A stretch of DNA of 64,000 bases from the NCBI RefSeq assembly GCF_016903815.1, contig NZ_CP069972.1; one strand, 5' to 3'. The notes beneath the pieces are model-generated. The model was not told where the DNA came from. It saw only the letters and a program-made list of their open reading frames with translations, and searched no databases. Within the stretch, counting starts at the first letter, position 1. Each line of letters opens with the position of its first letter. The DNA is from Escherichia coli (lineage in GTDB: Bacteria; Pseudomonadota; Gammaproteobacteria; Enterobacterales; Enterobacteriaceae). This document shows, piece by piece, positions 1-64,000 of this stretch. The translations under genes and the position numbers were made by a program.

Positions 1-336
1 CAGCATGTCATCCAGTGGATACTCCCTTCACCGCTGGCTTCGCTGATGTCCGATGATACCTGGTTATGGCCATCCGTTCCCGGAACGCCGGCACTGAGTG
101 CCGGTGACTGGCCTGTTATGGATACTGACCCTTCCACCTTACGGCGCGTCAGACGTCGTTCTTTCAGCATCATCGATAACCGGAACAGGAAAGGTTATAT
201 CACCAGGCGATATCAGTGTTTCCCACTGGCCCCACTACCTGAAGACAGAAAATACGACAGCCTTCCTGACCTTGTGCTCCATCCCGAGCAGGAGACAATA
301 AAATGCAAAGAAAAACATTACTCGCAGCCCTTATAG
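1..336 (+). CDS. Partial CDS: 3' end of an upstream transfer-region gene running off the window start
   Basis: Frame 1 is open from nt 1 to TAG at 334-336 and overlaps the next gene start by 34 nt, as in compact tra operons; no recognisable domain. Confidence 0.3.
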   Translation, partial: QHVIQWILPSPLASLMSDDTWLWPSVPGTPALSAGDWPVMDTDPSTLRRVRRRSFSIIDNRNRKGYITRRYQCFPLAPLPEDRKYDSLPDLVLHPEQETIKCKEKHYSQPL

Positions 337-1505
337 CCACCCTGAGTGGAACGGCATGCCAGGCTCATGCTTATTCAGTCACCGTCGTCGCCAGCCGGCC
401 TGTTGAAGAGCAGGTCATCCCCAGAATGGAAGCCATCAAAGATGTCCTTGGCAACATACTGAGTACCCAGACAGCCACGGGTACCGCTATCAATCAGAAC
501 TCTGAAAAGCTGGCAAGTGTCATTGCCCAGAACGGACAGGCGACACGTCAGCAGATGATTTTCAGTAATGAAACTCAGCGCCTCGAGGAGGCTCGGAAAA
601 GCTTCACCGTGCCGGACTCCATCTGCAGTGAATCCGCATCAGGGATTGCAACAGAAAGCAAAAGTGCCTCAGCATCCGCAGCCTCAAAACTCAGTAAAGG
701 TGGCGGTGTGAGCAACCGTAGCCTCCGCGACCGTCTGGCCAGCGCAGCAAACTCTCCCGTGCGGGAAGCTTATGATGGCGCGGCCATACACGCCAGTTAC
801 TGTACAGAAGCAGAATATGCACGTTTTGGAGGAACCGCCGTTTGTCCTTCTGTGGGCGAAATACCAGGTGGAGACAGTCAGGTACGCTCGATTTACCACG
901 GCGCAGGTACAGCGGACACACCTGCGGCACTGACATGGGATCAGAAGCAAATAGATGCAGCGACTGCTTACATGAAAAACACTTCCCGCCCCTCTGCCGG
1001 TCGTGCTCTGGGTAAAGGAGAAGTGAATACCCAGAGTGGGCGAACCTACGTCGGACTCCAGAACGAATACAACGGCATCATTGATTCTGCGTCGAATCCC
1101 CAACTGACGCTGATTGCTGACAGCACGCCTAATGAAAGCACACGTAAAGCACTGGCTGAAACACTGCAGTCAGACTCAGCGGCCGCTTACTTCGACCAGG
1201 TGGCTTCACCAGAAGCAAAAGCACGGGGATATATGAGTACCCGTGAGTTTGAAGCTTTTGAGGCTGGCCGGCGCTACGCCAACACAGCATACCTGGTGGA
1301 TTTACAGGAAATGCAGGGAGATAACCTGCTCCGTGAACTGGTAAGAATCACTGCGCAAATGAACTGGCAACTGAACGACCTGAAAGAACAGATCCGCCAG
1401 GGTAATGTCATCTCTGGACAGCAACTGGCTCTGACCGCCCGCCAGTATTATGAAAAACAACTCGGTAGCCTTGAGAAAACAATCAATCAGGCAAACGCAC
1501 GTTGA
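303..1505 (+). CDS. traW: TraW-like conjugal transfer protein, secreted or lipoprotein (400 aa)
   Basis: RBS GGAGA upstream of ATG; N-terminal signal peptide MQRKTLLAALIATLSGTACQAHA; three genes upstream of excA as in R64 gene order (recollection). Confidence 0.5.
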   Translation: MQRKTLLAALIATLSGTACQAHAYSVTVVASRPVEEQVIPRMEAIKDVLGNILSTQTATGTAINQNSEKLASVIAQNGQATRQQMIFSNETQRLEEARKSFTVPDSICSESASGIATESKSASASAASKLSKGGGVSNRSLRDRLASAANSPVREAYDGAAIHASYCTEAEYARFGGTAVCPSVGEIPGGDSQVRSIYHGAGTADTPAALTWDQKQIDAATAYMKNTSRPSAGRALGKGEVNTQSGRTYVGLQNEYNGIIDSASNPQLTLIADSTPNESTRKALAETLQSDSAAAYFDQVASPEAKARGYMSTREFEAFEAGRRYANTAYLVDLQEMQGDNLLRELVRITAQMNWQLNDLKEQIRQGNVISGQQLALTARQYYEKQLGSLEKTINQANAR

Positions 1506-1533
1506 AAGCTGACGTCAGAACAGGACTGAAAAA

Positions 1534-2118
1534 ATGAATAAGTTACCGGAAAATTCAGACCAGACGAAAAACGTCAAAAAATCACCATCCATAACCCGCA
1601 TAGCCACCCGGGGGATTATTAACATTTTTGTTCCTCTGATGGAGACTCGCCTGATAACGAATTCTGTACAGCATATGCTGGAACAACAAAAACGCAGGCT
1701 GGACAGATTTCGTCAGGTAAATAATAAAAAGGCGCAACTCCACCTCACGTGGGAAGAAGCTCTGCAGGCCAGCCATATGTCAGTAGACGATCTGGATCGT
1801 CGTTTCCGCCGGCGCAGAACAGTATGGCGATTCTGTTGCTGGAGTCTGCTGGCCATCGCTTTGTTTCTCAGTGGTATGCTCTTTGCCGCCTCTTCATTAC
1901 CTCTTACGACTCTGGTACGCGCCATCAGCACTCTTGTGTTGATACTGTCAGGCGTCGCTCTTTGTGCTTCCAGAGCACTGATTGTTACATACCGCCTCTG
2001 GCAGTTGCATGAACGAAAAGTCAGCGAACCCGAGCAGGGGACTTTCCGTGATTTTCTGAACGACCGCAATGGCTGGCGCAATGCCACATTAATTGCCGTA
2101 ACCAGTAAACAATACTGA
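1534..2118 (+). CDS. traX: TraX-like small membrane transfer protein (194 aa)
   Basis: RBS AGGA before ATG; two or three hydrophobic helices in C-terminal half; position between traW-like and traY-like genes. Confidence 0.45.
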   Translation: MNKLPENSDQTKNVKKSPSITRIATRGIINIFVPLMETRLITNSVQHMLEQQKRRLDRFRQVNNKKAQLHLTWEEALQASHMSVDDLDRRFRRRRTVWRFCCWSLLAIALFLSGMLFAASSLPLTTLVRAISTLVLILSGVALCASRALIVTYRLWQLHERKVSEPEQGTFRDFLNDRNGWRNATLIAVTSKQY

Positions 2119-2145
2119 TCACGTCCAGATGCCAGTACCACTGGC

Positions 2146-4383
2146 ATGTCGCCATCCCCCTTAATTAAATCCTGTGTGGCCTTTGCCCATACGCAATTCT
2201 ATTCCGGAGTTACTGTGAAAATTTTACTTCGCGCACTCTGTGCAGGCCTTGCTATATCCTCACTGCCGGCAATGGCTTCAGTGACCTATCAGGATATTGT
2301 GTCTGCCGCAACCAATCCTGACGATCTGTCTCGCCAGGCGCTGGTCACGATATTCGGTGATGTAGTCACCAATCCACTGTCAACCAGCGCCCCCACTCTG
2401 ATCGGAAGCATGTTCGGGGCGTTCAACAGTATCATCGCCGTACTTGCCGTTGTCTGGTTTATGTTCATTGGTATCCGTCATGTTGTGCGTTCGGGGCATC
2501 AGGGACAGGTATTCAGCACCGGACGCGATATCGTCGGCACACTGAGTGTCGTTGCAGGTTTTCTGATGATCGTTCCAACCGGAAATGGCTGGAGTATCGC
2601 TCAGCTCATTATGTTATGGGGCGCATCGATAATGGGGGTTGGGTCCGCCAATGTGATGGTGCAACTTGCCGCTGATAATATCGCAAATGGTTATTCAATG
2701 ACTGTACAGCCAGTTCAGGCATCCACACGAACAGCAGCGCGTGGCATTTTTGAAATGGAACTGTGTAAGTATGCGGTTAACGCAGGACTAAATGATTTTA
2801 ATCAGACGGTCAAATCCTCGACTTCACTGATGACAGAATCAGCTAAAACCGCCAGTGGTAATTACACTGTCACGGTATCCAATGGCAGCGGTATCTGTGG
2901 TTCAGCCAGCCTGTCAGTAGAAGGAAACGGAACAACAGATCAATCGACGATTGGAAAATTCTTTAATCCCTTCAGTAAAAACGAATACAGCGGTGTTATC
3001 TCAGCACAACGTGCAGCCATGGATAATATGATTAGCGACATGGACAACGCTGCCAGTGAGTTTGTGACAACATTTCTGGAAAAAAGAAATTCTGGCAACG
3101 GAACATTGCCGGATATCGAGACACGGATTCAGAGAGCAGCCGATGAGTATGAACGCGCTGTACAAAAATCGCTACCTATTGATAACGGAGAACAATCCAG
3201 GAAAGAAGCTCTCAAGTCTTATCTCACAACCTATGGATGGGTGACGCTTGGCGCGTGGTATCAGACCTTTGCCACTGCTAACCAGCGTCTGGCAGAGCTG
3301 GCTGACAGAGCTCCAGCTGTAACTTCAATGTCATCACTTGGGGAAGTTGGCGATACTGATTTATTTAGTGCTGTTATGGGGGCATACAAGACTCAATTAC
3401 AGAACTCCACATATACTCCAACGATAGGAACGATAACAACTCAAGATGAAAGTAATGCAGCTAATAGCACAGACCCACAAAGTGTGGTCATGAAAAGTAT
3501 AGCGCCAACCATATTAAAATGGACAAACCAAGCTGCTACTGAATGGTCAGGAACAGGAACAACCAGCAACCAAGTTAACCCATTAATTAAGATGAAAAAC
3601 ATCGGCGATTATACATTGGGTACAACAGAAATTCTCTGGACAGGATATACAACTGTCAGAGTTCTCGCGACAATGGGTGATAACTCTATTTTCGGAAAGG
3701 CTGTTAATTTGTTCTCTGGATTACCTAAAGGATTTGTTGCTCTGCTGGATGCTGCAGCTCCCCCAATATATTTCTTGTTGTTCCTGTTGTTTTGTGCGGG
3801 TTTTTCCTTATCAATTTACCTACCATTTATACCATTCATTTTCTGGATGACAGGCATTGGGAACTGGATAGTAAGCGTATTAATAGGATGCACCGCCGGG
3901 CCTCTGTGGGCAGCAACACATCTAGGAACATCAGAGGACAGAGGAAGTCGAGCAGCTTACGGATATATATACTTAATTGACAGCATGATAAGACCACCTC
4001 TCATGGTATTCGGTTTCTTTTTTGCCTCTGTCGCCATCATTGCCGTCGGCACAATATTAAACTCACTGTTTGGCGCAGCACTAGTTAACGTACAGGTAAA
4101 ATCATTAACAGGGATATTCAGCCTTGCCGGGTTCCTGCTAATTTACGCCCGTATGTGTACAACGTCTGTAGCTGCAATATTTGCTTTACAAGCATATCTT
4201 CCTGACCATGTTATCAATTTCTTGGGTGGTAGAGATGGTGTAAATACTCTTGGCAACCTCACCTCATCAGTAAAAGATATTTTTGCAGGTTCTAATAGAA
4301 ATATTAGACACAGCCCTGGAGTTAGAGAGGACAGACTAAAAAATGTCACAAAGGATGATAATAAAGATGGAATAAAAGGATAA
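2146..4383 (+). CDS. traY: TraY-like polytopic inner-membrane transfer protein (entry-exclusion target in IncI1)
   Basis: 745-aa ORF with many hydrophobic segments in N- and C-terminal thirds; alternative GTG start at 2215 has a better RBS (GGAG) and gives a signal-peptide-like N-terminus; excA-like gene directly downstream. Confidence 0.55.
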   Translation: MSPSPLIKSCVAFAHTQFYSGVTVKILLRALCAGLAISSLPAMASVTYQDIVSAATNPDDLSRQALVTIFGDVVTNPLSTSAPTLIGSMFGAFNSIIAVLAVVWFMFIGIRHVVRSGHQGQVFSTGRDIVGTLSVVAGFLMIVPTGNGWSIAQLIMLWGASIMGVGSANVMVQLAADNIANGYSMTVQPVQASTRTAARGIFEMELCKYAVNAGLNDFNQTVKSSTSLMTESAKTASGNYTVTVSNGSGICGSASLSVEGNGTTDQSTIGKFFNPFSKNEYSGVISAQRAAMDNMISDMDNAASEFVTTFLEKRNSGNGTLPDIETRIQRAADEYERAVQKSLPIDNGEQSRKEALKSYLTTYGWVTLGAWYQTFATANQRLAELADRAPAVTSMSSLGEVGDTDLFSAVMGAYKTQLQNSTYTPTIGTITTQDESNAANSTDPQSVVMKSIAPTILKWTNQAATEWSGTGTTSNQVNPLIKMKNIGDYTLGTTEILWTGYTTVRVLATMGDNSIFGKAVNLFSGLPKGFVALLDAAAPPIYFLLFLLFCAGFSLSIYLPFIPFIFWMTGIGNWIVSVLIGCTAGPLWAATHLGTSEDRGSRAAYGYIYLIDSMIRPPLMVFGFFFASVAIIAVGTILNSLFGAALVNVQVKSLTGIFSLAGFLLIYARMCTTSVAAIFALQAYLPDHVINFLGGRDGVNTLGNLTSSVKDIFAGSNRNIRHSPGVREDRLKNVTKDDNKDGIKG

Positions 4384-4432
4384 TTTTAATAAAACAACCT
4401 TGCCATAAACACTCAATCGCATTAAAATATCG

Positions 4433-5107
4433 ATGAGTGTTTATGGAGGGTTTATTATGCAAATGGTAAAAACAATCAATAGATATCCTGCTTGGTGGAC
4501 ATTATATTACGCCCTTAGATTTATATATTTCATAAGCATACCAGTGTTATCCATTTTTATTCTTTTCGGCGTGCTCTCCATTACATCTTCAAGATATGTG
4601 ACGCAAGAAGATTATATTTATACTTGCGTCTGTCTGTTTTTACTAATTGCCCCTGCAATATTGATGTATTCCCGAGCAAGCTCAAGAAAAGACAAAATAA
4701 AAAAAATTGTCGCGGAGATAAAAAACACCGGTTTTTATTCACCTGACAAAGAATATGAGGGACTATCTTTTACTCAGGGCGTCTATTTTGGCGTGGATAC
4801 CAAAAAAGGCACTATGCTGTATGCTCGTGCTTACCCTGGAAATATAATGGATATTATCGGCTTTGACATTGACAACTTCACACGCACTGTGACCGACGCC
4901 AAGACACTAGAGATTTATACAAAATACATAAATATACCAATGGTCTCAATTCCGTCAGGATGCATCCATCCCAAAATGATGGCGGATACAATGCATGCAA
5001 TGGCAGAAAGAGGATATGATTACCCTGTCGACTTTCCTCGCCTAATTCAGGAGAAGCGTAAGGAGTGGGAGCAGATTGCAGGCATGCCTGTAGCCGAAGT
5101 ATTTTAA
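4433..5107 (+). CDS. excA: Entry exclusion protein ExcA-like
   Basis: 224-aa ORF immediately after traY-like gene with N-terminal membrane segments; SD GGAGGG favours internal ATG at 4457 (216 aa). Confidence 0.5.
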
Positions 5108-5127
5108 GATAAGCTCCCTCCATAACA

Positions 5128-5155
5128 GCCGGTTCAAATGAGCCGGCTTTTGTTC
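5128..5155. terminator. Intrinsic terminator hairpin after excA
   Basis: GC stem AGCCGG...CCGGCT followed by TTTTGTT. Confidence 0.45.
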
Positions 5156-5178
5156 ATTACAACAGATAACTTATGCCG

Positions 5179-5388
5179 TTACCGATAAATTCGACCAAGT
5201 GCTTTAATCGCAGCAATTTTTATTTCCATATCATCACTTTGACTCAATCTATGTAATTCACGAGTAATGTTCTCCGCCTGACACCGGCCTTCACCTAATG
5301 CATAGATCGCAGCAAGTGTAACGTCTTTTGATTTACTCTTCATCATTTCAAACAAGAAAGTATTAGCTATCGCAGGAGGCATGCTCAT
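5179..5388 (-). CDS. Small protein with HEAT/PBS-lyase-like repeat (69 aa)
   Basis: RBS GAGGA 7 nt upstream of ATG AGC ATG; repeat-like AIYALGEG...AIKALGRI; AT-rich accessory island. Confidence 0.35.
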   Translation of the reverse strand: MSMPPAIANTFLFEMMKSKSKDVTLAAIYALGEGRCQAENITRELHRLSQSDDMEIKIAAIKALGRIYR

Positions 5389-5779
5389 AATCAATCCTCT
5401 TCATGAAATAAACAATGGCACTCACTTACAAACAGGAGTCCACTATCGCAAGCGACTCAACTTAGCAATATCTCTCAATTTGAATGAAAAAAACAGATGG
5501 CATGTGACAGGGAACCGTCCGCATGATGTCCGTGACCATTTAACCCCATAAGCTAACCTTGTCACAAACGGGCGCAGAACAGCCTGCCAGACAGACAACA
5601 AAACAAAAGTCCAAGATAAAACATGAATACCGGTATCTCAATGCGAAGAAATAATCTCCGTAGAAACCCCCATGAGAAAAATATCATATGGGAGAAAATC
5701 GCAATTATCACAGCCAGCGCATTCATTACTTTCGCTGTGTTCTGGCATTAATTATTTTCAACACAAAAAGGAAAAAACA

Positions 5780-5956
5780 ATGAATCTGGTAGACGCCTTT
5801 GTCAAAAAAGTAATATCCGGTCCATATGAAGAATATGGAAAATGGTGGATAGATGTCGAATACATTTCATGGGGTGTTCCCGGGAAAACAAGACTGATGT
5901 TTGACTCAAAGGAGCAGGCACTGGAAGTTAAGGAAGGGTACAAATTTTTAACGTGA
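5780..5956 (+). CDS. Hypothetical small protein (58 aa)
   Basis: ATG at 5780 preceded by AAGGA; followed by strong hairpin at 5971-6001; no recognised domain. Confidence 0.3.
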   Translation: MNLVDAFVKKVISGPYEEYGKWWIDVEYISWGVPGKTRLMFDSKEQALEVKEGYKFLT

Positions 5957-5970
5957 GATCTCTTTTTGTT

Positions 5971-6001
5971 AAAGGGCAGGAAGCGGTAACTCCCTGCCCT
6001 T
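5971..6001. terminator. Hairpin between convergent small genes
   Basis: 11-bp stem AAGGGCAGGGA / TCCCTGCCCTT with 9-nt loop; no clean U-run on either side. Confidence 0.35.
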
Positions 6002-6020
6002 AGTTACGTTTCCAGGCTTA

Positions 6021-6128
6021 TCAGTCGACAAGTTCCCGGATCAGTTCCAGAACAGCAATCAGCGCGTTTGCAACGGCAACTACTGCCCTGAGAACGATGA
6101 TTAACAGATTAATCATCCGCTTCTCCAT
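6021..6128 (-). CDS. Small hydrophobic peptide (35 aa), DinQ/TisB-like type I toxin candidate
   Basis: ATG at 6128-6126 to TGA at 6023-6021 encodes MEKRMINLLIIVLRAVVAVANALIAVLELIRELVD, one amphipathic helix; weak SD (GGTGA 12 nt upstream); too short for the ORF track. Confidence 0.45.
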   Translation of the reverse strand: MEKRMINLLIIVLRAVVAVANALIAVLELIRELVD

Positions 6129-6187
6129 CACTGGAGGAAATCACCGTTGCTTACTCTTACATTGCCTGTCACAACGGCACTTTCAGT

Positions 6188-6211
6188 GTTAGTTGAAAAG
6201 AGACTTCCTCC
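6188..6211 (-). promoter_or_regulatory. Predicted sRNA-binding site upstream of the toxin ORF
   Basis: 24-nt segment whose reverse complement (GGAGGAAGUCUCUUUUCAACUAAC) pairs with the 5' end of the sRNA at 6375-6398 with one G-U wobble; lies 61-84 nt upstream of the toxin ATG. Confidence 0.4.
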
Positions 6212-6339
6212 TGCCAGAGCACTGAACACAGCACCACCTGTTTGTTCAGCCAGGACTTAAAATCTTGCATCCATAGTCCCGATGGATATCACGGCAGAAG
6301 TGTCGCCAGACAGAGCTAACCTGCGGATTATAAGGATGG

Positions 6340-6368
6340 TTGCTATCAAATGAACAGCTCGCTATTAT
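6340..6368 (+). promoter_or_regulatory. Sigma70-type promoter for the predicted sRNA
   Basis: -35 TTGCTA (6340-6345), 17-nt spacer, -10 TATTAT (6363-6368); predicted TSS at about 6375. Confidence 0.5.
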
Positions 6369-6374
6369 AAGAAC

Positions 6375-6461
6375 GTTAGTTGAAAAGAGATTTCCTCCGG
6401 TCAGGGCCACCCACTCTGTAACGGAACAGTAAAAAAACCGACCTCACCAGTCGGTTTTTTT
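6375..6461 (+). ncRNA. Predicted ~86-nt sRNA, candidate type I antitoxin
   Basis: Starts at the 24-nt repeat GTTAGTTGAAAAGAGATTTCCTCC and ends at an intrinsic terminator (ACCGAC-loop-GTCGGT plus T7 at 6437-6461); no ORF. Confidence 0.5.
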
Positions 6462-6614
6462 ACATCTGTTGTTTCTCAAAATCCGTCCGACATGCCCGTC
6501 ACACCGGGGAAACTCATGCTCTGAATCAGAACCAACCATCTCAACTTTGCCGTCTCCTGAAAAAACTGGCACATTCAGTTCGATAACTACCCATAAATAC
6601 AGAGAGAAAATCCG

Positions 6615-6866
6615 ATGTCAGAAAAGTGGAGTAAAGAATTCGACTCTTGCTTTCAGGTGGGGAGCATAGAAGAAATTGCAGATGCTCTCGAGAAACGCAG
6701 CGGAAGCGAGGAAAATGCGTTAGCCATGCTGGCAATGACAGCCTTCACACTCATGACCCGACGTGGTATCTGCGAAATGCAGAACGTGGCCCCCGATGGC
6801 AAAGGCATTCGGCTGGAGCTAATCGGCTTCAGGGAAAATGAAACAATACCGGATACGCTTCATTGA
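6615..6866 (+). CDS. Hypothetical protein (83 aa)
   Basis: ATG with GAGAGA upstream; followed by hairpin GCGGCGGCAG/CTGCCGCCG at 6905-6928; no recognised domain. Confidence 0.4.
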   Translation: MSEKWSKEFDSCFQVGSIEEIADALEKRSGSEENALAMLAMTAFTLMTRRGICEMQNVAPDGKGIRLELIGFRENETIPDTLH

Positions 6867-6904
6867 AGAAGAAAGGGCGCAATGAGGTCAGCCTTCGCAA
6901 CAAA

Positions 6905-6935
6905 GCGGCGGCAGAAAACCTGCCGCCGTGTTGCC
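6905..6935 (+). terminator. Terminator-like hairpin after the 83-aa ORF
   Basis: 9-10 bp GC stem with AAAAC loop followed by a U-rich tract. Confidence 0.4.
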
Positions 6936-7112
6936 CGTTAACGTTTAACTTCGTAGGCTAACGTTGCCACAAGCACTGTGTTTCCCTGCTGGAGCCGGAG
7001 TCCGCAAAGCGAATCCCTCACCATCCAGACAAAACACAGAATCGTCACACAGATGACGATTAACATCATTAAAAACGTTCGCTGTGGCATCATAGCCCCT
7101 CCATTGCCTTAC

Positions 7113-7206
7113 GGCGGTTATCGGGCTACTATAATGTTGTCTAGGCATTACAGTAGAGCCCTTGGTTGATTGATAAAAAAATCTCCAGGGGCTTTCTGCT
7201 GTATAC
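7113..7206. repeat. 85-bp direct repeat copy 1 with internal imperfect palindrome
   Basis: CGGGCTACTATAATG...CATTACAGTAGAGCCC TTGGTTGATTGA...CTCCAGGGGCTTTCTGCTGTATA; near-identical to 7421-7500. Confidence 0.6.
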
Positions 7207-7420
7207 CGTCCACAAAACGCTTTCGGCATACAGCCTCAAGCGCCCGCAGCTATTCTAACGACTTTCGTATCGGTAACAATCCTTTTAACCAGCCCCACAC
7301 ATCTTTCGGACATGGTGAGTACAAAAGGCTGCGCTCTCGAACATTTGACATTGAAAATGATTCAGGTGACAGCCTGAATGTAGCAGGAGTCCCCGTCCTT
7401 CTGGCATAGAAGATGTCAAC

Positions 7421-7500
7421 GGGCTACTATAATGTCGTTCACGCATTACAGTAGAGCCCTTGGTTGATTGACAAAAATCTCCAGGGGCTTTCTGCTGTAT
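7421..7500. repeat. 85-bp direct repeat copy 2, about 150 bp upstream of the RHH-HTH gene
   Basis: Near-identical to 7113-7206, a few substitutions and one short indel. Confidence 0.6.
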
Positions 7501-7658
7501 ATGGTTTAGTTAACAAAGAGAGCCAGTGTTCCACTGAGCAAAACCAGTAGCTATTCATGCTTACAATTATCTTCTCCATATCTGAAATAACTCAAACAGC
7601 CCAATAGAAACATATTGTTACATCTAAGATCTTGAAAAGACCTCTTTGAGAAATCAAT

Positions 7659-8645
7659 ATGAGATCACGGTATGTTGATAGGATAATATATATGAAGAAA
7701 CTATTGATTCGATTAATACCTGATGCAATATATGAGGCTCTGGAAAAGACAGCTCTGCATTCTGAACGCTCCCTGGAAGCACAGGCCAGATATATCCTTA
7801 GTTGCTCCGTAGATAATGAAAAACAATTAACTGGTGGTGAACGCTATCAAAGAGAAATAACCGCGCGTCTTAATCAAGCGTTATCAGAAGCTAATGAGGT
7901 CATAACAGCCATTAATCTTGTTCCCGCAAGAATTGCAGAACAATTAGGCCATCATGACGCCATAGAATCCGAAAATTGGTTCACCGGAAATGCTGTTCCT
8001 AGCTTTACAGAGCTTGACGAATTAAGCGATATCTTTGGATGCTCTCCAGATTGGTTAAAGTTTGGCGAAAATGTACCTTATCCAAAGAGTTCTAAAGGAA
8101 GGATAAACTGGAATCGTGGCGGAGAAAAAGATATCGATGCACTTTTAGAGCCTGACAACAAAGGTCGTAAAGTCTCATCTATTCATATTTTCAGGGTAAA
8201 TGAATCTGGCAATATACTAATACTGAGAGAATTTGAAAACAGCATAACTACAGATTTTTTCTCAACAAACCTTTACTTATCAGACAAAGAAAAAATAGGA
8301 CAGGGCGGATTCCACGACCTGGTCGATTTCCTTGTAATTTTACAATCCCTTTATTTAAAATATATAAATAGCAATCTGTTAGTGAAAAGCTATAACATTA
8401 GCCAATATGTACTGGATTCCTGTTATAAGAGCGGAGAAAAGCACCCCATAACTATATGTAGTGCAGGTGAGACAAGTACCTGGTGGGAAGACATATGGCA
8501 TGAAGACATGATAGCTCAATCGAGGAATAATGAGTCCTACTTCTGGGATGGTGACAAACCTCTTATTGATAGCCTTCATAAAGAACTTCAAAAAAATAAC
8601 AGATTAAAGCCAAACAGTGAGTTAGATATGCCACTAATTGGTTAA
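7659..8645 (+). CDS. Putative regulator: N-terminal ribbon-helix-helix, central XRE-type HTH, unknown ~190-aa C-terminal domain (328 aa)
   Basis: MKKLLIRLIPDAIYEALEKTALHSERSLEAQARYIL is RHH-like; NAVPSFTELDELSDIFGCSPDWLKFGE is HTH_XRE-like; low GC; alternative start at 7692. Confidence 0.5.
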   Translation: MRSRYVDRIIYMKKLLIRLIPDAIYEALEKTALHSERSLEAQARYILSCSVDNEKQLTGGERYQREITARLNQALSEANEVITAINLVPARIAEQLGHHDAIESENWFTGNAVPSFTELDELSDIFGCSPDWLKFGENVPYPKSSKGRINWNRGGEKDIDALLEPDNKGRKVSSIHIFRVNESGNILILREFENSITTDFFSTNLYLSDKEKIGQGGFHDLVDFLVILQSLYLKYINSNLLVKSYNISQYVLDSCYKSGEKHPITICSAGETSTWWEDIWHEDMIAQSRNNESYFWDGDKPLIDSLHKELQKNNRLKPNSELDMPLIG

Positions 8646-8862
8646 ACACCAATTAAAGATTATCTAGCTAAAACAACATCGTACACGCATACTGCAAAGC
8701 CCTTGGTGAGTTAATAGAAGAATTACTAAGGGCTTATAAAAAATATATACCCCCACATTGGTGACACATTAAAATATTTTTTGTTGATGTGTTACCAGCC
8801 TGACCCAAAAACAATTTTTAATCTTTCCGTTCGATTTAAATTCCAGAAATGGAGACTTTGTC

Positions 8863-10071
8863 ATGTCTTACAATCGACAGCCTGTCGCAGAAGATCCTAT
8901 GCAGATATGGGGCGCTGTTGGTGTCCTTCTTATCCTGCTGCTATTCGTCATATGGTTATTCTTGCCGGAAGTGGTTTACACCAGCTGCCTGATTCTTCAT
9001 ACCTTATGGGGACTGGTCGACTGGGGACCATTTCATAACTATGCAGCACCACGATACAACCTGCTTGCCATGACCGGTAACAACGCCGCCAACATAAGCT
9101 ATAGCCAGTGGGTTAACGTCATGGAACAGACCATAGGTATTCTGTGGATGTACCTCTTACCTGTGACACTCTGGTGTTTGTGGGAATGGTATCAACATCC
9201 GGGACAAAGCCGTTTCACCCGCAGACCAGTAGATATTACCCGACTGCCACACATCTTTGCTTCGTTATCCCCTGCTATCGCCCCTGTACTGGCAGATGGT
9301 GATCCGAAAAAACTCTTTCATGGTGGTAAACGACCTGAACGGCGGGTTGCTCTCACCCCGGAAGCATTTGTCGAACAGCATACTCTCATCACCAATATGC
9401 AGCTCGATGTTGCAGCTGCAAGACGATGTTTCATGGCCCAGTTGGGTAAACCTTTAACGTCCTGGAAAGACATGGCACCACATGAAAAAGCGCTCTTTGC
9501 CATATTTGGCCTTCAGTATTTCCTGGATGATCGGAAGGCAGCATTAAAGCTCATGGATACACTGAACCTCTCATGCAGAATTAAAAGCAAACGGGACAGC
9601 GGGAAATTCTGTACCCCTGTTTATTCATTGGCCAAATCAGCTTTCCAGAGCGTGATTAAAAGCAACGGAGCACAGCAATGGCTGAAACAACATCGCTACG
9701 TCCGCAGTGGGCTGGTCTGGCTGTATGCACATGACCTGCGGCTTACGCCACCCAACTGGATTTGGCTGAAAGGCGTGGACAGAACGCTGTTTTATGCATT
9801 ACACCGCGCCAATACCACGAAAGGATTTATTGAAGGCGCTGGCGTGGTGGCCGTTGCACGTGCAGAGGCCGAAGCCATGCGTTTTGGTCTTCCCTGCCCT
9901 GAACCCTGTGTTGATGAAGCGGTGGAAGGCTTACGGCGGGATATGCTCAGTCTCGGTCTTATCTGGGATGAACCACAACCAGATCGCGACCGGAAACGCC
10001 GCATCCTGACCAACTGGTCCCTCACCGACGACATCCTGCCCCGCACACCTGCTACAGACAACGAATTCTGA
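8863..10071 (+). CDS. trbA: TrbA-like conjugal transfer protein (402 aa)
   Basis: RBS GGAGA; N-terminal TM segment; first of three co-oriented genes between excA island and nikB, matching R64 trbABC order and sizes (recollection). Confidence 0.6.
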   Translation: MSYNRQPVAEDPMQIWGAVGVLLILLLFVIWLFLPEVVYTSCLILHTLWGLVDWGPFHNYAAPRYNLLAMTGNNAANISYSQWVNVMEQTIGILWMYLLPVTLWCLWEWYQHPGQSRFTRRPVDITRLPHIFASLSPAIAPVLADGDPKKLFHGGKRPERRVALTPEAFVEQHTLITNMQLDVAAARRCFMAQLGKPLTSWKDMAPHEKALFAIFGLQYFLDDRKAALKLMDTLNLSCRIKSKRDSGKFCTPVYSLAKSAFQSVIKSNGAQQWLKQHRYVRSGLVWLYAHDLRLTPPNWIWLKGVDRTLFYALHRANTTKGFIEGAGVVAVARAEAEAMRFGLPCPEPCVDEAVEGLRRDMLSLGLIWDEPQPDRDRKRRILTNWSLTDDILPRTPATDNEF

Positions 10072-10089
10072 TTATCCGGAGAACTGAAA

Positions 10090-11160
10090 ATGACAATCGA
10101 GTACTTTGCAACACGCATTGCAAAACATATTTCCGTGCAGGCAATCTGGCCGGATGGCAGGACAGAAATTATTGCCGTCCTTCCACGGGATGCCCTGTCA
10201 GGGCTGGTAACACGAAATAATCAACTGATTCATATAGCCTTTGACGCCATGGGCACCCGTAACAGAGAAACCGTCCTGATTGATAAACAGGAGCATAACG
10301 CTGACCAGATACTTACAGCTATTGATTCCTGCCTGCGCCTTGAATATCTGATGGAACGCCGCTTCAGCAGAACACCTTTGTTCCGTGGCATAATCGCCAG
10401 CGTTGTGCTGTTCGTAATGGCAACGATTGGCTTCTCTCTGTTCCGCTATGTTGATCGTGTATTCTGGGATGATACAACGCCTGAAGCAGTACAGACAGCA
10501 GGTGAGCCACGACTGCTACCCCCTCACCTGAATCACACTGTGCCATTAAATGAAGGCATTCAACTCCCGGTTCCCCCGAAAAAAGACGTCCAGGTCCCGG
10601 AGAAAACAATCACAAGCAAAAATCCGGAAGCCGCAGCTGCGCGACATAATCTGGCTACTGTTCTGAAGCGGAACGCCGATCGGGGCATGTTTACCATCAA
10701 CCTGTCATCCGGTCATGAACGAACCCTGTTCGCATTTCTCGATCCTGCCTGTCCTAACTGCAGACTTCTGGAGCCGGCCTTAAAACGCCTGGCCAGCGAC
10801 TTCAATGTCGTTATCTACCCGGTTTCAGTTATTGGTGGAGAGGAATCCACCGACCGTGTGGCACCACTGCTGTGTGAAAAAGATGCTCAGAAACGTGCTG
10901 CCGGCTGGCACCGACTGTATTCCGCAGATAACGGAATGATGACGCCATCAGAAGAAACAACGCCTGCAGATGAAACATGCCTGAAAGCAGCCAGAGCTGC
11001 GATTGATGTTAACAATGTCGCCTTCCGTAAGTTCGGATTTGCCGGTACCCCATGGGTGCTGTCCGACACCGGCTGGCATCTGCCTACAGGAATTCTGCAG
11101 GAAACTGGCACGCTTAATTTATTCCTGAAAACCACCGACAGCGAGTCTGGCCATGAGTGA
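10090..11160 (+). CDS. trbB: TrbB-like thioredoxin-fold (DsbC-like) transfer protein (356 aa)
   Basis: CPNC motif in FLDPACPNCRLLEP; N-terminal membrane anchor; stop overlaps trbC start. Confidence 0.6.
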   Translation: MTIEYFATRIAKHISVQAIWPDGRTEIIAVLPRDALSGLVTRNNQLIHIAFDAMGTRNRETVLIDKQEHNADQILTAIDSCLRLEYLMERRFSRTPLFRGIIASVVLFVMATIGFSLFRYVDRVFWDDTTPEAVQTAGEPRLLPPHLNHTVPLNEGIQLPVPPKKDVQVPEKTITSKNPEAAAARHNLATVLKRNADRGMFTINLSSGHERTLFAFLDPACPNCRLLEPALKRLASDFNVVIYPVSVIGGEESTDRVAPLLCEKDAQKRAAGWHRLYSADNGMMTPSEETTPADETCLKAARAAIDVNNVAFRKFGFAGTPWVLSDTGWHLPTGILQETGTLNLFLKTTDSESGHE

Positions 11161-13444
11161 ACATCGCGTTAACCCCGAGCTTTTACACCGTACAGCCTGG
11201 GGAAATCCTGTCTGGAATGCACTCCAGAGTCTCAATATCTATGGCTTTTGCCTGGTGGCAAGTCTTGTGGCCAGTTTTATCTGGCCACTTGCATTACCGG
11301 CATGTCTGTTGTTCACACTGATAACAATGCTGGTATTTAGTCTGCAGCGATGGCGCTGCCCTCTTCGTATGCCCATGACGCTGGAATGTGCTGACCCGTC
11401 ACAGGACAGAATGATTAAAAGAAGTCTTTTCAGCTTCTGGCCAACCCTGTTCCAGTATGAGGTCATTCTGGAATCACCGGCCAGCGGCATATTCTATGTT
11501 GGTTATCAACGCGTCAGGGATATTGGCAGGGAGTTATGGCTGAGTATGGACGATCTGACCCGCCATATAATGTTTTTCGCCACCACCGGTGGCGGTAAAA
11601 CGGAAACCATCTTTGCCTGGGCGATTAACCCACTTTGCTGGGCAAGAGGATTCACCCTTGTCGATGGCAAGGCACAGAATGATACGGCAAGAACGATCTG
11701 GTATCTGGCCAGACGCTTTGGACGTGAAGACGATGTGGAAGTCATTAACTTCATGAACGGAGGAAAATCCCGCAGTGAAATCATTCTGAGTGGTGAAAAA
11801 ACGCGTCCTCAGTCAAATACCTGGAATCCCTTCTGTTACAGCACTGAGGCATTCACAGCGGAGACAATGCAGTCAATGCTGCCCCAGAACGTCCAGGGGG
11901 GCGAGTGGCAGTCCCGGGCCATTGCCATGAATAAGGCACTGGTATTTGGTACTAAATTCTGGTGTGTGCGCGAAGGCAAAACAATGTCGCTGCAGATGCT
12001 CCGTGAACATATGACTCTCGAAGGGATGGCCAAACTTTACTGTCGTGGCCTCGATGATCAGTGGCCGGAAGAAGCTATCGCACCGTTACGTAACTACCTT
12101 CAGGACGTTCCCGGTTTCGACCTGTCGCTGGTCAGGACACCATCAGCCTGGACGGAAGAACCCAGAAAACAACATGCTTATCTCTCCGGGCAGTTTTCTG
12201 AAACTTTCAGCACATTCACGGAAGCATTCGGGGATATTTTTGCTGAAGATTCCGGTGATATCGATATCCGTGACAGCATTCACAGCGACAGGATTCTGAT
12301 GGTAATGATCCCCGCTCTGGATACATCAGCGCATACAACGTCTGCTCTTGGACGAATGTTTATCACCCAGAAAAGTATGATTCTCGCCCGTGATTTGGGC
12401 TACCGCCTCGAAGGAACTGATTCCGATGCACTGGAAGTCAAAAAATATAAGGGGCGTTTCCCTTATCTGTGTTTCCTTGATGAAGTGGGGGCATACTATA
12501 CGGACCGTATTGCTGTGGAAGCCACTCAGGTGCGTTCACTGGATTTTGCTCTGATTTTGATGGCACAGGACCAGGAACGTATAGAAGGACAGACAACAGC
12601 CACGAATACTGCAACACTGATGCAGAACACGGGGACAAAATTTGCCGGCAGGATTGTCAGCGAGGGTAGTACGGCCAGAACGCTGAAAAGCGCCGCCGGT
12701 GAAGAAGCCAGGGCGAGGATGAACAACCTGCAGCGTCAGGACGGCATATTTGGTGAATCATGGATTGACAGCCCACAAATCAGCATCCTGATGGAAAGCA
12801 AGATAAATGTTCAGGAGTTGATTGAACTTCATCCTGGCGAGTTCTTTTCTATTTTCCGGGGAGAAACCGTACCATCAGCATCATTCTTCATCCCTGACGA
12901 TGAGAAAAGCTGCAGCAGCGATCCCGTTGTTATAAACAGGTATATCAGCGTGGATGCGCCACGCCTGGACCGTCTCCGCCGTCTTGTTCCCCGTACAGCT
13001 CAACGTCGAATCCCGTCACCGGAAAATGTCAGTGCCATCATTGGCGTCCTGACTGCGAAACCCTCCAGAAAAAGACGAAAAATTCGCACGGAGCCGCACA
13101 CGATCGTGGATACATTCCAGCAACGCATTGCAGGACGTCAGGCGGCTATGGCAATGCTGGAAGAGTACGACACGGATATCAACGCACGTGAAAGTGCCTT
13201 GTGGGAAACAGCGGTGAATACGCTTAAAACGACCACACGGGAAGAGCGACGAATTCGCTATATCACGCTGAACAGGCCAGAACTACCTGAAACAAAAGAG
13301 GAAAATCAGATATCAGTGAGAGCAGAAAGAGCAGGTATAAACCTGTTAACGCTTCCACAGGACAATAACCACCCGACAGGGCGTCCTGTAAACGGGTTTC
13401 ATCATAAAAAAACCAACCGTCCGGACTGGGACGGAATGTACTGA
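11153..13444 (+). CDS. trbC: TrbC-like transfer protein with P-loop NTPase motif (763 aa)
   Basis: Walker A FATTGGGKT; N-terminal TM helices; ATGA overlap with trbB stop. Confidence 0.6.
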   Translation: MSEHRVNPELLHRTAWGNPVWNALQSLNIYGFCLVASLVASFIWPLALPACLLFTLITMLVFSLQRWRCPLRMPMTLECADPSQDRMIKRSLFSFWPTLFQYEVILESPASGIFYVGYQRVRDIGRELWLSMDDLTRHIMFFATTGGGKTETIFAWAINPLCWARGFTLVDGKAQNDTARTIWYLARRFGREDDVEVINFMNGGKSRSEIILSGEKTRPQSNTWNPFCYSTEAFTAETMQSMLPQNVQGGEWQSRAIAMNKALVFGTKFWCVREGKTMSLQMLREHMTLEGMAKLYCRGLDDQWPEEAIAPLRNYLQDVPGFDLSLVRTPSAWTEEPRKQHAYLSGQFSETFSTFTEAFGDIFAEDSGDIDIRDSIHSDRILMVMIPALDTSAHTTSALGRMFITQKSMILARDLGYRLEGTDSDALEVKKYKGRFPYLCFLDEVGAYYTDRIAVEATQVRSLDFALILMAQDQERIEGQTTATNTATLMQNTGTKFAGRIVSEGSTARTLKSAAGEEARARMNNLQRQDGIFGESWIDSPQISILMESKINVQELIELHPGEFFSIFRGETVPSASFFIPDDEKSCSSDPVVINRYISVDAPRLDRLRRLVPRTAQRRIPSPENVSAIIGVLTAKPSRKRRKIRTEPHTIVDTFQQRIAGRQAAMAMLEEYDTDINARESALWETAVNTLKTTTREERRIRYITLNRPELPETKEENQISVRAERAGINLLTLPQDNNHPTGRPVNGFHHKKTNRPDWDGMY

Positions 13445-13449
13445 ACAGT

Positions 13450-13482
13450 GGCCGCGCCGGATTCTGGCGCGGCCTTTTTTTT
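13450..13482 (+). terminator. Intrinsic terminator between convergent trbC and nikB
   Basis: 9-bp stem GGCCGCGCC/GGCGCGGCC followed by T8. Confidence 0.6.
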
Positions 13483-16180
13483 AACCTGGAGAAGGCGGTT
13501 CCCAGCGTTTATCCTGCTCCGGCGGAGGCAGTGATGCGTCATCGTTGCTGTTCGCCGCGATATAATCGCGGTAGTAGCGTTCACTTCCTTCACGGTGATG
13601 ATCCACGTCCGGTCGCGTAATCCTGTAGTCTTCGTGACCGGTACGGCCTGTCACATTATGCCAGGCAACCATTTCAGCAAAGACCTGGTTAAATTGTTTG
13701 TCGTTTCCTTCTGGTTCAAAACCCATGCGTGGATCACGCCCGAATAATACCGGTGCAATCAAATCCAGTTTATCTGCCAGCGCATTGCGGTCATGGTGAT
13801 TACGGAAAACAACCCTGTCACCATAATCCGTACAGACAAACTCTCCCGTCCGACGATCACGGAAACGAACACTCCCGTTCTTCTGCAAACGGGCCTCGAG
13901 ATCACCGGTATTACCGTATACCGGCGTTCCGCCCGGTTCACAAAGCACGACACAGCGGTCTGTTGTCGTTGTGCGTGACTTATCTTTACGGCGATCGCGA
14001 TAATCCCAGCCTCTCAGCTGCGATACAGCAGCCCTGTCTCCCTGAGCAGCCTGAATTTCGACCCACTGACGGTAAGAGGGTGGATACCACTTCCCGTCAG
14101 CAATAAGTTTCTGCCGCTCATTCCTGATGTCTTCTTTCAGCCTGATCAATGCCTGCATTCGCTGAACTTCTGCAATGTGATAATGCAGCTTACGTAATGC
14201 CGGATCATCGTACTGCGCACGAATGTGTGACTTCCGCAGACGGCATGCCTGATGAATTTCCCGACAACGTTCCCCATAACGCAGATCTGGTTTACGCCAT
14301 TGTTCACGCCATGCCAGATAGCGGGCACGCAGGTCAGCACGGGCCTCAGCTCTGGCTTCACGTCGCTGCCGGCGCAGCATTGGGTCACGTTTACTGCTGA
14401 CCCCGTACCTGTCACTGACAGCCAGCTCCGGGTTATAGCGACTTTCAGGTTGCACCCTGTCAAACAAATCTGCTGGGGCACTCACAAAAGGTCCGGCCTG
14501 TGGCTCTGCACGCCCCAGAGTCAGATCAGGATGAATGCTGCTGGCCTTCACCGGCGTTTGCTCATGATTAAAGGCATCAACGACAACAAGCCCGTGATGT
14601 TGTTTCTGTAGCATCAGTCCCTGTTGTGCAAACAACTCATGACAACGCTGCCAGGTAAACTCACCCTGTGTGATCATTTCTTCAATCTGAGGGCTACAAT
14701 GGCTGATGCTGTATCCCCACAGACTTTCTTTGTCAGAAAACAGTTCGCGTTTGATAGCCCCCTGCGGCCCCGTACCTGTACGCATACGGTGCCATTCTTT
14801 ATCGGTCGCAGGACAGCTCTCCATACGACGACCACGGAAGCGTTCTGTTGGCGTAACCTGGAGGAAAATATCTGTTGGTACAGGCTGCCAGCCACCATCG
14901 AGTTGATTCACATTGTCGAGCGTCAGCAGTGACCATACGCTGTCAGCACGAACGGGAGTCTGGTTATGATCATAACCGTCACAGATAACCAGGTGACCAT
15001 GCTGAACACGCATCCATAATCCCGCTTCAGCCAGTGTGCGGTGAATAGCCTGGCAGTTTTCCAGCCGTCCTTCCCGTGCCATTTCCGGCAGACGTTCTCC
15101 AAGATGACGACAGGCATACTGCTGCAGACTTTCTGTTTCAGCGATTTTTTCCGGGCGAACATCAGCTGCAATGAAGTCCGGATTATAGCGTCCTGGTGCT
15201 TCCACCTGGCTGAAAATGTCTTTTGGTACTGGCGTGTAGTCACCCATTTTTTTCATGAGTTTTTCTGCACACCAGGAGGGACCAAACGAGTCAAGCTGTA
15301 CACCTTCCCTGTTGCGATCCCAGCCATCCATCACCAGAAATTTTCCGTCCATCTGAGACAGGTACAGACCATCTTCCGCAAGACGACGATGCAGGGATAA
15401 CCAGTCATTTACAGGTTCACTGCGTAAACCAGCGACCGCTGTCTGCGCGACATACTCGCGAAAAGTTTGTTTTTTTCCGCGTGTCCAAGCGTTCTGGCGA
15501 TCACGTTCAACGGCAGTTTTGCGAACGATACGATTTCCCGGCGCATGGACCCAGCAACCGTTATCCGGAGCAAAACCATGCTTCAGTTCAAGCTCACGGC
15601 AGGCACGACTGAGTTTTTCCTGACTCCATGATAATCGGTTCAGATAACCCGTTTCAGGGTGTACCCGGTTAACAGCCACATGGACGTGCAGATTATCTGT
15701 ATCAGTATGCACGGCAGAGACATACTGATGGTCGGCAAGGCCGAGTGATTTCAGCGTATGACGTACACTGTCATAAATCTGTTCCGGACGCGGGCTTTCA
15801 TGTGACTGCCAGGAAAGGATGTAGTGAAAAACAGGATCAGTGTCATCTTTTGCATAGTGTGCCTGCCGGGCAATGTACTCCATATCTGCAGCGGCAGTTT
15901 CAAGAGAAGTACAGTTATGAAAGCAGGTGACACCATAAAAGTTGACCCATTCGCAGCCGTCCTTCATGACATCAACCAGCGCCACGAATGACTCATTTCG
16001 AAGACGTGTCGCATAATCAACAAGGCGACTGAAACGGCTTCGGTGCGGTTGTTCAGCCTGCGAAGAAGAAGATAAATCCAGTTCCTCATCGGTCATGTCA
16101 TCCCGGACAGAGACGTAGGATACCAGGTCTTCGAACGAAGACTTGCCGTCCCTTCTCTTTTTCGGAATGACTGCATTCAC
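13481..16180 (-). CDS. nikB: Relaxase NikB (899 aa)
   Basis: HxH relaxase motif in LHVHVAVNRVHPETGY; GTG start with SD GAGGA; directly downstream of nikA and adjacent to oriT; 899 aa as R64 NikB (recollection). Confidence 0.85.
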   Translation of the reverse strand: MNAVIPKKRRDGKSSFEDLVSYVSVRDDMTDEELDLSSSSQAEQPHRSRFSRLVDYATRLRNESFVALVDVMKDGCEWVNFYGVTCFHNCTSLETAAADMEYIARQAHYAKDDTDPVFHYILSWQSHESPRPEQIYDSVRHTLKSLGLADHQYVSAVHTDTDNLHVHVAVNRVHPETGYLNRLSWSQEKLSRACRELELKHGFAPDNGCWVHAPGNRIVRKTAVERDRQNAWTRGKKQTFREYVAQTAVAGLRSEPVNDWLSLHRRLAEDGLYLSQMDGKFLVMDGWDRNREGVQLDSFGPSWCAEKLMKKMGDYTPVPKDIFSQVEAPGRYNPDFIAADVRPEKIAETESLQQYACRHLGERLPEMAREGRLENCQAIHRTLAEAGLWMRVQHGHLVICDGYDHNQTPVRADSVWSLLTLDNVNQLDGGWQPVPTDIFLQVTPTERFRGRRMESCPATDKEWHRMRTGTGPQGAIKRELFSDKESLWGYSISHCSPQIEEMITQGEFTWQRCHELFAQQGLMLQKQHHGLVVVDAFNHEQTPVKASSIHPDLTLGRAEPQAGPFVSAPADLFDRVQPESRYNPELAVSDRYGVSSKRDPMLRRQRREARAEARADLRARYLAWREQWRKPDLRYGERCREIHQACRLRKSHIRAQYDDPALRKLHYHIAEVQRMQALIRLKEDIRNERQKLIADGKWYPPSYRQWVEIQAAQGDRAAVSQLRGWDYRDRRKDKSRTTTTDRCVVLCEPGGTPVYGNTGDLEARLQKNGSVRFRDRRTGEFVCTDYGDRVVFRNHHDRNALADKLDLIAPVLFGRDPRMGFEPEGNDKQFNQVFAEMVAWHNVTGRTGHEDYRITRPDVDHHREGSERYYRDYIAANSNDDASLPPPEQDKRWEPPSPG

Positions 16181-16190
16181 CGGAGAATCC

Positions 16191-16523
16191 TCAACCTTCC
16201 ATTAACTGTTTACGCAATGTATTTGTAAGTTCGGTTATGGCAACAAGCACTTCTGCGTATTCCTTGTCACCGGTTCTTTTTCCCTGAACAAACAGATGCT
16301 TCTGCATCCTTCCCAGTCTCATTAACTCCTTCAGAAAAGCATCATCTGTCCGGGAGTTAATTCGCTTATTCAGTGCTGCATTTCGGATGTAAGCAGATAC
16401 AGTAAGTCCGGAATCTTCAGCATTCTTACAGATAGTTTCATCCTCATCCGGTGAGAACCGGACCGCTCTCAGGATCGTCTTTTGCCGTCTTTCACTACCA
16501 CTTCTTTGACGTTTATCACTCAC
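16191..16523 (-). CDS. nikA: oriT-binding relaxosome accessory protein NikA (RHH, 110 aa)
   Basis: GTG start after AAGGAG; 110-aa product VSDKRQRSGSERRQKTILRAVRFSPDEDE... typical RHH Mob accessory protein; precedes nikB. Confidence 0.8.
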   Translation of the reverse strand: MSDKRQRSGSERRQKTILRAVRFSPDEDETICKNAEDSGLTVSAYIRNAALNKRINSRTDDAFLKELMRLGRMQKHLFVQGKRTGDKEYAEVLVAITELTNTLRKQLMEG

Positions 16524-16540
16524 GGTCAGCTCCTTACTGG

Positions 16541-16625
16541 GGTGTCGGGGCGAAGCCCTGACCAGGAGGCAATTGTATAATCGCGCGTGCGCGGTTATAC
16601 AATTGCACATCCTGTCCCGTTTTTC
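16541..16625 (+). other. oriT: Origin of transfer (oriT) with predicted nick site
   Basis: Perfect 10-bp inverted repeat AATTGTATAA/TTATACAATT (16571-16604) followed 10 bp later by ATCCTG^T (nick predicted 16614/16615) resembling the IncP nic motif; leading genes then point toward this site. Confidence 0.65.
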
Positions 16626-16755
16626 AGTCCATTATAGCCTGTTATTTTTGTGCATCATAGTCTTATGCAGACGGCAGAGGCAGGGCGCAGCCCTGCCAGG
16701 AGTCAGTTTTTGATGATAAAATCAGGCTTCAACATTAAACGGAGAGAAAGTGCCA

Positions 16756-17091
16756 ATGGCGTCTAAAAAATTTTACTCAGATGATGACATCCAGCTGGCA
16801 AAAGCTGCTTTATCGGAATTGCCAGACCTCACCGCTCAACGGAAAACATTGCGTGATTTTCTTGATGCCATTCGTGATGACATCATTATCCTGGTAAGGA
16901 CAAAGGGTTATACACTGACAGATGTTCGTGACACGCTCAAAAATGCAGGATATGAAGTAGGAGAGAAAGCACTTCGTGACATTATTCGGGAAGCAGAATC
17001 GAAAAAACCATCCCGCCGTTCTTCCTCTAAAACAGCACCTAAAAAGACAGACTCAGGCAGGAAAGATGGCATCGATATGAACAACAATTGA
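16756..17091 (+). CDS. Hypothetical protein adjacent to oriT (112 aa)
   Basis: ATG at 16756 after GGAGAGA; basic Ser/Lys-rich C-terminal tail; unusually on the + strand for a leading-region gene. Confidence 0.4.
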   Translation: MASKKFYSDDDIQLAKAALSELPDLTAQRKTLRDFLDAIRDDIIILVRTKGYTLTDVRDTLKNAGYEVGEKALRDIIREAESKKPSRRSSSKTAPKKTDSGRKDGIDMNNN

Positions 17092-17176
17092 TGTGACAAT
17101 GTCACATTGTGTTCTGAGATTATGATGATTACAGAAAAAAAAGCCCCGGCATAAATACCTGGGCTTTTCTGTTTAA

Positions 17177-18025
17177 TCAGACTCGTGGCGGCAATGCACC
17201 AGGATAATGCCGTGCAATAATATCATTCAGTTTTTCAACAAGGTCAGAACGCTTAAAGACAATGTGTACGGTCCCTTTCTGGTAGCCACGCACCGTAAAA
17301 TATTCCCCTTCTAACAGCTTACCGACATTGTCACCGTTCCCGAGAAATTCACCATACTGCGCCCCGATGCTGTTCCTGAAGTCAGGAACGTTGCGCCCCT
17401 CCAGCAGATAAAACGGACGTACCAGGTCATCCAGTGCCTCCCGTCCGCTGCAGTCCAGCGTCACACGCCCGTTACTCCAGCGGTACAGTAGGTTTTCAAT
17501 AATTATTTTCTTACCCAGACGGCAGGGATTATTGGTTCTGTAATCCCATGACAATTTCCGGTAGACATCAATCAGCCCCTGTTCAAACGTCTGCATCTTG
17601 CTGGCATTAAGATGGCGGAATGTTGCCAGTACATTGTCCAGGGTGATTTCAGGACAGGTGTCGCTCATCAGCTGGCTGTTCCACTCATCACGCTGGCATG
17701 AACTCATGAAGGTGTACATGCCCGTATCTGTCATCAGGCGGTCCCAGATTTTCCGGTCGGCAAGACGGGTGATATTCCTTTTCGCTTCTTCCGTCTTATC
17801 CATGCGACGAACGGAATCAGTCACGCAGTCTTCAAACCCGTAAAGAAAAATATCACCTGACGCATCGAGCAGAATCTTGCGCGCTGTCGCCAGGCATTCC
17901 ATCGCCTGCATGAACAGTGCAATACCTTCGTTACGCTGCGCGATGATGCGGTCGATAGCTACAGACGGAATAACATCTGTCGTGCCGGCAGTATTCAGGT
18001 CAGCAGTGGGTAAAGTCTGATTCAT
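17177..18025 (-). CDS. Leading-region protein of unknown function (282 aa), first gene behind repeat copy A
   Basis: ATG at 18025 with SD GGAGA; large hairpin repeat immediately upstream; no recognised motif. Confidence 0.55.
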   Translation of the reverse strand: MNQTLPTADLNTAGTTDVIPSVAIDRIIAQRNEGIALFMQAMECLATARKILLDASGDIFLYGFEDCVTDSVRRMDKTEEAKRNITRLADRKIWDRLMTDTGMYTFMSSCQRDEWNSQLMSDTCPEITLDNVLATFRHLNASKMQTFEQGLIDVYRKLSWDYRTNNPCRLGKKIIIENLLYRWSNGRVTLDCSGREALDDLVRPFYLLEGRNVPDFRNSIGAQYGEFLGNGDNVGKLLEGEYFTVRGYQKGTVHIVFKRSDLVEKLNDIIARHYPGALPPRV

Positions 18026-18075
18026 CACATTGTCTCCTCATCGTCACGACTGCCGGGTCAGCCAGGTCATTTCCC

Positions 18076-18386
18076 GGAGGAGCGAAGCTCCTTCTGCCGT
18101 CCGGGTCTTCGGGGATTTCCCCGCAGTGGACCTTTCCGACGGGGGACGCTCACCACGTCACGGGGCAGTTGTCCGGGGGCAGACGCAAAAGTTTTTGACG
18201 CCTGCGGCAAAAAGTTTTGTGGCTGGTACATCTCTCCCCTGGACGACTGAAACGGGATGTGGTCATGTATGTACCCCCGGAAAGTCCGTCTGCGGAGAAC
18301 AGGCCGCAGTGCGGCGGCAGACAGGCAGAGACAGCTGCGCCATCAGGCGCAGTGGCCTTACACACCGTAAGGTGTGCAGGGAGCGC
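18076..18386 (-). promoter_or_regulatory. Family-1 hairpin repeat, copy A (ssDNA-promoter-like, Frpo/ssi-type)
   Basis: Shares about 300 bp with 21469-21964 and 27812-28310, including inverted arms CCCCGCAGTGGACCTTTCC / GGAAAGTCC(A/G)...GGGG and TTGACGC...GCGGCAAAAAGTTTTGTGG. Confidence 0.6.
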
Positions 18387-18501
18387 CGCATACGGCGCGA
18401 CTGAAGAAAAACGACGGCACAACAATGGCATGTGGTGGTCACTGGCACACCACTCCCGCACAGGTGAAAACAGAGAAAACCGCACGACATTTACAACCAA
18501 A

Positions 18502-18594
18502 AAAAGTGAAATTTCTTCACTTTTTCACGCTTATTTTTCGCGTTGATTTGGTGATTATGATGATAAAATAAAGTGAAATTTTTTCACTTTTTCA
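18502..18594. promoter_or_regulatory. Two palindromic operator-like sites overlapping the promoter of the XRE gene
   Basis: AAAAAGTGAA-N5-TTCACTTTTT (18502-18526) and AAAGTGAA-N6-TTCACTTTTT (about 18570-18594) about 70 bp apart, the second abutting the ATG at 18605. Confidence 0.5.
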
Positions 18595-18604
18595 AAGGTG
18601 TTTT

Positions 18605-18856
18605 ATGACCGGCTGGGAACTGCGAATCTGGCGAAAAAGCATGCTCTGGTCACGCGAAAAAGCGGCCAGAGAATTTGGCGTGACGCAGAGAACATGGCAC
18701 GCCTGGGAAAATGCGGAACAGGTGGACGTCACCGTCTGGAGGACCACCCAGGCACTTTCAGTCCGTGACCTGCTGCCTCACATGCAGGGGATGCGTAAGG
18801 CAGATATCATCAGGCGACTGGAAAATGAACTGGGGGAAACGGCAGGGAATGTGTGA
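18605..18856 (+). CDS. Small XRE/Cro-like HTH regulator (83 aa)
   Basis: HTH-like segment WSREKAAREFGVTQRTWHAWE; preceded by paired palindromes; convergent with the Rpn operon. Confidence 0.5.
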   Translation: MTGWELRIWRKSMLWSREKAAREFGVTQRTWHAWENAEQVDVTVWRTTQALSVRDLLPHMQGMRKADIIRRLENELGETAGNV

Positions 18857-18886
18857 GCGTGATTCACAGCCTGGCTGAATGCCAGG

Positions 18887-19069
18887 CTACTGCTCATCAG
18901 GAAACAGCTTTTTCAGTTCTTCACCGGAAAGTCCCGTGACCTCCTGAATCCGTTCCAGCGGCCAGCCTATATCCCGAAGCCGGCAGGCTATTTCCCGCGC
19001 CACTTCAAGAGCCCCTTGTTTAAAACCCTCGTCGAAACCTTTCTGTATAAGACGTTCTGCAATCGTCAT
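18887..19069 (-). CDS. Stand-alone RpnS-like small protein (60 aa), homolog of the Rpn C-terminal domain
   Basis: MTIAERLIQKGFDEGFKQGALEVAREIACRL...TGLSGEELKK aligns with the last 65 aa of the adjacent Rpn; own SD AGGAG; the longer 81-aa ORF would be encoded through the rpn terminator hairpin. Confidence 0.5.
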   Translation of the reverse strand: MTIAERLIQKGFDEGFKQGALEVAREIACRLRDIGWPLERIQEVTGLSGEELKKLFPDEQ

Positions 19070-19092
19070 GCTGTTTGCTCTGCTCCTGCTGA

Positions 19093-19119
19093 CAAAAAAG
19101 CCCGGCATTTTGCCGGGCT
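19093..19119 (-). terminator. Intrinsic terminator after rpn
   Basis: Minus-strand hairpin AGCCCGGC-loop-GCCGGGCT followed by U6. Confidence 0.5.
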
Positions 19120-19131
19120 TTGTGGTTCTCA

Positions 19132-19329
19132 TCAGTGAGTGATTTTCTTCAGTTCGTCATCGGAAAGTCCGGTAGCCTGCTTAATCTGCTCCGGCGTCAT
19201 CCCCATTTTCTGAAGCTGGCACGCAATAGCCAGGGCTTTTTCAAGCGCTCCTTCCATGCGTCCTTCCATGCGTCCTTCCATCCTGCCTTCCTGGCGACCT
19301 TTTTGCTCAAGACGTTCTGCGATAGTCAT
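19132..19329 (-). CDS. Possible intragenic RpnS-like ORF (in-frame internal start, 65 aa)
   Basis: In-frame ATG at 19329 preceded by GAGGAT at -6 to -11 (CATGAGGATAAACTGATG); product corresponds to the Rpn C-terminal domain. Confidence 0.3.
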   Translation of the reverse strand: MTIAERLEQKGRQEGRMEGRMEGRMEGALEKALAIACQLQKMGMTPEQIKQATGLSDDELKKITH

Positions 19330-20058
19330 CAGTTTATCCTCATGCTGCGGCAGACGCTCAGCCAGCGCCCGCATAAATTCCGGTGATACAGAGTCCCCTG
19401 CGTTAACGATGTAATGAATCAGAACACGCACCTGCTCGTCTGAAATTTCCACCATGACCTGCGGGAGTTTGTCCAGCAGCTCCATCATGTCACGATGGCG
19501 GATATGCTTCATCAGCAGCGTCAGTGCGGCCATCCGGCGATGGTTCATGATTTCATTGTCATCAACGACAGTGATATCAACCAGCGGAAACGGCTTTGTG
19601 TATATTTTAGCCGCAAGTGCCGGATTCTCAAAACAGTCCAGCCAGTTCATGCTGTACGGGTACGGGCTGCGCTCACCGTGATAGAACAGCACCGGAATCA
19701 CCAGTGGCAACGTTTTGTGCTGCTCCAGATGTCTCTGCATCGCCGCCACACTGTAGCGTAACATGCGAAAAGGCATGTACAGATTTTCTGTGCTCTGGTG
19801 CTCGATGAGCGTATAAACATAACCATCTTCACCCCCGGTGGTTTTCACGCTCCAGAGGATATCGCTGGCGTACTGATGCAGGTCCGGCTCAACAAAGGTG
19901 GCGGGTTCCAGCTTCAGCGTGGACAGGTCGCACAACTGCCGGTACTCCGCAGGAAGATGCAGTTCCAGAAAATCCCTGGCAACGTCGGGATTCGCCAGGA
20001 ACGACCGGAACGCGGCATCATGCGGCGTGGGCGTTGTGGTGTTTTTCTTCTTACTCAC
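19132..20058 (-). CDS. Rpn family recombination-promoting nuclease (YhgA-like, PDDEXK), 308 aa
   Basis: YhgA-like N-terminal region (LIEHQS...) and conserved C-terminal domain (IAERLEQKG...TGLSDDELKK); GTG start overlapping the stop of the upstream ORF. Confidence 0.6.
   Translation of the reverse strand: MSKKKNTTTPTPHDAAFRSFLANPDVARDFLELHLPAEYRQLCDLSTLKLEPATFVEPDLHQYASDILWSVKTTGGEDGYVYTLIEHQSTENLYMPFRMLRYSVAAMQRHLEQHKTLPLVIPVLFYHGERSPYPYSMNWLDCFENPALAAKIYTKPFPLVDITVVDDNEIMNHRRMAALTLLMKHIRHRDMMELLDKLPQVMVEISDEQVRVLIHYIVNAGDSVSPEFMRALAERLPQHEDKLMTIAERLEQKGRQEGRMEGRMEGRMEGALEKALAIACQLQKMGMTPEQIKQATGLSDDELKKITH
19249..19284. repeat. 12-bp tandem repeat x3 inside rpn (encodes EGRMEGRMEGRM)
   Basis: TCCTTCCATGCG repeated twice plus variant TCCTTCCATCCT; in frame. 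Confidence 0.6.
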
Positions 20059-20444
20059 GGTTCCTCCATCAAATCAGCAGCATCGCAGCAATCATCGCCC
20101 AAATCCCCACAACCGAGAGGACAGCAATTGCGTTCAAAGCCATGACAACAATAGCCGCGTTCTGAGTCACGGCGTATTTCTTCAGCAATCTCTTCTGCGG
20201 AAAGGTAATCAAACTCCTCACGGGCCAGTTCCAGGACCAGTAGATGTTGTTCTGTCGGCAATGTGGCCACAAAATTATCAATAGCAGCACTCAAACGTCG
20301 CTGATATAGCTCATAAACAAGACCACAACGGGGCATTAGTTCTTCGGATAATAGTTCCAGTTTTGAGCGAATTCTGTCAGCGTTGAAAGTGACTTCATCA
20401 AAAGACATATGAAAAGCTTTGTCAGTATCAAAACAAGACTTCAT
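20055..20444 (-). CDS. Hypothetical protein with Cys-rich acidic C-terminus (129 aa), coupled to rpn
   Basis: ATG at 20444 with SD GGAGA; C-terminal CCHGFERNCCPLGCGDLGDDCCD; stop TGA overlaps rpn GTG start (GTGA). Confidence 0.45.
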   Translation of the reverse strand: MKSCFDTDKAFHMSFDEVTFNADRIRSKLELLSEELMPRCGLVYELYQRRLSAAIDNFVATLPTEQHLLVLELAREEFDYLSAEEIAEEIRRDSERGYCCHGFERNCCPLGCGDLGDDCCDAADLMEEP

Positions 20445-20620
20445 TGTTATCTCCAGCCCTCCCGGGCCCTGAATGAAAGAGAATCTGTTTCCCTTTTCTG
20501 TTTTTTGTGGAGACACCATGCAACACAGACGTCGTGATGTTTTTCATCTTGCTCACGGTTCCTCCTGGTAAAGTACCTGAACACATCCTGCCACCTGCAC
20601 AGGCAGACGGCAGGGGTTAA

Positions 20621-20887
20621 TCAGTGACAGACCCGTTCAATTTCAAGCGCGCGGAGCAGGTGGCCCCATTCGCTGACTTTCATGGCGGGGATACGTACCC
20701 GCTTCTGCTCACTGCAGCGTCTGGCGATATGACCGCCCATCGCCAGGACGTCCGGGTTAATCTCATCCGGTGCCAGTTCCTGGCGTCTGAAGCGGGTATG
20801 GCGGTGCAGGGGTTTGTTCTCCCGCAGGCACTCTTCACGCAGACGCTTTACATACTCGGCGGTTGCGAAGATAATTGATGGTCTCAT
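20621..20887 (-). CDS. Hypothetical leading-region protein (88 aa)
   Basis: ATG at 20887 with GGAG 9 nt upstream; basic protein; no recognised domain. Confidence 0.4.
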   Translation of the reverse strand: MRPSIIFATAEYVKRLREECLRENKPLHRHTRFRRQELAPDEINPDVLAMGGHIARRCSEQKRVRIPAMKVSEWGHLLRALEIERVCH

Positions 20888-20979
20888 GGCATAATCTCCA
20901 TAGTTAGTGAATGAGATGCCGGACTTCCGTACGGGGAAGCGCCAGCGGAGAAAGGCAGGGTTTATCGCCCTGCTTTTTT

Positions 20980-21414
20980 TCATTCCGGACAGCGACGCAG
21001 TGCCAGCGCGAGCGCTTTCATCTTCCAGCCTTCCGGCGTGCGGTACATCACCTTCCAGTAGCCGTCGATGAACACATAATGGAAGCGCACCTCTTCAGTG
21101 CTTTCCGTGGCGATGGCCTCCCTGAAAGAACGGTACTCACGCGCCTCACTGTCCATCCGGAAACCACTGTCACGTCCGTAATAAGCCGTCACACCGTCCA
21201 CCGGGTTCTGAAGCGTATGCCCGGCGGGTTTGTCGCAACGGGGACCGAGGCAACGGATATCACCGTGTTCAACCAGGGCTTCGGCCTGCTGACCGGTGGC
21301 ATAGTGGGTATGCAGGATGCGACCGTTCCAGGTCGGCTCACCGTGCAGGTGGCAGTAAACGGTACGGAACACCCCGTCGCGGCAAAAAACGGAAATCGTG
21401 CTGCTGACTGTCAT
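20980..21414 (-). CDS. Hypothetical leading-region protein (144 aa) behind repeat copy B
   Basis: ATG at 21414 with SD GGAGA; the longer 251-aa ORF in the track reads through the GC-rich repeat and is rejected. Confidence 0.5.
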   Translation of the reverse strand: MTVSSTISVFCRDGVFRTVYCHLHGEPTWNGRILHTHYATGQQAEALVEHGDIRCLGPRCDKPAGHTLQNPVDGVTAYYGRDSGFRMDSEAREYRSFREAIATESTEEVRFHYVFIDGYWKVMYRTPEGWKMKALALALRRCPE

Positions 21415-21468
21415 GAAAACGTCTCCTTCTGCTGAATCAGGTCGCCGGGCCGACCGGTTGCTCCCCCG

Positions 21469-21964
21469 GAGGGGCGAAAGCCCCTTCTGCCGTCCACTTC
21501 TTCGGGGTTTCTCCCCGCAGTGGACCTTTCCGATGGGGCAGCGACTGCCACGGCACGGGGCAGTTGTCCGGGGGCAGACGCAAAAGTTTTTGACGCTTGC
21601 GGCAAAAAGTTTTGTGGCTGGTACATCTCTCCCCTGGACGGCTGAAACGTGTTGTGGCCGCTTCAGCCCCCGGAAAGTCCACAGCGGGGAAACAGGCCGC
21701 AGGGGGGGCGGCGGAAGGGCAGACAACTGCGCCATCAGGCGCAGTTTCCTTACACACCGTCAGGTGTGCAGGGAGCGCAGGTCACGGCGCGACAGAGGCG
21801 GCGCGACCGGAACGGTCGCTGCAAGCCTGGTTTTTCAGACATCGGACCGTAGCGGCAGCCCGAAACCGCGCCAGCGGGTTCGGCGGAGACTGGCGGGTGC
21901 GCCAGCAGCTGCCTGTCGGAGTCGGGCCTGACGACCGGATGCCGCCAGGCAGCCGGGAGCCGAA
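21469..21964 (-). promoter_or_regulatory. Family-1 hairpin repeat, copy B
   Basis: About 500 bp shared with copy C and about 300 bp with copy A; long imperfect inverted repeats. Confidence 0.6.
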
Positions 21965-22146
21965 GGGTGTCCCCGCCCCCGGGAGTCAGAACAACAGAAA
22001 CGACAAAACAGAAAAATGCCTCACACTATGACAGGCAGGAAGGGTAGCGCCGCAGGCGCGGCCCTCCTGTATTTCAGGCAGGCGTAAGCCTGCCAGGGTT
22101 TTCCGGGGGCCTGGCAGGCCATCCCCCCGCCGGAGCGGGGAGTAAA

Positions 22147-22647
22147 TCACCGACGGAACACATGACCGTCAATAAAGGTGAAGGAGTCCAGGAATAAATC
22201 CCGCGCATACGCCTCATAGTCAAAATAGAGCGCCACCGTCTCCGGCACGTCAGCCAGCAGGCCGGTATCACTGACGAACTCAACCGCAAAAGCCTCCTCA
22301 CTGTCAGCCTCGCCCCACCAGGCATCGCGGAAGCTGTCAAAATCCGTCTCACCGGTATCATCCACCCAGAGACGATAAGCCTCTTCGCAGCCTTCATCCC
22401 GCGCCTGGCGGAAGCCTTCAACCCAGGCCCAGTTGATATGGCATTCAGAGGCCATATTCCCCGGGAATCCCTCATAATCCTGAAACATCAGTTCCGGGTC
22501 GGTTTCATCCTGGTGAAGGGCACGGCAGGCGGCGAAAAAGTCGCGTTCATCATCAAACGTTGTCAGGTCAAACCAGCGGCCAGCGATGCTTCCACAGTTG
22601 TATTTGTGCCAGGTTCCAACGTATACAGCAGGTGCAACAACAGACAT
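22147..22647 (-). CDS. ardA: Antirestriction protein ArdA (166 aa)
   Basis: MSVVAPAVYVGTWHKYNCGSIAGRWFDLTTFDDE...; acidic; SD GGAGGA; matches ColIb-P9 ArdA (recollection). Confidence 0.85.
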   Translation of the reverse strand: MSVVAPAVYVGTWHKYNCGSIAGRWFDLTTFDDERDFFAACRALHQDETDPELMFQDYEGFPGNMASECHINWAWVEGFRQARDEGCEEAYRLWVDDTGETDFDSFRDAWWGEADSEEAFAVEFVSDTGLLADVPETVALYFDYEAYARDLFLDSFTFIDGHVFRR

Positions 22648-22659
22648 TCCCGAATCCTC

Positions 22660-22992
22660 CATAGTCACATGTTCTGCGACACCGGGCGGTGCCGTGCCTC
22701 CATCTTTGCCGGGCCTGCAGGGATGCAAGGGCGCAAGGGAAGCCGCAGCCCGACGCACACGGCTGGCGGGAGTTGGAGGGTGAGACCGCGAAATCTGAGC
22801 GGGTGAACGACCGGAAAATCACGGCAGACGGGAAGGAGGGACCGGGTGACCGCAGCGGTTCATCTTACCTTGCATCCCGCCCGCAGAAGCCCGGCTACGA
22901 TGGAGGCACGGCACAGCCCGCACACGACACGGCGGCCACATAACTGAAAACCCACAAGGCCATGCCCCGCATGGCCGGGTAAAAGCGGAGCC
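22660..22992 (-). promoter_or_regulatory. Family-2 hairpin repeat, copy 1 (upstream of ardA)
   Basis: About 330 bp nearly identical to 31955-32286; about 45-nt inverted arms (GTGCCGTGCCTCCATC...GATGGAGGCACGGCAC) separated by about 150 nt. Confidence 0.6.
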
Positions 22993-23108
22993 GGCGGCGA
23001 CGTCCTTATTCCGGCGAGAGCAGGGAGCACACCGCATGATCTCCAGACCACCCCTGGAACGAAACGATCATGACCGGCATGTCCCTGCGTAAAATATACA
23101 TGCCTGGT

Positions 23109-23705
23109 TCACCGGAGAATATCTGTGATATCCACAAGTTTTCTGTCGCGCAGCCAGTCCTGCGCTTCACGCACCACACAACTGTCCGGTTTCACCGCTT
23201 TCAGCGATGATGCCAGTCGCTTGATCAACATCACCAGTTCCCGTGTCTGTATGTCCGGCATTGTCTCCGGCGGAGCAGGGGGACTCTCATTTCCGACGCT
23301 CATCCCATGCGCTTCCAGTGTGGCACGGACAAACCAGGCGGCATCGACCAGTTGCTGTCCAATCCAGGCCAGATCGGCATTTCTGTCACGGGCTGCCATT
23401 CGCTCGCCCGACAGCGCCTTGCTGATATGGCTGCGCACCAGATTATCCAGGAGTGCCTGCGCTTCTTCCGGTGAAAAGCCACCTGGTATCTCTGTGCGCA
23501 ACAGCCCTTTCCTGTACAGAAGCTGCAGCAGATCAACCTGCGACCGCACAGCAACTATCAGTACATAACGGACAACATTCGCACTGGCAGTGGTTTCTGT
23601 ATCATTCAGCAGTTCTTCCGGATCGTTCCCCCCGGTGTTGCAGAGCAACGGCAACAGAGGTCGCATCCACGCGGGAACCTGGTATTTTTCGTCTGATTTC
23701 ATCAT
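23109..23705 (-). CDS. Hypothetical protein (198 aa), translationally coupled to psiA
   Basis: ATG at 23705 overlaps psiA stop (ATGATGA); SD GGAGAA; no recognised domain. Confidence 0.5.
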   Translation of the reverse strand: MMKSDEKYQVPAWMRPLLPLLCNTGGNDPEELLNDTETTASANVVRYVLIVAVRSQVDLLQLLYRKGLLRTEIPGGFSPEEAQALLDNLVRSHISKALSGERMAARDRNADLAWIGQQLVDAAWFVRATLEAHGMSVGNESPPAPPETMPDIQTRELVMLIKRLASSLKAVKPDSCVVREAQDWLRDRKLVDITDILR

Positions 23706-24421
23706 ATTACGTTCTCCAGCTTGTTCGGGATCATCCACTGCTCAAGTGCACGTACCTGTACCGGTGCACCACGACCGGCCTCACCGGCTTCAAAAATCAG
23801 CCGCCAGAGTGGTTCCTCCTGCCAGAAAAACCGGTCAAATGATGACAGTGATGGAAAACGCCCGCACCACCCCCAGAAAATCGTTTCCAGATCATGCTCC
23901 TCAACAACACCAGACCAGCGGGACAACCAGCTTCCGACCGTGGCGGGAGTATGAAACGCAAGGTCAATCTGCGCCTGAGCAAAACATGTCTGGTATTCCA
24001 GTTCCCGTCGTTCTGCCTCACGTTCCCGCTGGCGGCTGTATTTCTGCTCTGTCAGCGTGGTTTTCTGACGACGACGCTCACCTTCACGAAAAGGCACGGA
24101 CGGGAACAGACGGTGCCCCGCATCGGATGGCAGGGGAAGAACACAGACTTCCCCAAAACTTTCAATCAGTTTATCCACGGCAGCCAGCCACAGGAGACGG
24201 TTGCCATGAAATTCCTCCTTCGTCAGCGCAGGGGCAAAAAAGCGGAGATCGGTCAGCGAAATCCGGCGACTGCCATTCAGGCAGCGAAAGAAAGCGGTGG
24301 CATAAGGCCATGCTGAAAGTGTGCGTCCCTGACGACGACGTTGTTCTGTGACAGCCACCGCCTGCATGGCGGCCTGTTGTTCTGCGCTGAGGGGGATCAG
24401 TGCCCGTGAACGTGCGCTCAT
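23702..24421 (-). CDS. psiA: Plasmid SOS inhibition protein PsiA (239 aa)
   Basis: [53 protein letters not shown]...; ATGA overlap with psiB stop. Confidence 0.85.
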
Positions 24422-24852
24422 GCCTGACCTCCTTCTGCCATCAGGATATGGATGATGTCGTTAACACTGTATCCCTGCGCATCCAGTGTCGCGGCAAGCG
24501 CCAGCGTGTGACTGATCGCGACAGGCGTGAAGATATGTTGCACCTGAACGACGGCGAAAGGCTGTCCACCACCATTCACCAGAACCAGCATCCAGAGCTG
24601 AGAGACGTCTCCCGGCGAACATAATGCCAGGTGGAAACGTTCGTGGGCTGGCGTGAAACGAACCTGGACGGGGAAAAAGCCCCCGAACTCACTGCCATAC
24701 TCTCCGTTCATCACCCAGTTAGCCGGTGCGTCCACTTCACGCATCACCTCGTGAGTGAGATTACGGCGCATATCGCTTCCCGCAGCACGGATATCTTCAT
24801 ATTCCTGTGCGTTCATGGACTGCAGGGCATTCAGGGTCAGTTCAGTTTTCAT
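24418..24852 (-). CDS. psiB: Plasmid SOS inhibition protein PsiB (144 aa)
   Basis: [40 protein letters not shown]...; SD AGGGAG. Confidence 0.9.
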
Positions 24853-24906
24853 CACGGTATCTCCCTTGCTGCCGCCCCGTCTCCGGCGGGGCGGTGTGGT
24901 TGTTCA

Positions 24907-26865
24907 TCAGGCGGCATCAGCCAGGTTAGCGGTGTGTTCAGTGGCATCCGTCTGTGGACGTGGTGCACACATCCAGCCAGGCACCCAGCGGTTGTCTTTC
25001 ATATGGAACTCTGCATGTTCAGCCGCATCGCCTTTCTTCATTTTCTCCGCGTCCCGTGCGGCACCGGACAGTCCGGCCTCATTCAGGGCTGCGATAATCT
25101 GCGGCTTTTTCAGGTGTCCGAAGAAGTTTGCTTTTGTCGGCTGCCACCAGTCGCGCATGTGAAAGCCGATGGCGGTTTCCAGCGAGTCCAGCGGACTGCG
25201 TGACGTGTGACCACACTCGCGGGTCTGGACACCGTTAAGACTGCACGCGGTACAGAAACTGAGCAGGGATAACAGCACCTCCTGGCTAAGTGACAGGAAC
25301 GTCGTCATATCCCGTTCCCATCCTTCCGGCAGCAGGGCAGCAAAACGAGAGTGTTCTGCCATCAGCGCCATGAATGCGGCACCTTCCTTCCCTGACGGTG
25401 CATCGCTGGTCAGCGCATAATGCTCACATTCCAGGCGAATTCTGGCGGGACTACTATGCGCTTTGCTGTCAAACACATTCAGGCAGAGCGTCCATGCCAG
25501 CAGTGCCAGGGATTTGTCCGGTTGCTGCATCAGTGCTGCCTGGACTGCCAGCGTGCGCTCTGAGGTCAATTTAGTCAGCAACGGCAGACTAATTTCCTCC
25601 ACTGACGCGCTCTCCAGCCCCTGTTCCGTGCGGTCAGCGTCGTCAGCCACATCATCCTCACTGCGCAACTGCACACCACGCTGGATACACACATTACCGT
25701 AACGCCAGGACACCACCACGCCACTTCCGGCACGCATCTCCGGCGTCCACGCCCTGACCTTCGCCATGCAGTCAATCAGCTTCATTTCTGCTGCCAGCAG
25801 GTCAGATTCCTCACACTGGTTTTCCAGCGAGTCGTAACGAGCCATCAGTTCGTTCAGACGTTCGTCTTCCGCCTCCGTCAGCACCGCTTCCGGCTCCGGC
25901 AGGTTGCGGTATGCCCGGGCATCTTCACGGCACTCACCGACAGGCTCCATGCGTCCGGCGCACCATTCCCAGCCTTCGGCTTCCCGAAGGAACTCTGCGA
26001 CAGCCTGGAGTTTTTCCAGCAGGGCGGCATCGAGCGCCACGCGGTCGACATAACCGTCCCCGTCATCGCTGAACAAATCGGTGCGCAGTTCGTCTGGCGA
26101 GAAGGCATCAGCCCCCACGAAGCGGAATTTACTGTTCCCCGCCACCGCCACTTCACTTTCGGTCACCAGACGACGAATGGTCTGTACTTCCGGTTTACCG
26201 CCCCATCCCGACTGGCAGGCGGCTTCAAACACCTGCACCTGACGCGCGGTGTCGTTCTCCAGCGCCAGCGCCTGACAGTGCTCTGTGGTGATGCGGTCTT
26301 CTGCCAGCGCATCGAGGATAACCGGAGCAAGGTCTGCCAGTTTCAGCATTCGCTGAACGTGGCGGGGTGAATAGCCCAGCAAATCACCGATTTGTGCAGG
26401 CGTTTTGCCTTCCTGCGCCATTGCGCGGAATCCGGCAATCTGTTCGGCAGGGTGCATATCCCGACGCTGACCGTTCTCGGTCATCGATGCGGCAGTCGCC
26501 AGCTCCTGCGGAATGACCTTCACGCGTACAGGCCAGTCAGCCGGAAGGATGTTGCGCTCTGCCAGCATGTTGAGTGCTGCCAGTCGGCGACCGCCTGCGG
26601 CGACAGCGTAACGGTCACCAGGCAGGGTATGCACGACCAGATTCTGCAGCAGTCCGACGCCCTTAATGGACTCCGCCAGTTCGCTGACGGACTCCGCAGA
26701 ATACGGCACCGTGCGCACATTCAGCGGTGATTTAATCAGCGAGGCCAGCGGCACGCTCACTTCCTCCGTCTGCGCCAGCAGGGCAGACAGGACAGTTTCC
26801 TGCGTTTTTACAGATTTACGGCTTGCTTTGCGGGTGGTTTCTGGTTCACACTTCGTTACAGGCAT
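24907..26865 (-). CDS. ParB-like nuclease domain protein of the leading region (about 652 aa)
   Basis: N-terminal ParB/Sulfiredoxin-like region (…VVHTLPGDRYAVAAGGRRLAAL…) plus long C-terminal extension; upstream of psiB. Confidence 0.65.
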   Translation of the reverse strand: MPVTKCEPETTRKASRKSVKTQETVLSALLAQTEEVSVPLASLIKSPLNVRTVPYSAESVSELAESIKGVGLLQNLVVHTLPGDRYAVAAGGRRLAALNMLAERNILPADWPVRVKVIPQELATAASMTENGQRRDMHPAEQIAGFRAMAQEGKTPAQIGDLLGYSPRHVQRMLKLADLAPVILDALAEDRITTEHCQALALENDTARQVQVFEAACQSGWGGKPEVQTIRRLVTESEVAVAGNSKFRFVGADAFSPDELRTDLFSDDGDGYVDRVALDAALLEKLQAVAEFLREAEGWEWCAGRMEPVGECREDARAYRNLPEPEAVLTEAEDERLNELMARYDSLENQCEESDLLAAEMKLIDCMAKVRAWTPEMRAGSGVVVSWRYGNVCIQRGVQLRSEDDVADDADRTEQGLESASVEEISLPLLTKLTSERTLAVQAALMQQPDKSLALLAWTLCLNVFDSKAHSSPARIRLECEHYALTSDAPSGKEGAAFMALMAEHSRFAALLPEGWERDMTTFLSLSQEVLLSLLSFCTACSLNGVQTRECGHTSRSPLDSLETAIGFHMRDWWQPTKANFFGHLKKPQIIAALNEAGLSGAARDAEKMKKGDAAEHAEFHMKDNRWVPGWMCAPRPQTDATEHTANLADAA

Positions 26866-26923
26866 AATCATCCCCTTATAATTGCTTATGTCCTGCCGGA
26901 CGTTCGCGCGTCCGGCACCTCTC

Positions 26924-27157
26924 TTACTTAAGAATCCCGAAATCCCTGATGTACTGGTTCATCCAGTACCCGGCACAGTCCTCAAAATTCCAGGAGCGCC
27001 AGATCAACGTGCCATCCTGACGGACAACCAGGCGAAAATGCGTTCCCTGATCATCCTCGATAAAGACGTTCCGGTACTGTGCGGCAACGGCTTCCGCCTG
27101 TTCGCGGGTAAAGGAGCCGTCCGGCAGTCCCTGAAGTATTCTGAAATATTCGCTCAT
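26924..27157 (-). CDS. Small hypothetical leading-region protein (77 aa)
   Basis: ATG at 27157 with GGAG 8 nt upstream; between ssb and the ParB-like gene. Confidence 0.45.
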
Positions 27158-27214
27158 CCTCATATCTCCGGTGATGCCCCGCACAGGGCGGGGCGGTTGT
27201 CACAGTCAGCCCGA

Positions 27215-27742
27215 TCAGAACGGGATGTCGTCTGAAAACCCGTAATCCTCCCCCTCCGGCGGTTGCGGCTGAGGCTCTGGCTGCGCGGCCTTACGTCCAC
27301 GGCCTTTCGTTTTCGCGCCACCTTTTTTCGTCGCGTCAGCACTCTGTGGCTGCCCATTCTGCTGAGGCTTCGGTTGCGCCTGAGCGTTCTGCTGTGGTGC
27401 ACGTCCCAGCATCTGCACGGTGCCCGTGGTCTTAACAAGAATTTCAGTGACGTAACGGGTGATACCGTTATCTTCCCAGCTACGGGTGCGAAGCTGACCT
27501 TCGATGTAGACCTGCGCACCCTTGCGCAGATATTCACCTGCCACTTCCGCGAGCTTGCCGAACAGCACCACGCGGTGCCATTCCGTCTGCTCCCGCATCT
27601 CCCCCGTCTGTTTGTCACGCCAGCTTTCTGATGTGGCCACCTGCAGGTTTGCCACTGCGCCCCCGTTGGGGATGTAACGGACTTCCGGATCATTGCCCAG
27701 ACGCCCGACGAGGATGACCTTGTTGATACCACGTGCACTCAT
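27215..27742 (-). CDS. ssb: Plasmid single-stranded DNA-binding protein (175 aa)
   Basis: [48 protein letters not shown]...; Gly/Pro/Gln-rich linker and acidic DDIPF tail; SD AGGAGG. Confidence 0.9.
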
Positions 27743-27811
27743 AAGAACCTCCTGACTGAAAGATGTGAGATAAACCGGATACCGGCGACGGGACGTTCAT
27801 GTGCCCCTTCA

Positions 27812-28310
27812 GAGGAGCGAAAGCTCCTCCTGCCGTCCACTTCACAGGGGTTTCTCCCCGCAGTGGACCTTTCCGATGGGGGCCCGTTTACCGCCTCACG
27901 GGGCAGCTGTCCGGGGGCGGACGCAAAATTTTTTGCCGGGTTCATGGCTAAAAATTTTGTGGCCGGTGCATCTCACCCTGGACAGATGGAACGGGAGGGG
28001 GTTACGTCTGCCCCCCGGAAAGTCCACAGCGGGGAAACAGGCCGCAGGGGGGGCGGCAGGAGGGAGGACTGCTGCGCCATCAGGCGCAGTTTCCTCACAC
28101 ACCGTCAGGTGTGCAGGGAGCGCAGGTCACGGCGCGACAGGGGCGGCGCGACCGGAACGGTCGCTGCAAGCCCGGGTTTTCACGCATCGGACCGTAGCGG
28201 CAGCCCGAAACCGCGCCAGCGGGTTCGGCGGAGACTGGCGGGTGCGCCAGCAGCTGCCCGTCGGAGTCGGGCCTGACGACCGGATGCCGCCAGGCAGCCG
28301 GGAGCCGAAG
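27812..28310 (-). promoter_or_regulatory. Family-1 hairpin repeat, copy C (upstream of ssb)
   Basis: Near-identical to copy B over about 500 bp; homology ends at about 28310, right where the group II intron begins. Confidence 0.6.
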
Positions 28311-28316
28311 TGGGCG

Positions 28317-30650
28317 GTGCGACAGGAAGTCGCTTAACGTATTGTTTTACATTGATAAAACCAGCTATCCCATTAGCTGTAGCCTACCGGGACAGGCGTT
28401 GCCGGCAACGGCGGGGTCTGAAGCTCCCGGGACAACGAGAGCCGGGCGTCAGCCCGGGTAATGCCCCGTGAGGGGCTTTACCTTGCTGCAAGCATCATGC
28501 GGCAGGAGAGCAAGGCTGGTCAGAAGGGTTAACACATGTGAACTGTTGATAAACACCGTTATCGGCAACAGGCCAAAGATGCTGACAGGCCTGAACCAAA
28601 AGGTACGGGGTCCGGTTGCTACCTCGCGCACAGGGAGCACATGGGCGCAGAGACCCCCGGTGAAGAGACAGAACCCGCCCTGACCCTCTGTATGTTAAGC
28701 GGAACCTGGTAAACCCGTATCGCTGCCTCACAGGCAGGTGAACCGCAAGGAACACTGTTAGCGGTGCGGGCATAGGAGGACGGAAAAAGCGAATGCCCGG
28801 CTGTAATAACCGGGATACGGGGCAGGTTCCCCGACGCGAAAGCGGGCAGACTTCCGTCTGGTCTTTAATTGCATGAAAAGCTGTAAAGCAGTCAAAAGGA
28901 TATCAGCGAGATGAATACACACATCAGTGTGTCCACGATACCCCACCCGACAGGCTGGCACACCATAAACTGGAAAGCATGCCATGCCCGGGTGCGAAAG
29001 CTACAGTTACGGATTGCAAAGGCAACCCGACAGCAACAATGGCGGCAGGTCAGAGAACTACAGCGCATCCTCACCCGCTCATTCTCCGGCAAAGCCGTGG
29101 CTGTCAGGCGTGTAACTGAAAATACCGGTAAAAGGACACCCGGTATTGACGGAAAAATATGGCACACACCGAAGGAGAAATGGGAAGGAATATGCAGCCT
29201 GAATCTGTGTGGTTACAGGCCACAGCCACTACGGCGAATACATATCCCAAAATCAAACGGCAAAACGCGACCGCTGGGCATACCCACAATGAGGGACCGG
29301 GCCATGCAGGCACTGTGGCTGCTGGCTCTGGAACCCGTATCCGAGACCACTGCTGACCATAACAGCTATGGTTTCAGACCAATGCGCAGCACGCATGACG
29401 CCATTGAGTCCATTTTTCTGCGGATGAGCCAGAAAGTATCGCCCAAATGGATACTGGAGGGCGATATTAAAGGGTGCTTCGATAACATCAGCCATGACTG
29501 GCTGCTTTCCCATATTCCGATGGACAGGAGACTGCTTAAAAAATGGTTGAAAGCAGGTTACATGGAAAGAGGCGTGTTTAACCATACGAACAGCGGGACA
29601 CCGCAGGGAGGCATCATATCCCCTGTTCTCGCCAACATGGCTCTGGACGGACTGGAGAAGGAACTGATGCAAACGTTCAGGAAAAGTGGTTATCACAGTG
29701 CAAAGCACCAGGTGAATTATGTGAGATATGCTGATGATTTCATCTGTTCAGGCAGCTCCCGTGAATTGCTGGAAAATGAGGTCAGACCACTGATTGCAGC
29801 TTTCATGCGCGAACGAGGGCTGGAACTGTCGGAAGAAAAAACAGCGATCACACATATAGATAAAGGCTTCGACTTTTTAGGGCAGAACGTCAGGAAGTAC
29901 AACGGTAAAATGCTGATTAAACCGTCGAAGAAAAACCTGAAGAACTTCCTCTGTAAAGTCAGAGAAATAATTAAACGCAATCCGACGCTCCCGGCATGGA
30001 AACTGATAGGCCAGCTAAACCCGGTGATCCGGGGATGGGCTACCTATCACCGACACGTCGTGGCGAAAGAAACATTTAATTATGTCGACACCCAAATCTG
30101 GCGAGCTATATGGCGATGGTGTGTAAGACGGCATCCCCGGAAAGGATTGCGGTGGATCGCCGGACGATACTTCTCCTTTGAAGGCAGGCGCTGGATCTTT
30201 AAAGCCATAACCCCGGAAGGGAAAATTCTGACACTCTTCCGGGCAATGGAAACACCGATAAAGCGCCATATAAAAATCAAAGGCGAAGCAACACCATACA
30301 CCCCCGGAATGGAAATCTACTTTGAACGTCGTCTGGATCTAATCTGGAAAGGCAAATCAAAGAAGATGAAGACAGTAGTTCAACTCTGGAAGAGGCAGGG
30401 GAAACACTGTCCGCAGTGCGGACAACTCATAACCAACCAGACCGGATGGAATATACATCACCGGATCAGGAAAGTTATGGGCGGCAGTGACGAACTGACC
30501 AATCTCGAGTTGTTACATCCGAACTGCCACCGACAGTTACACAGCAGGGAAGCCGGTGCTCACCGAAAGCACTTATAAAGGCTTGAGCGGAGTGCGGGGA
30601 AACTCGCACGCTCCGTTCTTAGGGGGCGGCGGCGCAGCAATGTGCCGCTG
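28317..30650 (+). mobile_element. Group II intron (about 2.3 kb) with intron-encoded RT/maturase/HNH protein
   Basis: 5' GTGCG at 28317; about 590 nt of upstream structured RNA; ORF in domain IV; domain V hairpin GAGCGGAGTGCGGGGAAACTCGCACGCTCCGTTC at 30585-30618; 3' end approximate. Confidence 0.75.
28911..30578 (+). CDS. Group II intron-encoded protein: reverse transcriptase, maturase, HNH endonuclease (555 aa)
   Basis: RT motifs (GIDG, YADD) and C-terminal Cys/His HNH segment (CPQCGQ...HHRIRKVMGGSD...HPNCH). Confidence 0.85.
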   Translation: MNTHISVSTIPHPTGWHTINWKACHARVRKLQLRIAKATRQQQWRQVRELQRILTRSFSGKAVAVRRVTENTGKRTPGIDGKIWHTPKEKWEGICSLNLCGYRPQPLRRIHIPKSNGKTRPLGIPTMRDRAMQALWLLALEPVSETTADHNSYGFRPMRSTHDAIESIFLRMSQKVSPKWILEGDIKGCFDNISHDWLLSHIPMDRRLLKKWLKAGYMERGVFNHTNSGTPQGGIISPVLANMALDGLEKELMQTFRKSGYHSAKHQVNYVRYADDFICSGSSRELLENEVRPLIAAFMRERGLELSEEKTAITHIDKGFDFLGQNVRKYNGKMLIKPSKKNLKNFLCKVREIIKRNPTLPAWKLIGQLNPVIRGWATYHRHVVAKETFNYVDTQIWRAIWRWCVRRHPRKGLRWIAGRYFSFEGRRWIFKAITPEGKILTLFRAMETPIKRHIKIKGEATPYTPGMEIYFERRLDLIWKGKSKKMKTVVQLWKRQGKHCPQCGQLITNQTGWNIHHRIRKVMGGSDELTNLELLHPNCHRQLHSREAGAHRKHL

Positions 30651-30856
30651 CTACCCGACCAATAAAAGACAGCCAGAAACGGTGACAGTGTCACGGAATA
30701 TCACACCTGTTCCCTGCATACAGCCATACACTACCTTCTGACCGGAAAGCCGGGCCGGCAGCGCCGCAGGCGCTGCACCCCGCGTTTCCGGCAGGCGTCA
30801 GCCTGCCAGGGGTTTTCGCGCGGGCTGACAGGCGGCCTCCACCGCCTGCCCCTGTA

Positions 30857-31048
30857 TCACCTGTTTCTGCTGCCCTGAAGGATGTAGTGACCGCCCAGGA
30901 AAACCGCCTGCTGATTCGCCACAAAATCGCAGATTTCATCAACAATCTGCGCGGTGGTGAGCGGTTTCTGCCCCATTTCACGACGCCGCGCATTAATCAC
31001 GGCCCTGTAATTACGCAGAATTTCGCGGGTTTCTGTGCTGATATTCAT
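30857..31048 (-). CDS. Small hypothetical leading-region protein (63 aa)
   Basis: ATG overlaps stop of upstream ORF (ATGA); SD GGAGA. Confidence 0.4.
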   Translation of the reverse strand: MNISTETREILRNYRAVINARRREMGQKPLTTAQIVDEICDFVANQQAVFLGGHYILQGSRNR

Positions 31049-31467
31049 GACATCGTCTCCCCGTCCAGCGCCTGCAACACAACGTCCATTGCTTCGAGTT
31101 CCTCCCTGACGAATGCGTCACCGTCGCCCCCGTTCTCACTCCCGACGGCATACAGGCGCTTCATTTCACTACCTGCCAGCGCCATCACTTTTTCCAGCAT
31201 CACCGCCGGGACTGTCACATGACGGCTGGCGCGCTTTTCTTCCATCAGTTCATTGACAATATCGGAAACAACTCTGTCACATGCGCCATATACAAAAGCA
31301 TCGTCCAGCCGCTGCATGACGGTTTCCAGCTCATCGTCTGACAGGTTCCAGTCCTGGGCTATGTGACGCACATCCCCACGGGTCAGCACCACGGCAAAAA
31401 CGCATTCACTGTCCGGCACGTCTGTATCCAGTACATCGCGGATGATTTCTTTAACAGTACAGTACAT
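31045..31467 (-). CDS. Hypothetical leading-region protein (140 aa), paralog of 33170-33604
   Basis: SD AAAGGAGA; shares the LSDxEixTVxxRLxD segment and overall pattern with the 144-aa ORF at 33170-33604. Confidence 0.5.
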   Translation of the reverse strand: MYCTVKEIIRDVLDTDVPDSECVFAVVLTRGDVRHIAQDWNLSDDELETVMQRLDDAFVYGACDRVVSDIVNELMEEKRASRHVTVPAVMLEKVMALAGSEMKRLYAVGSENGGDGDAFVREELEAMDVVLQALDGETMS

Positions 31468-31513
31468 GTTCTCGTCTCCTTTACAGGGGCGGCATTGCCG
31501 CCCCGTCCGTTAA

Positions 31514-31939
31514 TCAGTCAAGTGCCGCGTAAATCGCGTTGCATTCGGGGTGAAATTCGATGTGGCTCCACAACTGCGCATCACGCATCCTGTACAGGTG
31601 TGTCAACCCTGCATCCCCGCTGTCGTGGTACAGCCACAACTGGCGGTTAATCACAAGGGAGGTAAGGATGATGCCTGCGGCATCAGCGCTCACGGTACGG
31701 TCAAACCAGTTTGCACCGTTCACCATGTGGAAACGGTCGCCATCCGGCATCATGTAACCGCCACCGTCCGGCAGGCGGATGAAGTGCCAGAATCCGCCTT
31801 CATATTCCGGCATCATTTTTTTCGCCAGCGCGTATACAGACGCTTCGGCATACAGAAAATCCAGGCCAAACAGGTAAGGCAGAAAAGACAGACGGTCGCA
31901 CTCTTCAACGTTCAGAGTGACAGGTTTCGCATATTGCAT
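31514..31939 (-). CDS. KlcA/ArdB-like antirestriction protein (141 aa)
   Basis: Size and sequence character of the KlcA/ArdB family; sits behind the same hairpin repeat family that precedes ardA; SD GGAGGA. Confidence 0.55.
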
Positions 31940-31954
31940 GATGTTTTCCTCCGT

Positions 31955-32286
31955 TGTTCACATATTCCGCGACACCGGGCGGTGCCGTGCCTCCATCTTT
32001 GCCGGGCCTGCAGGGTTGCAAGGGCGCAAGGGAAGCCGCAGCCTGACGCGCACGGCTGACGGGAGTTGAAGGGTGAGACCGCGAAATCTGAGCGGGTGAA
32101 CGACCGGAAAATCACGGCAGACGGGAAGGAGGGACCGGGTGACCGCAGCGGTTCACCTTACCTTGCAACCCGCCCGCAGAAGCCCGGCTACGATGGAGGC
32201 ACGGCACAGCCCGCACACGGCGCTGAGGCCACATAACTGAAAACCCACAAGGCCATGCCCCGCATGGCCGGGTAAAGCGGAGCCTG
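31955..32286 (-). promoter_or_regulatory. Family-2 hairpin repeat, copy 2 (upstream of klcA-like gene)
   Basis: Near-identical to 22660-22992. Confidence 0.6.
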
Positions 32287-32354
32287 CGGCGACATCCTTT
32301 TGCTCTTTCCGGGGACCGGCTGGAAAAGGCGGAGATTTTTCCCCGCCAGCGTCA

Positions 32355-33125
32355 TCATTTCCGGATTTTCGCCAGTGCATCCGCCATGCTGCGGATTTCA
32401 GTCCGGGCTTCCAGGACCACCTCCCGCAGAATATCCCGGTCAAACCAGCGACGGGACGGTTCATCCGGTATACGCAGCACATCGCAGGCCAGCCCACTGG
32501 ACAGGATATGCTCCACACACTCACTGACCAGATACATTTCCACCGACGAAAAACGAGCGCCCCGGTTCAGGATGGCATCGAGCACCACGGGCAGGTTTTC
32601 GTCGTCTTCATCGAGCCAGCAGGGGTGATCGCTTTCCTTCACAACCAGGCGAAAGCGGCGCGTCTGGCGGGTCAGCAACGTCTGACCGGTTGTGGTCAGC
32701 GCCGCCCTGATACGCCGCGCATCTTCTGCCACCCGGCAACTGACACTGCGTACCGCATCGTGCACCGCATCAAGAACTGCCCTGATTTCGTCTTCGGTCA
32801 GCCATTCTCCGGCATACGGGAAAGACACCTGCGTTCCGTCTGCCGGAAGTACCGGCAGCGACTGCCACTGACTGCCGGACAGAACAAGTTCCGCCCCGGT
32901 TCCGGTCAGTTTCTGAATGGCAGAGGCCAGGAGCGGCGGCAGTACGCCGCCGTGACGGTTGATAAGTAACGTCGCCAGCCGGGGCGCATCCAGCAGAACA
33001 TAAATGCTGATCCAGCCCGGATACTTCGGGTTACGCTGGTCAACATCCGTCTCTTCCGGCCAGCCCTGCGCCAGCAGCAGGTTACGGGCGTGGCGACAAA
33101 TCAGTGCATTCAGCGTTTCGTTCAT
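32355..33125 (-). CDS. Hypothetical leading-region protein (256 aa)
   Basis: ATG at 33125 with GGGAGA upstream; no recognised domain. Confidence 0.45.
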
Positions 33126-33169
33126 GATTCATGGTCTCCCTGAATCGCCGCCCGCAGGCGGCGATAACA

Positions 33170-33604
33170 TCAGTCGTTTTCGCGTGTGTTGTTTTTCAGC
33201 AGGGCGCGGGCCTGATTAACCACCGCCTGTCGGCGGGTGACGCATTCCGGGACGGCGAGGCCGTTATCACGGGCGGCCCACTCACGTTTCCACAGTGCCT
33301 GTTCGGCGGTCTGAATCAGGGACGCCAGCAGTTCAGCAGGGACGGTCACCTGGCGGTTTTCTCTCACGTTATTGATGATCTCCATCGCCGCACCGGAAGA
33401 AATACCGGATTCAGTCCGCTGGTCTTCCGGGATGTCCTCCAGGCGCGCCAGGACAGTCCTGATTTCATGATCGGACAGGGAAATATCCATTCCGTCAGCG
33501 AGGGCCTGAATTTCTTCCGGGGACCAGATAACCAGCATCAGCGGCGTATCTCCCGGATACTTTGCTGCCAGCGCCCGGCAGAGCGTTTCGCATGTTCCGT
33601 ACAT
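33170..33604 (-). CDS. Hypothetical leading-region protein (144 aa), paralog of 31045-31467
   Basis: SD AAGGAGA; similar to the 140-aa ORF. Confidence 0.5.
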   Translation of the reverse strand: MYGTCETLCRALAAKYPGDTPLMLVIWSPEEIQALADGMDISLSDHEIRTVLARLEDIPEDQRTESGISSGAAMEIINNVRENRQVTVPAELLASLIQTAEQALWKREWAARDNGLAVPECVTRRQAVVNQARALLKNNTREND

Positions 33605-33617
33605 TCTCGTCTCCTTC

Positions 33618-33839
33618 TCAATCTTTGAAGCAGGAATCCAGTTCCAGAATTTCGGTATACGCTTCCATGAACAGGCGATTGGCGCGATACAGCGTCTGGC
33701 GTGTCAGGCGTTCAACAAGCACATCGGAATCAAAGCGACAGCGATGCTCCATATCGTTCAGCCTGGCCCGAAGGTCACACATGGTGTTGGCCACCTCCGC
33801 CACGTCGGCGCGAAGTTTTTCGTGTCCGGCATAGTTCAT
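33618..33839 (-). CDS. Small hypothetical protein (73 aa) downstream of the methyltransferase
   Basis: ATG directly after the methyltransferase stop (TAAATG); SD CCGGAGG. Confidence 0.4.
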   Translation of the reverse strand: MNYAGHEKLRADVAEVANTMCDLRARLNDMEHRCRFDSDVLVERLTRQTLYRANRLFMEAYTEILELDSCFKD

Positions 33840-34523
33840 TTACGCAGCCTCCGGTTCAAACCAGTTATCATTCGCGGCCCCCTGCTGCATGGCCCGTTGC
33901 ACGGCGGTCAGTCGTTGCTGTCCGGCACGGTGATACTGTTCAAGCAGCTCGATACCGATATACCGGCGTCCGGACTGAAGAGCGGCCACGCAGGTTGATC
34001 CGCTGCCTGCAAACGGGTCCAGCACAATCGCGTTCGGATGTGTGAAGCTCTCAATCAGTGGTTGCAGGCTGGTAACGGGCTTTTCCGTCGGGTGATGGCG
34101 ATTGCCCGAATATTTCCAGCCCAGCACGTCCGGCAGCGGGTTTTGTGGCAGACGTGGACGGCCTTTTGCCAGGATGTAGGCACATTCGTGGCGATAGCCC
34201 ACATATGCGGCCTTCGATGTGTAGTTTTTGGTGAAGACCAGGTGACCAACAACGCTGAATCCCGCATTTTTCCAGGCAGACATAAAACGATCGACGCGAT
34301 TCCAGCCATAGAAGCTCACCATTAACGCGTCTTTTTTGAGTACGCGGTACATCTCATTACAGGCCGGTTGCAGCCATTCATCGGTTTTATCGCCGGCAAT
34401 GGTACGCCCCTGACGGTCACGAAAACCGACGAGGTACGGCGGGTCGGTGAGGATGAAATCAATGGCGTTATCAGGGATACGGGCCATAACATCGATGCAG
34501 TTACCGAGGACAAAACGGGACAT
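33840..34523 (-). CDS. Orphan DNA methyltransferase, DPPY motif (227 aa)
   Basis: Catalytic motif IV DPPY (FILTDPPYL) and AdoMet motif (LDPFAGSGST); no adjacent restriction endonuclease gene. Confidence 0.75.
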   Translation of the reverse strand: MSRFVLGNCIDVMARIPDNAIDFILTDPPYLVGFRDRQGRTIAGDKTDEWLQPACNEMYRVLKKDALMVSFYGWNRVDRFMSAWKNAGFSVVGHLVFTKNYTSKAAYVGYRHECAYILAKGRPRLPQNPLPDVLGWKYSGNRHHPTEKPVTSLQPLIESFTHPNAIVLDPFAGSGSTCVAALQSGRRYIGIELLEQYHRAGQQRLTAVQRAMQQGAANDNWFEPEAA

Positions 34524-34876
34524 ACCAAACTCCTTCTCTTACAGAGGGCACCGGGAGGGCACCCCTGTGGTGCCCGTTCCCCGCTGCCTGTGGGCTGTTC
34601 ACCGCGTCCGGTAACGGGTCAGGCCGACCGTGGAATACCGCAGCCGTCGTCTTTTTGACGGCAAGGCTATGCCGCGAAAGCGGCTTGAAGGGCGTTCATC
34701 AGAAAAGGGCGACGGGCTGGCGTACACTGTCACCGACGCCAGCCGGGAGCGGTAAAAGCGCCCGTCCCGTGCCCGGCCGGACGCGGACACTGACCACAGG
34801 CAGCGTTTATGCCGCGCCGCGTCAGCCGGCGCAGTAAAAAGAGGAGCACGGCGACATCCTTTACCGGAAAAGAAAC

Positions 34877-34900
34877 GGGCGGTTGCCCGCCCGTCTCCGT
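34877..34900 (-). terminator. Intrinsic terminator after the 308-aa ORF
   Basis: Minus-strand hairpin ACGGGCGGGCAACCGCCCGT followed by a U-rich tract. Confidence 0.45.
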
Positions 34901-34906
34901 CATACT

Positions 34907-35833
34907 TCATCCGCCATAATGCGCCACATTGTCGATTATCCACGCAGGTCCGGTGACTTCCGGCAGCTCATCATCATCTGTCGGGGAAGACCATTCCAGT
35001 TCCCCCCACAGCACATCAACGAGCTCTCCGCGCTCATACAACTGCCAGCCACAGAAATTGCAGCCCTGTTCGGCGTACCAGTGCTCCAGCGTGCAGCCGA
35101 AACGGCGGCTTAATTCTGCAACAACGTCGCTTTCCGGCTGACACCACGGCGTGTCGAAATCTACCTGAATGAAGTTTTCCCCCTGACTGCTGATATTCAG
35201 GTCATACCCACAAGGCCACTTCACGCCATACCGTTCTGTATACCAGTGATATGCAGAAGGAACACCGTTCAGAACACCGCCGTTAAAGCCATTCACTTCA
35301 ATATCCAGGCGGGTCGGCAAAACCGTCAGCAGGTCAAACGGCATGGTTTTTTCCGGCAGTACGTTGTCACACAGACGGTTCCACCACACCGATACATCCT
35401 CGTTACCCCAGATGTCACACCAGTCACCTCTTTTTGCGGTGAAATGCACAGTGATAGTTTCCCTGACATCATCCGGTAACTCTTCCCAGCGACGCTGTCC
35501 AGTACCGCTCTGCAGCCAGAGTTCATGCAGCATCAGGCAGTTTTGCTCATCCAGCAGTACACCGTTCTGCAGGTGTGTCAGCCAGCGGGTGAACGCGATA
35601 TTTTCCGGTGATACAGCACCACGTCCGGCAGCCGTCACTCCGGGGCACTGCTCAGAGCGGATATTTTCAGTGATCTGCAGAAGTCCGGCACTTCCGGCCA
35701 GAAACAGCTGAATACCTTCATTTGTGGCGCGGCGATAAAGCGGTGTAACTGCACCGCTGGCCAGTCGTTTAATCTCAGCGATCTGTGCCGGTTCACCAGA
35801 AAAATACATACGATTCGAGCACCAGTTTGGCAT
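34907..35833 (-). CDS. Hypothetical leading-region protein (308 aa)
   Basis: ATG at 35833 with SD GGAG 8 nt upstream; Trp/Cys-rich; no recognised domain. Confidence 0.5.
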   Translation of the reverse strand: MPNWCSNRMYFSGEPAQIAEIKRLASGAVTPLYRRATNEGIQLFLAGSAGLLQITENIRSEQCPGVTAAGRGAVSPENIAFTRWLTHLQNGVLLDEQNCLMLHELWLQSGTGQRRWEELPDDVRETITVHFTAKRGDWCDIWGNEDVSVWWNRLCDNVLPEKTMPFDLLTVLPTRLDIEVNGFNGGVLNGVPSAYHWYTERYGVKWPCGYDLNISSQGENFIQVDFDTPWCQPESDVVAELSRRFGCTLEHWYAEQGCNFCGWQLYERGELVDVLWGELEWSSPTDDDELPEVTGPAWIIDNVAHYGG

Positions 35834-36156
35834 GGGAATTCTCCTCTCACATGCGGCCTCCATCAGGCCGTGCCGCACCTGTTACCGGGCGACCGCATAC
35901 GAATGCAGGTGCGGCCCCGAAGCCGCAGCGCGTGGAGGAGGAACGACGAAACGTGACCGGGTGAGGAGGCCGGCGACAGCGACACACTTGCATCGGATGC
36001 AGCCCGGTTAACGTGCCGGCACGGCCTGGGTAACCAGGTATTTTGTCCACAGAACCGTGCACAAAATGCTGTGGATAAGCTGGACACAGCAGCCCACAGC
36101 AGGCATACAGCCACACACTCAGAGAATTGAGCGTTTTTTAGTCACAACAATGACAT

Positions 36157-36203
36157 TTGACTGTGTGCGGATTCAGTTATTAGAATACTGTATAAACATA
36201 CAG
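36157..36203 (+). promoter_or_regulatory. impCAB promoter with LexA (SOS) box
   Basis: -35 TTGACT (36157-36162), -10 TAGAAT (36181-36186), then perfect SOS box CTGTATAAACATACAG (36188-36203). Confidence 0.75.
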
Positions 36204-36227
36204 CATAAAGAAAAGGGAGATGAGAAC

Positions 36228-36476
36228 ATGATCCGCATTGAAATTCTTTTCGACCGCCAGAGCACAAAAAACCTCAAATCAGGCACACTTCAGGCGCTAC
36301 AGAATGAAATCGAACAACGTCTGAAACCACACTACCCGGAAATCTGGCTGCGTATAGACCAGGGCAGCGCCCCGTCTGTATCTGTCACAGGAGCCCGCAA
36401 CGACAAGGATAAAGAACGTATCCTGTCTCTGCTGGAAGAAATCTGGCAGGACGACAGCTGGCTGCCTGCAGCATGA
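36228..36476 (+). CDS. impC: ImpC (82 aa), first gene of the impCAB operon
   Basis: ATG at 36228 after AAGGGAG; small protein preceding umuD-like and umuC-like genes. Confidence 0.75.
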   Translation: MIRIEILFDRQSTKNLKSGTLQALQNEIEQRLKPHYPEIWLRIDQGSAPSVSVTGARNDKDKERILSLLEEIWQDDSWLPAA

Positions 36477-36910
36477 GTACCGTTTATCACCGTCCGGCTG
36501 ACCCTTCAGGCGATGACAGTTACGTGCGACCGTTGTTTGCCGATCGTTGCCAGGCCGGTTTTCCTTCGCCTGCCACTGATTATGCTGAGCAGGAACTGGA
36601 TCTGAACAGCTATTGCATCAGCAGACCTGCAGCCACCTTCTTTCTGCGCGCCAGCGGTGAATCGATGAACCAGGCTGGCGTGCAGAATGGTGATCTGCTG
36701 GTAGTGGACAGGGCCGAAAAACCACAACACGGGGACATCGTTATCGCTGAGATCGACGGTGAGTTCACCGTCAAACGACTGCTGTTGCGCCCACGCCCGG
36801 CACTGGAGCCGGTTTCAGACAGCCCGGAGTTCCGCACACTGTATCCGGAAAACATCTGTATTTTTGGTGTTGTCACTCACGTGATACACAGGACGCGGGA
36901 GTTACGCTGA
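36473..36910 (+). CDS. impA: ImpA, UmuD-like S24 peptidase (145 aa)
   Basis: LexA/UmuD-type Ser-Lys dyad context (ASGESM ... K); ATGA overlap with impC stop. Confidence 0.85.
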   Translation: MSTVYHRPADPSGDDSYVRPLFADRCQAGFPSPATDYAEQELDLNSYCISRPAATFFLRASGESMNQAGVQNGDLLVVDRAEKPQHGDIVIAEIDGEFTVKRLLLRPRPALEPVSDSPEFRTLYPENICIFGVVTHVIHRTRELR

Positions 36911-38181
36911 TGTTTGCACTGGCTGATATCAACAGTTTCTACGCCTCATGTGAAAAAGTTTTCCGCCCGGACCTTCGCAACGAACCGGTCATCGTACTCA
37001 GCAATAACGATGGCTGTGTGATCGCGCGCAGCCCGGAGGCAAAAGCCCTTGGCATCAGAATGGGGCAGCCCTGGTTTCAGGTGAGACAAATGCGCCTGGA
37101 GAAGAAAATACATGTATTTTCCAGCAATTATGCGCTGTACCACAGCATGAGCCAACGGGTTATGGCTGTTCTGGAGTCGCTTTCTCCCGCAGTTGAGCCC
37201 TACTCAATTGATGAAATGTTCATTGATTTGCGGGGGATAAATCATTGCATCTCTCCGGAGATTTTTGGTCATCAGCTCAGGGAACAGGTAAAGAGCTGGA
37301 CAGGACTCACCATGGGGGTGGGCATTGCGCCTACAAAAACGCTGGCTAAAAGTGCCCAGTGGGCAACAAAGCAATGGCCACAGTTTTCCGGTGTGGTCGC
37401 GCTGACGGCAGAAAACCGTAATCGGATCTTGAAGCTACTGGGGTTGCAGCCAGTTGGTGAGGTCTGGGGAGTAGGACGCAGACTGACGGAAAAGCTGAAT
37501 GCGCTGGGTATTAACACAGCACTGCAGCTGGCGCAGGCTAACACGGCATTCATCCGGAAAAACTTCAGCGTCATTCTTGAGCGTACGGTACGCGAACTCA
37601 ACGGCGAGTCCTGCATATCTCTGGAAGAAGCACCGCCGGCAAAACAGCAGATTGTCTGTAGTCGCAGTTTTGGTGAACGAATCACAGACAAAGATGCCAT
37701 GCACCAGGCTGTTGTTCAGTATGCAGAGCGGGCCGCAGAGAAACTACGTGGGGAGCGTCAGTATTGCCGGCAGGTGACGACATTTGTACGGACATCCCCC
37801 TTTGCAGTAAAAGAACCCTGTTACAGCAATGCCGCTGTGGAAAAGCTTCCATTGCCCACACAGGACAGCCGGGACATTATTGCCGCAGCATGCAGAGCGT
37901 TAAACCATGTCTGGCGTGAAGGGTACCGCTATATGAAGGCAGGTGTCATGCTGGCTGATTTCACACCATCGGGTATAGCGCAGCCGGGATTATTTGATGA
38001 AATCCAGCCCCGTAAAAACAGTGAAAAGTTAATGAAAACACTCGATGAACTGAACCAGTCGGGAAAAGGGAAAGTGTGGTTTGCGGGGCGAGGAACCGCC
38101 CCTGAATGGCAAATGAAACGGGAAATGCTTTCTCCTGCGTATACCACCAGATGGACAGATTTGCCAGTAGCCCAGTTATGA
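36910..38181 (+). CDS. impB: ImpB, UmuC-like Y-family translesion polymerase (423 aa)
   Basis: N-terminal MFALADINSFYASCE typical of UmuC/DinB family; overlaps impA stop. Confidence 0.85.
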   Translation: MFALADINSFYASCEKVFRPDLRNEPVIVLSNNDGCVIARSPEAKALGIRMGQPWFQVRQMRLEKKIHVFSSNYALYHSMSQRVMAVLESLSPAVEPYSIDEMFIDLRGINHCISPEIFGHQLREQVKSWTGLTMGVGIAPTKTLAKSAQWATKQWPQFSGVVALTAENRNRILKLLGLQPVGEVWGVGRRLTEKLNALGINTALQLAQANTAFIRKNFSVILERTVRELNGESCISLEEAPPAKQQIVCSRSFGERITDKDAMHQAVVQYAERAAEKLRGERQYCRQVTTFVRTSPFAVKEPCYSNAAVEKLPLPTQDSRDIIAAACRALNHVWREGYRYMKAGVMLADFTPSGIAQPGLFDEIQPRKNSEKLMKTLDELNQSGKGKVWFAGRGTAPEWQMKREMLSPAYTTRWTDLPVAQL

Positions 38182-38202
38182 ATATGTAATCCACCCATAA
38201 TA

Positions 38203-38276
38203 TTGTTATCCTGTTATCCTGCTATCTTGTTATCTTGTTATCTTGTTATCTTGTTATCTTGTTATCTTGTTATCTT
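38203..38276. repeat. Array of about nine tandem 8-bp TTGTTATC repeats upstream of parA (centromere-like)
   Basis: Direct reading; followed by imperfect palindromes (TTAACAACTTGCTAAGTTGTTAA). Confidence 0.65.
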
Positions 38277-38400
38277 AATTAATCTATAAATCAAATACTT
38301 AACAACTTGCTAAGTTGTTAACATAACAAAAATAATTGCATGGTTCGCGTTCAGATGGCAATATTAAGTTGTTAACTTAACAGCTTAATATGAGGCTATA

Positions 38401-39027
38401 ATGATAATAGTATTAGGTAGTCAAAAGGGTGGGGTAGGTAAAAGTACACTGGCGGTATCTATAGCTGCGTATCTGATGTCACTAGGCAATAGAGTGATTA
38501 TTGTCGACGCAGATGACCAGAAATCAGTATTAACCTGGTACAACAATCGCCCTGAAGATCTCCCTCATATTCCGGTTACAGGCGCGACAGGTAACATCAA
38601 AGCCATGTTAAAGGAACACGAAAAATCCTATGATTTTGTTATTGCAGACTGTGCTGGCCGTGATAGCGCAGAAATGCGTAGTGGATTGATGGCCGCAGAT
38701 GTATTCATTTCTCCTTTGCGCCCATCTCAGATGGACCTGGATGTTGTGCCTCATACATGCTCCGTTTTTACAGCAGCAAAAGATTTTAATGAGGATGTTC
38801 GGGGATATCTCGTTTTAAACATGACGCCCACAAATATGTTTGTTAATGAAGCCAATGAGGCAGCTGAAGTACTTAAGGATTACCCTGAAATGCATCTGGC
38901 AAACTCCCGGGTATGTGATCGTAAAGCACATCGAGATGCTTGGGCCGAATCAATGACAATTTTTGAAACGCAAAATGATAAAGCCCAGCAAGAAATCGAA
39001 GCGTTAGTGAAAGAGGTTATTCTGTGA
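38401..39027 (+). CDS. parA: ParA-family partition ATPase (208 aa)
   Basis: Deviant Walker A GSQKGGVGKST. Confidence 0.75.
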   Translation: MIIVLGSQKGGVGKSTLAVSIAAYLMSLGNRVIIVDADDQKSVLTWYNNRPEDLPHIPVTGATGNIKAMLKEHEKSYDFVIADCAGRDSAEMRSGLMAADVFISPLRPSQMDLDVVPHTCSVFTAAKDFNEDVRGYLVLNMTPTNMFVNEANEAAEVLKDYPEMHLANSRVCDRKAHRDAWAESMTIFETQNDKAQQEIEALVKEVIL

Positions 39028-39326
39028 GAAATAGAGCAAACACTTCACCTCGTGACGAGGCAGCATTTATTAACGGTGGCACGGCTGGCCTTGATAATAC
39101 CAAAAAGTCATCAGATAAATCATCGGTTGTAAGCAAAGCAAAACCAGTGAGTATTTCTTTTTTTGAAGAAAACCTAAAAGACATTGATGCCCTTATAACG
39201 GCTGAGATGGTTTCAGGTAAAGGCAGAGTGAATCGTTCTGATGTTGTCAGGGCGGCGGTAGAAGCACTTAAAACACTATCAAAAACAGAGGTATCACGAT
39301 TGATAGCAGAAGTAAAACAAAGATAA
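39024..39326 (+). CDS. Small centromere-binding partner of ParA (100 aa)
   Basis: Overlaps parA stop; small basic protein; flanked by repeat arrays. Confidence 0.5.
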   Translation: MRNRANTSPRDEAAFINGGTAGLDNTKKSSDKSSVVSKAKPVSISFFEENLKDIDALITAEMVSGKGRVNRSDVVRAAVEALKTLSKTEVSRLIAEVKQR

Positions 39327-39330
39327 CACC

Positions 39331-39396
39331 TTGTTATCTTGTTATCTTGTTATCTTGTTATCTTGTTATCTTGTTATCTTGTTATCTTGTTATCTT
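39331..39396. repeat. Second array of about eight tandem TTGTTATC repeats downstream of the par genes
   Basis: Same 8-bp unit as 38203-38276. Confidence 0.65.
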
Positions 39397-39451
39397 CAAT
39401 GTATTTTAGGATGACCTATGTTGAATAGAACCTAAAACAAAACAAATATTA

Positions 39452-39743
39452 ATAGGGGTCCGCTTGGAAAAGGGAAATTTTCCCACGCTAAGAGAATTGA
39501 GTTGAACGAGTGGTTACATCCAGGCCAGCTAACTCACTGAACGTAAAGGCTGTACGAAATGTTCCGGCCGTCCGATAACCGTTTGGCTTACTTCCGTACA
39601 TTCCCTTGCGTAGATGTACAGAATTGTACGATTTCGGACACCAAAACCGCTGTTGTCCCGCCATTCTGGCGATTCCTGAAAGTCCTTTGACTAAAAAATA
39701 GTCTTAACGTGGTTTATTTTCCGAATTCCAAGCGGACCCCTAT
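39452..39743. mobile_element. MITE-like element (about 290 bp) with perfect 18-bp terminal inverted repeats
   Basis: ATAGGGGTCCGCTTGGAA at 39452-39469 and its exact reverse complement at 39726-39743; no ORF inside. Confidence 0.4.
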
Positions 39744-39764
39744 CAGGCCTGCCGTGGGGATTTT

Positions 39765-39926
39765 GTGGTGCGTCTCGACGGCAGCACCTGTCTGCAGTTA
39801 TGGAATAAAGAAGGCAGGGTGGTACGCCGGGAGGGCGATCCGCTGGAAGTGGCGCAGTGGCTGCTGGCCTGTCATGACGCAGGAATAGAAGTTCGCGTAC
39901 AGATAAATGAAAGTGCCGCTCCGTAA
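39765..39926 (+). CDS. Possible small ORF or 3' remnant of a disrupted gene next to the MITE-like element
   Basis: Open frame ending VRLDGSTCLQLWNKEGRVVRREGDPLEVAQWLLACHDAGIEVRVQINESAAP; only GTG starts available; frame runs into the element's right inverted repeat. Confidence 0.25.
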   Translation: MVRLDGSTCLQLWNKEGRVVRREGDPLEVAQWLLACHDAGIEVRVQINESAAP

Positions 39927-39945
39927 GAACACGCCTGTGCACGGT

Positions 39946-40293
39946 TTACACATCATCCCATGGTGGCAGCCGGTTAACTTTCCTGCGCCACCAGTGGAAA
40001 GAGGCCATGCACAGTCCGAACAAAAAACCCCCCGTGATACTTATAATAATGGCCTCACCTGCCACCATTCCTGACGGCCCCCAGTAGATAAACCACATTG
40101 CACATCCCCAGGAAATGCCCCATAAGCCCCCCGTCAGCACCGTGACCTGCCAGAACGGCATAAAGGGTAATGGCGGAAGCCGGATACCCAGCCGCCATAG
40201 AATACGCAGAAGAGGAGGGGCATAATTGCTCCGCCACATCTTTTTGCTGTCCATCAGGGCAATGGCCCGGGCTTTTTTCTGCTCAAAGGTCAC
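39946..40293 (-). CDS. Hypothetical membrane protein (115 aa)
   Basis: GTG start with SD GGAGG 7 nt upstream; two or three TM helices; adjacent to the colicin immunity gene. Confidence 0.45.
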   Translation of the reverse strand: MTFEQKKARAIALMDSKKMWRSNYAPPLLRILWRLGIRLPPLPFMPFWQVTVLTGGLWGISWGCAMWFIYWGPSGMVAGEAIIISITGGFLFGLCMASFHWWRRKVNRLPPWDDV

Positions 40294-40421
40294 AGGAGCA
40301 CCTCCGTTCCATGATGTAAACGTGACACAGCTTATTGTTATTGATTATTATTATCATGCTGTGGTTATGTTGTCATGCATCAGTACACTGACAAAAGTGC
40401 AAAAGAAAGGAAAACAGGCAG

Positions 40422-40757
40422 ATGAACAGAAAATATTATTTTAATAATATGTGGTGGGGATGGGTGACGGGGGGATATATGCTGTATATGTCATGGGATT
40501 ATGATTTTAAATACAGATTACTGTTCTGGTGTATTTCTCTCTGCGGAATGGTTTTGTATCCAGTTGCAAAATGGTATATTGAGGATACAGCTCTGAAATT
40601 TACCCGGCCTGATTTCTGGAACAGCGGTTTTTTTGCTGATACACCTGGAAAAATGGGATTGCTTGCTGTTTATACGGGTACTGTTTTCATATTATCTCTT
40701 CCGTTAAGTATGATATATACTCTTTCTGTTATTATAAAAAGGCTGTCTGTAAGATAG
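40422..40757 (+). CDS. iia: Colicin Ia immunity protein (111 aa)
   Basis: MNRKYYFNNMWWGWVTGGYMLYMSWDY...; convergent with and immediately downstream of the colicin gene; 111 aa as for Ia immunity (recollection). Confidence 0.8.
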   Translation: MNRKYYFNNMWWGWVTGGYMLYMSWDYDFKYRLLFWCISLCGMVLYPVAKWYIEDTALKFTRPDFWNSGFFADTPGKMGLLAVYTGTVFILSLPLSMIYTLSVIIKRLSVR

Positions 40758-40778
40758 ACAGCCTGTCTTATATTTTAT

Positions 40779-42659
40779 TTAAATACCCCAGAACTTATTC
40801 GCTTTTTCCACAAGCGATTCATCAATCAGCGCACCGGTGACAGCCATCAGTAAACCATACCCGATAATGCCTAAAGCGCTTCCGGTAAGAATACTGAAGA
40901 CCAGTGCAACAAGAGCCGTTGCGGCATTGCCTGCTATAATGGCTTCTGTTTTAACAAAAAGAGGACGCCAGTTCTCTGTCCGGACAGCCTTACCAAACTC
41001 AGTGATCCAGTCAGCAAGACTTGTAAATTTTCCTGCATATCCCAGTCCCCGACTGAATCTGTTCAGATTAGACGATATATCAGACAGCTTCACAGACTCA
41101 AGGGCTGCGGCAATCGCTGCACGATCTTTTGCATTAATTTTTTTGTTAATGTCAGCCCGGTACTTTTCATACGTTTTTAATGCCTCTTCAACATTACGTA
41201 TTTTCTTCCCTTTAGCCTGCCCGGCCATCTCTCTGGCTAACTGCTCAGCTTTTGCACCATATTTTTCTGAAACTGATTTCAGGAACTCTGTTGTGAAATT
41301 AATTGCGTCTTTCGTTTCCTTCAGTTCATCCTGTTTTCTTTTCTCTTCCGCTATCTTCTGATTGATGCCGGCAAGCTGGTTACGGATATTCTCTTTTTCC
41401 TTCAACAGGGCATTAAGAGCGTCATTTGCATGCTTTTGCTCATTTGTTCTGGCACTGAGGTTATTTCTCGCCGAATTTACCGCAGATTCAGCAGAGGTGA
41501 TTTTATTTCTGGCATCAAGCAATCTTTGCCGTAACTTATCCCATTCAGCAACTTCAGCATTATAAATTTTCTTGTCACCTTCCACATCCTCTGTCACCAC
41601 CGGATTCCGGTCATTCAGAATATTGCGTTTATAGTCCAGACCGGAATGGGTCAGAAGATAATTCAGGTTTGCACGGTTATCGATGACTGCGCTGGTTGTG
41701 ATTTTTATCGTACCGGCAAATCTCGGATCACCGCTCACAACAATAGAATGATTTGTTGATGAACGCCCCGGGAATTTTTCAGGGGAAACTATCGTTTTGC
41801 CGTCAGGCGTGTTTTTCTGTTGCGTCAGCTGTTGTTCAGCTCTGGTTAATGCATTACGGGCCGTGTTAAGCGATTCCGTCACTGAACTGAGTTTATTCCG
41901 GGCCTCTGAAATGGCCCTGTCATTCCGTGTCTGCTGCCCGAGCAGACGGGCCTGTTGTGCATCAAGAACGGCAAGGGCTGCCCCGCCATTTTTTTCCAGC
42001 TCTGACAACCGCGTGTCCAGAATACCTTTTCTGCGCTCGTATTCAGCAAGCATATCAGCGGCCTTCTTGTCTGCGTTCTGCGCATCCTTCTGCCGTTTTT
42101 CAGCCTGTTCGATTAACGACCTGGCCTCCCGGGGAGATATACGAAGAGAATCAGCATCAGCAAAGAGCATCCGGCTCTCTGTATGCAGCCGGAGGGCATC
42201 ATATCCGGCGATTTCAGTACGGAATCCGTATTCTCTCAGCTCTGCCTGCAGGAGTCTGAACTCCTGTCGTGTAATATCAGCGGCATCTGCGTTTCCGGCA
42301 CGGAGTGTTTTCAGTGTGTTTTCATCTTTTTCCCTTGCAGCAATCGCCGCAGAGAGGCGTTTTCCGGCTTCAGTACGCTTATTCTCATTCTCTTTCTGCT
42401 GCGCGCTGAGCGTGTTTTTGTACGCTGTGATTTCCTTGTCCCTTTTTTCGATATCACTTCGGGTTGGGGAATCATCAACCCACTCGTTTCCGCCCCAGAT
42501 GGTTTTGTTCCCGAAGGAACTCCATGCAGGCGGGGTACCATGAAAGACATCGACACGTGGAGGGTTTACATAAATATCAACGGCCATAATTTCATGGCCA
42601 TCTGAATCATACCCCAGCGATTCTGCACCGGGATTTGTAATACGTACAGGGTCAGACAT
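40779..42659 (-). CDS. cia: Colicin Ia, pore-forming (626 aa)
   Basis: MSDPVRITNPGAESLGYDSDGHEIMAVDIYVNPPRVDVFHGTPPAW... N-terminus and C-terminal hydrophobic hairpin of the Ia/Ib family; Ia vs Ib call rests on the immunity protein. Confidence 0.85.
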   Translation of the reverse strand: MSDPVRITNPGAESLGYDSDGHEIMAVDIYVNPPRVDVFHGTPPAWSSFGNKTIWGGNEWVDDSPTRSDIEKRDKEITAYKNTLSAQQKENENKRTEAGKRLSAAIAAREKDENTLKTLRAGNADAADITRQEFRLLQAELREYGFRTEIAGYDALRLHTESRMLFADADSLRISPREARSLIEQAEKRQKDAQNADKKAADMLAEYERRKGILDTRLSELEKNGGAALAVLDAQQARLLGQQTRNDRAISEARNKLSSVTESLNTARNALTRAEQQLTQQKNTPDGKTIVSPEKFPGRSSTNHSIVVSGDPRFAGTIKITTSAVIDNRANLNYLLTHSGLDYKRNILNDRNPVVTEDVEGDKKIYNAEVAEWDKLRQRLLDARNKITSAESAVNSARNNLSARTNEQKHANDALNALLKEKENIRNQLAGINQKIAEEKRKQDELKETKDAINFTTEFLKSVSEKYGAKAEQLAREMAGQAKGKKIRNVEEALKTYEKYRADINKKINAKDRAAIAAALESVKLSDISSNLNRFSRGLGYAGKFTSLADWITEFGKAVRTENWRPLFVKTEAIIAGNAATALVALVFSILTGSALGIIGYGLLMAVTGALIDESLVEKANKFWGI

Positions 42660-42699
42660 TCGGTATCTCCTTCATCCTCTGAGGAAAACAAATGAATTA

Positions 42700-42760
42700 A
42701 CTGCTTACGCATATGGATACATATACAGTATTAATTTATTAAGGAGAAAATGGCATGTCA
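42700..42760 (-). promoter_or_regulatory. Colicin promoter with LexA-box-like operator
   Basis: Minus-strand TTGACA-17-TAAATT followed by TACTGTATATGTATCCATATGCGTAAGCAG (CTGT...CAG elements). Confidence 0.55.
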
Positions 42761-42937
42761 AGATTTGATGATAGTGATTATCATTAACATGAAGTGATGT
42801 TACACCGTTCAGAAAGCCTGCTGACGCTGTGGCAGCATCACAGTCTGGGTATTCTCTGGTGCAATACAAAAACCGGACTTTCCCGTAACAACAGACAATG
42901 TTACGGGAAAAGTTACAGAACTGAGCCACAAAATATC

Positions 42938-44284
42938 TCAGTACCTGAGATGCATAAAAACACCGTACATATGTTTCTTAAAAGGGGGATGCTCGTTATC
43001 CAGCCATTTCGGTGGATCGGTATGCAGAACACCAATCTGCTTCATGCCGGTATGCTGCCTGGATTTTCTCGCGCAGTAATCACTGTCTTCATATCCCATC
43101 GTTTCGATGACCACTCTGGCCGTCTTTCCGTCAGGAGCCCTTGCTGTGACAATGAAATCCGGCAGTACATATTTCTTTTCACCATTAACATAAACTTCTG
43201 TATCAAACAGGGGCCTTTCCAGACTTAATTCCGGCGTACCTGGCTTTCTTTTAAGCCAGCTGGCCACATTCAGAAGAGCAGTGAGCGTGTTTCGTTCCAG
43301 TTTGCTGTCCACAGGCACCGGACATGTCAGTTGATAAAGAGCATGAGCATACCCTTCACTGCAGATGATTCTGCCATCGGCACTCCGGCAAAAAGCAAGA
43401 ATAACCCAGTAAGGGGGACGTATTCCGCCCTGCGCTTCACCATTAATACTGATCCCCCGCACAGGTCTGATGACCTGAATATTACCGTTCGCCCAGTGAA
43501 TTTCCACAGCATCACGACAGATGTGCTGCGCCATAAAAATCTGAAAGAACATATGCTTTCTTCTGGCAGGCCAGTGTCGTTCTGAATTCTCCAGCGTTTC
43601 CATTAACCGCTCCTGAGACCTTTCAGACATTCCTGGCCGGAAATGGATAATTTCAGATAAGGCTCTTCCCCGAATATACTCCTGCTGTAGTGTAACCTGC
43701 CGTATGGCATCAAGACACTCACGATAATTAGTCCGGATACGGGGATTAGCCAGGGAATCCAGTTTATTCAGCCCTGCATCTTCAATAAGCGACAGGAGTA
43801 AACGGCCAAGGCGCGGACGTTTCTTGCGAACGGAGGAGCGCTCACCATTATGGTAAGCAGAGCGGGCCTGCAGTCTGATAACAGAATTACTGTCATCAGG
43901 TGGTAAAAAGTTTCTGTAATTTATACGGGTGCTAACGGGATGCCGGCTTGCTCCGAAGGATGTTTCCTCTTCATTTCCGGATAACTGACGATACATGGGG
44001 CATTCAGGTGCATGCTCATGATTAAAACTGGACAGATAAAGAGTACCCGTATTGTTTTTAAGAGCAGCAAAATTCATGGCCGGCGAATCTCCCGGAATAC
44101 AGTCACACTGTAACCATGCATCATACTCACGCATTTCCCGGAGAAGATCATTGGCCAGGTTATGTTGTGCCATGGTTGCTGGCCTTTTCAGTCCACAGAC
44201 CGTCTTTACTGCAGTCTCTTCCTCACTGCTAAGCTCCCGAATCACTTTGCCCCGGGGATTCTTCTTTACAAGTATCATTGGCAT
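42938..44284 (-). CDS. Hypothetical protein (448 aa) between colicin and replicon
   Basis: ATG at 44284 with AGGAG upstream; no recognised domain. Confidence 0.45.
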   Translation of the reverse strand: MPMILVKKNPRGKVIRELSSEEETAVKTVCGLKRPATMAQHNLANDLLREMREYDAWLQCDCIPGDSPAMNFAALKNNTGTLYLSSFNHEHAPECPMYRQLSGNEEETSFGASRHPVSTRINYRNFLPPDDSNSVIRLQARSAYHNGERSSVRKKRPRLGRLLLSLIEDAGLNKLDSLANPRIRTNYRECLDAIRQVTLQQEYIRGRALSEIIHFRPGMSERSQERLMETLENSERHWPARRKHMFFQIFMAQHICRDAVEIHWANGNIQVIRPVRGISINGEAQGGIRPPYWVILAFCRSADGRIICSEGYAHALYQLTCPVPVDSKLERNTLTALLNVASWLKRKPGTPELSLERPLFDTEVYVNGEKKYVLPDFIVTARAPDGKTARVVIETMGYEDSDYCARKSRQHTGMKQIGVLHTDPPKWLDNEHPPFKKHMYGVFMHLRY

Positions 44285-44637
44285 AATGAAAGCACTCCTT
44301 ATGTACATGCTTAAACAGTAAGTAAAATATACAAAGAACCCCCCATGAAACAAAGGCAGAGATGAACTGTGCGCCCCGATATCTTCTTCTGATATCCTTT
44401 CAAATGAATTGTTTTTATTTATATCATGACAACATTAAAGTGAGAGAATATATCAACCATGTTTCTGTCAGGGTTCAGTAGAATATCAATTCGACTGTCA
44501 CGCCATAACTGTAACTACCTCGAGTATAAATATTCAGAGAATGGACTTATTAGCCATGAAAAATCACCTGATGGGAAATTTACTAATTTATGGATTGTGA
44601 TATTATTAAAGAGTAAAACCAGCCAGCCGAGGTATTT

Positions 44638-45240
44638 ATGGGAAAAAATCAGGAAGAAAGGAAAACTCCCGTCATTGTGGTGAAAAAACGTCGTACTTTT
44701 TCGCCACCGTCCTTATCCGAAAAAACAGATATTATCGCACCTGTATTTACTGAACAGACGGCAGAATCAGCCCCCGCCGGAATAAATTCATCTGCCGTCG
44801 AAACACATATCCCCGAAGCGCCAGCCAGGAAGAAGAAAAAGAAAAAACGCCGTTTCCCACGTCCCTCCCACTGGACCCGTGAGTATACTCACGAGTGCGT
44901 GGAAAAAATAAAGATCCTGTTTCCTCATCTTCGTGCTGAAGGTGGTGGATTTATTCCCCTGAAAATTGGCATAAACAATGATATTTCAGCATTTCTGGCA
45001 GAACACCCGGAGACAGAACTGACCATGGACGAATGGCTCTGTGCAGTGTCCTGCATCACCTCACGCCGTGTATATCTGCAGCGGACAGCTGTCGCCGGCG
45101 TCCCACGTTATGGTCTGGATGGTCACCCCAAAGGGCAGGTCTCAGACTCTGAAGCACAGAGTGCCGGTCGCAGACTGGCGACATTAGAACAAAAGTTGCT
45201 CAGGATGCAGGCACAGCAGGAGAATATTTCTGGGCAATAA
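44638..45240 (+). CDS. FinO/ProQ-domain RNA-binding protein (FopA-like, 200 aa)
   Basis: Hallmark FinO/ProQ segment ...GFIPLKIGINNDISAFLAEHPE...; basic N-terminal tail with KKKKKKRR. Confidence 0.6.
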   Translation: MGKNQEERKTPVIVVKKRRTFSPPSLSEKTDIIAPVFTEQTAESAPAGINSSAVETHIPEAPARKKKKKKRRFPRPSHWTREYTHECVEKIKILFPHLRAEGGGFIPLKIGINNDISAFLAEHPETELTMDEWLCAVSCITSRRVYLQRTAVAGVPRYGLDGHPKGQVSDSEAQSAGRRLATLEQKLLRMQAQQENISGQ

Positions 45241-45295
45241 ACACTCCTGATAACAGCTGGACATTACGTATCAGAAAAATGGGAAGAGAATTATT

Positions 45296-45805
45296 ATGAG
45301 TAAATCAGGTGCAGAAAAAATTCAATTCATCCTGAATAATCATGAACAGGCATACAGACGCCTGAAGCCTGTATATACTTTTTTAGAACTGGCATCTTGG
45401 ATTTCGGTTGTTCTGCTGATTATATACCTATCAGGCAAGAATCACGTGCTTACAGCAGCTTTTCTCTGCTTTGCATGGACAGCATTCTGGGTTCTTTTCC
45501 TTTTACATTATTTCCCAAAAGTTTTCTTTATTCTCGATCGTCAGAGTCTGCTCAACCTCATGGAGGCCACCAAAGACTCACCAGATGTAAAGCAGGAGCT
45601 GCTTAACCGCCTTTTTTCCGGAAAAAGAATGACCGGGCGGGATGAAATGGATATCTGCCGTCTTCTGAGAAAAAATGAAGAAGAAAAAATCCGTCAGAGT
45701 GAACTGAATATCATCAGGAATTTTATTGATGAACAGCAGTTAACGAATAGTGATATTCCGAAGAAAAGTACGGTTCCAAATGAAGATAAAAAAGGCATAA
45801 GATGA
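45296..45805 (+). CDS. Hypothetical membrane protein (169 aa)
   Basis: Two N-terminal TM helices, charged C-terminal tail. Confidence 0.4.
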   Translation: MSKSGAEKIQFILNNHEQAYRRLKPVYTFLELASWISVVLLIIYLSGKNHVLTAAFLCFAWTAFWVLFLLHYFPKVFFILDRQSLLNLMEATKDSPDVKQELLNRLFSGKRMTGRDEMDICRLLRKNEEEKIRQSELNIIRNFIDEQQLTNSDIPKKSTVPNEDKKGIR

Positions 45806-46499
45806 TATGAAATTAATAACCAGGCAAGCAGAGGATGGCGTGGTTTCATCCTAAGATTGATAGGGGTTAACCTGTAAGATAAAAGGACCGTGTTTACACG
45901 ACGTCTCTGAAGGGCTTCGTTTGGGAAACGGACAATATCTAACTGACGAGGAAATTAAATAAGGGTTTAAAAATTAACGCACCATATATTATACACAGTA
46001 TATAACGATTCAGATATCGTCACCAGGATATGCCGCGTCAGCGGCATGGAAGGCGGCACGCTGTGGTTACATGTGATACCGGAGTAAAACCGCCGAAGCC
46101 CGGCGTAAGCCGGTACGGATTGATAGATTTCACCTTACCCATCCCCAGCCCTGCTAGACCATACCCGTTTTCAGTCATGACAGAGCTTCTGTGCGCGGTC
46201 GGAGTGGTCCCGACAAGGGTTTACCCGCAGTCGGGGCGTATCTCCGCGTTAGCGGGCCGTAAGGGCCGCTTACGAGCGTGTACTGAGGACTTCCAGCCAG
46301 AAGACTGGCAGCGATGACAATGTAGTTACAACATTCATAATTAAAAGCGATGTTGTTCCCGCCCTTTGGGCGGGGGCGGCCTCGCTTTTCAGTTATGAGG
46401 GGTGGGCACGGTGCTGCGTTTGTGTGGTGTTTTTATTCCTGATGTTTTTTTGTTGTGGTTTCAGAACGGTGAGGTTCGGGGCCCGCGCGTCAGCGTGGG

Positions 46500-46870
46500 A
46501 GGTGCTTTTAGATTCTGAGCGGCGCGGCCTTGGCCGCTGCAAGCGAAGGCCTCTTTGTATTTGTTCACAGTGGTCTCAGAGATAAAGATTTTCCCTGCGG
46601 CGAAGCAACGCAGGGGATTAAATAATGGGGTTAAGACTATATTGCAGGTTTGCTGTTTCAGGTTTGCAGCTTCTTAAAGTTCTTTGTTTGCGGATTTATG
46701 TGGATAACTGAAACAACGTGGCCATGTTCTGATGACTGATGCGTGGTTTTATGGGCAGATATGCCCCTCTGAGGGGATTTAAGGTGACTACTAAGGATTT
46801 TGGGCTGAGCGGAATCTGCGCCGAAAGCCCCGGAGGGGCTGGCGATGATTCAGTGCTGAGGGAATGATGC
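46500..46870 (-). other. Replication origin region (oriV and CIS-like sequence) downstream of repZ
   Basis: Perfect DnaA box TTATCCACA (reverse complement at 46699-46707) about 170 bp downstream of repZ stop; GC-rich hairpins. Confidence 0.55.
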
Positions 46871-46873
46871 TGT

Positions 46874-47905
46874 CTAGTGCGGTGGCGGGGCAGCCAGCGT
46901 CAGTTCAAGCTGACGCAACTCCCTGATGGCCAGTCGCTTCAGATGGTCATCGGAACAGAAATAGGCTTCATCCGGCGGCAGACGCTTCCGGAGATGCTCA
47001 GCCATCTCATAAATCTGCTGGTCAACAGGTAATTTCTTCAGGCGGTTGGCACGCTTGCTGGCTGCGGCTTTTTCTCGGCGCTTCTTCAGGGCATCCTGGC
47101 TGCGCTGCAGATACCAGCGTTTTCTGGCCGCATGAACGGAGATATCTTCATCCTCACGCAGAACACCTTCCCGAATGAGCTGCTGGCGGATTTCACTTTC
47201 ACGCAGTCGTTTCTGCTGCTGTTCGTGAAGTTTTACCATGTCGACGCCCAGCATCTGCCAGCCTGCCGGTGTTATCCAGACGTAACGTGGCAGACGCTGA
47301 CGATGTTCACGGTCCCACATTGTTTCCTCTGACACACCCAGCACACCAAAGCGCACCTGTTCGGCCAGCAGACGGGAAAGACGGGAGACCGTCACTTCCA
47401 GTTCCGGAATAACATGTCCCTCGCTGTCTTTCGGGCTGATTTCTTCAGCCAGCCGAGTGACGCTCATCCCCACGGTATGTGTGCCGGCATCACTGAAGCT
47501 GACCAGAACCGGCCAGATGGCATCGAGGAGACGTTGTTTTTCCGGCCGGAAAGCGTATTTGCGACCGACGAACGTCCGTTTCTGTACATAAAAAGGATGC
47601 CGCGACATGCGCATGCGCAGGCTCTGCTCGCCGGTCACCGGGTCCTTTTTCACCAGACGGTTATAGGCGTGCCCAAGCTGCCCTTTCAGCGCTTTATAGC
47701 GCTCAGGACGATACCAGGACGGATTTTCGCATTTGGGTTTGGTGGAGTGCTCACCGCGACGGCGCTTCGTGCGCTTCCTTTCCGGTTCAACCAGGAAAGT
47801 GGTCGCCCTTCCCGCTTCATAGTCTTCCCAGAAACGGATCTGCTCTTCGGGTGCTAACTGACTCCAGTGTACTGCGTTATATGGAGTATTCTTCAGACCT
47901 GCCAC
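46874..47905 (-). CDS. repZ: Replication initiator RepZ (343 aa, GTG start coupled to repY)
   Basis: GTG at 47905 lies 7 nt before the repY stop; 343 aa as ColIb-P9 RepZ (recollection); the 358-aa track ORF starts at an upstream GTG. Confidence 0.8.
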   Translation of the reverse strand: MAGLKNTPYNAVHWSQLAPEEQIRFWEDYEAGRATTFLVEPERKRTKRRRGEHSTKPKCENPSWYRPERYKALKGQLGHAYNRLVKKDPVTGEQSLRMRMSRHPFYVQKRTFVGRKYAFRPEKQRLLDAIWPVLVSFSDAGTHTVGMSVTRLAEEISPKDSEGHVIPELEVTVSRLSRLLAEQVRFGVLGVSEETMWDREHRQRLPRYVWITPAGWQMLGVDMVKLHEQQQKRLRESEIRQQLIREGVLREDEDISVHAARKRWYLQRSQDALKKRREKAAASKRANRLKKLPVDQQIYEMAEHLRKRLPPDEAYFCSDDHLKRLAIRELRQLELTLAAPPPH

Positions 47906-47982
47906 AAGCTGTCGCTTATGGCGGAGCGATTGTGCCGTGTATTTATACACTGCACAGGGTTGAATCTCTGGTACGGTTTCAT
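47893..47982 (-). CDS. repY: Leader peptide RepY (29 aa)
   Basis: ATG at 47982 to TGA at 47893 encodes MKPYQRFNPVQCINTRHNRSAISDSLWQV; stop overlaps repZ start region. Confidence 0.65.
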   Translation of the reverse strand: MKPYQRFNPVQCINTRHNRSAISDSLWQV

Positions 47983-47994
47983 TATACTTTACCC

Positions 47995-48070
47995 GTATTC
48001 TGTGAGGCCCCCACTATCTTTCGTCGTTCCGCCAAGTTCGTAAGAAAGATAGTGGGGGTTTTCCTTTTAT
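47995..48070 (+). ncRNA. inc: Inc antisense RNA (about 70 nt) of the repZ replicon
   Basis: Promoter TTGAAT-17-TATACT (47960-47988); 15-bp stem CCCCCACTATCTTTC/GAAAGATAGTGGGGG with loop containing CGCCAA, then T-run; antisense to repZ leader. Confidence 0.6.
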
Positions 48071-49058
48071 GGCTTCCGGAACATCTTCAGTCTTCTGACT
48101 TACTGCCCGTACATGCCATCTCTCCTGAATGCCTTATGGCGCATTCTGCCGTCCGGCTTTCGCCGCTTTGCTCCACAGAGTGCCACCCTCTGCACAGCTA
48201 ATAACAGCCGAAATATACCCGCTTTACGTTAATTTGAAAAGCATTACAACGATCTCTTCTCTTCCAGTGCCTCCTCACTGATACCTCTAATAAGTTAATC
48301 TTGACCTGCGTCAAAAAAATAAAATCTATTTTTAAAAGCAGATTTTTCTGCTTTAGATCTTTCTTTTGGATTAAAAGATCGACTTTTGTCCTACTCACGA
48401 TCATTTATCTTACAACCGATCTACCTAACAGAATAATATTCTGTTTTAATGCAATTAAACGATCTAAATAACCTTTAAAAAATCATTTTGTAGATCATTC
48501 GATCGTAAATAGAATAATTCTTAGATGATAAAACCATTTGTTACACAACCCGCCAATTGTGTAACAACAGCCTCTACAAGAGCATATTTGTTCATATGTT
48601 CGTCAGAACTGCGGATTGTCTGGACGAGGGTCAGACACCGTTTCGTGCATATGGACCAGCATGTTCGAACGCCACAAAGCAGAAGCATCATGCCTGGATC
48701 GCTTCGGCGCGGAGCGTTAAGTTTTGACGCTTTTTTGTATGTTTTTTAAGCTGTTAGTTGACTCGGTGCGTTATACTAAGTACCCTTTACTGGTCACAGG
48801 CAAAACTGTGATCGGGCGTAGGAACCCGCGTAGTCATCGTCGGCGCAGAAGTTAATTTCTTCATTTGGCGTCGTTTTTTGCCATACCATAAAGACAGGAA
48901 CTTGTATTTCTTGTCGTCATCTATGGTAGCTCAGGCGGGGCAGGCATTAGCCTGGCCGGTTTCCGATGACGCCGGTATTCCTACCCCCGTCTGGGCTATC
49001 ACCAATGAGCGTAGGAACTCGGTGATAGCGTTTTTAGTTGTCATCGGAGACCGTTGCT

Positions 49059-49346
49059 ATGTCACCTCAAATGATACAGAAACTCCCGGCCATCACTCTG
49101 TTGGAAGGCATGTTTCCCGAGCTATCAACAAACCAGCTTAAAGTCTGCGTTTTTTACGCAATGGGTGTTCCTTACGACGCCATTGCTCAGAACTGTCGGC
49201 TTTCTCCCGAAACGGTACGAACCTACCTGAAGCGAAGCCTGAAGAACTTAAATCTGGAAGGATATGATGCACTTCGCTCTGCTGTGCTGATGCGAACGTT
49301 CGTTTTCATGATTAGCAATACAGCTAAAGAAAACGAAAAAATGTGA
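49059..49346 (+). CDS. LuxR/GerE-type HTH regulator (95 aa)
   Basis: LSTNQLKVCVFYAMGVPYDAIAQNCRLSPETVRTYLKRSLKNL is a LuxR-type HTH; SD GGAGA; hairpin terminator at 49351-49380. Confidence 0.55.
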   Translation: MSPQMIQKLPAITLLEGMFPELSTNQLKVCVFYAMGVPYDAIAQNCRLSPETVRTYLKRSLKNLNLEGYDALRSAVLMRTFVFMISNTAKENEKM

Positions 49347-49787
49347 ACAGGTGTCCCCATTAAAGGGGACACTTTCATGGAAATTGCATTTTGCACTTTA
49401 CAGGCGATCCCAAATTGATAAACATAAACACCAAGCACAAGTTACTTTAATAAAGCAAATCACTTCAGACGGTGTCCCAGTTATTTGTATCTGGCTCATG
49501 CCCGATATATGGCGACCTTACTCTGAACTGACGTGCTGATGTTTTATTTCGCGTATCACAATACTGTGCCACTGTATTGCTGATATTAGTGCTTAGCCGT
49601 TCTTTATCTGTGAGTTCGCCAAATCACCGATACAGAACGTACTAGAGTCTGCTGGTTATATGCCTGTCAGAACTGCAGTTTATCCAGATATGGGCTGGAC
49701 ACTGCTTCAGACATATGATTTAGCATATTCGCCTGACATCGCAAAATCGTCCATCATGGATCGGTTTTGCGCGGAGCGTTGAACTTC

Positions 49788-50321
49788 GTGAATATAGAAC
49801 ACCTGAATAACCGGAACTGGTATCTTGCGCAATATAATACAGCCGGCAAAAACAGAGAATCTTTATTCTCATGGCTGAATGAGCAAAACGTCGTACCATG
49901 GACTCCATTAATAACAAGAAAGATAAGACGGGCAGACTCCAGGTGCTGTTACCGTGAAAGAATATTCGCTATTTTTCCAGGGTACTTTTTTATTCTGGCT
50001 AATTTTGACATTCACCCAGTATCAGCATTACGTCGACATAGCGCCTTCATTGATTTCGTGAAGTTTGGCGGTGAAATAAAACCCGTCAATAAAGATATTG
50101 TTGATGGATTAATGAAGATTTACCCGGACCCTGTGCTAAATCCGGGAGCCAGGGAAGAGCTGAATGCGGCTTCCAGCATATGGCTGACAAAAGCACAATA
50201 TCAGTATCTCCTCAGAATGGAAAATACTCTCCAGCCTGAGTCGAGGATATCCCTGCTCCTGGAACTGGTATCAAATGCCGAACATCACGGCTTTATGGAG
50301 CGCCTTGTAAACATCCCATAG
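49788..50321 (+). CDS. NusG/RfaH-family transcription antiterminator paralog (TraB-like)
   Basis: N-terminal NWYLAQY... resembles RfaH WYLLYCK; the track ORF starts at TTG 49767; GTG 49788 has an SD; terminator at 50331-50357. Confidence 0.5.
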   Translation: MNIEHLNNRNWYLAQYNTAGKNRESLFSWLNEQNVVPWTPLITRKIRRADSRCCYRERIFAIFPGYFFILANFDIHPVSALRRHSAFIDFVKFGGEIKPVNKDIVDGLMKIYPDPVLNPGAREELNAASSIWLTKAQYQYLLRMENTLQPESRISLLLELVSNAEHHGFMERLVNIP

Positions 50322-50574
50322 CCAGTATTTCCCGGCCTTCGGGCCGGGCTTTTTTCAATTCCAGAGAATATTCCGGAGTGAAGCCTGCACGAAGCCATCC
50401 CCACCATGGACTCCCCCTGTCTTTTGATGGAACCGTGTATTTCTTAATGGCGAAAGAAATAAAAGGCTTCACCCCAGAGTATTGATTCGTTTTATCAAAG
50501 GCCGGCCCGTGCCATCACGTGTGGCGGAGAGAACGGATACCGGTCTTCTTTTCATCTCACAGTAGGACATTCGC

Positions 50575-51258
50575 ATGACCACGACAGAACATCCCGTGCG
50601 CCAGTTGCTCTGGTGTGCACTGAATGCCCTGAAAACGGCACAGGAAAACCACAATATAACCAGTGAAACCGGATTACGGCATTACCTGCTTGAATGGCTT
50701 TCTGGTGCCAGCAGACATCCTGAGTTCCGTAGTCTCCCTGGCGAAATCATGGCGTTAAAAGCATTGACCGAAAAAGATCGCAATATTCCCATCATCGGAA
50801 CGCTGAATACGCTCTTTCTCAGCTCTGCCACTGTCGGGGAATGTCCGTTGTTTCGTTTTCGGGCTGCACTGGGTAAATTACAGAAAGCAGGCTGGCGCAC
50901 ATATGTCTGCCCATGGCCTGAGAGGGTGTTCAATGAATCCATTGAACGGGCCTGTTCCGGGAAACGTCATCTGCTACAACTAAGTCGCACCGAAGAGTGT
51001 TTTCTACCGACAGGCGATATGAGGGCACCAGTTACGTTGCAGCTGATCACTCCACTACACCGCAAAACTATGCAGCTTCTGGAAACGGCAGAGTTAATAT
51101 TCTCCGACGAAGGATTTCAGGTGGTGAGAGGATACGAACATCAATTCGGGATCGAACGCAGAGAAACCCTCTTTCACACCCTATTTATCGGGCTGCCCAG
51201 CCTGCCAGAAGATGTCTGGGGTGCAACACAGGAGCAGACGACTATCACATTACACTGA
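50575..51258 (+). CDS. Hypothetical regulator (227 aa), TraC-like by position
   Basis: SD AGGA; located between the NusG-like gene and pilI. Confidence 0.4.
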   Translation: MTTTEHPVRQLLWCALNALKTAQENHNITSETGLRHYLLEWLSGASRHPEFRSLPGEIMALKALTEKDRNIPIIGTLNTLFLSSATVGECPLFRFRAALGKLQKAGWRTYVCPWPERVFNESIERACSGKRHLLQLSRTEECFLPTGDMRAPVTLQLITPLHRKTMQLLETAELIFSDEGFQVVRGYEHQFGIERRETLFHTLFIGLPSLPEDVWGATQEQTTITLH

Positions 51259-51269
51259 GGATGTGTAAT

Positions 51270-51390
51270 CCCCGGCATACCCCGTTTCCAGTCTTCGCAG
51301 CCTGTACCACCCTTCCTGCCGTTTCCGACATTCTTTCTGTCACTACTCGCTTGTGCCATTTTTTCGCAAGCGGCCCCCATCGACATGACG
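51270..51390 (+). repeat. About 100-bp direct repeat, copy 1 (upstream of pilI)
   Basis: CCGTTTCCxGTCTTCGCAGCCTGTACCxCCCTTCCTGCCGTTTCCGACATTCTTTCTGTCACTACTCGCTTGTGCCxTTTTTTCGCAA, near-identical to 51985-52095. Confidence 0.6.
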
Positions 51391-51430
51391 GTGCGAGTCT
51401 TTCTTTTTACCCTGAGAGGAAATTAACAGC

Positions 51431-51982
51431 ATGAAAAAACAACCACTACTCTGGATGACGATAGCCGCCGCACTGCTGTCCGGCTGCACAGGCCACAGGG
51501 AACATCACCCGCAGGTGACATTCACGGTCGATACCGTGCGAACAGACACAACGGCCAGCAACCCAATCTGCCTGGCGGAAAAATACGGAAGCCTTCTTAA
51601 TGAGCGCCATCCGGACCTGTTTGCCGGTGCTCAGGGGAGTATTTCACGCAGTGCATTTTTTAATGACAGCCTGACGCTGACACCTGAAACGCTCCACGGG
51701 ATGATACAGAATACGCCCTGTGTTGAATCACTGGTAACGTCCGTAGGTCCGGATACCTTCACTGCAGATGTCTCTCCCGGTGTCAGAATGCAGGTATCAC
51801 CGGATATTCACGGTGCGCCCGGAAATATCACTCTGCGACTCTCGACCACAGACCAGAAACGAAAACAGACTGTTGAACAAAGCATTTCTCTCAGACCGGA
51901 ACAGTCCCTTGTCGTGAATGGATTCACCGGAGACGGAGCTGGCGAAAAGCGCGTCGTTCTCATCACACCTCACGTGCGTTAA
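51431..51982 (+). CDS. Lipoprotein (183 aa), PilI-like by position
   Basis: Signal peptide with lipobox LLSGC; first gene of the pil cluster. Confidence 0.45.
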   Translation: MKKQPLLWMTIAAALLSGCTGHREHHPQVTFTVDTVRTDTTASNPICLAEKYGSLLNERHPDLFAGAQGSISRSAFFNDSLTLTPETLHGMIQNTPCVESLVTSVGPDTFTADVSPGVRMQVSPDIHGAPGNITLRLSTTDQKRKQTVEQSISLRPEQSLVVNGFTGDGAGEKRVVLITPHVR

Positions 51983-51984
51983 TT

Positions 51985-52095
51985 CCCAACACAACCCGTT
52001 TCCCGTCTTCGCAGCCTGTACCGCCCTTCCTGCCGTTTCCGACATTCTTTCTGTCACTACTCGCTTGTGCCGTTTTTTCGCAACCGGTACGTGCA
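51985..52095 (+). repeat. About 100-bp direct repeat, copy 2 (upstream of pilJ-like gene)
   Basis: See copy 1. Confidence 0.6.
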
Positions 52096-52143
52096 GTTAT
52101 GACGGTACAGCTGCTTCTTTTCCCGTTCCGGAAGGAGTCTTTG

Positions 52144-52398
52144 ATGCCACAGCAACATCCTGGACGACTGCAAATACTGGTCGTCGACGCACACTGCAAA
52201 CGCAGGCTGTTTTCAACGAAAACACCGACAGACCCCGATGAGCTTGCCCGACGTTTCTGCACGCCGGATAACTGTCTCGTGGTGGTACTACGCGACAACC
52301 GATTTCTGTTCCGACTGGAGCGTGCTCCCGGCAGCCACTGCCGCTGGCACAAGGGCAGCAGCTCCCGCCATCAGCATCTACAGGACTGGCTGTCGTAA
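52144..52398 (+). CDS. Small protein (84 aa), PilJ-like by position
   Basis: ATG at 52144 with SD GGAG. Confidence 0.35.
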   Translation: MPQQHPGRLQILVVDAHCKRRLFSTKTPTDPDELARRFCTPDNCLVVVLRDNRFLFRLERAPGSHCRWHKGSSSRHQHLQDWLS

Positions 52399-52564
52399 AC
52401 ACAACAAAAACAAAAGACCTCGTCAAAACAGGTGGGGGCCGTGTTCTTTTTAGTTAAATTAACCATCGCGATTGCGATTGTCTGTGTACACCTTTTAACG
52501 ATTTTAATTTAGCCGTTTGTTGCCATCTTTATTACCTCTCTCCCTTTTATCATGGAGATTAACG

Positions 52565-52861
52565 ATGTTTACCATGTTCTTTCTAGTTAAATTAACCATC
52601 GCGATTGTGATTGTCTGTGGAATCCTTTCTCCGATTTTAGTTTCACCACATAACAAACTGTCCACACTTTTTTGGAAGATACCAAACGCGTTCTGGATTT
52701 TCCTGATTTGCATATACTTTGCAATCGCCATGGCGGTGTTAATAGAAAGCAGTGAACAGACACGCATCCGCCGCCAACAATATTTCCAACAGTGCGAAGT
52801 GCCAAATGAGACACATAAAAATGTGGTGATAGAAAACAGTATTAAAAGTCAACTAATATGA
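52565..52861 (+). CDS. Small membrane protein (98 aa)
   Basis: SD GGAGA; two TM helices; its first about 50 nt are duplicated at 52441-52512. Confidence 0.4.
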   Translation: MFTMFFLVKLTIAIVIVCGILSPILVSPHNKLSTLFWKIPNAFWIFLICIYFAIAMAVLIESSEQTRIRRQQYFQQCEVPNETHKNVVIENSIKSQLI

Positions 52862-53451
52862 AAAATAATAACGTACCATTATATCTATGGTTGCTTTGGT
52901 GTACGCTTTGTCTGTACATCACTACCCCATGGCAATACTTACGTTATCCATACACTGACAACTTATCATTGCCTTATATGTTATATTTCTGTGTGGTGGT
53001 TGTGATTTGCATTTTCCCACTACTTTTCAGATGTGTACTTCTTATTGTAAGGTCTGCATCTAAATACGACTTCACATTCTTTGTGAAGAAGAAAAAGGGA
53101 AGCAAGAAATCAACTATACATCTTAGCCCCTATGCTGACACACGTTGCCCGAAGTCAATGAGGAAACACTGGGATGTATTGCTTTCTCTGATATCAAAAG
53201 CAATTAATAATGATGAAATCATTGTCATGCATTCACATCTCTTTACTCCAGCAAGAATAAATAAACTTATAAAGAGACTGGAATCTTATGATTTGAGTTT
53301 TTCAGTTATTACATACCCACGGAAAACAAGTCTGTACGAAAAATTATCAATTCCTTTTATATATCTCTTATTTCAGTGGTCTTTCCCGCATTTGCATTCG
53401 GACGGAATGACAGTCGTCATTCGTCCTCTCCAGCCGCCTCACACCAATTAA
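52858..53451 (+). CDS. Membrane protein (197 aa), PilK-like by position
   Basis: ATGA overlap with upstream stop; hydrophobic N-terminal half. Confidence 0.4.
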   Translation: MKNNNVPLYLWLLWCTLCLYITTPWQYLRYPYTDNLSLPYMLYFCVVVVICIFPLLFRCVLLIVRSASKYDFTFFVKKKKGSKKSTIHLSPYADTRCPKSMRKHWDVLLSLISKAINNDEIIVMHSHLFTPARINKLIKRLESYDLSFSVITYPRKTSLYEKLSIPFIYLLFQWSFPHLHSDGMTVVIRPLQPPHTN

Positions 53452-53484
53452 CAAACACGTATATACGAACACGGAGTCTCCGTT

Positions 53485-54552
53485 ATGAAAAAAAACTGTC
53501 TGACACTTATACTGCCGTCATTATTGTCCGGCTGTGCCGGAATTTCCGGCAGCAATAACGTGGCACCATCAGATACGCCTGCTCTGGTTTTTGTTGACGG
53601 ACAAATCAGTGAAAGTGCTGGCGTTCTGGCACTTACGCAACAACGTCTTTCTCCACCTAAAATAACTCCCCCCCCGAGAGTCAGCGTGCCAGAGACAGTA
53701 AAAACAGCACAGCCTGTTAGCGAATCCCGACCGTTACCTTCACCAACAATAAGTCAGAATTTCTCCCGGTTAATCATTACAGGCAAGCCTGGTAGCGCCC
53801 CTGTAACACTATCGCCGACGGCCCGTAACCGGACCGTCAGTCAGTGGATAAAAACATTACTACCGGAAGGATGGAAATTCAGACAAGAGAATGCAGCCAC
53901 GCCCAAGCTGAATACCAAACTGGTTTCATGGTCTGCCAATGATCAGTGGACCCGTTCTCTGAACCGGTTGCTGGAAGAACAACACCTATGGGGCCATCTG
54001 GACTGGGATAATAAAACGTTGACCGTCACAACATCAGCTGCTGCACCGGCACAGGACACGGCAACCACTATCTCGCCAGCAGCCATGGTAACCACATCCA
54101 CTTCCCCTGAATCTCCAACAACAGCAAATAGCCAGAACAAACCACGAAATCCATTCAGAGGAAACAGCGTATCTTCGTCAACCCCCGCCGCCACCCCAAC
54201 TCCAACCGGCTCCACAGTCAAGTCTATCCCGCTCATGACCGGGACGCCTGTCAAACCGGTATCTCAGGGTAAAGAGTGGCGTGCGCCGGCAGGCACCACA
54301 TTAAGAGAGAACATTATTAAGTGGGCAGAAGAAACAAAATGCGAAAGCATGGCATCAACGCACTGGATGGTCATATGGCCACTTTCTGTAACCGATTACC
54401 GTCTGGATGCGCCTTTAATGTTCCGGGGATCATTTGAATCAGCCATGGAGCAGGTATTTGAGTTATATCGGACTGCGCAAAAACCTTTATACGCACAGGC
54501 TTCTCGCATGCAGTGCATCATTACAGTTTCTGATACAAGGGATGGTCGCTAA
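53485..54552 (+). CDS. pilL: Thin-pilus lipoprotein PilL (355 aa)
   Basis: Lipobox LLSGCAG; Pro/Thr-rich linker; begins the conserved pilL-to-pilV order. Confidence 0.7.
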   Translation: MKKNCLTLILPSLLSGCAGISGSNNVAPSDTPALVFVDGQISESAGVLALTQQRLSPPKITPPPRVSVPETVKTAQPVSESRPLPSPTISQNFSRLIITGKPGSAPVTLSPTARNRTVSQWIKTLLPEGWKFRQENAATPKLNTKLVSWSANDQWTRSLNRLLEEQHLWGHLDWDNKTLTVTTSAAAPAQDTATTISPAAMVTTSTSPESPTTANSQNKPRNPFRGNSVSSSTPAATPTPTGSTVKSIPLMTGTPVKPVSQGKEWRAPAGTTLRENIIKWAEETKCESMASTHWMVIWPLSVTDYRLDAPLMFRGSFESAMEQVFELYRTAQKPLYAQASRMQCIITVSDTRDGR

Positions 54553-54989
54553 TGGGATGGCTGGTCATGGCCGTCGGCCTGACCATTCTGATTATCACTG
54601 GTAGCTACCAGAATCAGAAGATGTCTGAAACCACAAACGCCCAGCAATATGCAAGTGCGTCTGTATGGGCAAGTCAGATACTAATGATTGCTAACAGAAT
54701 CAATGATATCAGATACGTATCAGGCCAGCAGGACGGAGTAATTTCCTCAGATAAACTGGCTCTCCCTGTCACTCCGGACTCCCGAATTAAACATCAGTTA
54801 CAACAGGGGCGTCTGTGGGTATGGATGCCTGAACAACCAGGACTTGTTGAAACTTTGCGTTCAAAAAGTCGTGGTTCTGCACTAATAGGGATCTTCCAAA
54901 ACGGGCAACTCACCTGGCTATCAGGAACTGCAACCGGTCTGACACCCCCGGCAGGCATTACTGCTGGTTCTGTCGTCTACGTTAACTAA
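54552..54989 (+). CDS. pilM: PilM (145 aa)
   Basis: N-terminal TM anchor; overlaps pilL stop. Confidence 0.65.
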   Translation: MGWLVMAVGLTILIITGSYQNQKMSETTNAQQYASASVWASQILMIANRINDIRYVSGQQDGVISSDKLALPVTPDSRIKHQLQQGRLWVWMPEQPGLVETLRSKSRGSALIGIFQNGQLTWLSGTATGLTPPAGITAGSVVYVN

Positions 54990-55002
54990 TCTGGATATAT
55001 TC

Positions 55003-56685
55003 ATGAAAAAATCACACCAGCGTTCAATGAAGCTGGCGGTGCTCCCCTGCATGATCGCCGTCGCTCTTTCCATCTCCGGATGTACTTTCAGCGAAATCAA
55101 CAAAATGCAGAAAAAAGCACAGGAAGACTCAGCACATGCACGGGAAAAGGTATCAGCCCTTTCGGCCCGTAAATCGCAGGCTCTCACCTGGCTCGATAAT
55201 CAATGGATAAACCCTGTTCCGGTCGCTCAGGTATCAAGAGAGAAAAAACAAACAGCTCCGGCCTGCTACATCACGCAGGCAAGAAAAGGAGAGATCACTC
55301 TGCAGGAACTGGGGCAACGTATTACTGCCGTATGCGGCATCCCTGTAATCATCACGCCTGACGCAGCCAATTCAACTCTTGAAGGAGGCGCTACCCGCCA
55401 GATGACAGGAACACTACCAGCACCAGATGAAAATGGACGTCTACCGTTAAGCAGCCTGGGCAGCACAACAATGACTACCTCCACTCAGCCATTAACGCTG
55501 AATAACCTCATGTGGCAGGGAGATATCAATGGTCTTCTGGATCTGATGGCCAGCCGGAGTGGTCTGTACTGGCGCATGGATAATGGTCGGATTGTATTCT
55601 ATCTGACTGAAACCAGAACGTATCCACTTCATATGCTGAACACCAAAACCAGCAGCAGTTCCAGTGTCAGCTCTGGCTCAACAAGCACAATGGGGGCAAC
55701 AGGAGGCCAGGATAACTCAGCATCCGGTGATGCAACGTCCTCTCAGAGCACAACCGTTGGTCAGGAATACGATCTGTATGAAGACATCCGGAAAACTATT
55801 GAAGCAATGCTGACACCAGAAAAAGGCCGTTACTGGTTATCTGCATCGAGCTCAACGCTAACAGTCACTGATACTCCTGCTGTCCAGGAAGCCGTCGCAC
55901 GATATGTGGACGAACAAAACAGTATTATGAACCGCCAGGTAGCCCTGAACGTACAGGTTCTGAGCGTCAGCAATACCAGAAACGAGCAGTTCGGTCTGGA
56001 CTGGAACCTTGTTTACAAATCGCTACATTCCGCCGGAGCAACGTTGAACAATGCAAGCGGAGATTTTACAGGCGCTACATCTGCAGGCGTATCAATTCTG
56101 GATACGGCAACAGGGAATGCCGCCAAATTCAGCGGTTCCAGCCTTCTGATTAAAGCACTGAGTGAACAAGGCGATGTCAGCGTTGTAACTTCACAAGAAA
56201 GCACTGTCACAAACCTGACGCCGGTACCTATCCAGATGGCAGATCAGACAGTTTACGTCGCCCAGTCAGCAACAACTACGACTACGGATGTAGGAGCAAC
56301 AACAACATTAACACCGGGCATGATCACCACTGGATTCAATATGACCCTACTGCCTTTAATTCAGAAAACAGGCAATCTCCAGTTGCAGATGAACTTTAAT
56401 CTGTCTGATCCCCCAACTATCCGTAGCTTTACGTCAAAAGACGGAAACAGTTACATCGAAATGCCATATACCAAACTGCGTTCACTGAGCCAGAAGGTCA
56501 ATCTGAAAGAAGGGCAATCACTTGTCGTTACTGGTTTCGATCAGAACAATACGACGACAAGTAAAGCCGGTACGTTTACGCCAGCAAATCCATTATTTGG
56601 TGGTTCACAAACCGGGAAAAATGAACGCAGCACGCTTGTGATCATCATTACCCCGACTTTCCCGTCAGGAGGCAATAATGGCTGA
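55003..56685 (+). CDS. pilN: PilN secretin-like outer-membrane lipoprotein (560 aa)
   Basis: Lipoprotein signal ISGCTF; Ser/Thr-rich region; secretin-like C-terminal half. Confidence 0.75.
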   Translation: MKKSHQRSMKLAVLPCMIAVALSISGCTFSEINKMQKKAQEDSAHAREKVSALSARKSQALTWLDNQWINPVPVAQVSREKKQTAPACYITQARKGEITLQELGQRITAVCGIPVIITPDAANSTLEGGATRQMTGTLPAPDENGRLPLSSLGSTTMTTSTQPLTLNNLMWQGDINGLLDLMASRSGLYWRMDNGRIVFYLTETRTYPLHMLNTKTSSSSSVSSGSTSTMGATGGQDNSASGDATSSQSTTVGQEYDLYEDIRKTIEAMLTPEKGRYWLSASSSTLTVTDTPAVQEAVARYVDEQNSIMNRQVALNVQVLSVSNTRNEQFGLDWNLVYKSLHSAGATLNNASGDFTGATSAGVSILDTATGNAAKFSGSSLLIKALSEQGDVSVVTSQESTVTNLTPVPIQMADQTVYVAQSATTTTTDVGATTTLTPGMITTGFNMTLLPLIQKTGNLQLQMNFNLSDPPTIRSFTSKDGNSYIEMPYTKLRSLSQKVNLKEGQSLVVTGFDQNNTTTSKAGTFTPANPLFGGSQTGKNERSTLVIIITPTFPSGGNNG

Positions 56686-57973
56686 TGAAGATATCAACCC
56701 GGTAGTGCTTCTCGAAGATCCTAAAGTAAATCATCGCGTGTGGGCTGCCTGTCTTAAATGGACTCCTGTCGTAAAAAAACAGCGCGTCCCCTCACATCAT
56801 AAACACAAGTCTCATGTAAAACCCAGACGGCTTACCTCCCTGAAAGTGACTGTAGGCAGCAGAAATTCCCGTGGAAAGATCAGCCGCCTTACCGGCACAG
56901 GAATACTGACCAGGCCAGAACGCAATCATTATTTTTCCCTGGCACTGGCTTTCTGCTCATGGGTCAGAAATGGATACGGTGTCTTCCGGTACAGCGATAA
57001 GGAGCTCTTATTCCTTGCTTCCATTAATGGCCAGCCTGCCGTTATGGCTGACTTATCAGGAAATGATGCCGACGTTGCCCAAAAGGTCAGCCTTTTTCTG
57101 GCGATGAACGAAGAGCCCCCCGAAAAATGGCAGGTTGTATCGTCTCTGGAACATCCTGATAACTGGGAAAGTATTATTACCCGGTTATCATCAGCAGACC
57201 TCCGCCGTTGCAAACTTACTGTCGGCAATCGCAGCAAATTCACACTGCCTGCCGTACTGTTTTTAGTAGCAGCCGGCGCAGGCACTGTATTCTGGATGAC
57301 TCAGCCAGAGCCGGATGTCGTACCGACGCCCGAGGAGATAGCTGCTCGGGCAAGATTGCAGTTTAAAAAGCCCGATCCACCGCCAGAACTCCCGCATCCA
57401 TGGGCATCACAACCTGTAATCAGTGATTTTCTGAAAGCCTGCGCGGACCTTCGAAAACCGTCACCGGTCGCACTGGAAGGCTGGAAACTTACCGGCGGAA
57501 CATGTACTCCTGAGACATTCACACTGATTTACGAACGACAGCCTGGAGGAACCATTGAGGGTTTTCTGGCAAGAAGTAAAGAAATCTTTGGTGTTATTCC
57601 TGACTTTAACCTTAAAGATGGTGCACGCCAGGTTTCTGTAACCCGTCCACTGCCGTCCCTGCCCGGCAGGGATGAGGCTGTCCCGGCCCCCTCAGAACAA
57701 CTGATGCGGGTGTTCACGTGGTTTCAGAAAAAACAGTTAACACCGGCCATTAATGAAATAGCCATACCGGAGCCATTACCAGGCAACGATGGTGAACCAG
57801 CCCCTGTTCAGAAATGGAAAGAATATCAGTTCAGTTTATCAACTCCTGTAAATCCTGATGAGTTTTTCCCTTTACTTCAGGATACCGGCGTCCGTCTGAG
57901 CAATATCCATTTTGAATTAAACGGCGGTACTTTCAGTTATTCCTCAGAAGGTCATATATATGCGTCCAAGTAA
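56678..57973 (+). CDS. pilO: PilO (431 aa)
   Basis: Overlaps pilN stop; position and size. Confidence 0.65.
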   Translation: MADEDINPVVLLEDPKVNHRVWAACLKWTPVVKKQRVPSHHKHKSHVKPRRLTSLKVTVGSRNSRGKISRLTGTGILTRPERNHYFSLALAFCSWVRNGYGVFRYSDKELLFLASINGQPAVMADLSGNDADVAQKVSLFLAMNEEPPEKWQVVSSLEHPDNWESIITRLSSADLRRCKLTVGNRSKFTLPAVLFLVAAGAGTVFWMTQPEPDVVPTPEEIAARARLQFKKPDPPPELPHPWASQPVISDFLKACADLRKPSPVALEGWKLTGGTCTPETFTLIYERQPGGTIEGFLARSKEIFGVIPDFNLKDGARQVSVTRPLPSLPGRDEAVPAPSEQLMRVFTWFQKKQLTPAINEIAIPEPLPGNDGEPAPVQKWKEYQFSLSTPVNPDEFFPLLQDTGVRLSNIHFELNGGTFSYSSEGHIYASK

Positions 57974-58412
57974 ATTACTCATTATTCCTTCCATATTTTT
58001 CTTCTCTGGTTTTTCATTTGCCACAACACAACCTCTTGTCACAATAGGAGAACTTGAAGCACAACAAAACCGGAATATTCTTTTACAGGCAAAAGTTCAG
58101 GGTGCACAGTTACAGAAACAACTTGAAGAATCAGATGTTACTTCATCATCTGAAACTGTTTCAGGTTTCTCTGGTGTGACCGCCCCCTTGCCATCAGTTT
58201 CAGAGCAAACGGCACCGAAAAACAGAAAAGAATTGCCCATCATTATGGAAATAAACGGCAAAGATAAACGTCTTCATGCCGTTCTTCGCATGGCTGATGG
58301 ACGTCAGACAAGCGTCACCACTGGCAGCCAGCTTCCAGGTACATCCGTCACGGTGAAGTCGATCTCATTGTCTGGCGTCACGTTAAGTGATGGCACTACC
58401 CTTACTTTCTGA
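57960..58412 (+). CDS. pilP: PilP (150 aa)
   Basis: N-terminal signal/TM segment; position and size. Confidence 0.6.
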   Translation: MRPSKLLIIPSIFFFSGFSFATTQPLVTIGELEAQQNRNILLQAKVQGAQLQKQLEESDVTSSSETVSGFSGVTAPLPSVSEQTAPKNRKELPIIMEINGKDKRLHAVLRMADGRQTSVTTGSQLPGTSVTVKSISLSGVTLSDGTTLTF

Positions 58413-58422
58413 GTAACGTGAT

Positions 58423-59976
58423 ATGGATAAATATAATCTGAAGGATGCTCTCCTTTTTATATCCCGGGGAGACACCCATGAAATTCTTATAGAAACAAAC
58501 CAGCGGACAAGGCCTGACGTACAAAGTAATCTCCAGGAACTGCTAAAATTATATCCGGGTATCAACCCAAAAGTAGTCTCGTTGTCGGAGTTACAGGAAG
58601 CAGGTCAGGATGAAAAAAACAGAGGCCCGAAAGAACGAATTATTCATCTGAAAGATCTTGCTGATGTCAGTGAAAGTGAGAAGAAAGTTCTATCTTATTT
58701 TGAAACGGCCAGAAAACTTGGTGCTTCAGATATTCATTTTTTAATTTCTGAGTCTATTTTCAAAGTTCGCATGAGAATATTCGGTGAACTGCAGACTGTA
58801 GATGAAGATCAACCAGCACTGGGCTATTCACTTTGCGCAACAGCCATTCTGTCAATGGCTGATGTCACTGAAACCAGTTTCTTCCCTCAAAGGGAACAGG
58901 ATGCGCGCCTGTCCCCACAATTAATGCGAAAAATAGGAATATTTGGTGCACGCTACAGTCACAGACCTACGGGAGACGGTCTGATTGCAGTTATGCGCCT
59001 GATACCCGATGACGGAGATAAAGTTCCCACGTTTAAACAACTGGGCTTTATCCCGGAACAAATCCGGTTGCTGAACATAATGCTGCGCCGCCCGGAAGGA
59101 AAAATAGTCCTGTCAGGTCCAACCGGTTCCGGTAAATCGACAACGTTACGCAGCGCCTGCCGTGTATATCTTGACGATAATCAGGGGCGACACCTGCTAA
59201 CAATCGAAGATCCGCTGGAAGGACAGATACTGGGAGCAACACAGACTCCGATTATCTGCGACAAATCCGACGAAGATGCCGTCAAACTGGCATGGAGTCG
59301 GGCTATTTCATCGGCAATGCGACTTGACCCTGATGCCATCATGGAAGGGGAAATGCGCGATCTTATCTCGATGATGTCAACCACCTACGCGGCACAGACC
59401 GGGCACATAGTTCTGACGACATTACATACAAACTCAGCTCTGGGTATACCGGAGCGAATGATTACGATGGGTATGAATGCCGATCTTATTTGCGATGCGC
59501 AATTACTGATTGGGATGATCAGCCAGCGCCTTGTACCAACTCTGTGTCCCTCCTGCCGTATTCCATGGGAAACGCGAGCACCTGAACTTAGAGACGACGA
59601 GCGTGATTACCTTGAGCGGCACTGCAATAAAGATTCACTCTGCAGTACAGATAATATCTGGTTCCGAAATCCTCACGGATGCTCTGAATGTAATCACGAC
59701 GTAATCATTAACGGCAGAAAGCGCGGTGAAATAGGTAAAGGCCTCACCGGCAGGACTGTAATTGCTGAGGTGATAGAACCTGATAACCGCTTATTTCAGA
59801 TTCTGAAAACACGCGGCAAAGTTGCAGCACGTAAATACTGGCTGGAAAACATGAAAGGCATCAGTCGTGTAGAGCATCTTCTTCGCCGTATCAATGAAGG
59901 TCTGGTAGACCCTCTTGAAGCCGACAGAATCATCCCTCTGGACGAAGACGAGCGCCTCAGCATCGATGATGTCTAA
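58423..59976 (+). CDS. pilQ: PilQ type IV pilus assembly ATPase (517 aa)
   Basis: Walker A GPTGSGKST; tetracysteine motif (CPSC...CSEC). Confidence 0.8.
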   Translation: MDKYNLKDALLFISRGDTHEILIETNQRTRPDVQSNLQELLKLYPGINPKVVSLSELQEAGQDEKNRGPKERIIHLKDLADVSESEKKVLSYFETARKLGASDIHFLISESIFKVRMRIFGELQTVDEDQPALGYSLCATAILSMADVTETSFFPQREQDARLSPQLMRKIGIFGARYSHRPTGDGLIAVMRLIPDDGDKVPTFKQLGFIPEQIRLLNIMLRRPEGKIVLSGPTGSGKSTTLRSACRVYLDDNQGRHLLTIEDPLEGQILGATQTPIICDKSDEDAVKLAWSRAISSAMRLDPDAIMEGEMRDLISMMSTTYAAQTGHIVLTTLHTNSALGIPERMITMGMNADLICDAQLLIGMISQRLVPTLCPSCRIPWETRAPELRDDERDYLERHCNKDSLCSTDNIWFRNPHGCSECNHDVIINGRKRGEIGKGLTGRTVIAEVIEPDNRLFQILKTRGKVAARKYWLENMKGISRVEHLLRRINEGLVDPLEADRIIPLDEDERLSIDDV

Positions 59977-59988
59977 CAGGAGAACAAC

Positions 59989-61086
59989 ATGCGTGAAATG
60001 AATTTCAGTCAACGGCTGAGGCGTTTCATTGTCAGAAAAACGTTCAGCGCCCCCTACAGGGTGCAGTTTTACGAAGCCCTGCGTTTTCTGCTGGAAAATA
60101 AACAGCCATTAAAGACCGCACTGGAACAGATGCGGGATGCCTGGACAGACTTTGGACGAAAATGGCATCCCTTTGCTGAACTGGCCACAGACTGCATTGA
60201 GTCTCTTCGTGAAAACAGTGGCGAAAACTCTCTGGAATATACTCTTAGTTTATGGGTTCCTCAGGAAGAGGCCGCAGTAATCAGCGCCGGGATAAGAAGT
60301 GGTTCAATTGTGGATGCACTGCAATTCGCCACCACTCTTACAGATGCAAAAGAACAAATCCATCAGGCTATATGGCAAATGGCTATTTATCCGGTGGGAT
60401 TGTTAATCATGATGACGGGGACATTATATGTTCTGAATACACAGCTAATACCTGAACTGAGCAAAATAAGCTCCCCCGATTCATGGAGTGGTGCTCTTGG
60501 TTTTCTTTATGGATTATCTGTTTTTGTCGATAATTACGGCGCTATATGTGCCGTTCTTTTTGCAGTGATCACAGGTTTAATATCATGGTCTCTGCCAAAC
60601 TGGAAAAGCCCTGACAGTGTTCGTACTTTTGCCGACAAGATAATGCCATGGAGTATTTATCAGGATATACAGGGAGCAACATTTCTCCTGAATATGGCTG
60701 CACTTCTGAAAGCCAAAATGACGACGCTCAACTCACTAAACATTCTTCAGGAGTTTGCATCACCATGGTTAAGCACACGTCTTGACAGCATTATTTACCG
60801 CGTCCGCCAGGGGGATCATCTTGGACTGGCTTTGCGTCAGTGCGGTTATCAGTTCCCATCCAGGGAAGCAGCCAACTTCCTGTCTTTATTACAGGGAGAT
60901 GGCGCAACAGAGCTAATCAGCAATTATGGTCAACGATGGCTTAGTCAAACACTTCAACGTGTAAAGAAACGGGCAAACGTGATTCGTTTAATTATGCTGA
61001 TATTTCTTGTCATGTCTCTCATGTTACTGGTTTTTGCCATTATGGATATTCAGTCTATTAGTGACAACAGCATGGGTAACTTTTAA
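59989..61086 (+). CDS. pilR: PilR, GspF/TadB-like inner-membrane platform protein (365 aa)
   Basis: Polytopic membrane protein directly after the ATPase. Confidence 0.7.
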   Translation: MREMNFSQRLRRFIVRKTFSAPYRVQFYEALRFLLENKQPLKTALEQMRDAWTDFGRKWHPFAELATDCIESLRENSGENSLEYTLSLWVPQEEAAVISAGIRSGSIVDALQFATTLTDAKEQIHQAIWQMAIYPVGLLIMMTGTLYVLNTQLIPELSKISSPDSWSGALGFLYGLSVFVDNYGAICAVLFAVITGLISWSLPNWKSPDSVRTFADKIMPWSIYQDIQGATFLLNMAALLKAKMTTLNSLNILQEFASPWLSTRLDSIIYRVRQGDHLGLALRQCGYQFPSREAANFLSLLQGDGATELISNYGQRWLSQTLQRVKKRANVIRLIMLIFLVMSLMLLVFAIMDIQSISDNSMGNF

Positions 61087-61103
61087 ACAAAACGAGGATA
61101 TTT

Positions 61104-61718
61104 ATGTTAGTAGAAAATATTAATGCCACTTTAACTGGAAATAATAAGAAGAATGAGCCTCATGATAAAGGATGGGGAATTTTGGAGCAGGGAACAATAG
61201 CGCTCGTTGTTCTTTTTGTTATAGTCGTTGTTCTGGGTAGTTTGTATGCGTTACGTACAAGAACCAATGTGGCAACTGAAACCGCAAATATACAAACAAT
61301 TATCACAAGTGCCCAGAGCCTGCTAAAAGGTAGCGATGGATATACATTTACCAGCAGTGCCAAAATGACAGGTGCCCTCATTCAGATGGGGGCCGTTCCC
61401 TCTGGGATGACAGTACAGGGCAACAAAACATCTGGTACAGCAACGCTCTATAACGCATGGGGCGGTGCTGTAACTGTTGCCCCGGCTTCAACATCAGGGT
61501 TCAACAACGGTTTTACCGTTACCTATGATAAAGTCCCACAGGATGCCTGTATCCAGATTGCCACACGGATCAGTAAAACTGGTTTAACTAACGGCATTAC
61601 CCTGAACAGTACTGCTCACAGTGATGGAAAAGTCACTACTGAAGAAGCCAGTACGCAATGCAAGGCAGATAATGGCAGCACTGGTACAAACAAACTTATC
61701 TTCACCATCAATGGTTAA
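61104..61718 (+). CDS. pilS: PilS type IV prepilin (204 aa)
   Basis: Leader ending at Gly followed by hydrophobic stretch ...KGWGILEQGTIALVVLFVIVVVLGSLYAL. Confidence 0.75.
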   Translation: MLVENINATLTGNNKKNEPHDKGWGILEQGTIALVVLFVIVVVLGSLYALRTRTNVATETANIQTIITSAQSLLKGSDGYTFTSSAKMTGALIQMGAVPSGMTVQGNKTSGTATLYNAWGGAVTVAPASTSGFNNGFTVTYDKVPQDACIQIATRISKTGLTNGITLNSTAHSDGKVTTEEASTQCKADNGSTGTNKLIFTING

Positions 61719-61727
61719 GGAGTTTTA

Positions 61728-62288
61728 ATGTCAGGGGGTACAGTACCCCTCAGACTTATTTCATTAATCCTGCTTTTTTCTCTTATTCCACCCGCCCGAG
61801 CTTCATACGTAGCCCCCAAACAGATCTGGACCAACAAGTGGGACAATTGCTTTGCCGCTGCCGGCGCGCGCTATCAAATTGAACCATTATTATTGAAGGC
61901 TATTTCTGCCGGGGAATCTTCGTTGAGGCCGGGCGCAATTAATATAAATAAGGACAAAAAAACAGGTAAAGCCAGTAGCACGGATTATGGGTTGATGCAA
62001 ATAAACTCAACCCATATTCCAAAGCTGATAAATATGGGCGTAATAAAAAAGTCTGAGGATTTAATCACCAAACCATGCCTTAATATCCATATAGGAAGCT
62101 GGATACTGGCAAGACATTTTCAGATATGTGGCGTCAGCTGGAATTGCCTTGGGTCATACAATGCCGGATTCCGTAAGGACAGACATGAAACAAGAGAGCA
62201 ATATGCCAATAAAATATGGAGAATTTATCGTGACATGAAAGGGATATGTCTTCCCGGACAGGGAGGCAGGCAATGCAGACAATCGTAG
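61728..62288 (+). CDS. pilT: PilT lytic transglycosylase (SLT domain, 186 aa)
   Basis: SLT motifs ISAGESSL and GLMQINSTH; signal peptide. Confidence 0.75.
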   Translation: MSGGTVPLRLISLILLFSLIPPARASYVAPKQIWTNKWDNCFAAAGARYQIEPLLLKAISAGESSLRPGAININKDKKTGKASSTDYGLMQINSTHIPKLINMGVIKKSEDLITKPCLNIHIGSWILARHFQICGVSWNCLGSYNAGFRKDRHETREQYANKIWRIYRDMKGICLPGQGGRQCRQS

Positions 62289-62929
62289 GCATAAGTCTAT
62301 CCCCTGTTTATATACTGCCATTGATGTTCACATTTTCCATTATTGGACGAACTCTGCTATTCAGAGTTCGTTATTTTTTATCTGATACGGGACATCTCTG
62401 GTATAAGACACACCCTGCTGTTCTGTCAGGAATATGGCTATACAGTATAGCTGTGGCGTTAATTATTTTATCATCATCACCACTGCTCTACCGTATTCAT
62501 GCTGTCCTTATTCTTTCGTTCATACTGCAAATGGCGGTAACGGATGCACTGACAGGTTTATTACCAGGAACATTCACCCGGCGTTTTTTAATTGCAGGAA
62601 TGCTATCACAAATCACGACTGATATATGGTGGTTCCGTACAACAGAATTTGCCACTGCTGCAATTGTCTTATTCTGCCTTCATAAATTAGTTAACCGCCA
62701 TCGTCTTAATATTGGCACTGGAGACCTGTGGCTTATTGCAGGTATTACCGCATGGTCAGGGTTATATAACGCCATATGGTGTGTGTTGCTGGGCACAGGA
62801 GGATTTGTCTTATGGCATTCAACATGGTGCATAAAAGGGCATAAAGAAGGCCCTCTGGGTCCATGGCTATGTTTTGGCCATGTCCTTTTGCTGCTGGATA
62901 ATCTTTATCAACCACTATGGGTAATCTGA
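62273..62929 (+). CDS. pilU: PilU prepilin peptidase (218 aa from ATG 62273)
   Basis: Polytopic membrane protein after the prepilin gene; SD GGGAGG before ATG 62273. Confidence 0.7.
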
Positions 62930-64000
62930 TGAAAAAATATGACCGAGGCTGGGCATCGCTGGAAACTGGCGCGGCTTTACTGATTGTTATGCTCCTGATT
63001 GCCTGGGGAGCGGGCATATGGCAGGACTATATTCAAACAAAAGGATGGCAAACTGAAGCACGTCTTGTCAGCAACTGGACCAGTGCGGCCCGCTCTTATA
63101 TAGGGAAAAACTACACGACTCTCCAGGGCAGTAGTACCACAACAACTCCTGCCGTTATCACGACAACCATGCTGAAAAATACCGGCTTTTTGTCCAGCGG
63201 GTTTACTGAGACAAACAGCGAGGGGCAGCGGTTACAGGCATATGTGGTTCGAAACGCCCAAAACCCGGAATTACTACAGGCAATGGTTGTATCCAGTGGT
63301 GGCACACCTTATCCAGTGAAAGCACTTATCCAGATGGCTAAGGATATTACCACTGGTCTTGGTGGATATATCCAGGACGGCAAAACAGCCACAGGTGCAT
63401 TACGTTCCTGGTCAGTAGCTTTAAGTAATTATGGTGCCAAAAGCGGTAACGGGCATATTGCCGTATTGTTATCGACAGATGAACTTAGTGGTGCAGCTGA
63501 GGACACTGATCGTCTTTACAGATTCCAGGTCAATGGTCGCCCTGACTTAAACAAAATGCACACGGCCATTGATATGGGATCAAATAACCTGAATAACGTT
63601 GGGGCAGTAAATGCCCAGACAGGTAATTTCAGCGGCAATGTGAATGGTGTAAATGGCACTTTCAGCGGTCAGGTAAAAGGCAATAGCGGAAACTTTGACG
63701 TAAATGTCACCGCTGGCGGTGATATCAGAAGTAATAATGGTTGGTTAATTACTCGTAACAGTAAAGGCTGGCTCAATGAAACTCACGGTGGCGGATTTTA
63801 TATGTCCGATGGATCATGGGTTCGAAGTGTAAACAACAAGGGCATCTATACCGGCGGTCAGGTGAAAGGCGGTACTGTTCGGGCTGATGGTCGCCTTTAT
63901 ACTGGTGAATACTTACAACTGGAAAGAACTGCCGTTGCTGGCGCATCATGTTCGCCTAACGGCCTTGTAGGCCGCGATAATACAGGGGCAATACTTTCGT
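62929..64000 (+). CDS. pilV: PilV thin-pilus tip adhesin, N-terminal constant region (partial, runs off window end)
   Basis: ATG at 62929 overlapping pilU stop; prepilin-like N-terminus ([26 protein letters not shown]); frame open to the window end; shufflon not in window. Confidence 0.7.

What the first reader, a model, noticed from the sequence alone, without database searches (positions are those of the whole stretch)
18887..20444. Coupled three-part module next to oriT: Cys-rich ORF, Rpn nuclease with possible internal RpnS start, and a separate RpnS-like gene
Seen in sequence: a 129-aa ORF with a Cys-rich acidic tail (CCHGFERNCCPLGCGDLGDDCCD) whose stop overlaps the GTG start of a 308-aa Rpn (YhgA-like) protein; inside rpn an in-frame ATG (19329) with a good SD would give a 65-aa product equal to the Rpn C-terminal domain; after an intrinsic terminator a separate 60-aa gene encodes a second copy of that domain. 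Established knowledge (recollection): Rpn proteins are toxic DNA endonucleases that can act in phage defence and are inhibited by small C-terminal-domain proteins (RpnS) made from internal starts. Inference: a self-contained toxin/antitoxin-like unit in the leading region with an extra partner (the Cys-rich ORF) that I cannot place.
Basis: partly seen in the sequence, partly recalled or inferred. Interest (0 to 1): 0.7.

Follow-up and report, generated by a model that had tools for sequence, protein, structure and literature searches.

The report
Rpn toxin-antitoxin locus plus CcgAII gene
This is the already described Rpn nuclease/antitoxin locus: a toxic DNA nuclease, an internally started antitoxin and a second small antitoxin-like gene, here in the early-entering region of an IncI-type conjugative plasmid; the cysteine-rich gene in front of it is an unrelated plasmid gene (CcgAII family) that most sister plasmids lack.

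Summary
All three ORFs exist, on the minus strand: Cys-rich ORF 20055-20444, rpn 19132-20058 (GTG, 4-nt overlap with the upstream stop) and a small gene 18887-19069 after a strong hairpin terminator.

Rpn is a bona fide Rpn/YhgA-like PD-(D/E)xK protein with all RpnA catalytic residues. Its internal ATG 19329 aligns exactly with the experimentally proven RpnA internal start. The small gene is a diverged standalone copy of the Rpn C-terminal domain.

Both tails vary among plasmids by whole 4-amino-acid repeats. Gene-within-gene antitoxin, separate downstream copy, 4-aa repeats and plasmid-borne examples were all published by Zhong et al. 2023 (PNAS).

The Cys-rich ORF belongs to CcgAII, a named but uncharacterised leading-region protein of IncN plasmids R46/pKM101. 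Only about 510 of about 1,900 IncI-complex plasmids carrying this rpn have it. It occurs without rpn in IncN and Vibrio plasmids, and IS insertions in it leave rpn intact.

Modest additions:
- The operon follows one of three Frpo/ssi-like single-strand promoter elements.
- Repeat numbers in the internal and standalone antitoxins vary independently.
- No full-length Rpn carries the standalone tail type.

Low interest.

The parts
21440..21830 (-). Frpo/ssi-like single-strand-DNA promoter element, one of three copies in the window. It lies upstream (in the direction of transcription) of the operon ygcA-ygdA-ccgAII-rpn-Ss.
   Evidence: Three copies 85-86% alike at 18073-18404, 21440-21830 and 27812-28175. 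The + (template/T) strand folds as ssDNA at -127.9 kcal/mol, z = -8.7. Equated by inference with ssi1-3 of ColIb-P9/pESBL (PMC12672017).
20980..21414 (-). ygcA homologue, first gene of the operon (context only).
   Evidence: Annotated CDS in identical records; PHROG 1987 E = 5e-21.
20621..20887 (-). ygdA homologue, second gene of the operon (context only). In R64-type plasmids it is followed directly by rpn.
20514..20565 (-). Degenerate duplicate of the rpn ribosome-binding site and first ~14 codons (VSKMKNITTSVLHG). It is a scar showing that the ccgAII cassette was recombined into the start of rpn.
   Evidence: 52-nt direct repeat, 79% identical to 20016-20067. Sequence read. In some plasmids it is fused in frame to ccgAII (P0125).
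20055..20444 (-). CcgAII-family gene (the 'Cys-rich ORF', 129 aa): a predicted four-helix core plus a C-x-H-x5-CC-x3-C knuckle and a lineage-specific DDCCDAADLMEEP tail that runs into the rpn start.
   Evidence: tblastn and alignment to CcgAII of R46 and others. AF2 model pLDDT 73. AFDB50 matches are only CcgAII or 'plasmid-related protein' entries. No Pfam, NCBIfam, PHROG or PDB match.
19132..20058 (-). rpn (ygdB in R64 nomenclature): full-length RpnL, a 308-aa PD-(D/E)xK nuclease-family protein.
   Evidence: PF04754 E = 2e-78. TIGR01784 180 bits against a cutoff of 52. Catalytic residues D14, D66, E86, Q88, R98 align with RpnA D11, D63, E82, Q84, R94 (PMC5350276).
19604..19631 (-). Candidate internal sigma-70 promoter inside rpn (TTGAGA-16-TAAAAT, 10/12). 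Weak evidence only.
   Evidence: Consensus scan. The scan found 3 sites where shuffles gave 1.7, so this is not significant on its own.
19337..19341 (-). Shine-Dalgarno GAGGA for the internal start.
   Evidence: An AGGAG/GAGGA/GGGAG box lies 6-8 nt before the homologous ATG in RpnA-E and in the plasmid gene. Identical 20-nt context in 52 of 54 loci.
19132..19329 (-). Internal ORF rpnS (65 aa), the predicted intragenic antitoxin, in frame with rpn.
   Evidence: The ATG aligns with RpnA M244, the proven internal start (PMC10400941).
19249..19296 (-). Four-amino-acid repeat tract, RQEG followed by RMEG x3, in helix 1 of the Rpn tail.
   Evidence: Tail lengths of 49-73 aa in steps of 4 among 55 metagenome contigs and plasmid records.
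19094..19121 (-). Intrinsic terminator hairpin plus T-tract immediately after the rpn stop.
   Evidence: -24.4 kcal/mol, z = -4.4. Exact 41-nt match in 55 metagenome contigs. L068 carries a paired change (A..T to G..C) that keeps the stem.
18887..19069 (-). Standalone RpnS-like gene (RpnSs type, 60 aa).
   Evidence: Matches TIGR01784 positions 215-273 and PHROG 12274. 51% identical to the internal product. pN/pS about 0.30 over 23 alleles. Present in 1340 of 5426 complete E. coli genomes, almost always on plasmids.
19016..19039 (-). Four-amino-acid repeat tract, GFDE GFKQ, in the standalone gene.
   Evidence: Alleles of 52-76 aa in steps of 4, i.e. 0-6 repeats.

Best explanation
The core of the finding (19132-20058 plus 18887-19069) is an Rpn toxin-antitoxin/defence locus of the kind described by Zhong et al. 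2023.

Proposed mechanism:
- The full-length protein (RpnL) is a PD-(D/E)xK DNA endonuclease that is toxic when alone.
- Ribosomes also start at the internal ATG 19329 and make the 65-aa C-terminal domain (RpnS). RpnS binds RpnL through the long repeat-bearing helix and blocks it.
- The 60-aa gene after the terminator is a separately encoded, long-diverged paralogue of that domain (RpnSs type, like ypaA after rpnE). It is kept by selection, probably made at a low level by terminator read-through, and acts as a second or alternative RpnS-like binder.

Context: the locus is the distal part of a leading-region operon (ygcA-ygdA-[ccgAII]-rpn) that follows an Frpo/ssi-like single-strand promoter. 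It is therefore probably transcribed in a burst as the plasmid enters a new cell, and afterwards serves the plasmid as phage defence and/or addiction.

The Cys-rich ORF is a CcgAII-family leading-region gene of unknown function, probably metal-binding. In one IncI sub-lineage it was recombined into the very start of rpn and so became translationally abutted to it. It is a passenger in the same early operon, not a component of the Rpn system.

Shown here: homology, conserved catalytic residues, conserved internal start and SD, repeat variation, purifying selection, presence/absence pattern.

Inferred: toxicity, antitoxin action, early expression, defence role.
For: Rpn identity:
- PF04754 E = 2e-78; TIGR01784 180 bits against a cutoff of 52; PHROG 3300 E = 1e-104.
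- Residues D14, D66, E86, Q88, R98 align with the mutationally defined RpnA D11, D63, E82, Q84, R94 (PMC5350276).

Internal start:
- ATG 19329 aligns with RpnA M244, whose mutation abolished RpnAS (PMC10400941).
- The SD box is conserved in all five K-12 paralogues and in the plasmid gene, and in 52 of 54 related loci.

Hallmark repeats:
- Rpn tails of 49-73 aa and standalone proteins of 52-76 aa differ by whole 4-aa units.

Standalone gene:
- It is closest to the neighbouring Rpn tails (54-61%) rather than to K-12 Rpn tails (34-51%), as Zhong et al. reported for RpnCSs and RpnESs.
- pN/pS is about 0.30, and the ORF is intact in 50 of 60 loci examined.

CcgAII as a passenger:
- About 507-514 plasmid records carry it, against about 1,899 carrying the rpn locus.
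- R64-type plasmids have ygdA followed by the same GGAGGAACC-GTG rpn start.
- A 52-nt duplicated rpn 5' scar marks the insertion.
- R46 and Vibrio pVOWZ2 have ccgAII without rpn.
- An ISEc12 insertion leaves rpn intact.

Early expression:
- Three Frpo/ssi-like copies are present, with strong ssDNA folding.
- pESBL-EA11 has the same ccgAII-rpn-Ss layout. In that plasmid ssi1-3 were shown by RNA-seq and 5' RACE to drive zygotically induced operons (PMC12672017).
Against: - No experiment on this particular allele was found. I could not establish whether it is the 'RpnP2' of ECOR13 tested by Zhong et al., because the supplements are not held.
- A strong terminator sits between rpn and the standalone gene, and no promoter was detected for the latter, so its expression is unproven.
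- Repeat numbers of the internal tail and the standalone protein are uncorrelated (Spearman -0.20, p = 0.17, n = 50). The Rpn tail can be swapped for a different type while the standalone gene stays (L068, L020). Given that a one-repeat mismatch abolished inhibition for RpnC, the standalone protein may not be a cognate inhibitor of its neighbour.
- The rpn operon itself is not named among the induced genes in the text I could read.
- PADLOC 2.0 has no model that matches.
Confidence: 0.8

Rival explanations
1. True three-component module. The CcgAII-like protein would be a functional partner of Rpn, for example a metal- or redox-sensing regulator or co-antitoxin, made in fixed ratio with RpnL by translational coupling.
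For: - The stop and start overlap by 4 nt, GTGA.
- The arrangement is stable in about 510 plasmid records and 13 of 36 informative loci.
- The IncI form has an extra CC-containing tail created by the fusion to the rpn start.
- It is present in the well-studied pESBL-EA11.
Against: - It is absent from about 73% of plasmids with the same rpn (N-terminal domain near-identical, 2 aa differences) and the same small gene.
- rpn has the same SD and GTG without it.
- CcgAII occurs alone in IncN R46 and a Vibrio plasmid.
- IS-disrupted copies persist with intact rpn.
- Its presence shows no link to particular repeat alleles.
Confidence: 0.08
2. The standalone small gene is only a relic: the 3' end of an older rpn left behind when a new rpn-plus-terminator cassette recombined in. 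It would be neither expressed nor functional.
For: - It lies directly behind a strong terminator with no detectable promoter of its own.
- Its SD-like AGGAG is 13 nt from the ATG.
- No full-length Rpn anywhere carries this tail type; the best full-length matches are 35-49% identical.
- rpn tails at this site are demonstrably swapped by recombination.
Against: - pN/pS is about 0.30 over 23 alleles.
- The ORF is intact in 50 of 60 loci examined.
- It is maintained in 1340 of 5426 complete E. coli genomes.
- The homologous chromosomal case, ypaA/RpnESs, is translated (PMC10400941).
- Active in-frame expansion and contraction between 0 and 6 repeats mirrors that of functional RpnS.
Confidence: 0.1
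3. Anti-defence or competition role. Because the locus is in the leading region, RpnS and/or the standalone protein would be delivered early to neutralise Rpn toxins of the recipient or of rival plasmids. Alternatively RpnL would attack resident DNA.
For: - It is located in an anti-defence-rich leading region (ardA, psiA/B, ssb, methyltransferase-like DUF4942) behind an ssDNA promoter-like element.
- Orphan antitoxins are over-represented in leading regions (PMC11541004).
- The standalone protein's repeat number is uncoupled from its neighbour's.
Against: - The standalone protein is only 34-51% identical to K-12 RpnA-E tails.
- It has essentially no chromosomal nucleotide-level relatives: 28 chromosomal places against 1955 on plasmids.
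- No full-length Rpn has a matching tail.
- RpnS action is highly specific.
Confidence: 0.06
4. rpn is a transposase ('ISNCY family transposase' or 'Transposase_31' in some annotations) and the module is a mobile element.
For: Best NCBIfam name by score is 'ISNCY family transposase' (339 bits, but the cutoff is 583, so not met). PHROG 3300 is labelled 'transposase'.
Against: - The NCBIfam score is below cutoff.
- The locus sits at one fixed site in about 1,900 plasmids.
- No terminal inverted repeats or target duplications are known for the family, and there is no autonomous PD-(D/E)xK transposase (PMC10400941).
Confidence: 0.01

Closest known systems
RpnL/RpnS gene-within-gene toxin-antitoxin systems (E. 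coli RpnA-E and plasmid RpnP2; Zhong et al. 2023, PNAS, PMC10400941; Kingston et al. 2017, PMC5350276)
   Same: - PF04754/TIGR01784 nuclease domain with the same catalytic residues.
- Internal ATG and SD at the homologous position.
- Three-helix C-terminal domain with variable 4-aa repeats.
- Plasmid-borne examples are explicitly reported.
   Different: - About 55-60% identity to the K-12 paralogues by eye from the alignment; not computed.
- A GTG start.
- Sits in a conjugative-plasmid leading region behind an ssDNA promoter-like element.
- I could not verify whether it is identical to the tested RpnP2.
rpnE-ypaA (RpnESs) and rpnC-rpnCSs: separately encoded downstream RpnS copies (Zhong et al. 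2023)
   Same: A small standalone gene immediately downstream of rpn, beginning MTIAERL. It has 4-aa repeats and is most similar to the neighbouring rpn tail.
   Different: - Much more diverged from its neighbour: 51-61%, whereas YpaA and the RpnE tail are visibly far closer.
- Separated from rpn by a strong terminator.
- Its repeat number varies independently of the neighbour's.
- No full-length Rpn with this tail type exists in the libraries searched.
CcgAII of IncN plasmids R46/pKM101 (leading-region 'ccg' genes; function unknown)
   Same: 53-57% identity. Shared CGLxYELYQRRLS and FDYL..EEIAEEIR..D.E.G.C(C/S)HG....CCPLGCGDL motifs. Located in a leading region near ardA.
   Different: The IncI form is 129 aa rather than 106 aa, with a longer N-terminus and an extra DDCCDAADLMEEP tail produced by fusion to the rpn start. 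In R46 there is no rpn neighbour.
Frpo/ssi single-strand promoter operons of F, ColIb-P9 and pESBL-EA11 leading regions (PMC12672017; Bates et al. 1999, cited there)
   Same: Three ~330-390-nt elements that fold into long ssDNA hairpins, each upstream of a leading-region operon on the strand transcribed toward oriT. pESBL-EA11 has the same gene order.
   Different: Equivalence to ssi1-3 is inferred from copy number, position and folding, not aligned to published ssi sequences. Induction of this particular operon was not confirmed in readable text.

Membership tests
Rpn / YhgA-like (PF04754, TIGR01784) PD-(D/E)xK nucleases | Transposase_31 / Rpn family domain above the curated threshold | tested here: met
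   PF04754 E = 2.3e-78, residues 11-207. TIGR01784 180.4 bits against a cutoff of 52.1. The equivalog models for RpnA and 'ISNCY' were NOT met (321 and 339 bits against 583), so it is a family member, not an orthologue of RpnA.
Rpn / YhgA-like (PF04754, TIGR01784) PD-(D/E)xK nucleases | Catalytic residues equivalent to RpnA D11, D63, E82, Q84, R94 | tested here: met
   D14, D66, E86, Q88, R98 in the MAFFT alignment with RpnA-E. Residue roles from PMC5350276.
Rpn / YhgA-like (PF04754, TIGR01784) PD-(D/E)xK nucleases | DNA endonuclease activity, toxicity, SOS induction | not testable with these tools
   Needs expression and biochemistry.
RpnL/RpnS gene-within-gene toxin-antitoxin | In-frame internal start with SD at the position of the proven RpnA iTIS (M244) | tested here: met
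   ATG 19329 aligns with RpnA M244. GAGGA lies 7 nt upstream, and homologous SD boxes occur in RpnA-E. The context is conserved in 52 of 54 loci.
RpnL/RpnS gene-within-gene toxin-antitoxin | Hypervariable 4-amino-acid repeats in the first helix of the C-terminal domain | tested here: met
   RQEG/RMEG units: tails of 49, 53, 57, 61, 65, 69 and 73 aa. An alternative GIQQ-repeat tail occurs in L020 and L068.
RpnL/RpnS gene-within-gene toxin-antitoxin | Internal promoter giving a short transcript | tested here: inconclusive
   One 10/12 sigma-70-like site at 19631-19604, but the scan is not above the shuffle expectation.
RpnL/RpnS gene-within-gene toxin-antitoxin | RpnS is synthesised, binds RpnL and blocks toxicity | not testable with these tools
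   Needs tagging, co-expression and pull-down.
RpnSs (separately encoded RpnS copy) | Small ORF immediately downstream of rpn, homologous to the Rpn C-terminal domain | tested here: met
   TIGR01784 positions 215-273, E = 1e-7. BLASTP against the internal product: 51%, E = 4e-16. Weak match to the RpnAS crystal chain 7TH0_A, E = 0.036.
RpnSs (separately encoded RpnS copy) | Groups with the neighbouring rpn tail rather than with other Rpn tails | tested here: met
   54-61% to the plasmid Rpn tails against 34-51% to K-12 RpnA-E/YpaA. No closer full-length protein among 1.84 billion representatives.
RpnSs (separately encoded RpnS copy) | Cognate inhibitor of the adjacent RpnL, which for RpnC required the same repeat number | tested here: not met
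   Repeat numbers are uncorrelated across 50 loci (Spearman -0.20, p = 0.17). The same standalone allele is paired with different Rpn tail types. This tests co-variation only, not binding.
CcgAII family (IncN leading-region protein) | Sequence homology across the whole core, including the C-x-H-x5-CC-x3-C motif | tested here: met
   tblastn 55-57% to R46 and other IncN ccgAII. In the 22-sequence alignment C99, H101 and C108 are invariant and C107 and C112 are at least 90% conserved. AFDB50 hits are CcgAII entries, E down to 1e-7.
CcgAII family (IncN leading-region protein) | Location in a plasmid leading region | tested here: met
   The window gene lies between ardA and oriT. R46 ccgAII lies next to ccgAI and ardA.
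CcgAII family (IncN leading-region protein) | Control by CUP elements/ArdK, as in pKM101 (from my own knowledge of Delver and Belogurov 1997) | not tested
   No CUP consensus was available to me. The IncI copy appears instead to be in an ssi-driven operon.
Obligate three-gene module (ccgAII + rpn + small gene) | Co-occurrence of the three genes wherever this rpn occurs | tested here: not met
   About 510 records with ccgAII against about 1,900 records with rpn and the small gene. Of 36 informative loci, 21 are R64-type without it, 13 have it and 2 are other.

The most novel reading that the evidence does not exclude
The standalone 60-aa RpnS-like protein would not be the antitoxin of its neighbour. 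It would be an independently evolving 'orphan' factor delivered from a zygotically induced leading-region operon. It might be an immunity or anti-addiction protein against Rpn toxins of competing IncI plasmids or of the recipient, or a modulator that sets when RpnL is released. The independent expansion and contraction of its repeats would then record a plasmid-versus-plasmid or plasmid-versus-host arms race, separate from the phage-driven one proposed for RpnS.
Probability: 0.1. Interest if true: 0.55.

Novelty: already known. Interest (0 to 1): 0.2.

Why it matters
The result mainly tidies annotation.

- The IncI 'ygdB/transposase_31' gene is an Rpn toxin with an unannotated internal antitoxin ORF.
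- The small downstream gene is over-called by PGAP as 81 aa through a terminator.
- The 'CbiX/hypothetical' Cys-rich gene is CcgAII.

The locus is very common: the small gene is in about a quarter of complete E. coli genomes. It sits on the plasmids that spread ESBL genes, so it is a convenient natural system for two questions Zhong et al. left open: what the separately encoded RpnSs proteins do, and what drives repeat variation.

The two observations that go slightly beyond the literature I could read would need wet-lab work to become interesting:
- The two repeat tracts vary independently of each other.
- A toxic nuclease gene is placed behind a single-strand promoter that fires on plasmid entry.

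Tried and rejected
- PADLOC: no model for Rpn, only noise-level hits for the other ORFs.
- Cys-rich ORF: nothing in Pfam, NCBIfam, PHROGs or PDB by sequence. Foldseek against PDB with the AF2 model found nothing (best E = 3.5). AFDB50 returned only family members, so no functional lead beyond a four-helix core plus a Cys/His knuckle.
- Pfam on the 60-aa protein: nothing significant. PF27070, listed in precomputed hits, is apparently not in the Pfam copy scanned here.
- Rfam on 17000-23000: no family.
- The terminator scan did not list the obvious hairpin after rpn, so I folded it directly.
- Supplements of Zhong et al. and of the pESBL transcriptome paper are not held. I therefore could not check whether this allele is RpnP2, or read the fold-induction of this operon.
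- 'Standalone protein mimics a host chromosomal Rpn tail' was considered and rejected.
- 'ccgAII-rpn adjacency recurs independently in Vibrio pVA1-type plasmids', which carry both families, was considered and rejected: they are not adjacent there.
- I did not attempt a heterodimer prediction. Only single-chain folding is available, and the paired alignment would be shallow.


Full report
**What is in the sequence**

The window matches IncI-complex conjugative plasmids at 100% identity. An example is NZ_CP024254.1 (IncK2/Z, MOBP, MPF_I). The finding lies in the leading region, about 2.4 kb from nikA/oriT, among ardA, psiA, ssb and a DUF4942 methyltransferase-like gene. All ORFs of the finding are on the minus strand.

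- Cys-rich ORF, 20055-20444, 129 aa. GGAG lies 6 nt before the ATG.
- rpn, 19132-20058, 308 aa. Its GTG overlaps the upstream TGA as GTGA.
- Hairpin plus T-tract at 19121-19094. As RNA it folds at -24.4 kcal/mol, z = -4.4.
- A 60-aa ORF, 18887-19069.
- The in-frame ATG at 19329 is preceded by GAGGA and 7 nt.

RefSeq's 81-aa call for the small gene starts at the ATG that overlaps the rpn stop and reads through the terminator. Other records annotate 56-64 aa from MT(I/L)AERL.

**The Rpn part**

The 308-aa protein is a clear Rpn/YhgA-like family member. Pfam PF04754 scores E = 2e-78, and TIGR01784 scores 180 bits against a cutoff of 52. It stays below the equivalog cutoffs for RpnA and for 'ISNCY transposase'.

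Aligned with E. coli K-12 RpnA-E, fetched from NC_000913.3, it keeps D14, D66, E86, Q88 and R98. These are the counterparts of RpnA D11, D63, E82, Q84 and R94, whose mutation abolishes or alters activity (PMC5350276).

The internal ATG aligns exactly with RpnA M244. Zhong et al. proved M244 to be an internal translation start whose product, RpnS, binds and inhibits the full-length toxin (PMC10400941). An AGGAG, GAGGA or GGGAG box sits 6-8 nt upstream in all five K-12 genes and in the plasmid gene. The 20-nt context is identical in 52 of 54 related loci.

**The small downstream gene**

It matches the last 59 positions of TIGR01784. It is 51% identical to the internal 65-aa product and weakly matches the RpnAS crystal chain 7TH0. 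Zhong et al. already describe such separately encoded copies ('RpnSs'), for example ypaA after rpnE, on chromosomes and on plasmids.

I pulled 55 metagenome contigs with the exact terminator sequence, plus several plasmid records.

- Across these the Rpn tail is 49-73 aa and the standalone protein 52-72 aa. The protein database shows standalone forms up to 76 aa. Lengths always change in steps of four residues, as RMEG and GFK(E/Q) units. This is the family's hallmark.
- The standalone core has pN/pS of about 0.30 over 23 alleles.
- It is present in 1340 of 5426 complete E. coli genomes, with 1955 places on plasmids and 28 on chromosomes. It is therefore a maintained gene rather than debris.
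- It is closer to the neighbouring Rpn tails (54-61%) than to K-12 tails (34-51%).
- No full-length protein among 1.84 billion representatives carries a tail more than about 50% identical to it.

**Two points beyond the published description I could read**

First, the repeat numbers of the two tracts are uncorrelated (Spearman -0.20, p = 0.17, n = 50).

Second, the Rpn C-terminal third can be exchanged wholesale. In L068 residues 1-186 are identical and the rest is a different GIQQ-repeat tail, while the standalone gene is unchanged.

A one-repeat mismatch abolished inhibition for RpnC. The standalone protein may therefore not be a matched inhibitor of its neighbour. This remains unexplained.

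**The Cys-rich ORF**

It has no Pfam, NCBIfam, PHROG or PDB sequence match. By tblastn, however, it is 55-57% identical to ccgAII of IncN plasmids such as R46. R46 CcgAII ends ...DYCSHGIERNCCPLGCGDLDDY, so the Cys/His motif is a family feature.

A 22-sequence alignment gives invariant C99, H101 and C108, with C107 and C112 at least 90% conserved. The motif is C-x-H-x5-CC-x3-C. A conserved CGLxYELYQRRLS box is also present.

AlphaFold (pLDDT 73) predicts four helices at residues 22-95, followed by a low-confidence Cys-rich tail. Foldseek finds nothing in the PDB. In AFDB50 it finds only CcgAII or 'plasmid-related' proteins from gamma- and beta-proteobacteria.

The function remains unknown. A metal-binding knuckle is my inference.

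**Is the Cys-rich ORF coupled to Rpn?**

The evidence says no.

- About 1,899 plasmid records carry the rpn locus. Only about 507-514 carry ccgAII.
- In R64-type plasmids ygdA is followed directly by the same GGAGGAACC-GTG rpn start, and the Rpn N-terminal domain is near-identical.
- Of 36 loci with enough upstream sequence, 21 are R64-type, 13 have ccgAII and 2 are other.
- A 52-nt degenerate duplicate of the rpn SD and first codons lies upstream of ccgAII, at 20514-20565 against 20016-20067. This shows the cassette was recombined into the rpn start. The extra DDCCDAADLMEEP tail is read-through into the rpn leader.
- R46 and a Vibrio plasmid have ccgAII with no rpn neighbour.
- ISEc12 insertions in ccgAII coexist with intact rpn.

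**Context and likely mode of expression**

Three Frpo/ssi-like elements occur in the window, at 18073-18404, 21440-21830 and 27812-28175. The middle one precedes ygcA-ygdA-ccgAII-rpn on the transcribed strand and folds strongly as ssDNA (-127.9 kcal/mol, z = -8.7).

pESBL-EA11 has the same arrangement. In that plasmid the three class-1 hairpins (ssi1-3) drive operons induced up to about 500-fold within 15 min of transfer (PMC12672017).

Early expression of this operon is therefore likely.

**Verdict**

The Rpn nuclease, the internal RpnS start and the separate RpnS-like gene are real and correctly interpreted. They are also already described as a class, including plasmid-borne cases with phage-defence activity (RpnP2).

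The Cys-rich ORF can now be placed as CcgAII. It is a lineage-specific neighbour, not a partner.

Novelty is low. What remains of interest is the unexplained independence of the two repeat tracts and the placement of a toxic nuclease in a zygotically induced operon.

Noticed in passing
window 20514-20565 vs 20016-20067: A 52-nt direct repeat, 79% identical. The upstream copy is a degenerate duplicate of the rpn ribosome-binding site plus first ~14 codons. It marks where the ccgAII cassette was recombined in. In some plasmids this remnant is fused in frame to ccgAII (171-aa form, P0125).
   Followed up: partly
window 18073-18404, 21440-21830, 27812-28175: Three copies (85-86% alike) of a ~330-390-nt element that folds into a long ssDNA hairpin. 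They are presumably the ssi1-3/Frpo-type single-strand promoters of IncI leading regions. Each sits upstream of a minus-strand operon (the DUF4942 gene, the ygcA-rpn operon and ssb).
   Followed up: partly
window 18499-18527 and 18566-18594: Two 29-nt direct repeats, each containing the palindrome GTGAAATTTCTTCAC. They bracket the promoter region of the plus-strand HTH gene (ygeA homologue, 18605-18856), which converges on the small Rpn-like gene. They look like operators for autoregulation.
   Followed up: no
L068 (CP057695.1) 3501-4442 vs window 19132-20058: The Rpn protein is mosaic. It is 100% identical over residues 1-186, then switches abruptly to a different C-terminal third with GIQQ repeats. 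The downstream small gene and flanks stay the same. L020 and L037 carry a related alternative tail.
   Followed up: partly
window 18887-19132 (RefSeq WP_001260883.1): PGAP's 81-aa call for the small gene starts at the ATG overlapping the rpn stop and translates the terminator hairpin. Newer RefSeq records name the gene 'RpnC/YadD family protein'. The internal rpnS ORF is not annotated in any record seen.
   Followed up: yes
window 20055-20444 in other records: The CcgAII-family gene is labelled 'cobalamin biosynthesis protein CbiX' in many GenBank and UniProt entries. Nothing found here supports that name.
   Followed up: partly
L006 (CP125065.1) 1514-3816; also H71 NZ_CP048373.1: An IS21-family ISEc12 is inserted within the ccgAII-like gene of some IncK2/Z or IncI plasmids, leaving rpn and the small gene intact.
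   Followed up: partly
window 20980-21735 (-): The mechanical 251-aa ORF here runs through the ssi-like element and is an artefact. The annotated gene is the 144-aa ygcA homologue (20980-21414), which some records label 'PndC' and which matches PHROG 1987.
   Followed up: no
window 17177-18028 (-): A DUF4942 protein (ygfB homologue) with PHROG matches to DNA methyltransferases. It lies directly behind the oriT-proximal ssi-like element and is a candidate early-expressed methyltransferase-like anti-restriction gene.
   Followed up: no

Follow-up and report, generated by a model that had tools for sequence, protein, structure and literature searches.

The closest described relatives of the locus considered here are the rpn genes, which encode a toxic nuclease, RpnL, together with an antitoxin, RpnS, that is started internally within the same gene, at M244 in the case of RpnA (Zhong et al. 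2023 PNAS, PMC10400941). Toxicity has been reported for RpnA, RpnB, and RpnP2, and the last of these, a plasmid Rpn of ECOR13, protects against T-even phages (PMC10400941). The region shared by the two products contains four-residue repeats (a single hydrophobic residue combined with charged residues or Gly), which begin 8-20 residues after the internal Met and whose number is hypervariable within species; a published structure, together with models, puts the point of repeat insertion in helix 1, at the RpnS dimer interface (PMC10400941). In RpnC, repeat copy number decides which RpnS neutralizes which RpnL, and one repeat added to RpnC-S abolishes neutralization of RpnC-L unless both proteins carry it (PMC10400941). 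The DNA units were named "dodecamer repeats," the mechanism of their expansion being left open by the authors, with a published suggestion that it is driven by RpnL itself, and stand-alone copies of the small module, rpnSs, were found downstream of some rpn genes (PMC10400941). The same points are summarized in a commentary (PMC10400984).

Two other kinds of system invite comparison. In the TAEL repeats of HsdS (EcoR124I/EcoR124II), a parallel cited by the Rpn authors (PMC10400941), the number of tetrads in a helix likewise changes specificity, but there it acts through the spacing of DNA half-sites in type I restriction, whereas in Rpn it concerns the pairing of toxin and antitoxin. Simple-sequence contingency loci also carry a slippage-mutable tandem repeat within a coding region; the Rpn unit, in contrast, is a multiple of three, so that its gain or loss gives allelic length variation rather than on/off switching.

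The window analyzed here is a stretch of 64,000 nucleotides from Escherichia coli (contig NZ_CP069972.1), and it contains an rpn gene with a 12-bp tandem tract. The tract is the four-amino-acid repeat already described for the Rpn family in 2023, a new example and nothing new in kind, and the features of the description by Zhong et al. 2023 that can be read from sequence, namely a candidate internal start with a ribosome-binding site and four-residue repeats of variable number soon after it, are present at this locus. We think it very likely that this tract belongs to an Rpn toxin-antitoxin gene-within-a-gene and represents its hypervariable four-amino-acid ("dodecamer") repeat; none of the four alternatives weighed below fits as well. 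Like the known Rpn-LS systems (RpnA-E, RpnP2), the gene shows this domain architecture, together with a putative internal start that has its own ribosome-binding site, Met244 numbered as in RpnA, variable four-residue repeats near that Met, and a stand-alone rpnSs copy downstream. Judged against the RpnA model, it belongs to a different clade; its tetrads are RMEG, not KGIE and the like, and the plasmids that carry it, in their leading region, are of the IncI complex.

In the mechanism that we favor, RpnL is a PD-(D/E)XK nuclease, and initiation at Met244 should yield a 65-aa RpnS that is the same C-terminal three-helix domain and would bind RpnL via this shared domain. Slipped-strand mispairing or unequal exchange would add or remove perfect 12-nt units (GGA CGC ATG GAA), with helix 1 growing or shrinking by four residues at each step. 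In the geometry of an alpha-helix, one tetrad amounts to ~6 Å, or one turn plus 40 degrees. Toxin and antitoxin would change simultaneously and, because they share these codons, the pair encoded in cis would stay matched after each change in copy number, so that self-neutralization would be kept; pairing specificity toward Rpn modules with other repeat numbers would be reset. The sequences themselves show the anatomy of the gene, the in-frame variation, and the recurrence of that variation. We infer the translation of RpnS, the toxicity of RpnL, and the role of repeat number in specificity by homology to RpnA, RpnC, and RpnP2, the published specificity experiment having used RpnC with KGIE repeats, not the RMEG type.

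The rpn gene, its plasmid, and the repeat tract

RpnL has an N-terminal PD-(D/E)XK YhgA-like nuclease domain followed by a C-terminal HTH_Rpn_C domain (coordinates of all features are given in Table 1). Pfam PF04754 matches residues 11-207 (E=1.6e-78), and TIGR01784 covers residues 12-306 with 180.4 bits against a cutoff of 52.1, which places the protein in the Rpn family. Residues D66, E86, and Q88 are invariant in an alignment of 40 homologs. The small C-terminal domain is represented by PF27070 (HTH_Rpn_C), which is precomputed on a protein 98% identical to RpnL; searching RpnL itself against our local Pfam copy gave no PF27070 match. The equivalog model for RpnA, NF007361, scored 320.7 bits where its cutoff is 583, and we therefore rejected identity with RpnA and regard the protein as a member of the Rpn family. 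None of the PADLOC models (PADLOC-DB v2) recognizes it, and a PDB search with full-length RpnL matched nothing relevant. Searches with the small domain gave strong PDB scores to designed PPR/repeat proteins, which were disregarded because they contained no single significant stretch.

The 1221-nt query spanning 18880-20100 of the window is 100% identical to NZ_CP024254.1, a plasmid of E. coli ATCC 43886; this is an IncK2/Z conjugative plasmid, and the gene is annotated there as Rpn family. The nikA/nikB (mobA/relaxase) end is ~2.5 kb away from the gene, which lies in a block with ardA and psiA and is co-oriented with them; the gene is unmentioned in a paper on early-conjugation transcriptomes. 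Upstream, an ORF on the minus strand (20055-20519) shares 4 nt with the start of rpn. Its annotated product has 129 aa, and the longest ORF has 154 aa with a Cys-rich C terminus; its position is occupied in other plasmids by a different, 88-aa gene.

Tandem Repeats Finder reports the tract at 19249-19281 with period 12, 2.8 copies, 100% matches, a score of 66, and the unit TCCTTCCATGCG; the interval amounts to 2.75 perfect copies of this unit. Two units are complete and perfect (19249-19272). The third, TCCTTCCATCCT (19273-19284), has 2 of 12 bases changed and is synonymous, with AGG in place of CGC, both encoding Arg, and the fourth, GCCTTCCTGGCG (19285-19296), is degenerate (repeat family D2). 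Read on the coding (minus) strand, the array runs GGT CGC CAG GAA, GGC AGG ATG GAA, GGA CGC ATG GAA, GGA CGC ATG GAA, GGA GCG, which translates as G-RQEG-RMEG-RMEG-RMEG-A, residues 254-271 of the 308-aa ORF. A chance origin of the repeat is excluded: its 21 consecutive lag-12 self-matches form the sole lag-12 run of at least 12 in the 64-kb window, and in shuffled controls (n=200) the longest such run averaged 7.9 and reached a maximum of 12. The sequence-only reading of this DNA had pointed to a tandem repeat of 12 bp, in frame, toward the C terminus of Rpn, with two perfect units plus a variant copy encoding EGRM repeats. Tandem Repeats Finder and the ORF translation bear this out, and the units and the variant copy are where it had put them; EGRM is the same repeat as RMEG in another register, in frame.

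Table 1. Features of the rpn-rpnSs region, with positions in the window
Feature	Position	Strand	Basis or remark
rpn, full-length product RpnL, 308 aa, GTG start	19132-20058	minus	PF04754, TIGR01784, ORF list
Promoter-like site inside rpn	19604-19631	minus	TTGAGA-16-TAAAAT, 10/12 matches; ~275 nt upstream of internal start
Putative RpnS translation start, Met244	19327-19341	minus	GAGGA (19341-19337), 7-nt spacer, ATG (19329-19327)
Putative intragenic antitoxin gene rpnS, 65 aa	19132-19329	minus	In rpnL frame; homology to RpnA-S, PF27070
Four-tetrad array RQEG-RMEG-RMEG-RMEG	19249-19296	minus	Residues 255-270; copy number 0-6 in relatives
Three RMEG units of the array	19249-19284	minus	Span given in the sequence-only reading
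Intrinsic-terminator-like hairpin plus T-run, AAAGCCCGGCAAAAUGCCGGGCUUUUUUG	19094-19121	minus	Between rpn stop codon and rpnSs Met
rpnSs-like small-domain gene, 60 aa from conserved MTIAERL Met (ATG 19069)	18887-19069	minus	Homology to RpnS
Second, independent tetrad array in rpnSs, FDEG-FKQG, 2 copies	19013-19036	minus	0 to 6 copies in relatives

Variation of repeat number among related plasmids

A 251-nt query across the repeat was searched in a plasmid collection and in 5426 complete E. coli genomes. It matched 1640 plasmid records in the former and, in the latter, 1246 records belonging to 1180 of the 5426 genomes; the region is almost always plasmid-borne, with 1272 of 1287 matching places in the E. 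coli genomes lying on plasmids. Matches from the plasmid collection are mostly on conjugative plasmids, and all those fetched belong to the IncI complex (IncI1/B/O, IncI-gamma/K1, IncK2/Z). Length classes were counted among 60 evenly spaced matches for each search (Table 2).

Table 2. Length of the match to the 251-nt query among 60 evenly spaced matches per search (1640 plasmid records; 1246 E. coli records)
Match length	Difference from window	Plasmids	E. coli genomes
215 nt	-36	12	14
227 nt	-24	12	15
239 nt	-12	13	9
251 nt	0	10	10
263 nt	+12	5	4
275 nt	+24	0	1

The length difference from the window is a multiple of 12 nt in 105 of the 107 full-length matches of the two spread samples. The other two are a frameshifted copy with several indels on a 12.4-kb linear record (L009) and a locus in which an extra module is inserted (L010). 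An assembly artefact was rejected as the source of this variation, the same length classes recurring in thousands of complete records.

The loci that we fetched form a series, QKG-[RQEG][RMEG]n-ALEKA, whose members have 0 to 6 tetrads altogether in otherwise near-identical genes. In DNA terms, CGCCAGGA(A/G)GGC and AGGATGGAAGGA stay constant, and the perfect CGCATGGAAGGA units after them number 0 to 4; two SNP backgrounds share the same unit counts, and there is a 2-copy allele of a second kind. Such variation within one species (0-6 copies among E. coli plasmids) is what Zhong et al. 2023 describe for the family. The sequence-only reading had likewise suggested that repeat number could vary between isolates, with invariance across homologs as the outcome that would speak against it; the alleles compared carry 0, 1, 2, 3, 4, 5, or 6 tetrads in near-identical genes. 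Distant homologs all have tetrads of the G-x-x-E/Q type, in variable number and at the same place.

Different repeat counts are found on N-terminal domains that are only 1-3 nt apart in 729: a 3-copy and a 2-copy allele differ there by 1 nt, and a 0-copy and a 4-copy allele by 2 nt. Similarly, an identical RpnSs protein can stand next to an rpn gene with 1, 3, or 5 tetrads, or with 2, 3, 4, or 5. Because near-identical N-terminal domains and identical RpnSs proteins accompany differing counts, the sequences indicate recurrent local gain and loss of 12-nt units, most simply by slippage or unequal exchange.

One can envision that such gain and loss is no more than a neutral slippage polymorphism, the helix tolerating any length and copy number drifting without consequence. 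This alternative draws on the observations that the 1- to 4-copy classes are all common (~15-25% each in the spread samples) with no dominant allele, and that the zero-copy allele occurs in intact genes. We nevertheless consider it unlikely. In RpnC, a mismatch by a single repeat abolishes antitoxin activity (PMC10400941), the same kind of array is kept and is variable across the family, distant homologs included, and both arrays of one locus stay strictly in frame.

Recombination or gene conversion among RpnS-type modules might also be the main source of the variation, with tails being swapped rather than units slipping locally. The means for this are present: the 5′ and 3′ ends of rpnSs and rpnS form direct DNA repeats (19026-19069/19286-19329 and 18909-19017/19145-19253) that are 72-75% identical, and at three loci (L010, L020, and L072) the same N-terminal domain is joined to an IQxG-type tail. 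As the main source, tail swapping seems rather improbable to us, given that rpnSs is built of FxxG units and lacks the expanding unit CGCATGGAAGGA, so that the rpnSs module cannot donate RMEG units; furthermore, a constant flank bearing anywhere from 0 to 4 units is the signature of local gain and loss. Since some allele differences extend to the rest of the tail (L008 versus L016), recombination does contribute alongside slippage.

Position of the repeat within the putative antitoxin

Met244 is preceded by CATGAGGATAAACTG, with the GAGGA and 7-nt spacer listed in Table 1. The region comprising the Shine-Dalgarno sequence and the start, CATGAGGATAAACTGATG, is identical across the loci compared, and M244 is nearly invariant among the 40 homologs. 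By sequence, a candidate internal start with a ribosome-binding site is present at the onset of the C-terminal domain, as described by Zhong et al. 2023. The first tetrad comes 11 residues after Met244, and the repeats start at residue 12 of RpnS, within the published range of 8-20 residues.

The putative RpnS was compared with the RpnA-S crystal structure (7TH0). The zero-repeat RpnS allele has the same length as 7TH0_A, 49 aa, and aligns with it without gaps, 1-45 to 1-45 (E=4.6e-6). The window allele, in contrast, has 16 additional residues in helix 1, and its 4-repeat RpnS (65 aa) is shifted by exactly 16 residues in the alignment, with low similarity (E=0.032 with the repeats). AlphaFold2, run with the 40-sequence alignment (mean pLDDT 74), predicts one long unbroken helix, residues 237-284, passing through the repeats and followed by two short helices; the mean pLDDT of 10-residue blocks over residues 251-270 is 74-78. 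Because the repeats begin downstream of the internal start Met244, they lie inside RpnS and, judging from sequence and model, in the first helix of the small C-terminal domain.

This position bears on the view, taken by the sequence-only reading, that the repeats are a flexible linker joining the nuclease body to the RpnS-like domain, its length tuning the balance of toxin and antitoxin. The array does separate the large, conserved N-terminal domain from the part of the C-terminal domain that is most conserved. It is located downstream of the internal start, however, and so belongs to RpnS; it is predicted to be helical and continuous with the flanking helix, the zero-repeat allele is collinear with 7TH0_A, and published work places the insertion in helix 1, where it meets the dimer interface (PMC10400941). 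The idea of tuning a balance is imprecise as well: since RpnL and RpnS are encoded by shared codons, a change in copy number alters both proteins together and leaves their stoichiometry unaltered, and what the RpnC experiment shows is pairing specificity, not dosage (PMC10400941). A linker seems very improbable and is already contradicted by the position of Met244. That the tract is a phase-variable on/off switch, as perfect tandem copies within a gene from a defense-type system might suggest, has almost no chance of being right and was rejected, because the 12-nt unit keeps the frame at each step, all scored natural variants are multiples of 12 (105 of 107 sampled), the changes of frame or promoter spacing expected of a contingency locus were not found, and the sole frameshifted copy is the 12.4-kb linear record with several indels (L009).

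Within rpn, the promoter-like site listed in Table 1 is the only match in the region; shuffled sequences average 1.7 matches, which puts it at no more than chance expectation. On this weak evidence, the site could be an internal promoter of the kind reported for rpn genes.

The downstream rpnSs module and other elements of the window

The product of the stand-alone module is 51% identical to RpnS, and positions 215-273 of TIGR01784 match it (E=1e-7). The module is present in 97 of 97 scorable related loci. In the annotation it is an 81-aa hypothetical protein starting at 19132, with a TGATG overlap with rpn at 19130-19134. Because a strong terminator-like hairpin separates the rpn stop codon from the rpnSs Met, this ORF probably over-extends the gene, the real product being the 60-aa protein from ATG 19069. 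The 81-nt stretch 19060-19140 has a predicted minimum free energy of -28.9 kcal/mol (z=-4.07), and none of 200 shuffles folds as well; a consensus scan did not list the hairpin.

At two loci (L010 and L072), an extra stand-alone module is found between rpn and the usual small gene, with a tail of the RQEG/RMEG type in L010. In such arrangements, the small-domain modules behave like exchangeable, stackable cassettes.

The second module carries its own tetrad array, and we compared the copy numbers of the two arrays in 97 loci (the window and L002-L098, without the unscorable L009). Next to otherwise identical partners, the rpn and rpnSs arrays change copy number independently of each other. Equal counts were found in 0 of 22 spread-sampled plasmids, our least biased sample (permutation P=0.044), and in 1 of the 97 loci, L089 (3,3); of 24 observed count combinations, 1 is on the diagonal. 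The combinations (2,2) and (4,4) are absent among the 97 loci although both marginals are common, and synthetic queries for (2,2) and (4,4) gave no exact-length top match among 2011 records, an outcome that is subject to ranking. The two counts are anticorrelated, with rho=-0.66 over 17 loci, weakening to -0.38 to -0.44 over unique combinations. A stricter statement, that equal repeat numbers never occur, held for 57 loci and was then broken by L089.

We imagine that selection might keep the rpnS and rpnSs arrays at unequal copy numbers, making the downstream module orthogonal to its own RpnL and RpnS, but we would not bet on this reading. Because sampling was biased, the later loci having been chosen by allele, and because the plasmids are related and hence non-independent, the rarity of equal counts is a weak, unproven hint. 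If true, rpnSs might serve as a spare cassette for switching of tails, or it might be an antitoxin against another Rpn toxin, for example in recipients, as the leading-region block enters first. Possible avoidance of equal counts between the two modules is the only reading here with some novelty, the repeat itself being already known.

Alleles with 0-6 repeats on almost identical proteins, beside a second variable module, provide a natural series for the study of a specificity code based on repeat number. The two arrays could also serve as a cheap two-locus length marker in plasmid epidemiology.

Two other sets of repeats were seen in the window. Direct repeats of ~250 nt (18153-18404 and 21548-21796), 76-95% identical and 3.39 kb apart, bracket the HTH-rpnSs-rpn block. 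Folded as single-stranded DNA, the plus strand across the first of them (18120-18415) forms a long predicted hairpin (MFE -86.8 kcal/mol, z=-8.4), reminiscent, we assume, of the single-strand promoter or initiation elements in plasmid leading regions. Elsewhere, two arrays with an 8-bp unit (TTGTTATC), at 38203-38276 and 39330-39396 and with 9.2 and 8.4 copies, flank a gene for a ParA-family ATPase (38401-39027) and a small ORF downstream of it (39024-39326). These arrays look like the centromere-type iterons of a partition system, and they may vary too, as match lengths differ in other plasmids.

Follow-up and report, generated by a model that had tools for sequence, protein, structure and literature searches.

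A hairpin and T-run upstream of ygdA in the IncI-complex leading region: probable terminator of a cis-antisense RNA related to AS-pc01

What does a GC-rich hairpin followed by seven T residues on the plus strand do between two genes that are both read from the minus strand? The question was raised by a preliminary description of a 64,000-nt stretch of Escherichia coli DNA (hereafter the window), in which the element at 20954–20980, between ORFs of 144 and 88 aa, was proposed either to block rightward read-through across the leading operon or to act as an attenuator between the two genes. Leading-region genes are expressed before any other plasmid genes when a plasmid reaches a new host, and the control of their onset and later shut-off is under active study (PMC12672017, PMC11541004). 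The analysis reported here points to another reading: the hairpin and T7 probably end a rightward cis-antisense RNA of approximately 100 nt that lies over the ribosome-binding site of ygdA and that, by sequence and architecture, would be the IncI-complex homologue of AS-pc01.

Setting and structure of the hairpin

The window represents the leading region of a conjugative plasmid of the IncI complex. Over 1 kb, it was 100% identical to NZ_CP024254.1, and approximately 2,000 IncI1/K/B/O/Z records matched it as well. The gene order in annotated relatives is nikB, nikA, (oriT), yggA, ygfB, ygeA, ygdB (Rpn), ygdA, ygcA, ardA, psiA and psiB, and all genes from ygdB to psiB lie on the minus strand, reading toward oriT. 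The features around the hairpin are as follows.

13481–16180, minus strand: nikB
16191–16610, minus strand: nikA
16750–17091, plus strand: yggA, upstream of the hairpin
18605–18856, plus strand: ygeA, upstream of the hairpin
20621–20887, minus strand: ygdA (88 aa, ATG at 20887), the predicted target of the antisense RNA
20980–21414, minus strand: ygcA (144 aa), preceding ygdA in the same operon; its stop codon TGA corresponds to plus-strand positions 20980–20982
21443–21965, no strand assigned: ssi/Frpo-like repeat (repeat families D2–D6), one of three copies, directly upstream of ygcA

For the leading genes of ColIb-P9, F and pESBL, it is established that the transferred strand is the source of the transcription template (PMC12672017). 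Because leading genes are known to be transcribed from the transferred strand, their orientation relative to nikA and oriT suggests that the plus strand of the window is the one transferred to the recipient. Copies of the ssi-type repeat were found at 18.15–18.40, 21.44–21.97 and 27.79–28.31 kb of the window. Leading-region operons of the IncI1 plasmid pESBL are driven by three ssDNA promoters of the ssi type whose start sites have been mapped (PMC12672017). By analogy, the repeat at 21443–21965 is likely the single-strand promoter for the ygcA–ygdA sense transcript, and we infer that, of the three copies, this is the one that serves the ygcA operon.

The plus strand at 20954–20980 reads GGCAGGGTTTATCGCCCTGCTTTTTTT and lies in the 93-nt spacer between the ygcA stop and the ygdA start. 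The hairpin and the T7 tract between the two ORFs were found as previously described; the arms had been given as GGCAGGG and GCCCTGC, which describes the hairpin with its arm borders offset by one base. The Watson-Crick stem is formed by GCAGGG (20955–20960) and CCCTGC (20968–20973) and can be extended by U20961–G20967 on the inside and by G20954–U20974 on the outside. Folding of the plus-strand RNA gave seven pairs, a 5-nt loop and −12.3 kcal/mol (z −3.3), followed by U7; the minus-strand RNA gave six pairs, a 7-nt loop and −10.3 kcal/mol, and its tail reads CUUUCUCC instead of U7, which bears out the earlier remark that the minus strand would be a much weaker terminator. With a GC-rich stem of 6–7 bp, five G–C pairs and U7 directly behind it, the plus-strand element is most likely an intrinsic (Rho-independent) terminator, as predicted from its sequence. 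It is not bidirectional in make-up, the sense-side tail being devoid of a U-tract.

Hairpins with a stem of at least 6 bp including at least four G–C pairs, a loop of 3–8 nt and at least six T directly after the stem were counted on both strands of the 64-kb window: six sites were found, vs. 0.33 ± 0.55 in 100 dinucleotide-preserving shuffles. An automated terminator scan of the window did not list the site at 20954–20980, in our reading probably because the T tail was consumed by extension of the stem into the A/T flanks. Among 10 IncI-complex variants, the hairpin and T-run were unchanged except for one stem-closing position (C/T) and a 1-nt difference in the length of the T-run; the adjoining ygdA 5′ UTR occurred as two quite different alleles in the same 10 variants. 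An ORF of 120 aa starting at ATG 20983, which overlaps the ygcA stop codon as ATGA, was considered as an N-terminally extended ygdA and rejected: the 1-nt T-run polymorphism among the IncI variants means that its frame is not conserved, and in two IncF-like loci (L013 and L014) the corresponding ATG is out of frame.

Predicted promoter and antisense RNA

Approximately 100 nt from the hairpin, on the same strand and pointing toward it, a promoter-like site was found inside ygdA, consisting of the −35 hexamer TTTACA (20847–20852), a 17-nt spacer and the −10 hexamer GATAAT (20870–20875). With 10 of 12 matches, it was joint best among 15 promoter-like sites in the 12 kb scanned. The predicted transcription unit comprises the following features.

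20847–20875, plus strand: predicted sigma-70 promoter, inside ygdA codons 5–14
20881–20980, plus strand: predicted cis-antisense RNA (~100 nt), putative IncI-complex homologue of AS-pc01
20881–20917, plus strand: stem-loop 1, holding the complements of the ygdA start codon and Shine-Dalgarno sequence
20918–20946, plus strand: stem-loop 2 (GCCGGACUUCC...GGAAGCGCCAGC), from the fold
20947–20954, plus strand: purine-rich linker GGAGAAAG, able to pair with the U-run and so lengthen the terminator stem
20955–20973, plus strand: stem-loop 3 (GCAGGG-UUUAUCG-CCCUGC), predicted intrinsic terminator stem
20974–20980, plus strand: T7 tract, the predicted terminator U-tail, of which T20980 lies opposite the final base of the ygcA stop codon as well

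The 5′ end of the RNA would lie 6–8 nt past the −10 hexamer (approximately 20881–20883) and the 3′ end within the U-run. The segment 20881–20980 folded into three stem-loops with −37.6 kcal/mol (z −3.2), and the predicted RNA is complementary throughout to the ygdA start codon, the Shine-Dalgarno sequence and the entire 93-nt 5′ UTR. Within stem-loop 1, CAU (20885–20887) is the anti-start sequence and CUCC (20896–20899) the complement of the GGAG Shine-Dalgarno sequence; the two IncI alleles differ in the sequence of this stem-loop, and CUCC was located in or beside the loop in the folds of both. Such an arrangement is what a cis-antisense regulator would look like.

The arrangement TTTACA-17-GATAAT was invariant in 10 IncI variants, one of them just 82% identical. 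Across the wider family, a hexamer pair at the same ygdA codons, spaced by 17 nt in every case, was present in 15 of 15 representative members, and an anchored scan agreed. This conservation of position could also be explained by the protein: the conserved amino-acid motif S/F-I-[IVLM], six residues, V-[KQN] itself encodes xAxxAT-17-T(T/G)(T/G)ACA. Since the observed promoter score was reached in 10–87% of synonymous-codon resampling trials (P 0.10–0.87, not significant), promoter constraint and protein constraint are inseparable. An IncI antisense promoter at this site is plausible from its sequence, and would be expected to fire. A search for IncI-complex transcript data returned none, and the RNA is unmentioned in the papers on pESBL early-conjugation RNA-seq, I-complex TraDIS and pCol1B9 FopA RIP-seq.

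Conservation and relation to AS-pc01

Homologues of ygdA with 31–47% identity were found in IncF plasmids and many other Enterobacterales, the genes of IncF, Serratia and Erwinia being 40–47% identical by tblastn. The loci used for comparison were those of 38 ygdA homologues (five plasmid and 33 genome loci) with protein identities of 31–98% and from at least 12 genera. The module layout was present in 38 of the 38 fetched homologues, 85–95 nt upstream of the start codon. Read in the sense of the gene, it consists of a run of 5–7 A, a GCAG...CTGC hairpin, a flank that is pyrimidine-rich and not T-rich, a second hairpin, the Shine-Dalgarno sequence and the ATG; in five family members the A-run is broken by a single G. 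A purine-rich linker of ~8–10 nt precedes the terminator stem in family members. Plasmids of Serratia, Erwinia, Yersinia, Buttiauxella, Raoultella and others carry the module, as do at least 4,100 IncF records. What lies upstream depended on lineage: IncI plasmids have ygcA there, IncF-like plasmids a gene of a 115-aa family, Erwinia DUF1419, and Yersinia AT-rich non-coding DNA. Because the upstream gene varies or is absent between lineages, the module belongs to ygdA and not to the upstream gene. ygcA itself was found only in IncI-complex plasmids and is outside the conserved module; the product name "PndC" that it carries in some GenBank records was unsupported by any family search.

In the terminator helix of 43 members, 98.5% of cells were paired, vs. 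31–53% in slide controls. The GCAG/CUGC part provides four invariant pairs, and compensatory changes were found in three of the eight terminator pairs (GC29/AU12/CG1/GU1, GC24/CG16/UA3 and AU22/GC13/GU8), the stem-loop being represented by 17 distinct sequences in the family. Covariation alone cannot tell which RNA is selected, because both strands fold into complementary hairpins. The two flanks of the helix were unequal throughout: on the antisense side there were at least four consecutive T in 43 of 43 members and at least five in 38 of 43, and on the gene-sense side no run of more than three consecutive T occurred in any of the 43. It is this conserved polarity, read from the sequences, that distinguishes a terminator of antisense transcription from a mere hairpin. 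The 14 G–U cells of the helix pair in the antisense orientation only. RNAfold reproduced the arrangement of three stem-loops and returned the terminal hairpin in every member, and the antisense strand was the more stable in 32 of 44.

Stem-loop 2 appeared family-wide as a GCCG/CCGG...CGGC/CCGG hairpin with very different inner stems and, on visual inspection, strong covariation. In the covariance-model (CM) alignment, eight of its eight pairs had changed on both sides and 72.8% of cells were paired, with subgroups out of register, so that this value is an underestimate whose size is uncertain. A whole-RNA MAFFT alignment also placed stem-loop 2 out of register between subgroups, and RNAalifold recovered the terminator helix only. 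Some variants of stem-loop 2 have wobble pairs favouring the sense RNA, as is expected if both RNAs must fold.

When seven distant loci were scanned with Rfam, RF02875 (AS-pc01, "antisense to pHK01_035") was found in pO157 (L016 1357–1458, minus strand, full length) with 79.4 bits (E 1e-12), the gathering score of the family being 79 bits; a match at the Raoultella locus scored 55.9 bits. The pO157 match occupies the homologous spot to the hairpin module of the window, and a predicted −10 sequence (AACAAT) ends 6 nt before its 5′ end. By tblastn, ygdA was 45% identical over residues 29–88 (E 4e-8) to the pO157 gene under the match, which, to go by the family name, would be the orthologue of pHK01_035. 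The RF02875 consensus has three stem-loops, of which the first holds CAU within its stem and CUCC within its loop, and it has a hairpin and U-run at the 3′ end. The same succession was found in the window, where the anti-start and anti-Shine-Dalgarno sequences are in the first stem-loop, GCCG...CGGC forms the second and GCAG...CUGC with the U-run the third, and where the element is antisense to the start codon, Shine-Dalgarno sequence and 5′ UTR of a gene of the pHK01_035 family, ygdA.

By score, the window did not reach the RF02875 threshold. A scan of 8 kb of the window with Rfam gave nothing at E up to 1, and a scan of 141 nt gave sub-threshold matches only, driven by the terminator (Hrs12 19.3 bits, AS-pc01 13.2 bits). 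The full-length AS-pc01 match (20882–20978, plus strand, E 3.7) ranked below four unrelated Rfam families that match chiefly via the terminator. A covariance model (R1), trained on 34 distinct sequences and none from IncI, gave its best match in the 64 kb at 20880–20980 on the plus strand, full length, with 27.6 bits and an E-value of 7.7e-4, which is rough owing to shortened calibration. Eight other IncI variants all scored 28–36 bits with R1. The second match of this model in the window (5694–5787, minus strand, E 0.19) was without hairpin and T-run and was taken as chance.

Because target-protein homology, identical position and identical architecture agree, the element of the window and its predicted RNA are most likely a divergent IncI-complex member of the AS-pc01 family. 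Both cover, in antisense, the start codon, the Shine-Dalgarno sequence and the 5′ UTR of a homologous small gene, and both have a length of ~100 nt, three stem-loops, the GCAG...CUGC terminator with its U-run and a predicted promoter inside the first codons. They differ in sequence (~41% identity in the CM alignment), and the terminator loop has 5–7 nt in the window vs. 3–4 in AS-pc01. AS-pc01 is said to come from the IncFII plasmid pHK01, where a 2017 study by Jiang and colleagues in FEMS Microbiol Ecol reportedly found it by RNA-seq and validated it. An RNA of this type is known from IncF plasmids, and its IncI counterpart is at present unannotated. The assignment places a conserved predicted antisense RNA gene in the leading region of ~2,000 IncI-complex records and widens a narrow Rfam family to a much larger one, in which the predicted RNA invariably accompanies the same small, uncharacterised protein, the arginine-rich YgdA. 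The module is common to IncF, IncI and many other enterobacterial plasmids.

Alternative readings and a proposed role

The hairpin could instead be a free-standing insulator against stray rightward transcription, e.g., from ygeA and yggA, which lie upstream on the plus strand, or a sense attenuator or pause site between ygcA and ygdA; these were the two roles proposed in the preliminary description. An insulator would suit a structure that makes a good terminator in plus-strand RNA and a poor one in minus-strand RNA, and any terminator would halt read-through, whatever its main purpose. Nevertheless, the module is tied to ygdA homologues and not to given upstream or convergent genes, a conserved promoter-like site is located 100 nt upstream on the same strand, and Rfam lists the IncF homologue of the element as a discrete sRNA; for these reasons the transcript that ends here is most likely a dedicated antisense RNA and not stray read-through. 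The attenuator found no support in conservation, given the short T-runs on the sense side of all 43 members, and the operon already has a canonical sense terminator after ygdB (19118–19100, T6). We consider this pair of explanations unlikely and suggest that the hairpin should not be annotated as a gene-end terminator for the adjacent ORFs.

Selection might also act on the sense mRNA alone, with the module serving as a structured 5′ UTR or intercistronic element that processes and stabilises the ygdA cistron, e.g., by means of protective stem-loops behind an RNase E entry site, and with no functional IncI antisense RNA. Both hairpins do form in the sense RNA (−31.1 kcal/mol, z −2.9), the sense strand was the better fold in 12 of 44 members, and in stem-loop 2 of the Erwinia locus L015 and the Buttiauxella loci L047–L049 a G–U pair of the sense RNA corresponds to a C–A mismatch in the antisense RNA. 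Left unexplained would be the A-run abutting the hairpin, which is kept in every member on a side opposite a flank that is never T-rich, the promoter-like hexamers conserved in position and an IncF antisense RNA that is on record with precisely the same ends; the G–U pairs of the terminator helix, moreover, favour the antisense orientation. Such a purely sense-strand function is quite improbable in our estimate. Less probable still is a signal acting as ssDNA on the transferred strand, such as a site for priming or a portion of an ssDNA promoter, in use before complementary-strand synthesis. The element is in a leading region, the strand that is probably transferred carries its hairpin and T-run, and leading regions do use ssDNA hairpin promoters (PMC12672017). 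The ssDNA promoters described (Frpo/ssi, classes 1–3) are, however, large stem-loops that rebuild −35 and −10 boxes (PMC12672017), whereas the stems here measure 6–12 bp and are without promoter boxes. The ssi-type repeats are separate elements of the window, and three homologous loci (L022, L026 and L045) are on contigs with long chromosomal or unclear context.

A cis-antisense RNA ending at the T-run is the reading we prefer and consider probable, and FinP offers a model for its action. FinP is a short plasmid antisense RNA with stem-loops and an intrinsic terminator, complementary to the ribosome-binding region of the traJ mRNA. As is generally known of FinP and traJ in F-like plasmids, both RNAs form complementary hairpins able to meet loop to loop, as could the two RNAs predicted here. 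FinP has no sequence relation to the window RNA, has two stem-loops vs. three here, requires the chaperone FinO and targets a transfer activator (traJ), whereas the target in the window is a leading-region gene. In the established, double-stranded plasmid, the antisense RNA would start at approximately 20881–20883 from its own sigma-70-type promoter in ygdA and end at the T-run abutting the ygcA stop codon. It would pair through complementary loops with the ygcA–ygdA mRNA, in whose own fold the Shine-Dalgarno region is otherwise unpaired, and the duplex would block ribosome binding at ygdA or trigger cleavage. The expected effect, by analogy with FinP/traJ and similar systems, is repression of ygdA translation, so that ygdA, and perhaps downstream genes too, would be kept off in the established plasmid.

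We put forward tentatively, as a possibility with the balance against it, that the antisense RNA is a strand-asymmetric timer for zygotic expression. The plus strand would be the template for the leading genes, and entry of the DNA would be enough for sense mRNA synthesis from the ssi-type promoter to begin; antisense transcription would need the complementary strand as its template, and this strand is absent until the plasmid becomes double-stranded. Because the sense RNA could be made from the incoming single strand and the antisense RNA could not until the complementary strand exists, YgdA synthesis could be limited to entry. YgdA would be translated only in the brief single-stranded phase, and at conversion the antisense RNA would shut ygdA, which would thereafter stay off. 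If true, this would amount to a post-transcriptional lock on top of the known silencing of ssDNA promoters; in any case, a testable idea is gained, namely that expression of a leading gene is limited to the moment of entry.

In Sok/hok and SymR/symE, an antisense RNA overlaps the translation start of a small gene, and the SymR promoter is just inside the coding region of its target. The predicted RNA resembles these type I toxin–antitoxin systems in lying over the start of a small plasmid gene and in the SymR-like placement of its promoter; the fold-back mRNA architecture and leader-peptide coupling of hok are absent here. The Inc RNA (RNAI) of IncI plasmids, a cis-antisense RNA of ~70 nt on the 5′ region of its target repZ, is bound by FopA (PMC7491321); it belongs to the replicon locus, has a different structure and acts by pseudoknot inhibition. 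The list of FopA targets includes no RNA from the ygdA region (PMC7491321).

In the literature searched, no mention of ygdA was found, and its product matched no Pfam, NCBIfam or PADLOC family, toxin families among them. YgdA is basic, rich in arginine and lysine, with three predicted amphipathic helices and no obvious hydrophobic segment, which does not fit the small hydrophobic membrane toxins of type I systems. The arginine-rich, non-hydrophobic sequence of YgdA makes a hok-like toxin unlikely. The AlphaFold2 model consisted of three helices (pLDDT 74), for which Foldseek returned nothing below E = 2.6 against the PDB. The neighbours of the gene also differ between plasmid groups: in the window ygcA is upstream and orf154 and rpn are downstream, whereas the IncF AS-pc01 locus has DUF3560 and a methyltransferase downstream, and in many lineages, IncF-like ones among them, the ygdA homologue is immediately before an orphan N6-DNA methylase gene.

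Terminator-like sites and the probable operon ends

In the sense direction, the tail of the hairpin under study is weak compared with a canonical terminator on the minus strand, which lies 14 nt past the stop codon of ygdB (Rpn) and probably marks the end of the ygcA-ygdA-orf154-ygdB operon. A strict census of both strands (stem of at least 6 bp with at least 4 GC pairs, loop of 3–8 nt, at least 6 T directly after) returned four further sites with a strong hairpin and T-run, of which the one at 13450-13474 (+) sits just past the 3′ end of the minus-strand nikB.

Terminator-like sites in the window
19100-19118 (-), canonical terminator; 8-bp stem, 7 GC pairs, T6
13450-13474 (+), strong hairpin and T-run, strict census; 11-bp stem, T8
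50331-50348 (+), strong hairpin and T-run, strict census
62346-62372 (+), strong hairpin and T-run, strict census
6438-6454 (-), strong hairpin and T-run, strict census

The second-best match (16.9 bits, E 0.19) of R1, the covariance model of the antisense RNA family, is at 5694-5787 (-). This site is similar to an anti-start and anti-SD segment, and the terminator hairpin is absent from it; it is therefore probably a chance match.

At the other end of the operon is ygcA (20980-21414 (-)), to which many GenBank records (e.g., CP088445.1) give the product name "post-segregation killing protein PndC". No family match was obtained for ygcA in Pfam, NCBIfam or PADLOC, and this name seems to be an artefact of annotation.

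Repeats in the leading region

Three repeat copies of ~250–520 nt, with 76–96% identity among them, each lie upstream of a minus-strand leading operon. They resemble ssi/Frpo-type (class 1) single-strand promoters, of which three are known in ColIb-P9 and pESBL.

Promoter-like repeats in the window
18153-18404, copy 1
21443-21965, copy 2
27786-28310, copy 3

A direct repeat of 300 nt (96% identity) occurs at 22665-22964, with ardA directly downstream, and at 31958-32257. This arrangement is consistent with that of pESBL, in which paired hairpins of the "class 2" ssDNA promoter type are reported upstream of ardA and klcA (PMC12672017).

Traces of Rpn gene duplication were also observed (20016-20067 vs. 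20514-20565; 18887-19132 (-); 19026-19069 vs. 19286-19329). The 154-aa ORF is preceded by a second copy of the ygdB 5′ end and ribosome-binding region (79% identity), and an 81-aa ORF downstream of ygdB is similar to the Rpn C-terminus.

Alleles and homologues of ygdA

Comparison of window 20885-20935 with IncK2/Z and IncI-gamma/K1 plasmids (L008, L009, L010) showed two alleles of the ygdA 5′ UTR, which corresponds to stem-loop 1 of the antisense RNA, among IncI-complex plasmids. The start codon is ATG in one allele and GTG in the other, which also has a stronger Shine-Dalgarno sequence (AAGGAG); their terminators are identical. Cross-regulation in trans between the alleles might be absent.

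Whereas ygdA is followed in IncI by the 154-aa ORF and then Rpn, its homologues in IncF-like plasmids (L012-L014, L016) directly precede an N6-DNA methylase gene, or DUF3560 and a methyltransferase. A possible role of the antisense module in these lineages is therefore the gating of an anti-restriction methylase operon. In Buttiauxella noackiae (L048, 1333-1500), the N-terminal ~28 residues of the homologue (MKDKFIVACQEYFVKQ...), the segment in which the antisense promoter hexamers are located, are tandemly duplicated.

Follow-up and report, generated by a model that had tools for sequence, protein, structure and literature searches.

Two copies of a probable class 2 single-stranded DNA promoter precede ardA and klcA/ardB in the leading region of an IncK2/Z plasmid

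Results

The antirestriction genes ardA and klcA/ardB are each preceded, in the leading region of an IncK2/Z (I-complex) plasmid, by a copy of one long hairpin-forming cassette. Each cassette is, with a probability of about 0.9, a class 2 single-stranded DNA (ssDNA) promoter of the ssp2 family, working by the mechanism proposed below. Elements of this kind have already been described: the two cassettes are copies of a published hairpin promoter, and the window (the whole stretch of 64,000 nucleotides analysed, to which all coordinates refer) adds no new principle. A preliminary description of this DNA had regarded them as one shared single-strand promoter cassette. This main point holds, as the cassettes are homologous to (87-89% identity), and syntenic with, class 2/ssp2 elements, and -35 and -10 boxes are found only in the hairpin formed by the transferred strand.

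The repeat unit and the flanking genes

A two-copy family of 300-nt repeats, 96% identical, was identified by the repeat finder at 22665-22964 and 31958-32257. In the pairwise alignment the similarity reaches approximately 22665-23007 and 31958-32299, and these intervals are denoted cassette A, upstream of ardA, and cassette B, upstream of klcA/ardB, respectively. The occurrence of a repeated element before both antirestriction genes, already noticed in the preliminary description, is confirmed, the units being about 340 bp long and about 95% identical. They had also been called identical, which is true only in part: near-identity stands and full identity does not, since identity is 94.7% over the 342 nt aligned by BLAST, and 97.1% between the 238-nt hairpin cores. 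Rfam matches were not found within the cassette, even with E values up to 1.

Both antirestriction genes are on the minus strand, and a cassette located before a gene is at its right in window coordinates. ardA spans residues 22147-22647, with the start codon at 22647 and the ribosome binding site GGAGG at 22656-22660; klcA/ardB spans residues 31514-31939, with GGAGG at 31948-31952. Both were assigned from the list of open reading frames and from the RefSeq annotation of the identical plasmid p86 (NZ_CP023387). The repeat was thought to end at the ribosome binding site, and only 5-6 nt separate its end from GGAGG in either copy. Cassette A is followed by ardA, and cassette B by klcA, a DUF1380 gene (31045-31467) and a 63-aa ORF (30857-31048), the latter two similarly on the minus strand. 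Co-regulation had also been suggested for the 256-aa ORF at 32355-33125, but this minus-strand ORF closes the methylase operon that precedes cassette B; it lies upstream of the cassette, and the promoter would fire away from it.

At the side distal from the antirestriction genes, the repeat includes a terminator-like hairpin, oriented on the minus strand. In cassette A (22953-22971) the hairpin is followed by a GGTTTTCAGT tail and ends the upstream psiB-psiA operon; in cassette B (32246-32264) it ends the methylase operon. A GC-rich stem-loop, a T-rich tail and an operon located upstream are found at both sites (22971-22953 and 32264-32246), which are predicted terminators, and L013 and L014 carry compensatory substitutions at two pairs of the terminator stem. 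The predicted intrinsic terminator of the preceding operon falls within the distal 85 nt of each cassette.

The transferred strand and its fold

oriT is found on the plus strand at 16575-16620, where an inverted repeat is followed by the motif CATCCTG/T, which we take to be the nick site, with the nick before the final T, from the IncI1/IncP nick-site consensus; nikA and nikB are located to its left. Because the motif is on the plus strand, the plus strand is the transferred strand, and hence the template for the antirestriction genes. The leading region is to the right of oriT in window coordinates, and all its genes are on the minus strand. The strand opposite to the transferred one folds almost equally well (-67 kcal/mol), so that folding alone cannot identify the active strand, and the assignment relies on how oriT and the genes are oriented.

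In each cassette inverted repeats delimit a 238-nt hairpin, located on the plus strand at 22683-22920 in cassette A (DNA fold -73.6 kcal/mol) and at 31976-32213 in cassette B (-74.1 kcal/mol). The inverted arms of each copy feature a 32-nt tract, 91% complementary, followed inward by an 11-nt perfect pair. In the fold, arms of about 47 nt (5') and about 63 nt (3') are separated by a 128-nt apical domain; the earlier estimate, arms of about 45 nt set about 150 nt apart, was close to these values. The whole cassettes fold at -89 and -91 kcal/mol (z = -4.6), and none of 100 shuffled sequences was as stable.

The 5' arm of cassette A (22683-22729), putatively the template arm, includes the hexamers ATCTTT (22702-22707), facing the -10, and ATGCAA (22723-22728), facing the -35. 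The apical domain (22730-22857 in A; 32023-32150 in B, as deduced from the fold) is rich in G and weakly structured, and its conservation is very strong. The 3' arm (22858-22920), the non-template one, features a -35 box TTGCAT at 22870-22875, a 20-nt spacer and a -10 box TACGAT at 22896-22901. In cassette B, arm pairing and the promoter scan place the -35 box TTGCAA at 32163-32168 and the -10 box TACGAT at 32189-32194. In both cassettes the 3' arm reads TTGCA(T/A)-N20-TACGAT and is directed outward, past the base of the hairpin, to the gene. Folding of the T-strand had been indicated as a way to check the single-strand hypothesis: a long stem is formed in both cassettes, and the -35/-10 pair is found only in the hairpin form.

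Transcription is predicted to start, on the minus strand, at 22693-22697 in cassette A (about T22695 on the template), which would leave a leader of about 47 nt, and at about 31988 in cassette B. The start in A was placed 7 nt downstream of the -10 and carried across via the pairing of the arms; the -35, -10 and +1 assignments are our own, and were not taken from a published start-site map. The spacing is non-canonical, as 20 nt on the non-template arm correspond to 15 rungs of helix, and promoter strength is consequently not readable from the sequence.

The cassettes could be seen as ordinary double-stranded promoters which were duplicated along with a shared 5' leader, the hairpin being either incidental or a repressor operator. 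Duplicated regulatory regions are common, an inverted repeat might in principle act as a palindromic site for a protein, and the stem is able to form on either strand. Yet no minus-strand promoter was detected by the standard scan, and neither strict nor relaxed scans revealed a sigma-70-like site on the mRNA-sense strand of the duplex. The TTGCA(T/A)-N20-TACGAT stretch of the 3' arm was the only site found in the relaxed scan, and a good -10 exists only on the non-template arm of the hairpin. The duplex sense strand reads TTGCAT-N15-AAAGAT in the window, a combination which, judged from its sequence, is unusable as a promoter, and CTGCAT or GTGCAT-N19-TTTTAT in pESBL and F. Arms of 47-63 nt which undergo compensatory changes moreover far exceed the size of an operator, and an origin as double-stranded promoters is highly improbable.

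Conservation of the stem and of the promoter boxes

Pairing at the -35 is kept through sequence change, as TTGCAT pairs to ATGCAA in cassette A, and TTGCAA to TTGCAA in cassette B. The diverged lineage of Enterobacter and Klebsiella grimontii shows two compensatory stem pairs, and 95.4% of the cells in the stem are paired, versus 37-40% in slid controls. Only two pairs covary, each from a single lineage, formal covariation being thin because the copies are 97% alike. When elements of the window type and of the F type are compared, both spacer arms are replaced as blocks, and pairing is still kept. The base stem is invariant in all the copies examined, although most of it was imposed by the patterns with which they were searched for. 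RNAalifold, run on a MAFFT alignment of 15 copies, mispaired the -35/spacer region, since indels on both arms distinguish the two architectures, and was replaced by the folding of arms sequence by sequence combined with single-architecture alignment.

The boxes are similarly conserved. TTGCA(T/A) and TA(A/C)GAT are found on the 3' arm in all the 115 metagenome elements in which both boxes are readable, and the same boxes recur in 10 variant patterns among genome and plasmid copies. The opposing hexamer on the template arm is variable (ATCTTT, ATAAAA, ATAACA), and almost never complementary to the -10.

At least 1396 PLSDB plasmids have the window-type spacer architecture. Conservation of the 128-nt apical domain greatly exceeds that of klcA itself. 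Neither the spacer architecture nor the conservation of the apical domain is mentioned in the papers on pESBL and F ssp2. The class 2 element can be described as having two interchangeable stem architectures, and an apical domain under strong constraint. A canonical G-quadruplex motif was noticed in the template arm of the window type only (15 of 78 distinct hairpins), and was rejected as a general feature of class 2 elements. The hypothesis that the apical domain is a gene was also discarded: two frames are open on its mRNA-sense strand, but this strand contains only 8% A, which makes open frames uninformative. It is conceivable, though on balance doubtful, that the window type is a class 2 subtype in which the apical domain has a sequence-specific, undescribed function of its own, and that I-complex plasmids, having two such elements, convert their leading region to duplex in two stages. 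Such a reading suggests for the apical domain a role, for example, in setting roadblock strength or in binding a host factor.

Distribution of the element

The element was found in at least 5000 PLSDB plasmids, mostly conjugative. Among the metagenomic copies with sufficient flanking DNA (n=115), identified by a scan for cargo genes based on a 33-nt apical core, 88 are located before klcA, 27 before ardA, and none before other genes. The idea that the cassette may also be found in front of further anti-defence genes was therefore not borne out in this set. A different cargo gene was initially considered for the 27 elements, and rejected, as the products, which begin with MSVVAPAVYVGTWHKYN, are ArdA. 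Some plasmids feature 3-4 matching places, which might be mistaken for extra copies. Only the ardA and klcA loci are annotated in pE2863-1, the one plasmid which was opened, and the additional places are taken as opposite-strand matches of the arms. In thousands of enterobacterial plasmids, klcA and ardA are the only genes with which the class 2 element is associated.

A dispersed repeat of about 340 bp which carries inverted repeats, is very abundant in enterobacterial plasmids and is homogenised within one plasmid may resemble a non-autonomous mobile element (MITE- or REP-like), or a recombination product without a function of its own. The inverted repeats are, however, not terminal but internal, at 18 nt and about 87 nt from the unit ends. 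All the 115 flanked metagenomic copies, and all the 8 genome copies followed by a complete ORF, occupy either the klcA or the ardA locus; their orientation does not vary, and neither does their distance to the start codon. Moreover, the apical domain is better conserved than the neighbouring coding sequence. With internal inverted repeats and two fixed loci, the cassettes were not classified as mobile repeats, an origin to which almost no credence can be given.

Discussion

A plausible scheme of how the cassettes may work as class 2 ssDNA promoters is the following. In conjugation the plus strand would enter the recipient 5' end first from oriT (about 16.6 kb). While the DNA is single-stranded, the 238-nt inverted repeat would fold into a long stem, the 3' arm providing the non-template sequence TTGCA(T/A)-N20-TACGAT, the 5' arm acting as template. 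The -10 would be only partly paired, and about 5 nt would be bulged in the spacer. This pseudo-duplex would be bound by the sigma-70 RNA polymerase of the host, and transcription would leave the hairpin through its base, leading to the expression of ardA from cassette A, and of klcA, the DUF1380 gene and the 63-aa ORF from cassette B. Anti-restriction proteins would be made in this way ahead of complementary-strand synthesis, which would then destroy the hairpin; as the duplex appears unusable as a promoter, expression would shut itself off. The analogy with F ssp2 suggests that the stem may in addition hold up synthesis of the complementary strand until it is opened by UvrD, prolonging the single-stranded phase.

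By means of ssDNA promoters, anti-restriction, SOS-inhibition and SSB genes are expressed during the few minutes that precede complementary-strand synthesis, after which the promoters turn themselves off. These promoters are thus one determinant of the success with which resistance plasmids establish in new hosts, and represent a natural, self-limiting genetic timer.

Comparison with known ssDNA promoters

Class 2 ssDNA promoters have been defined upstream of ardA and klcA in the IncI1 plasmid pESBL (Wen et al., Nucleic Acids Res 2025; PMC12672017). They mediate strong zygotic induction in transconjugants, and the starts determined by 5' RACE agree with predictions (PMC12672017). For F as well as for pESBL, a start at the base of the hairpin and a zygotic induction which declines once the DNA becomes double-stranded have been published. 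The window copies match the pESBL elements located 5' of ardA and klcA (88.9% over 351 nt and 89.4% over 357 nt), and F ssp2, located 5' of the klcA homologue (89.4% over 348 nt). The gene order around the element is the same as in pESBL, ColIb-P9 and F. Homology, a leading-region site 5' of ardA or klcA, and a stem-loop rebuilding -35 and -10 boxes are the features shared with the class 2/ssp2 group. The likeness to pESBL extends to the loci, the use of the transferred strand as template, the overall identity (87-89% over about 345 nt) and the 238-nt hairpin. Base stem and apical domain are identical, the 3' arm carries a -35 TTGCAT and a TA(A/C)GAT -10, and each plasmid hosts two near-identical copies. 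The spacers differ. In pESBL, F and ColIb-P9 the non-template arm measures 15 nt and the template arm 19-20 nt, the bulge is on the template arm, and the -10 TAAGAT faces ATAAAA. In the window, in contrast, 20 nt of non-template arm are opposed to 15 nt of template arm, the bulge is on the non-template arm, and the -10 TACGAT faces ATCTTT. Experimental data found in the literature all refer to the F/pESBL type.

F ssp2, located upstream of yfgB (ArdB/KlcA), is the only one of these elements reported to block complementary-strand synthesis, a block which UvrD resolves (preprint by Fraikin, Yamaichi, Lesterlin, bioRxiv 2026, 10.64898/2026.01.09.698686). Stalled synthesis maps to the end of the stem, at its GC-rich base; ssp2 also drives yfgB expression, and its deletion lowers transfer into several non-isogenic strains (10.64898/2026.01.09.698686). 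The window elements are similar to ssp2 for the position before a klcA/ardB homologue and for the GC-rich base stem. They differ in spacer architecture and in number, since F has one copy, and the window two, before klcA and before ardA. The presence of two copies could mean that there are two stall sites. Stalling at the stem end and the dependence on UvrD, along with the discovery of Frpo as a priming signal and with an apical domain conserved much beyond the needs of a promoter, would also fit an element whose main task on the transferred strand is in replication, as a priming site or as a programmed roadblock to complementary-strand synthesis, transcription being secondary or absent in this variant. 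The two roles are compatible, however, as F ssp2 itself combines them. Every copy that could be read has its -35 and -10 boxes conserved on the correct arm, and a role in transcription is favoured by the fixed placement of the element, about 50 nt away from the start codon of either anti-restriction gene. A mainly replicative function is improbable, and the cassettes are best viewed as class 2 promoters, which may in addition act as roadblocks.

Class 1 ssDNA promoters include Frpo1 and Frpo2 of F, and ssi1-3 of ColIb-P9 (Masai and Arai 1997; Bates et al. 1999; Couturier et al. 2023, PMC9849209). The cassettes were not assigned to this class, as no homology to Frpo1/Frpo2 or ssi1-3 was found. 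Samuel et al. 2024 was considered as a possible earlier listing of the element among Frpo-like candidates, but neither arm nor core sequences were found in the supplementary files examined. Class 1 is represented in the window by a first repeat family, of which three copies are located at about 18.1-18.4, 21.4-22.0 and 27.8-28.3 kb. This family, and not the one described here, matches the Frpo1 and Frpo2 loci of F, and no similarity between the two families was detected by blastn (word size 7, E up to 0.01). The principle is common to both classes: the transferred strand forms a large hairpin in which -35 and -10 boxes are rebuilt, and from which leading-region genes are expressed while the DNA has not yet become double-stranded. 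The two classes differ in cargo, which includes ssb-psiB-psiA and other genes in class 1, and ardA and klcA in class 2.

The repeat and its plasmid context

A direct repeat of 300 nt, present in two copies (22665-22964 and 31958-32257, 96% identity), was detected in the window by a repeat finder. By pairwise alignment the similarity spans about 22665-23007 (cassette A) and about 31958-32299 (cassette B), and the two cassettes are 94.7% identical over 342 nt in BLAST comparison. An identical hairpin element ahead of both antirestriction genes had been proposed in the preliminary description; the repeat is confirmed, though as a near-identical one. Both cassettes are located directly 5' of a gene, ardA or klcA/ardB, and end 5-6 nt from its GGAGG ribosome-binding site. 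In each, inverted arms of 32 nt show 91% complementarity, and a perfect pair of 11 nt carries on inward. Folding of the single strand gives -89.2 and -91.1 kcal/mol for the two cassettes (z = -4.6), a stability not reached by any of 100 shuffled sequences.

Its ORFs, together with the annotation of p86, a near-identical plasmid (NZ_CP023387, typed IncK2/Z, MOBP, MPF_I), show the window to be an I-complex plasmid's leading region. The minus-strand nikB (13481-16180) is followed in gene order by nikA. Next come, likewise on that strand, a DUF4942 gene with further ORFs, ardA (22147-22647), a 209-aa ORF, psiA, psiB, a ParB-like gene, a DUF905 gene, ssb, klcA/ardB (31514-31939), a 256-aa ORF, a DUF1380 gene and a DNA methylase gene (33840-34523). 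The 256-aa ORF (32355-33125), suggested earlier to be co-regulated as a downstream gene, lies in fact upstream of cassette B, and is the last gene of the methylase operon. Directly upstream of nikA, the + strand carries at 16575-16620 an oriT-like inverted repeat followed by CATCCTGT, which we take, from the IncI1/IncP literature, to be the nick region. The + strand would thus be the transferred strand, DNA to its right entering first, and hence the template of ardA and klcA.

The leading regions of the window and p86 differ only by the insertion of a group II intron (+ strand, 28317-30659), a clean addition of 2343 bp. Rfam matches (RF02012, 28361-28510; RF00029, 30583-30659) and a reverse-transcriptase ORF (28911-30578) mark its parts. 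The intron sits 6 nt beyond the Frpo-like repeat found upstream of ssb, and is oriented with its sense strand on the transferred strand, in antisense to the leading-region genes. The window also hosts two arrays of the 8-bp tandem repeat TGTTATCT (38204-38284 and 39324-39404, about 1.05 kb apart). Rfam matches at 47918-48066, 48919-49006, 7088-7245 and 6376-6463 correspond to a PK-repZ pseudoknot (I-complex replicon control), a C4 antisense RNA, a sok antitoxin RNA and AgrB.

Hairpin anatomy and putative promoter boxes

The hairpin cores of cassettes A (22683-22920, -73.6 kcal/mol) and B (31976-32213, -74.1 kcal/mol) are both 238 nt long and 97.1% identical, and consist of a 5' arm of 47 nt, an apical domain of 128 nt and a 3' arm of 63 nt. 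The latter features TTGCAT (TTGCAA in copy B) and TACGAT separated by 20 nt. Once folded, this arm would stand in for the non-template strand of a promoter directed out via the stem base toward the gene. A relaxed promoter scan of the stem found no candidate besides TTGCA(T/A)-N20-TACGAT, and none on the mRNA-sense strand, in agreement with the standard scan; in duplex DNA the sense strand would read TTGCAT-N15-AAAGAT. In the hairpin the TACGAT -10 box is opposite ATCTTT of the template arm, with two mismatches, and the non-template spacer bulges out by about 5 nt. Predicted transcription starts at about T22695 and 31988 would leave leaders some 47-49 nt long. Within the distal 85 nt of each cassette lies a terminator-like minus-strand hairpin (22971-22953 and 32264-32246), the stem of which shows compensatory changes in distant copies. 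The cassette would thus combine the terminator of the preceding operon, a single-stranded DNA (ssDNA) promoter hairpin and a short leader.

Copies A and B differ within the -35 box by a compensatory swap, from T:A to A:T. In an alignment of 56 distinct hairpins of the F type, that is with the spacer architecture of F, pESBL and ColIb-P9, 95.4% of the cells are paired, against 37-40% with slid partners, and two pairs change on both sides; with so little variation, the test carries little weight if taken alone. The strongest signal for the stem is the asymmetry of the boxes between the arms. In every copy in which both boxes are readable TTGCA(T/A) and TA(A/C)GAT are kept in the 3' arm, while the hexamer facing the -10 is variable and hardly ever complementary to it. 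Such asymmetry fits an already partly melted -10 that is read on the non-template strand. Since the complementary strand reaches almost the same stability (-67 kcal/mol), the strand was assigned by oriT and gene orientation.

The apical domain (22730-22857 in A, 32023-32150 in B) is rich in G (43%) and poor in T (8%), and has the same length, 128 nt, in all but one of 75 distinct copies. In this domain three distant genome copies, from Enterobacter, Entomohabitans and Klebsiella grimontii, keep 90-93% identity to that of the window, as against about 74% in the klcA coding sequence and 58-68% in the flanks. The domain is not needed for rebuilding the -35 and -10 boxes.

Distribution of the element

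The element was found in at least 5000 PLSDB plasmids; among the matches listed, carriers are mostly conjugative and belong to Escherichia, Klebsiella, Salmonella and Shigella. A search by structural pattern (both base arms, 180-210 nt apart) matched 10 species-representative genomes, and KlcA is encoded by the first downstream ORF in all eight copies with a complete ORF. Metagenome contigs, scanned with a 33-nt apical core, yielded 124 elements at 120 loci, followed by klcA (88), ardA (27) or a contig end (9). The preliminary description had proposed to look for the cassette ahead of other anti-defence genes in related plasmids; among these 124 elements, no gene besides klcA and ardA is seen to follow it.

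Comparison with known ssDNA promoters

A first repeat family is present in three copies, upstream of the DUF4942 gene (about 18073-18404), a 144-aa ORF (about 21465-21965) and ssb (about 27812-28310). It matches the Frpo1 and Frpo2 loci of F in BLAST, and three ssi-type (class 1) loci of pESBL. The cassette family has no similarity to Frpo detectable by BLAST; it matches the site directly upstream of the F klcA homologue (89% identity), and the pESBL-EA11 intergenic regions directly 5' of ardA (88.9%) and klcA (89.4%). The pESBL hairpins have been described as class 2 ssDNA promoters (Wen et al., NAR 2025, PMC12672017). Their high pairwise similarity was remarked, start sites mapped by 5' RACE agreed with the authors' predictions, and strong induction in transconjugants faded over time, lasting longer in a uvrD recipient; the element was also reported as conserved in F. 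The F copy, named ssp2, drives yfgB, an ArdB homologue (2026 preprint, 10.64898/2026.01.09.698686). Complementary-strand synthesis stalls at the ssp2 stem end and the stall is resolved by UvrD; when ssp2 is deleted, PsiB production drops by half and transfer into non-isogenic hosts is reduced (same preprint). By these matches the cassettes belong to the published family, and the single-strand promoter initially proposed appears, on sequence grounds, to be the right reading. They are a real, functional-looking element, of a kind already described in late 2025. The region upstream of the methylase gene (34510-34760) is 97.6% identical to that upstream of M.EcoGIX in pESBL, locus of a described class 3 ssDNA promoter.

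Class 2 copies residing in the same plasmid are 97.1% (window), 99.2% (pESBL) and 99.6% (ColIb-P9) identical, those from different plasmids 86-96%, a pattern of concerted evolution that indicates gene conversion between the ardA and klcA copies. The spacer measures 15 nt in the non-template arm and 19-20 nt in the template arm in F, pESBL and ColIb-P9, in contrast to 20 and 15 nt in the window. Both spacer arms are replaced relative to the F type, and pairing is retained. PLSDB records containing the window-type arm at ≥80% coverage number 1396; for the F-type arm there are at least 4617. Hybrid elements also occur, in small number. The window-type template arm hosts a canonical G-quadruplex motif (G3N6G3N6G3N5G3; 22711-22739 and 32004-32032, + strand), overlapping the complement of the -35, which occurs in 15 of 78 distinct hairpins and is absent from the F/pESBL-type arm. 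The two architectures, concerted evolution and the apical constraint find no mention in the cited class 2 and ssp2 papers; what remains new relative to those systems is the second architecture of the stem, together with the constraint on the apical domain.
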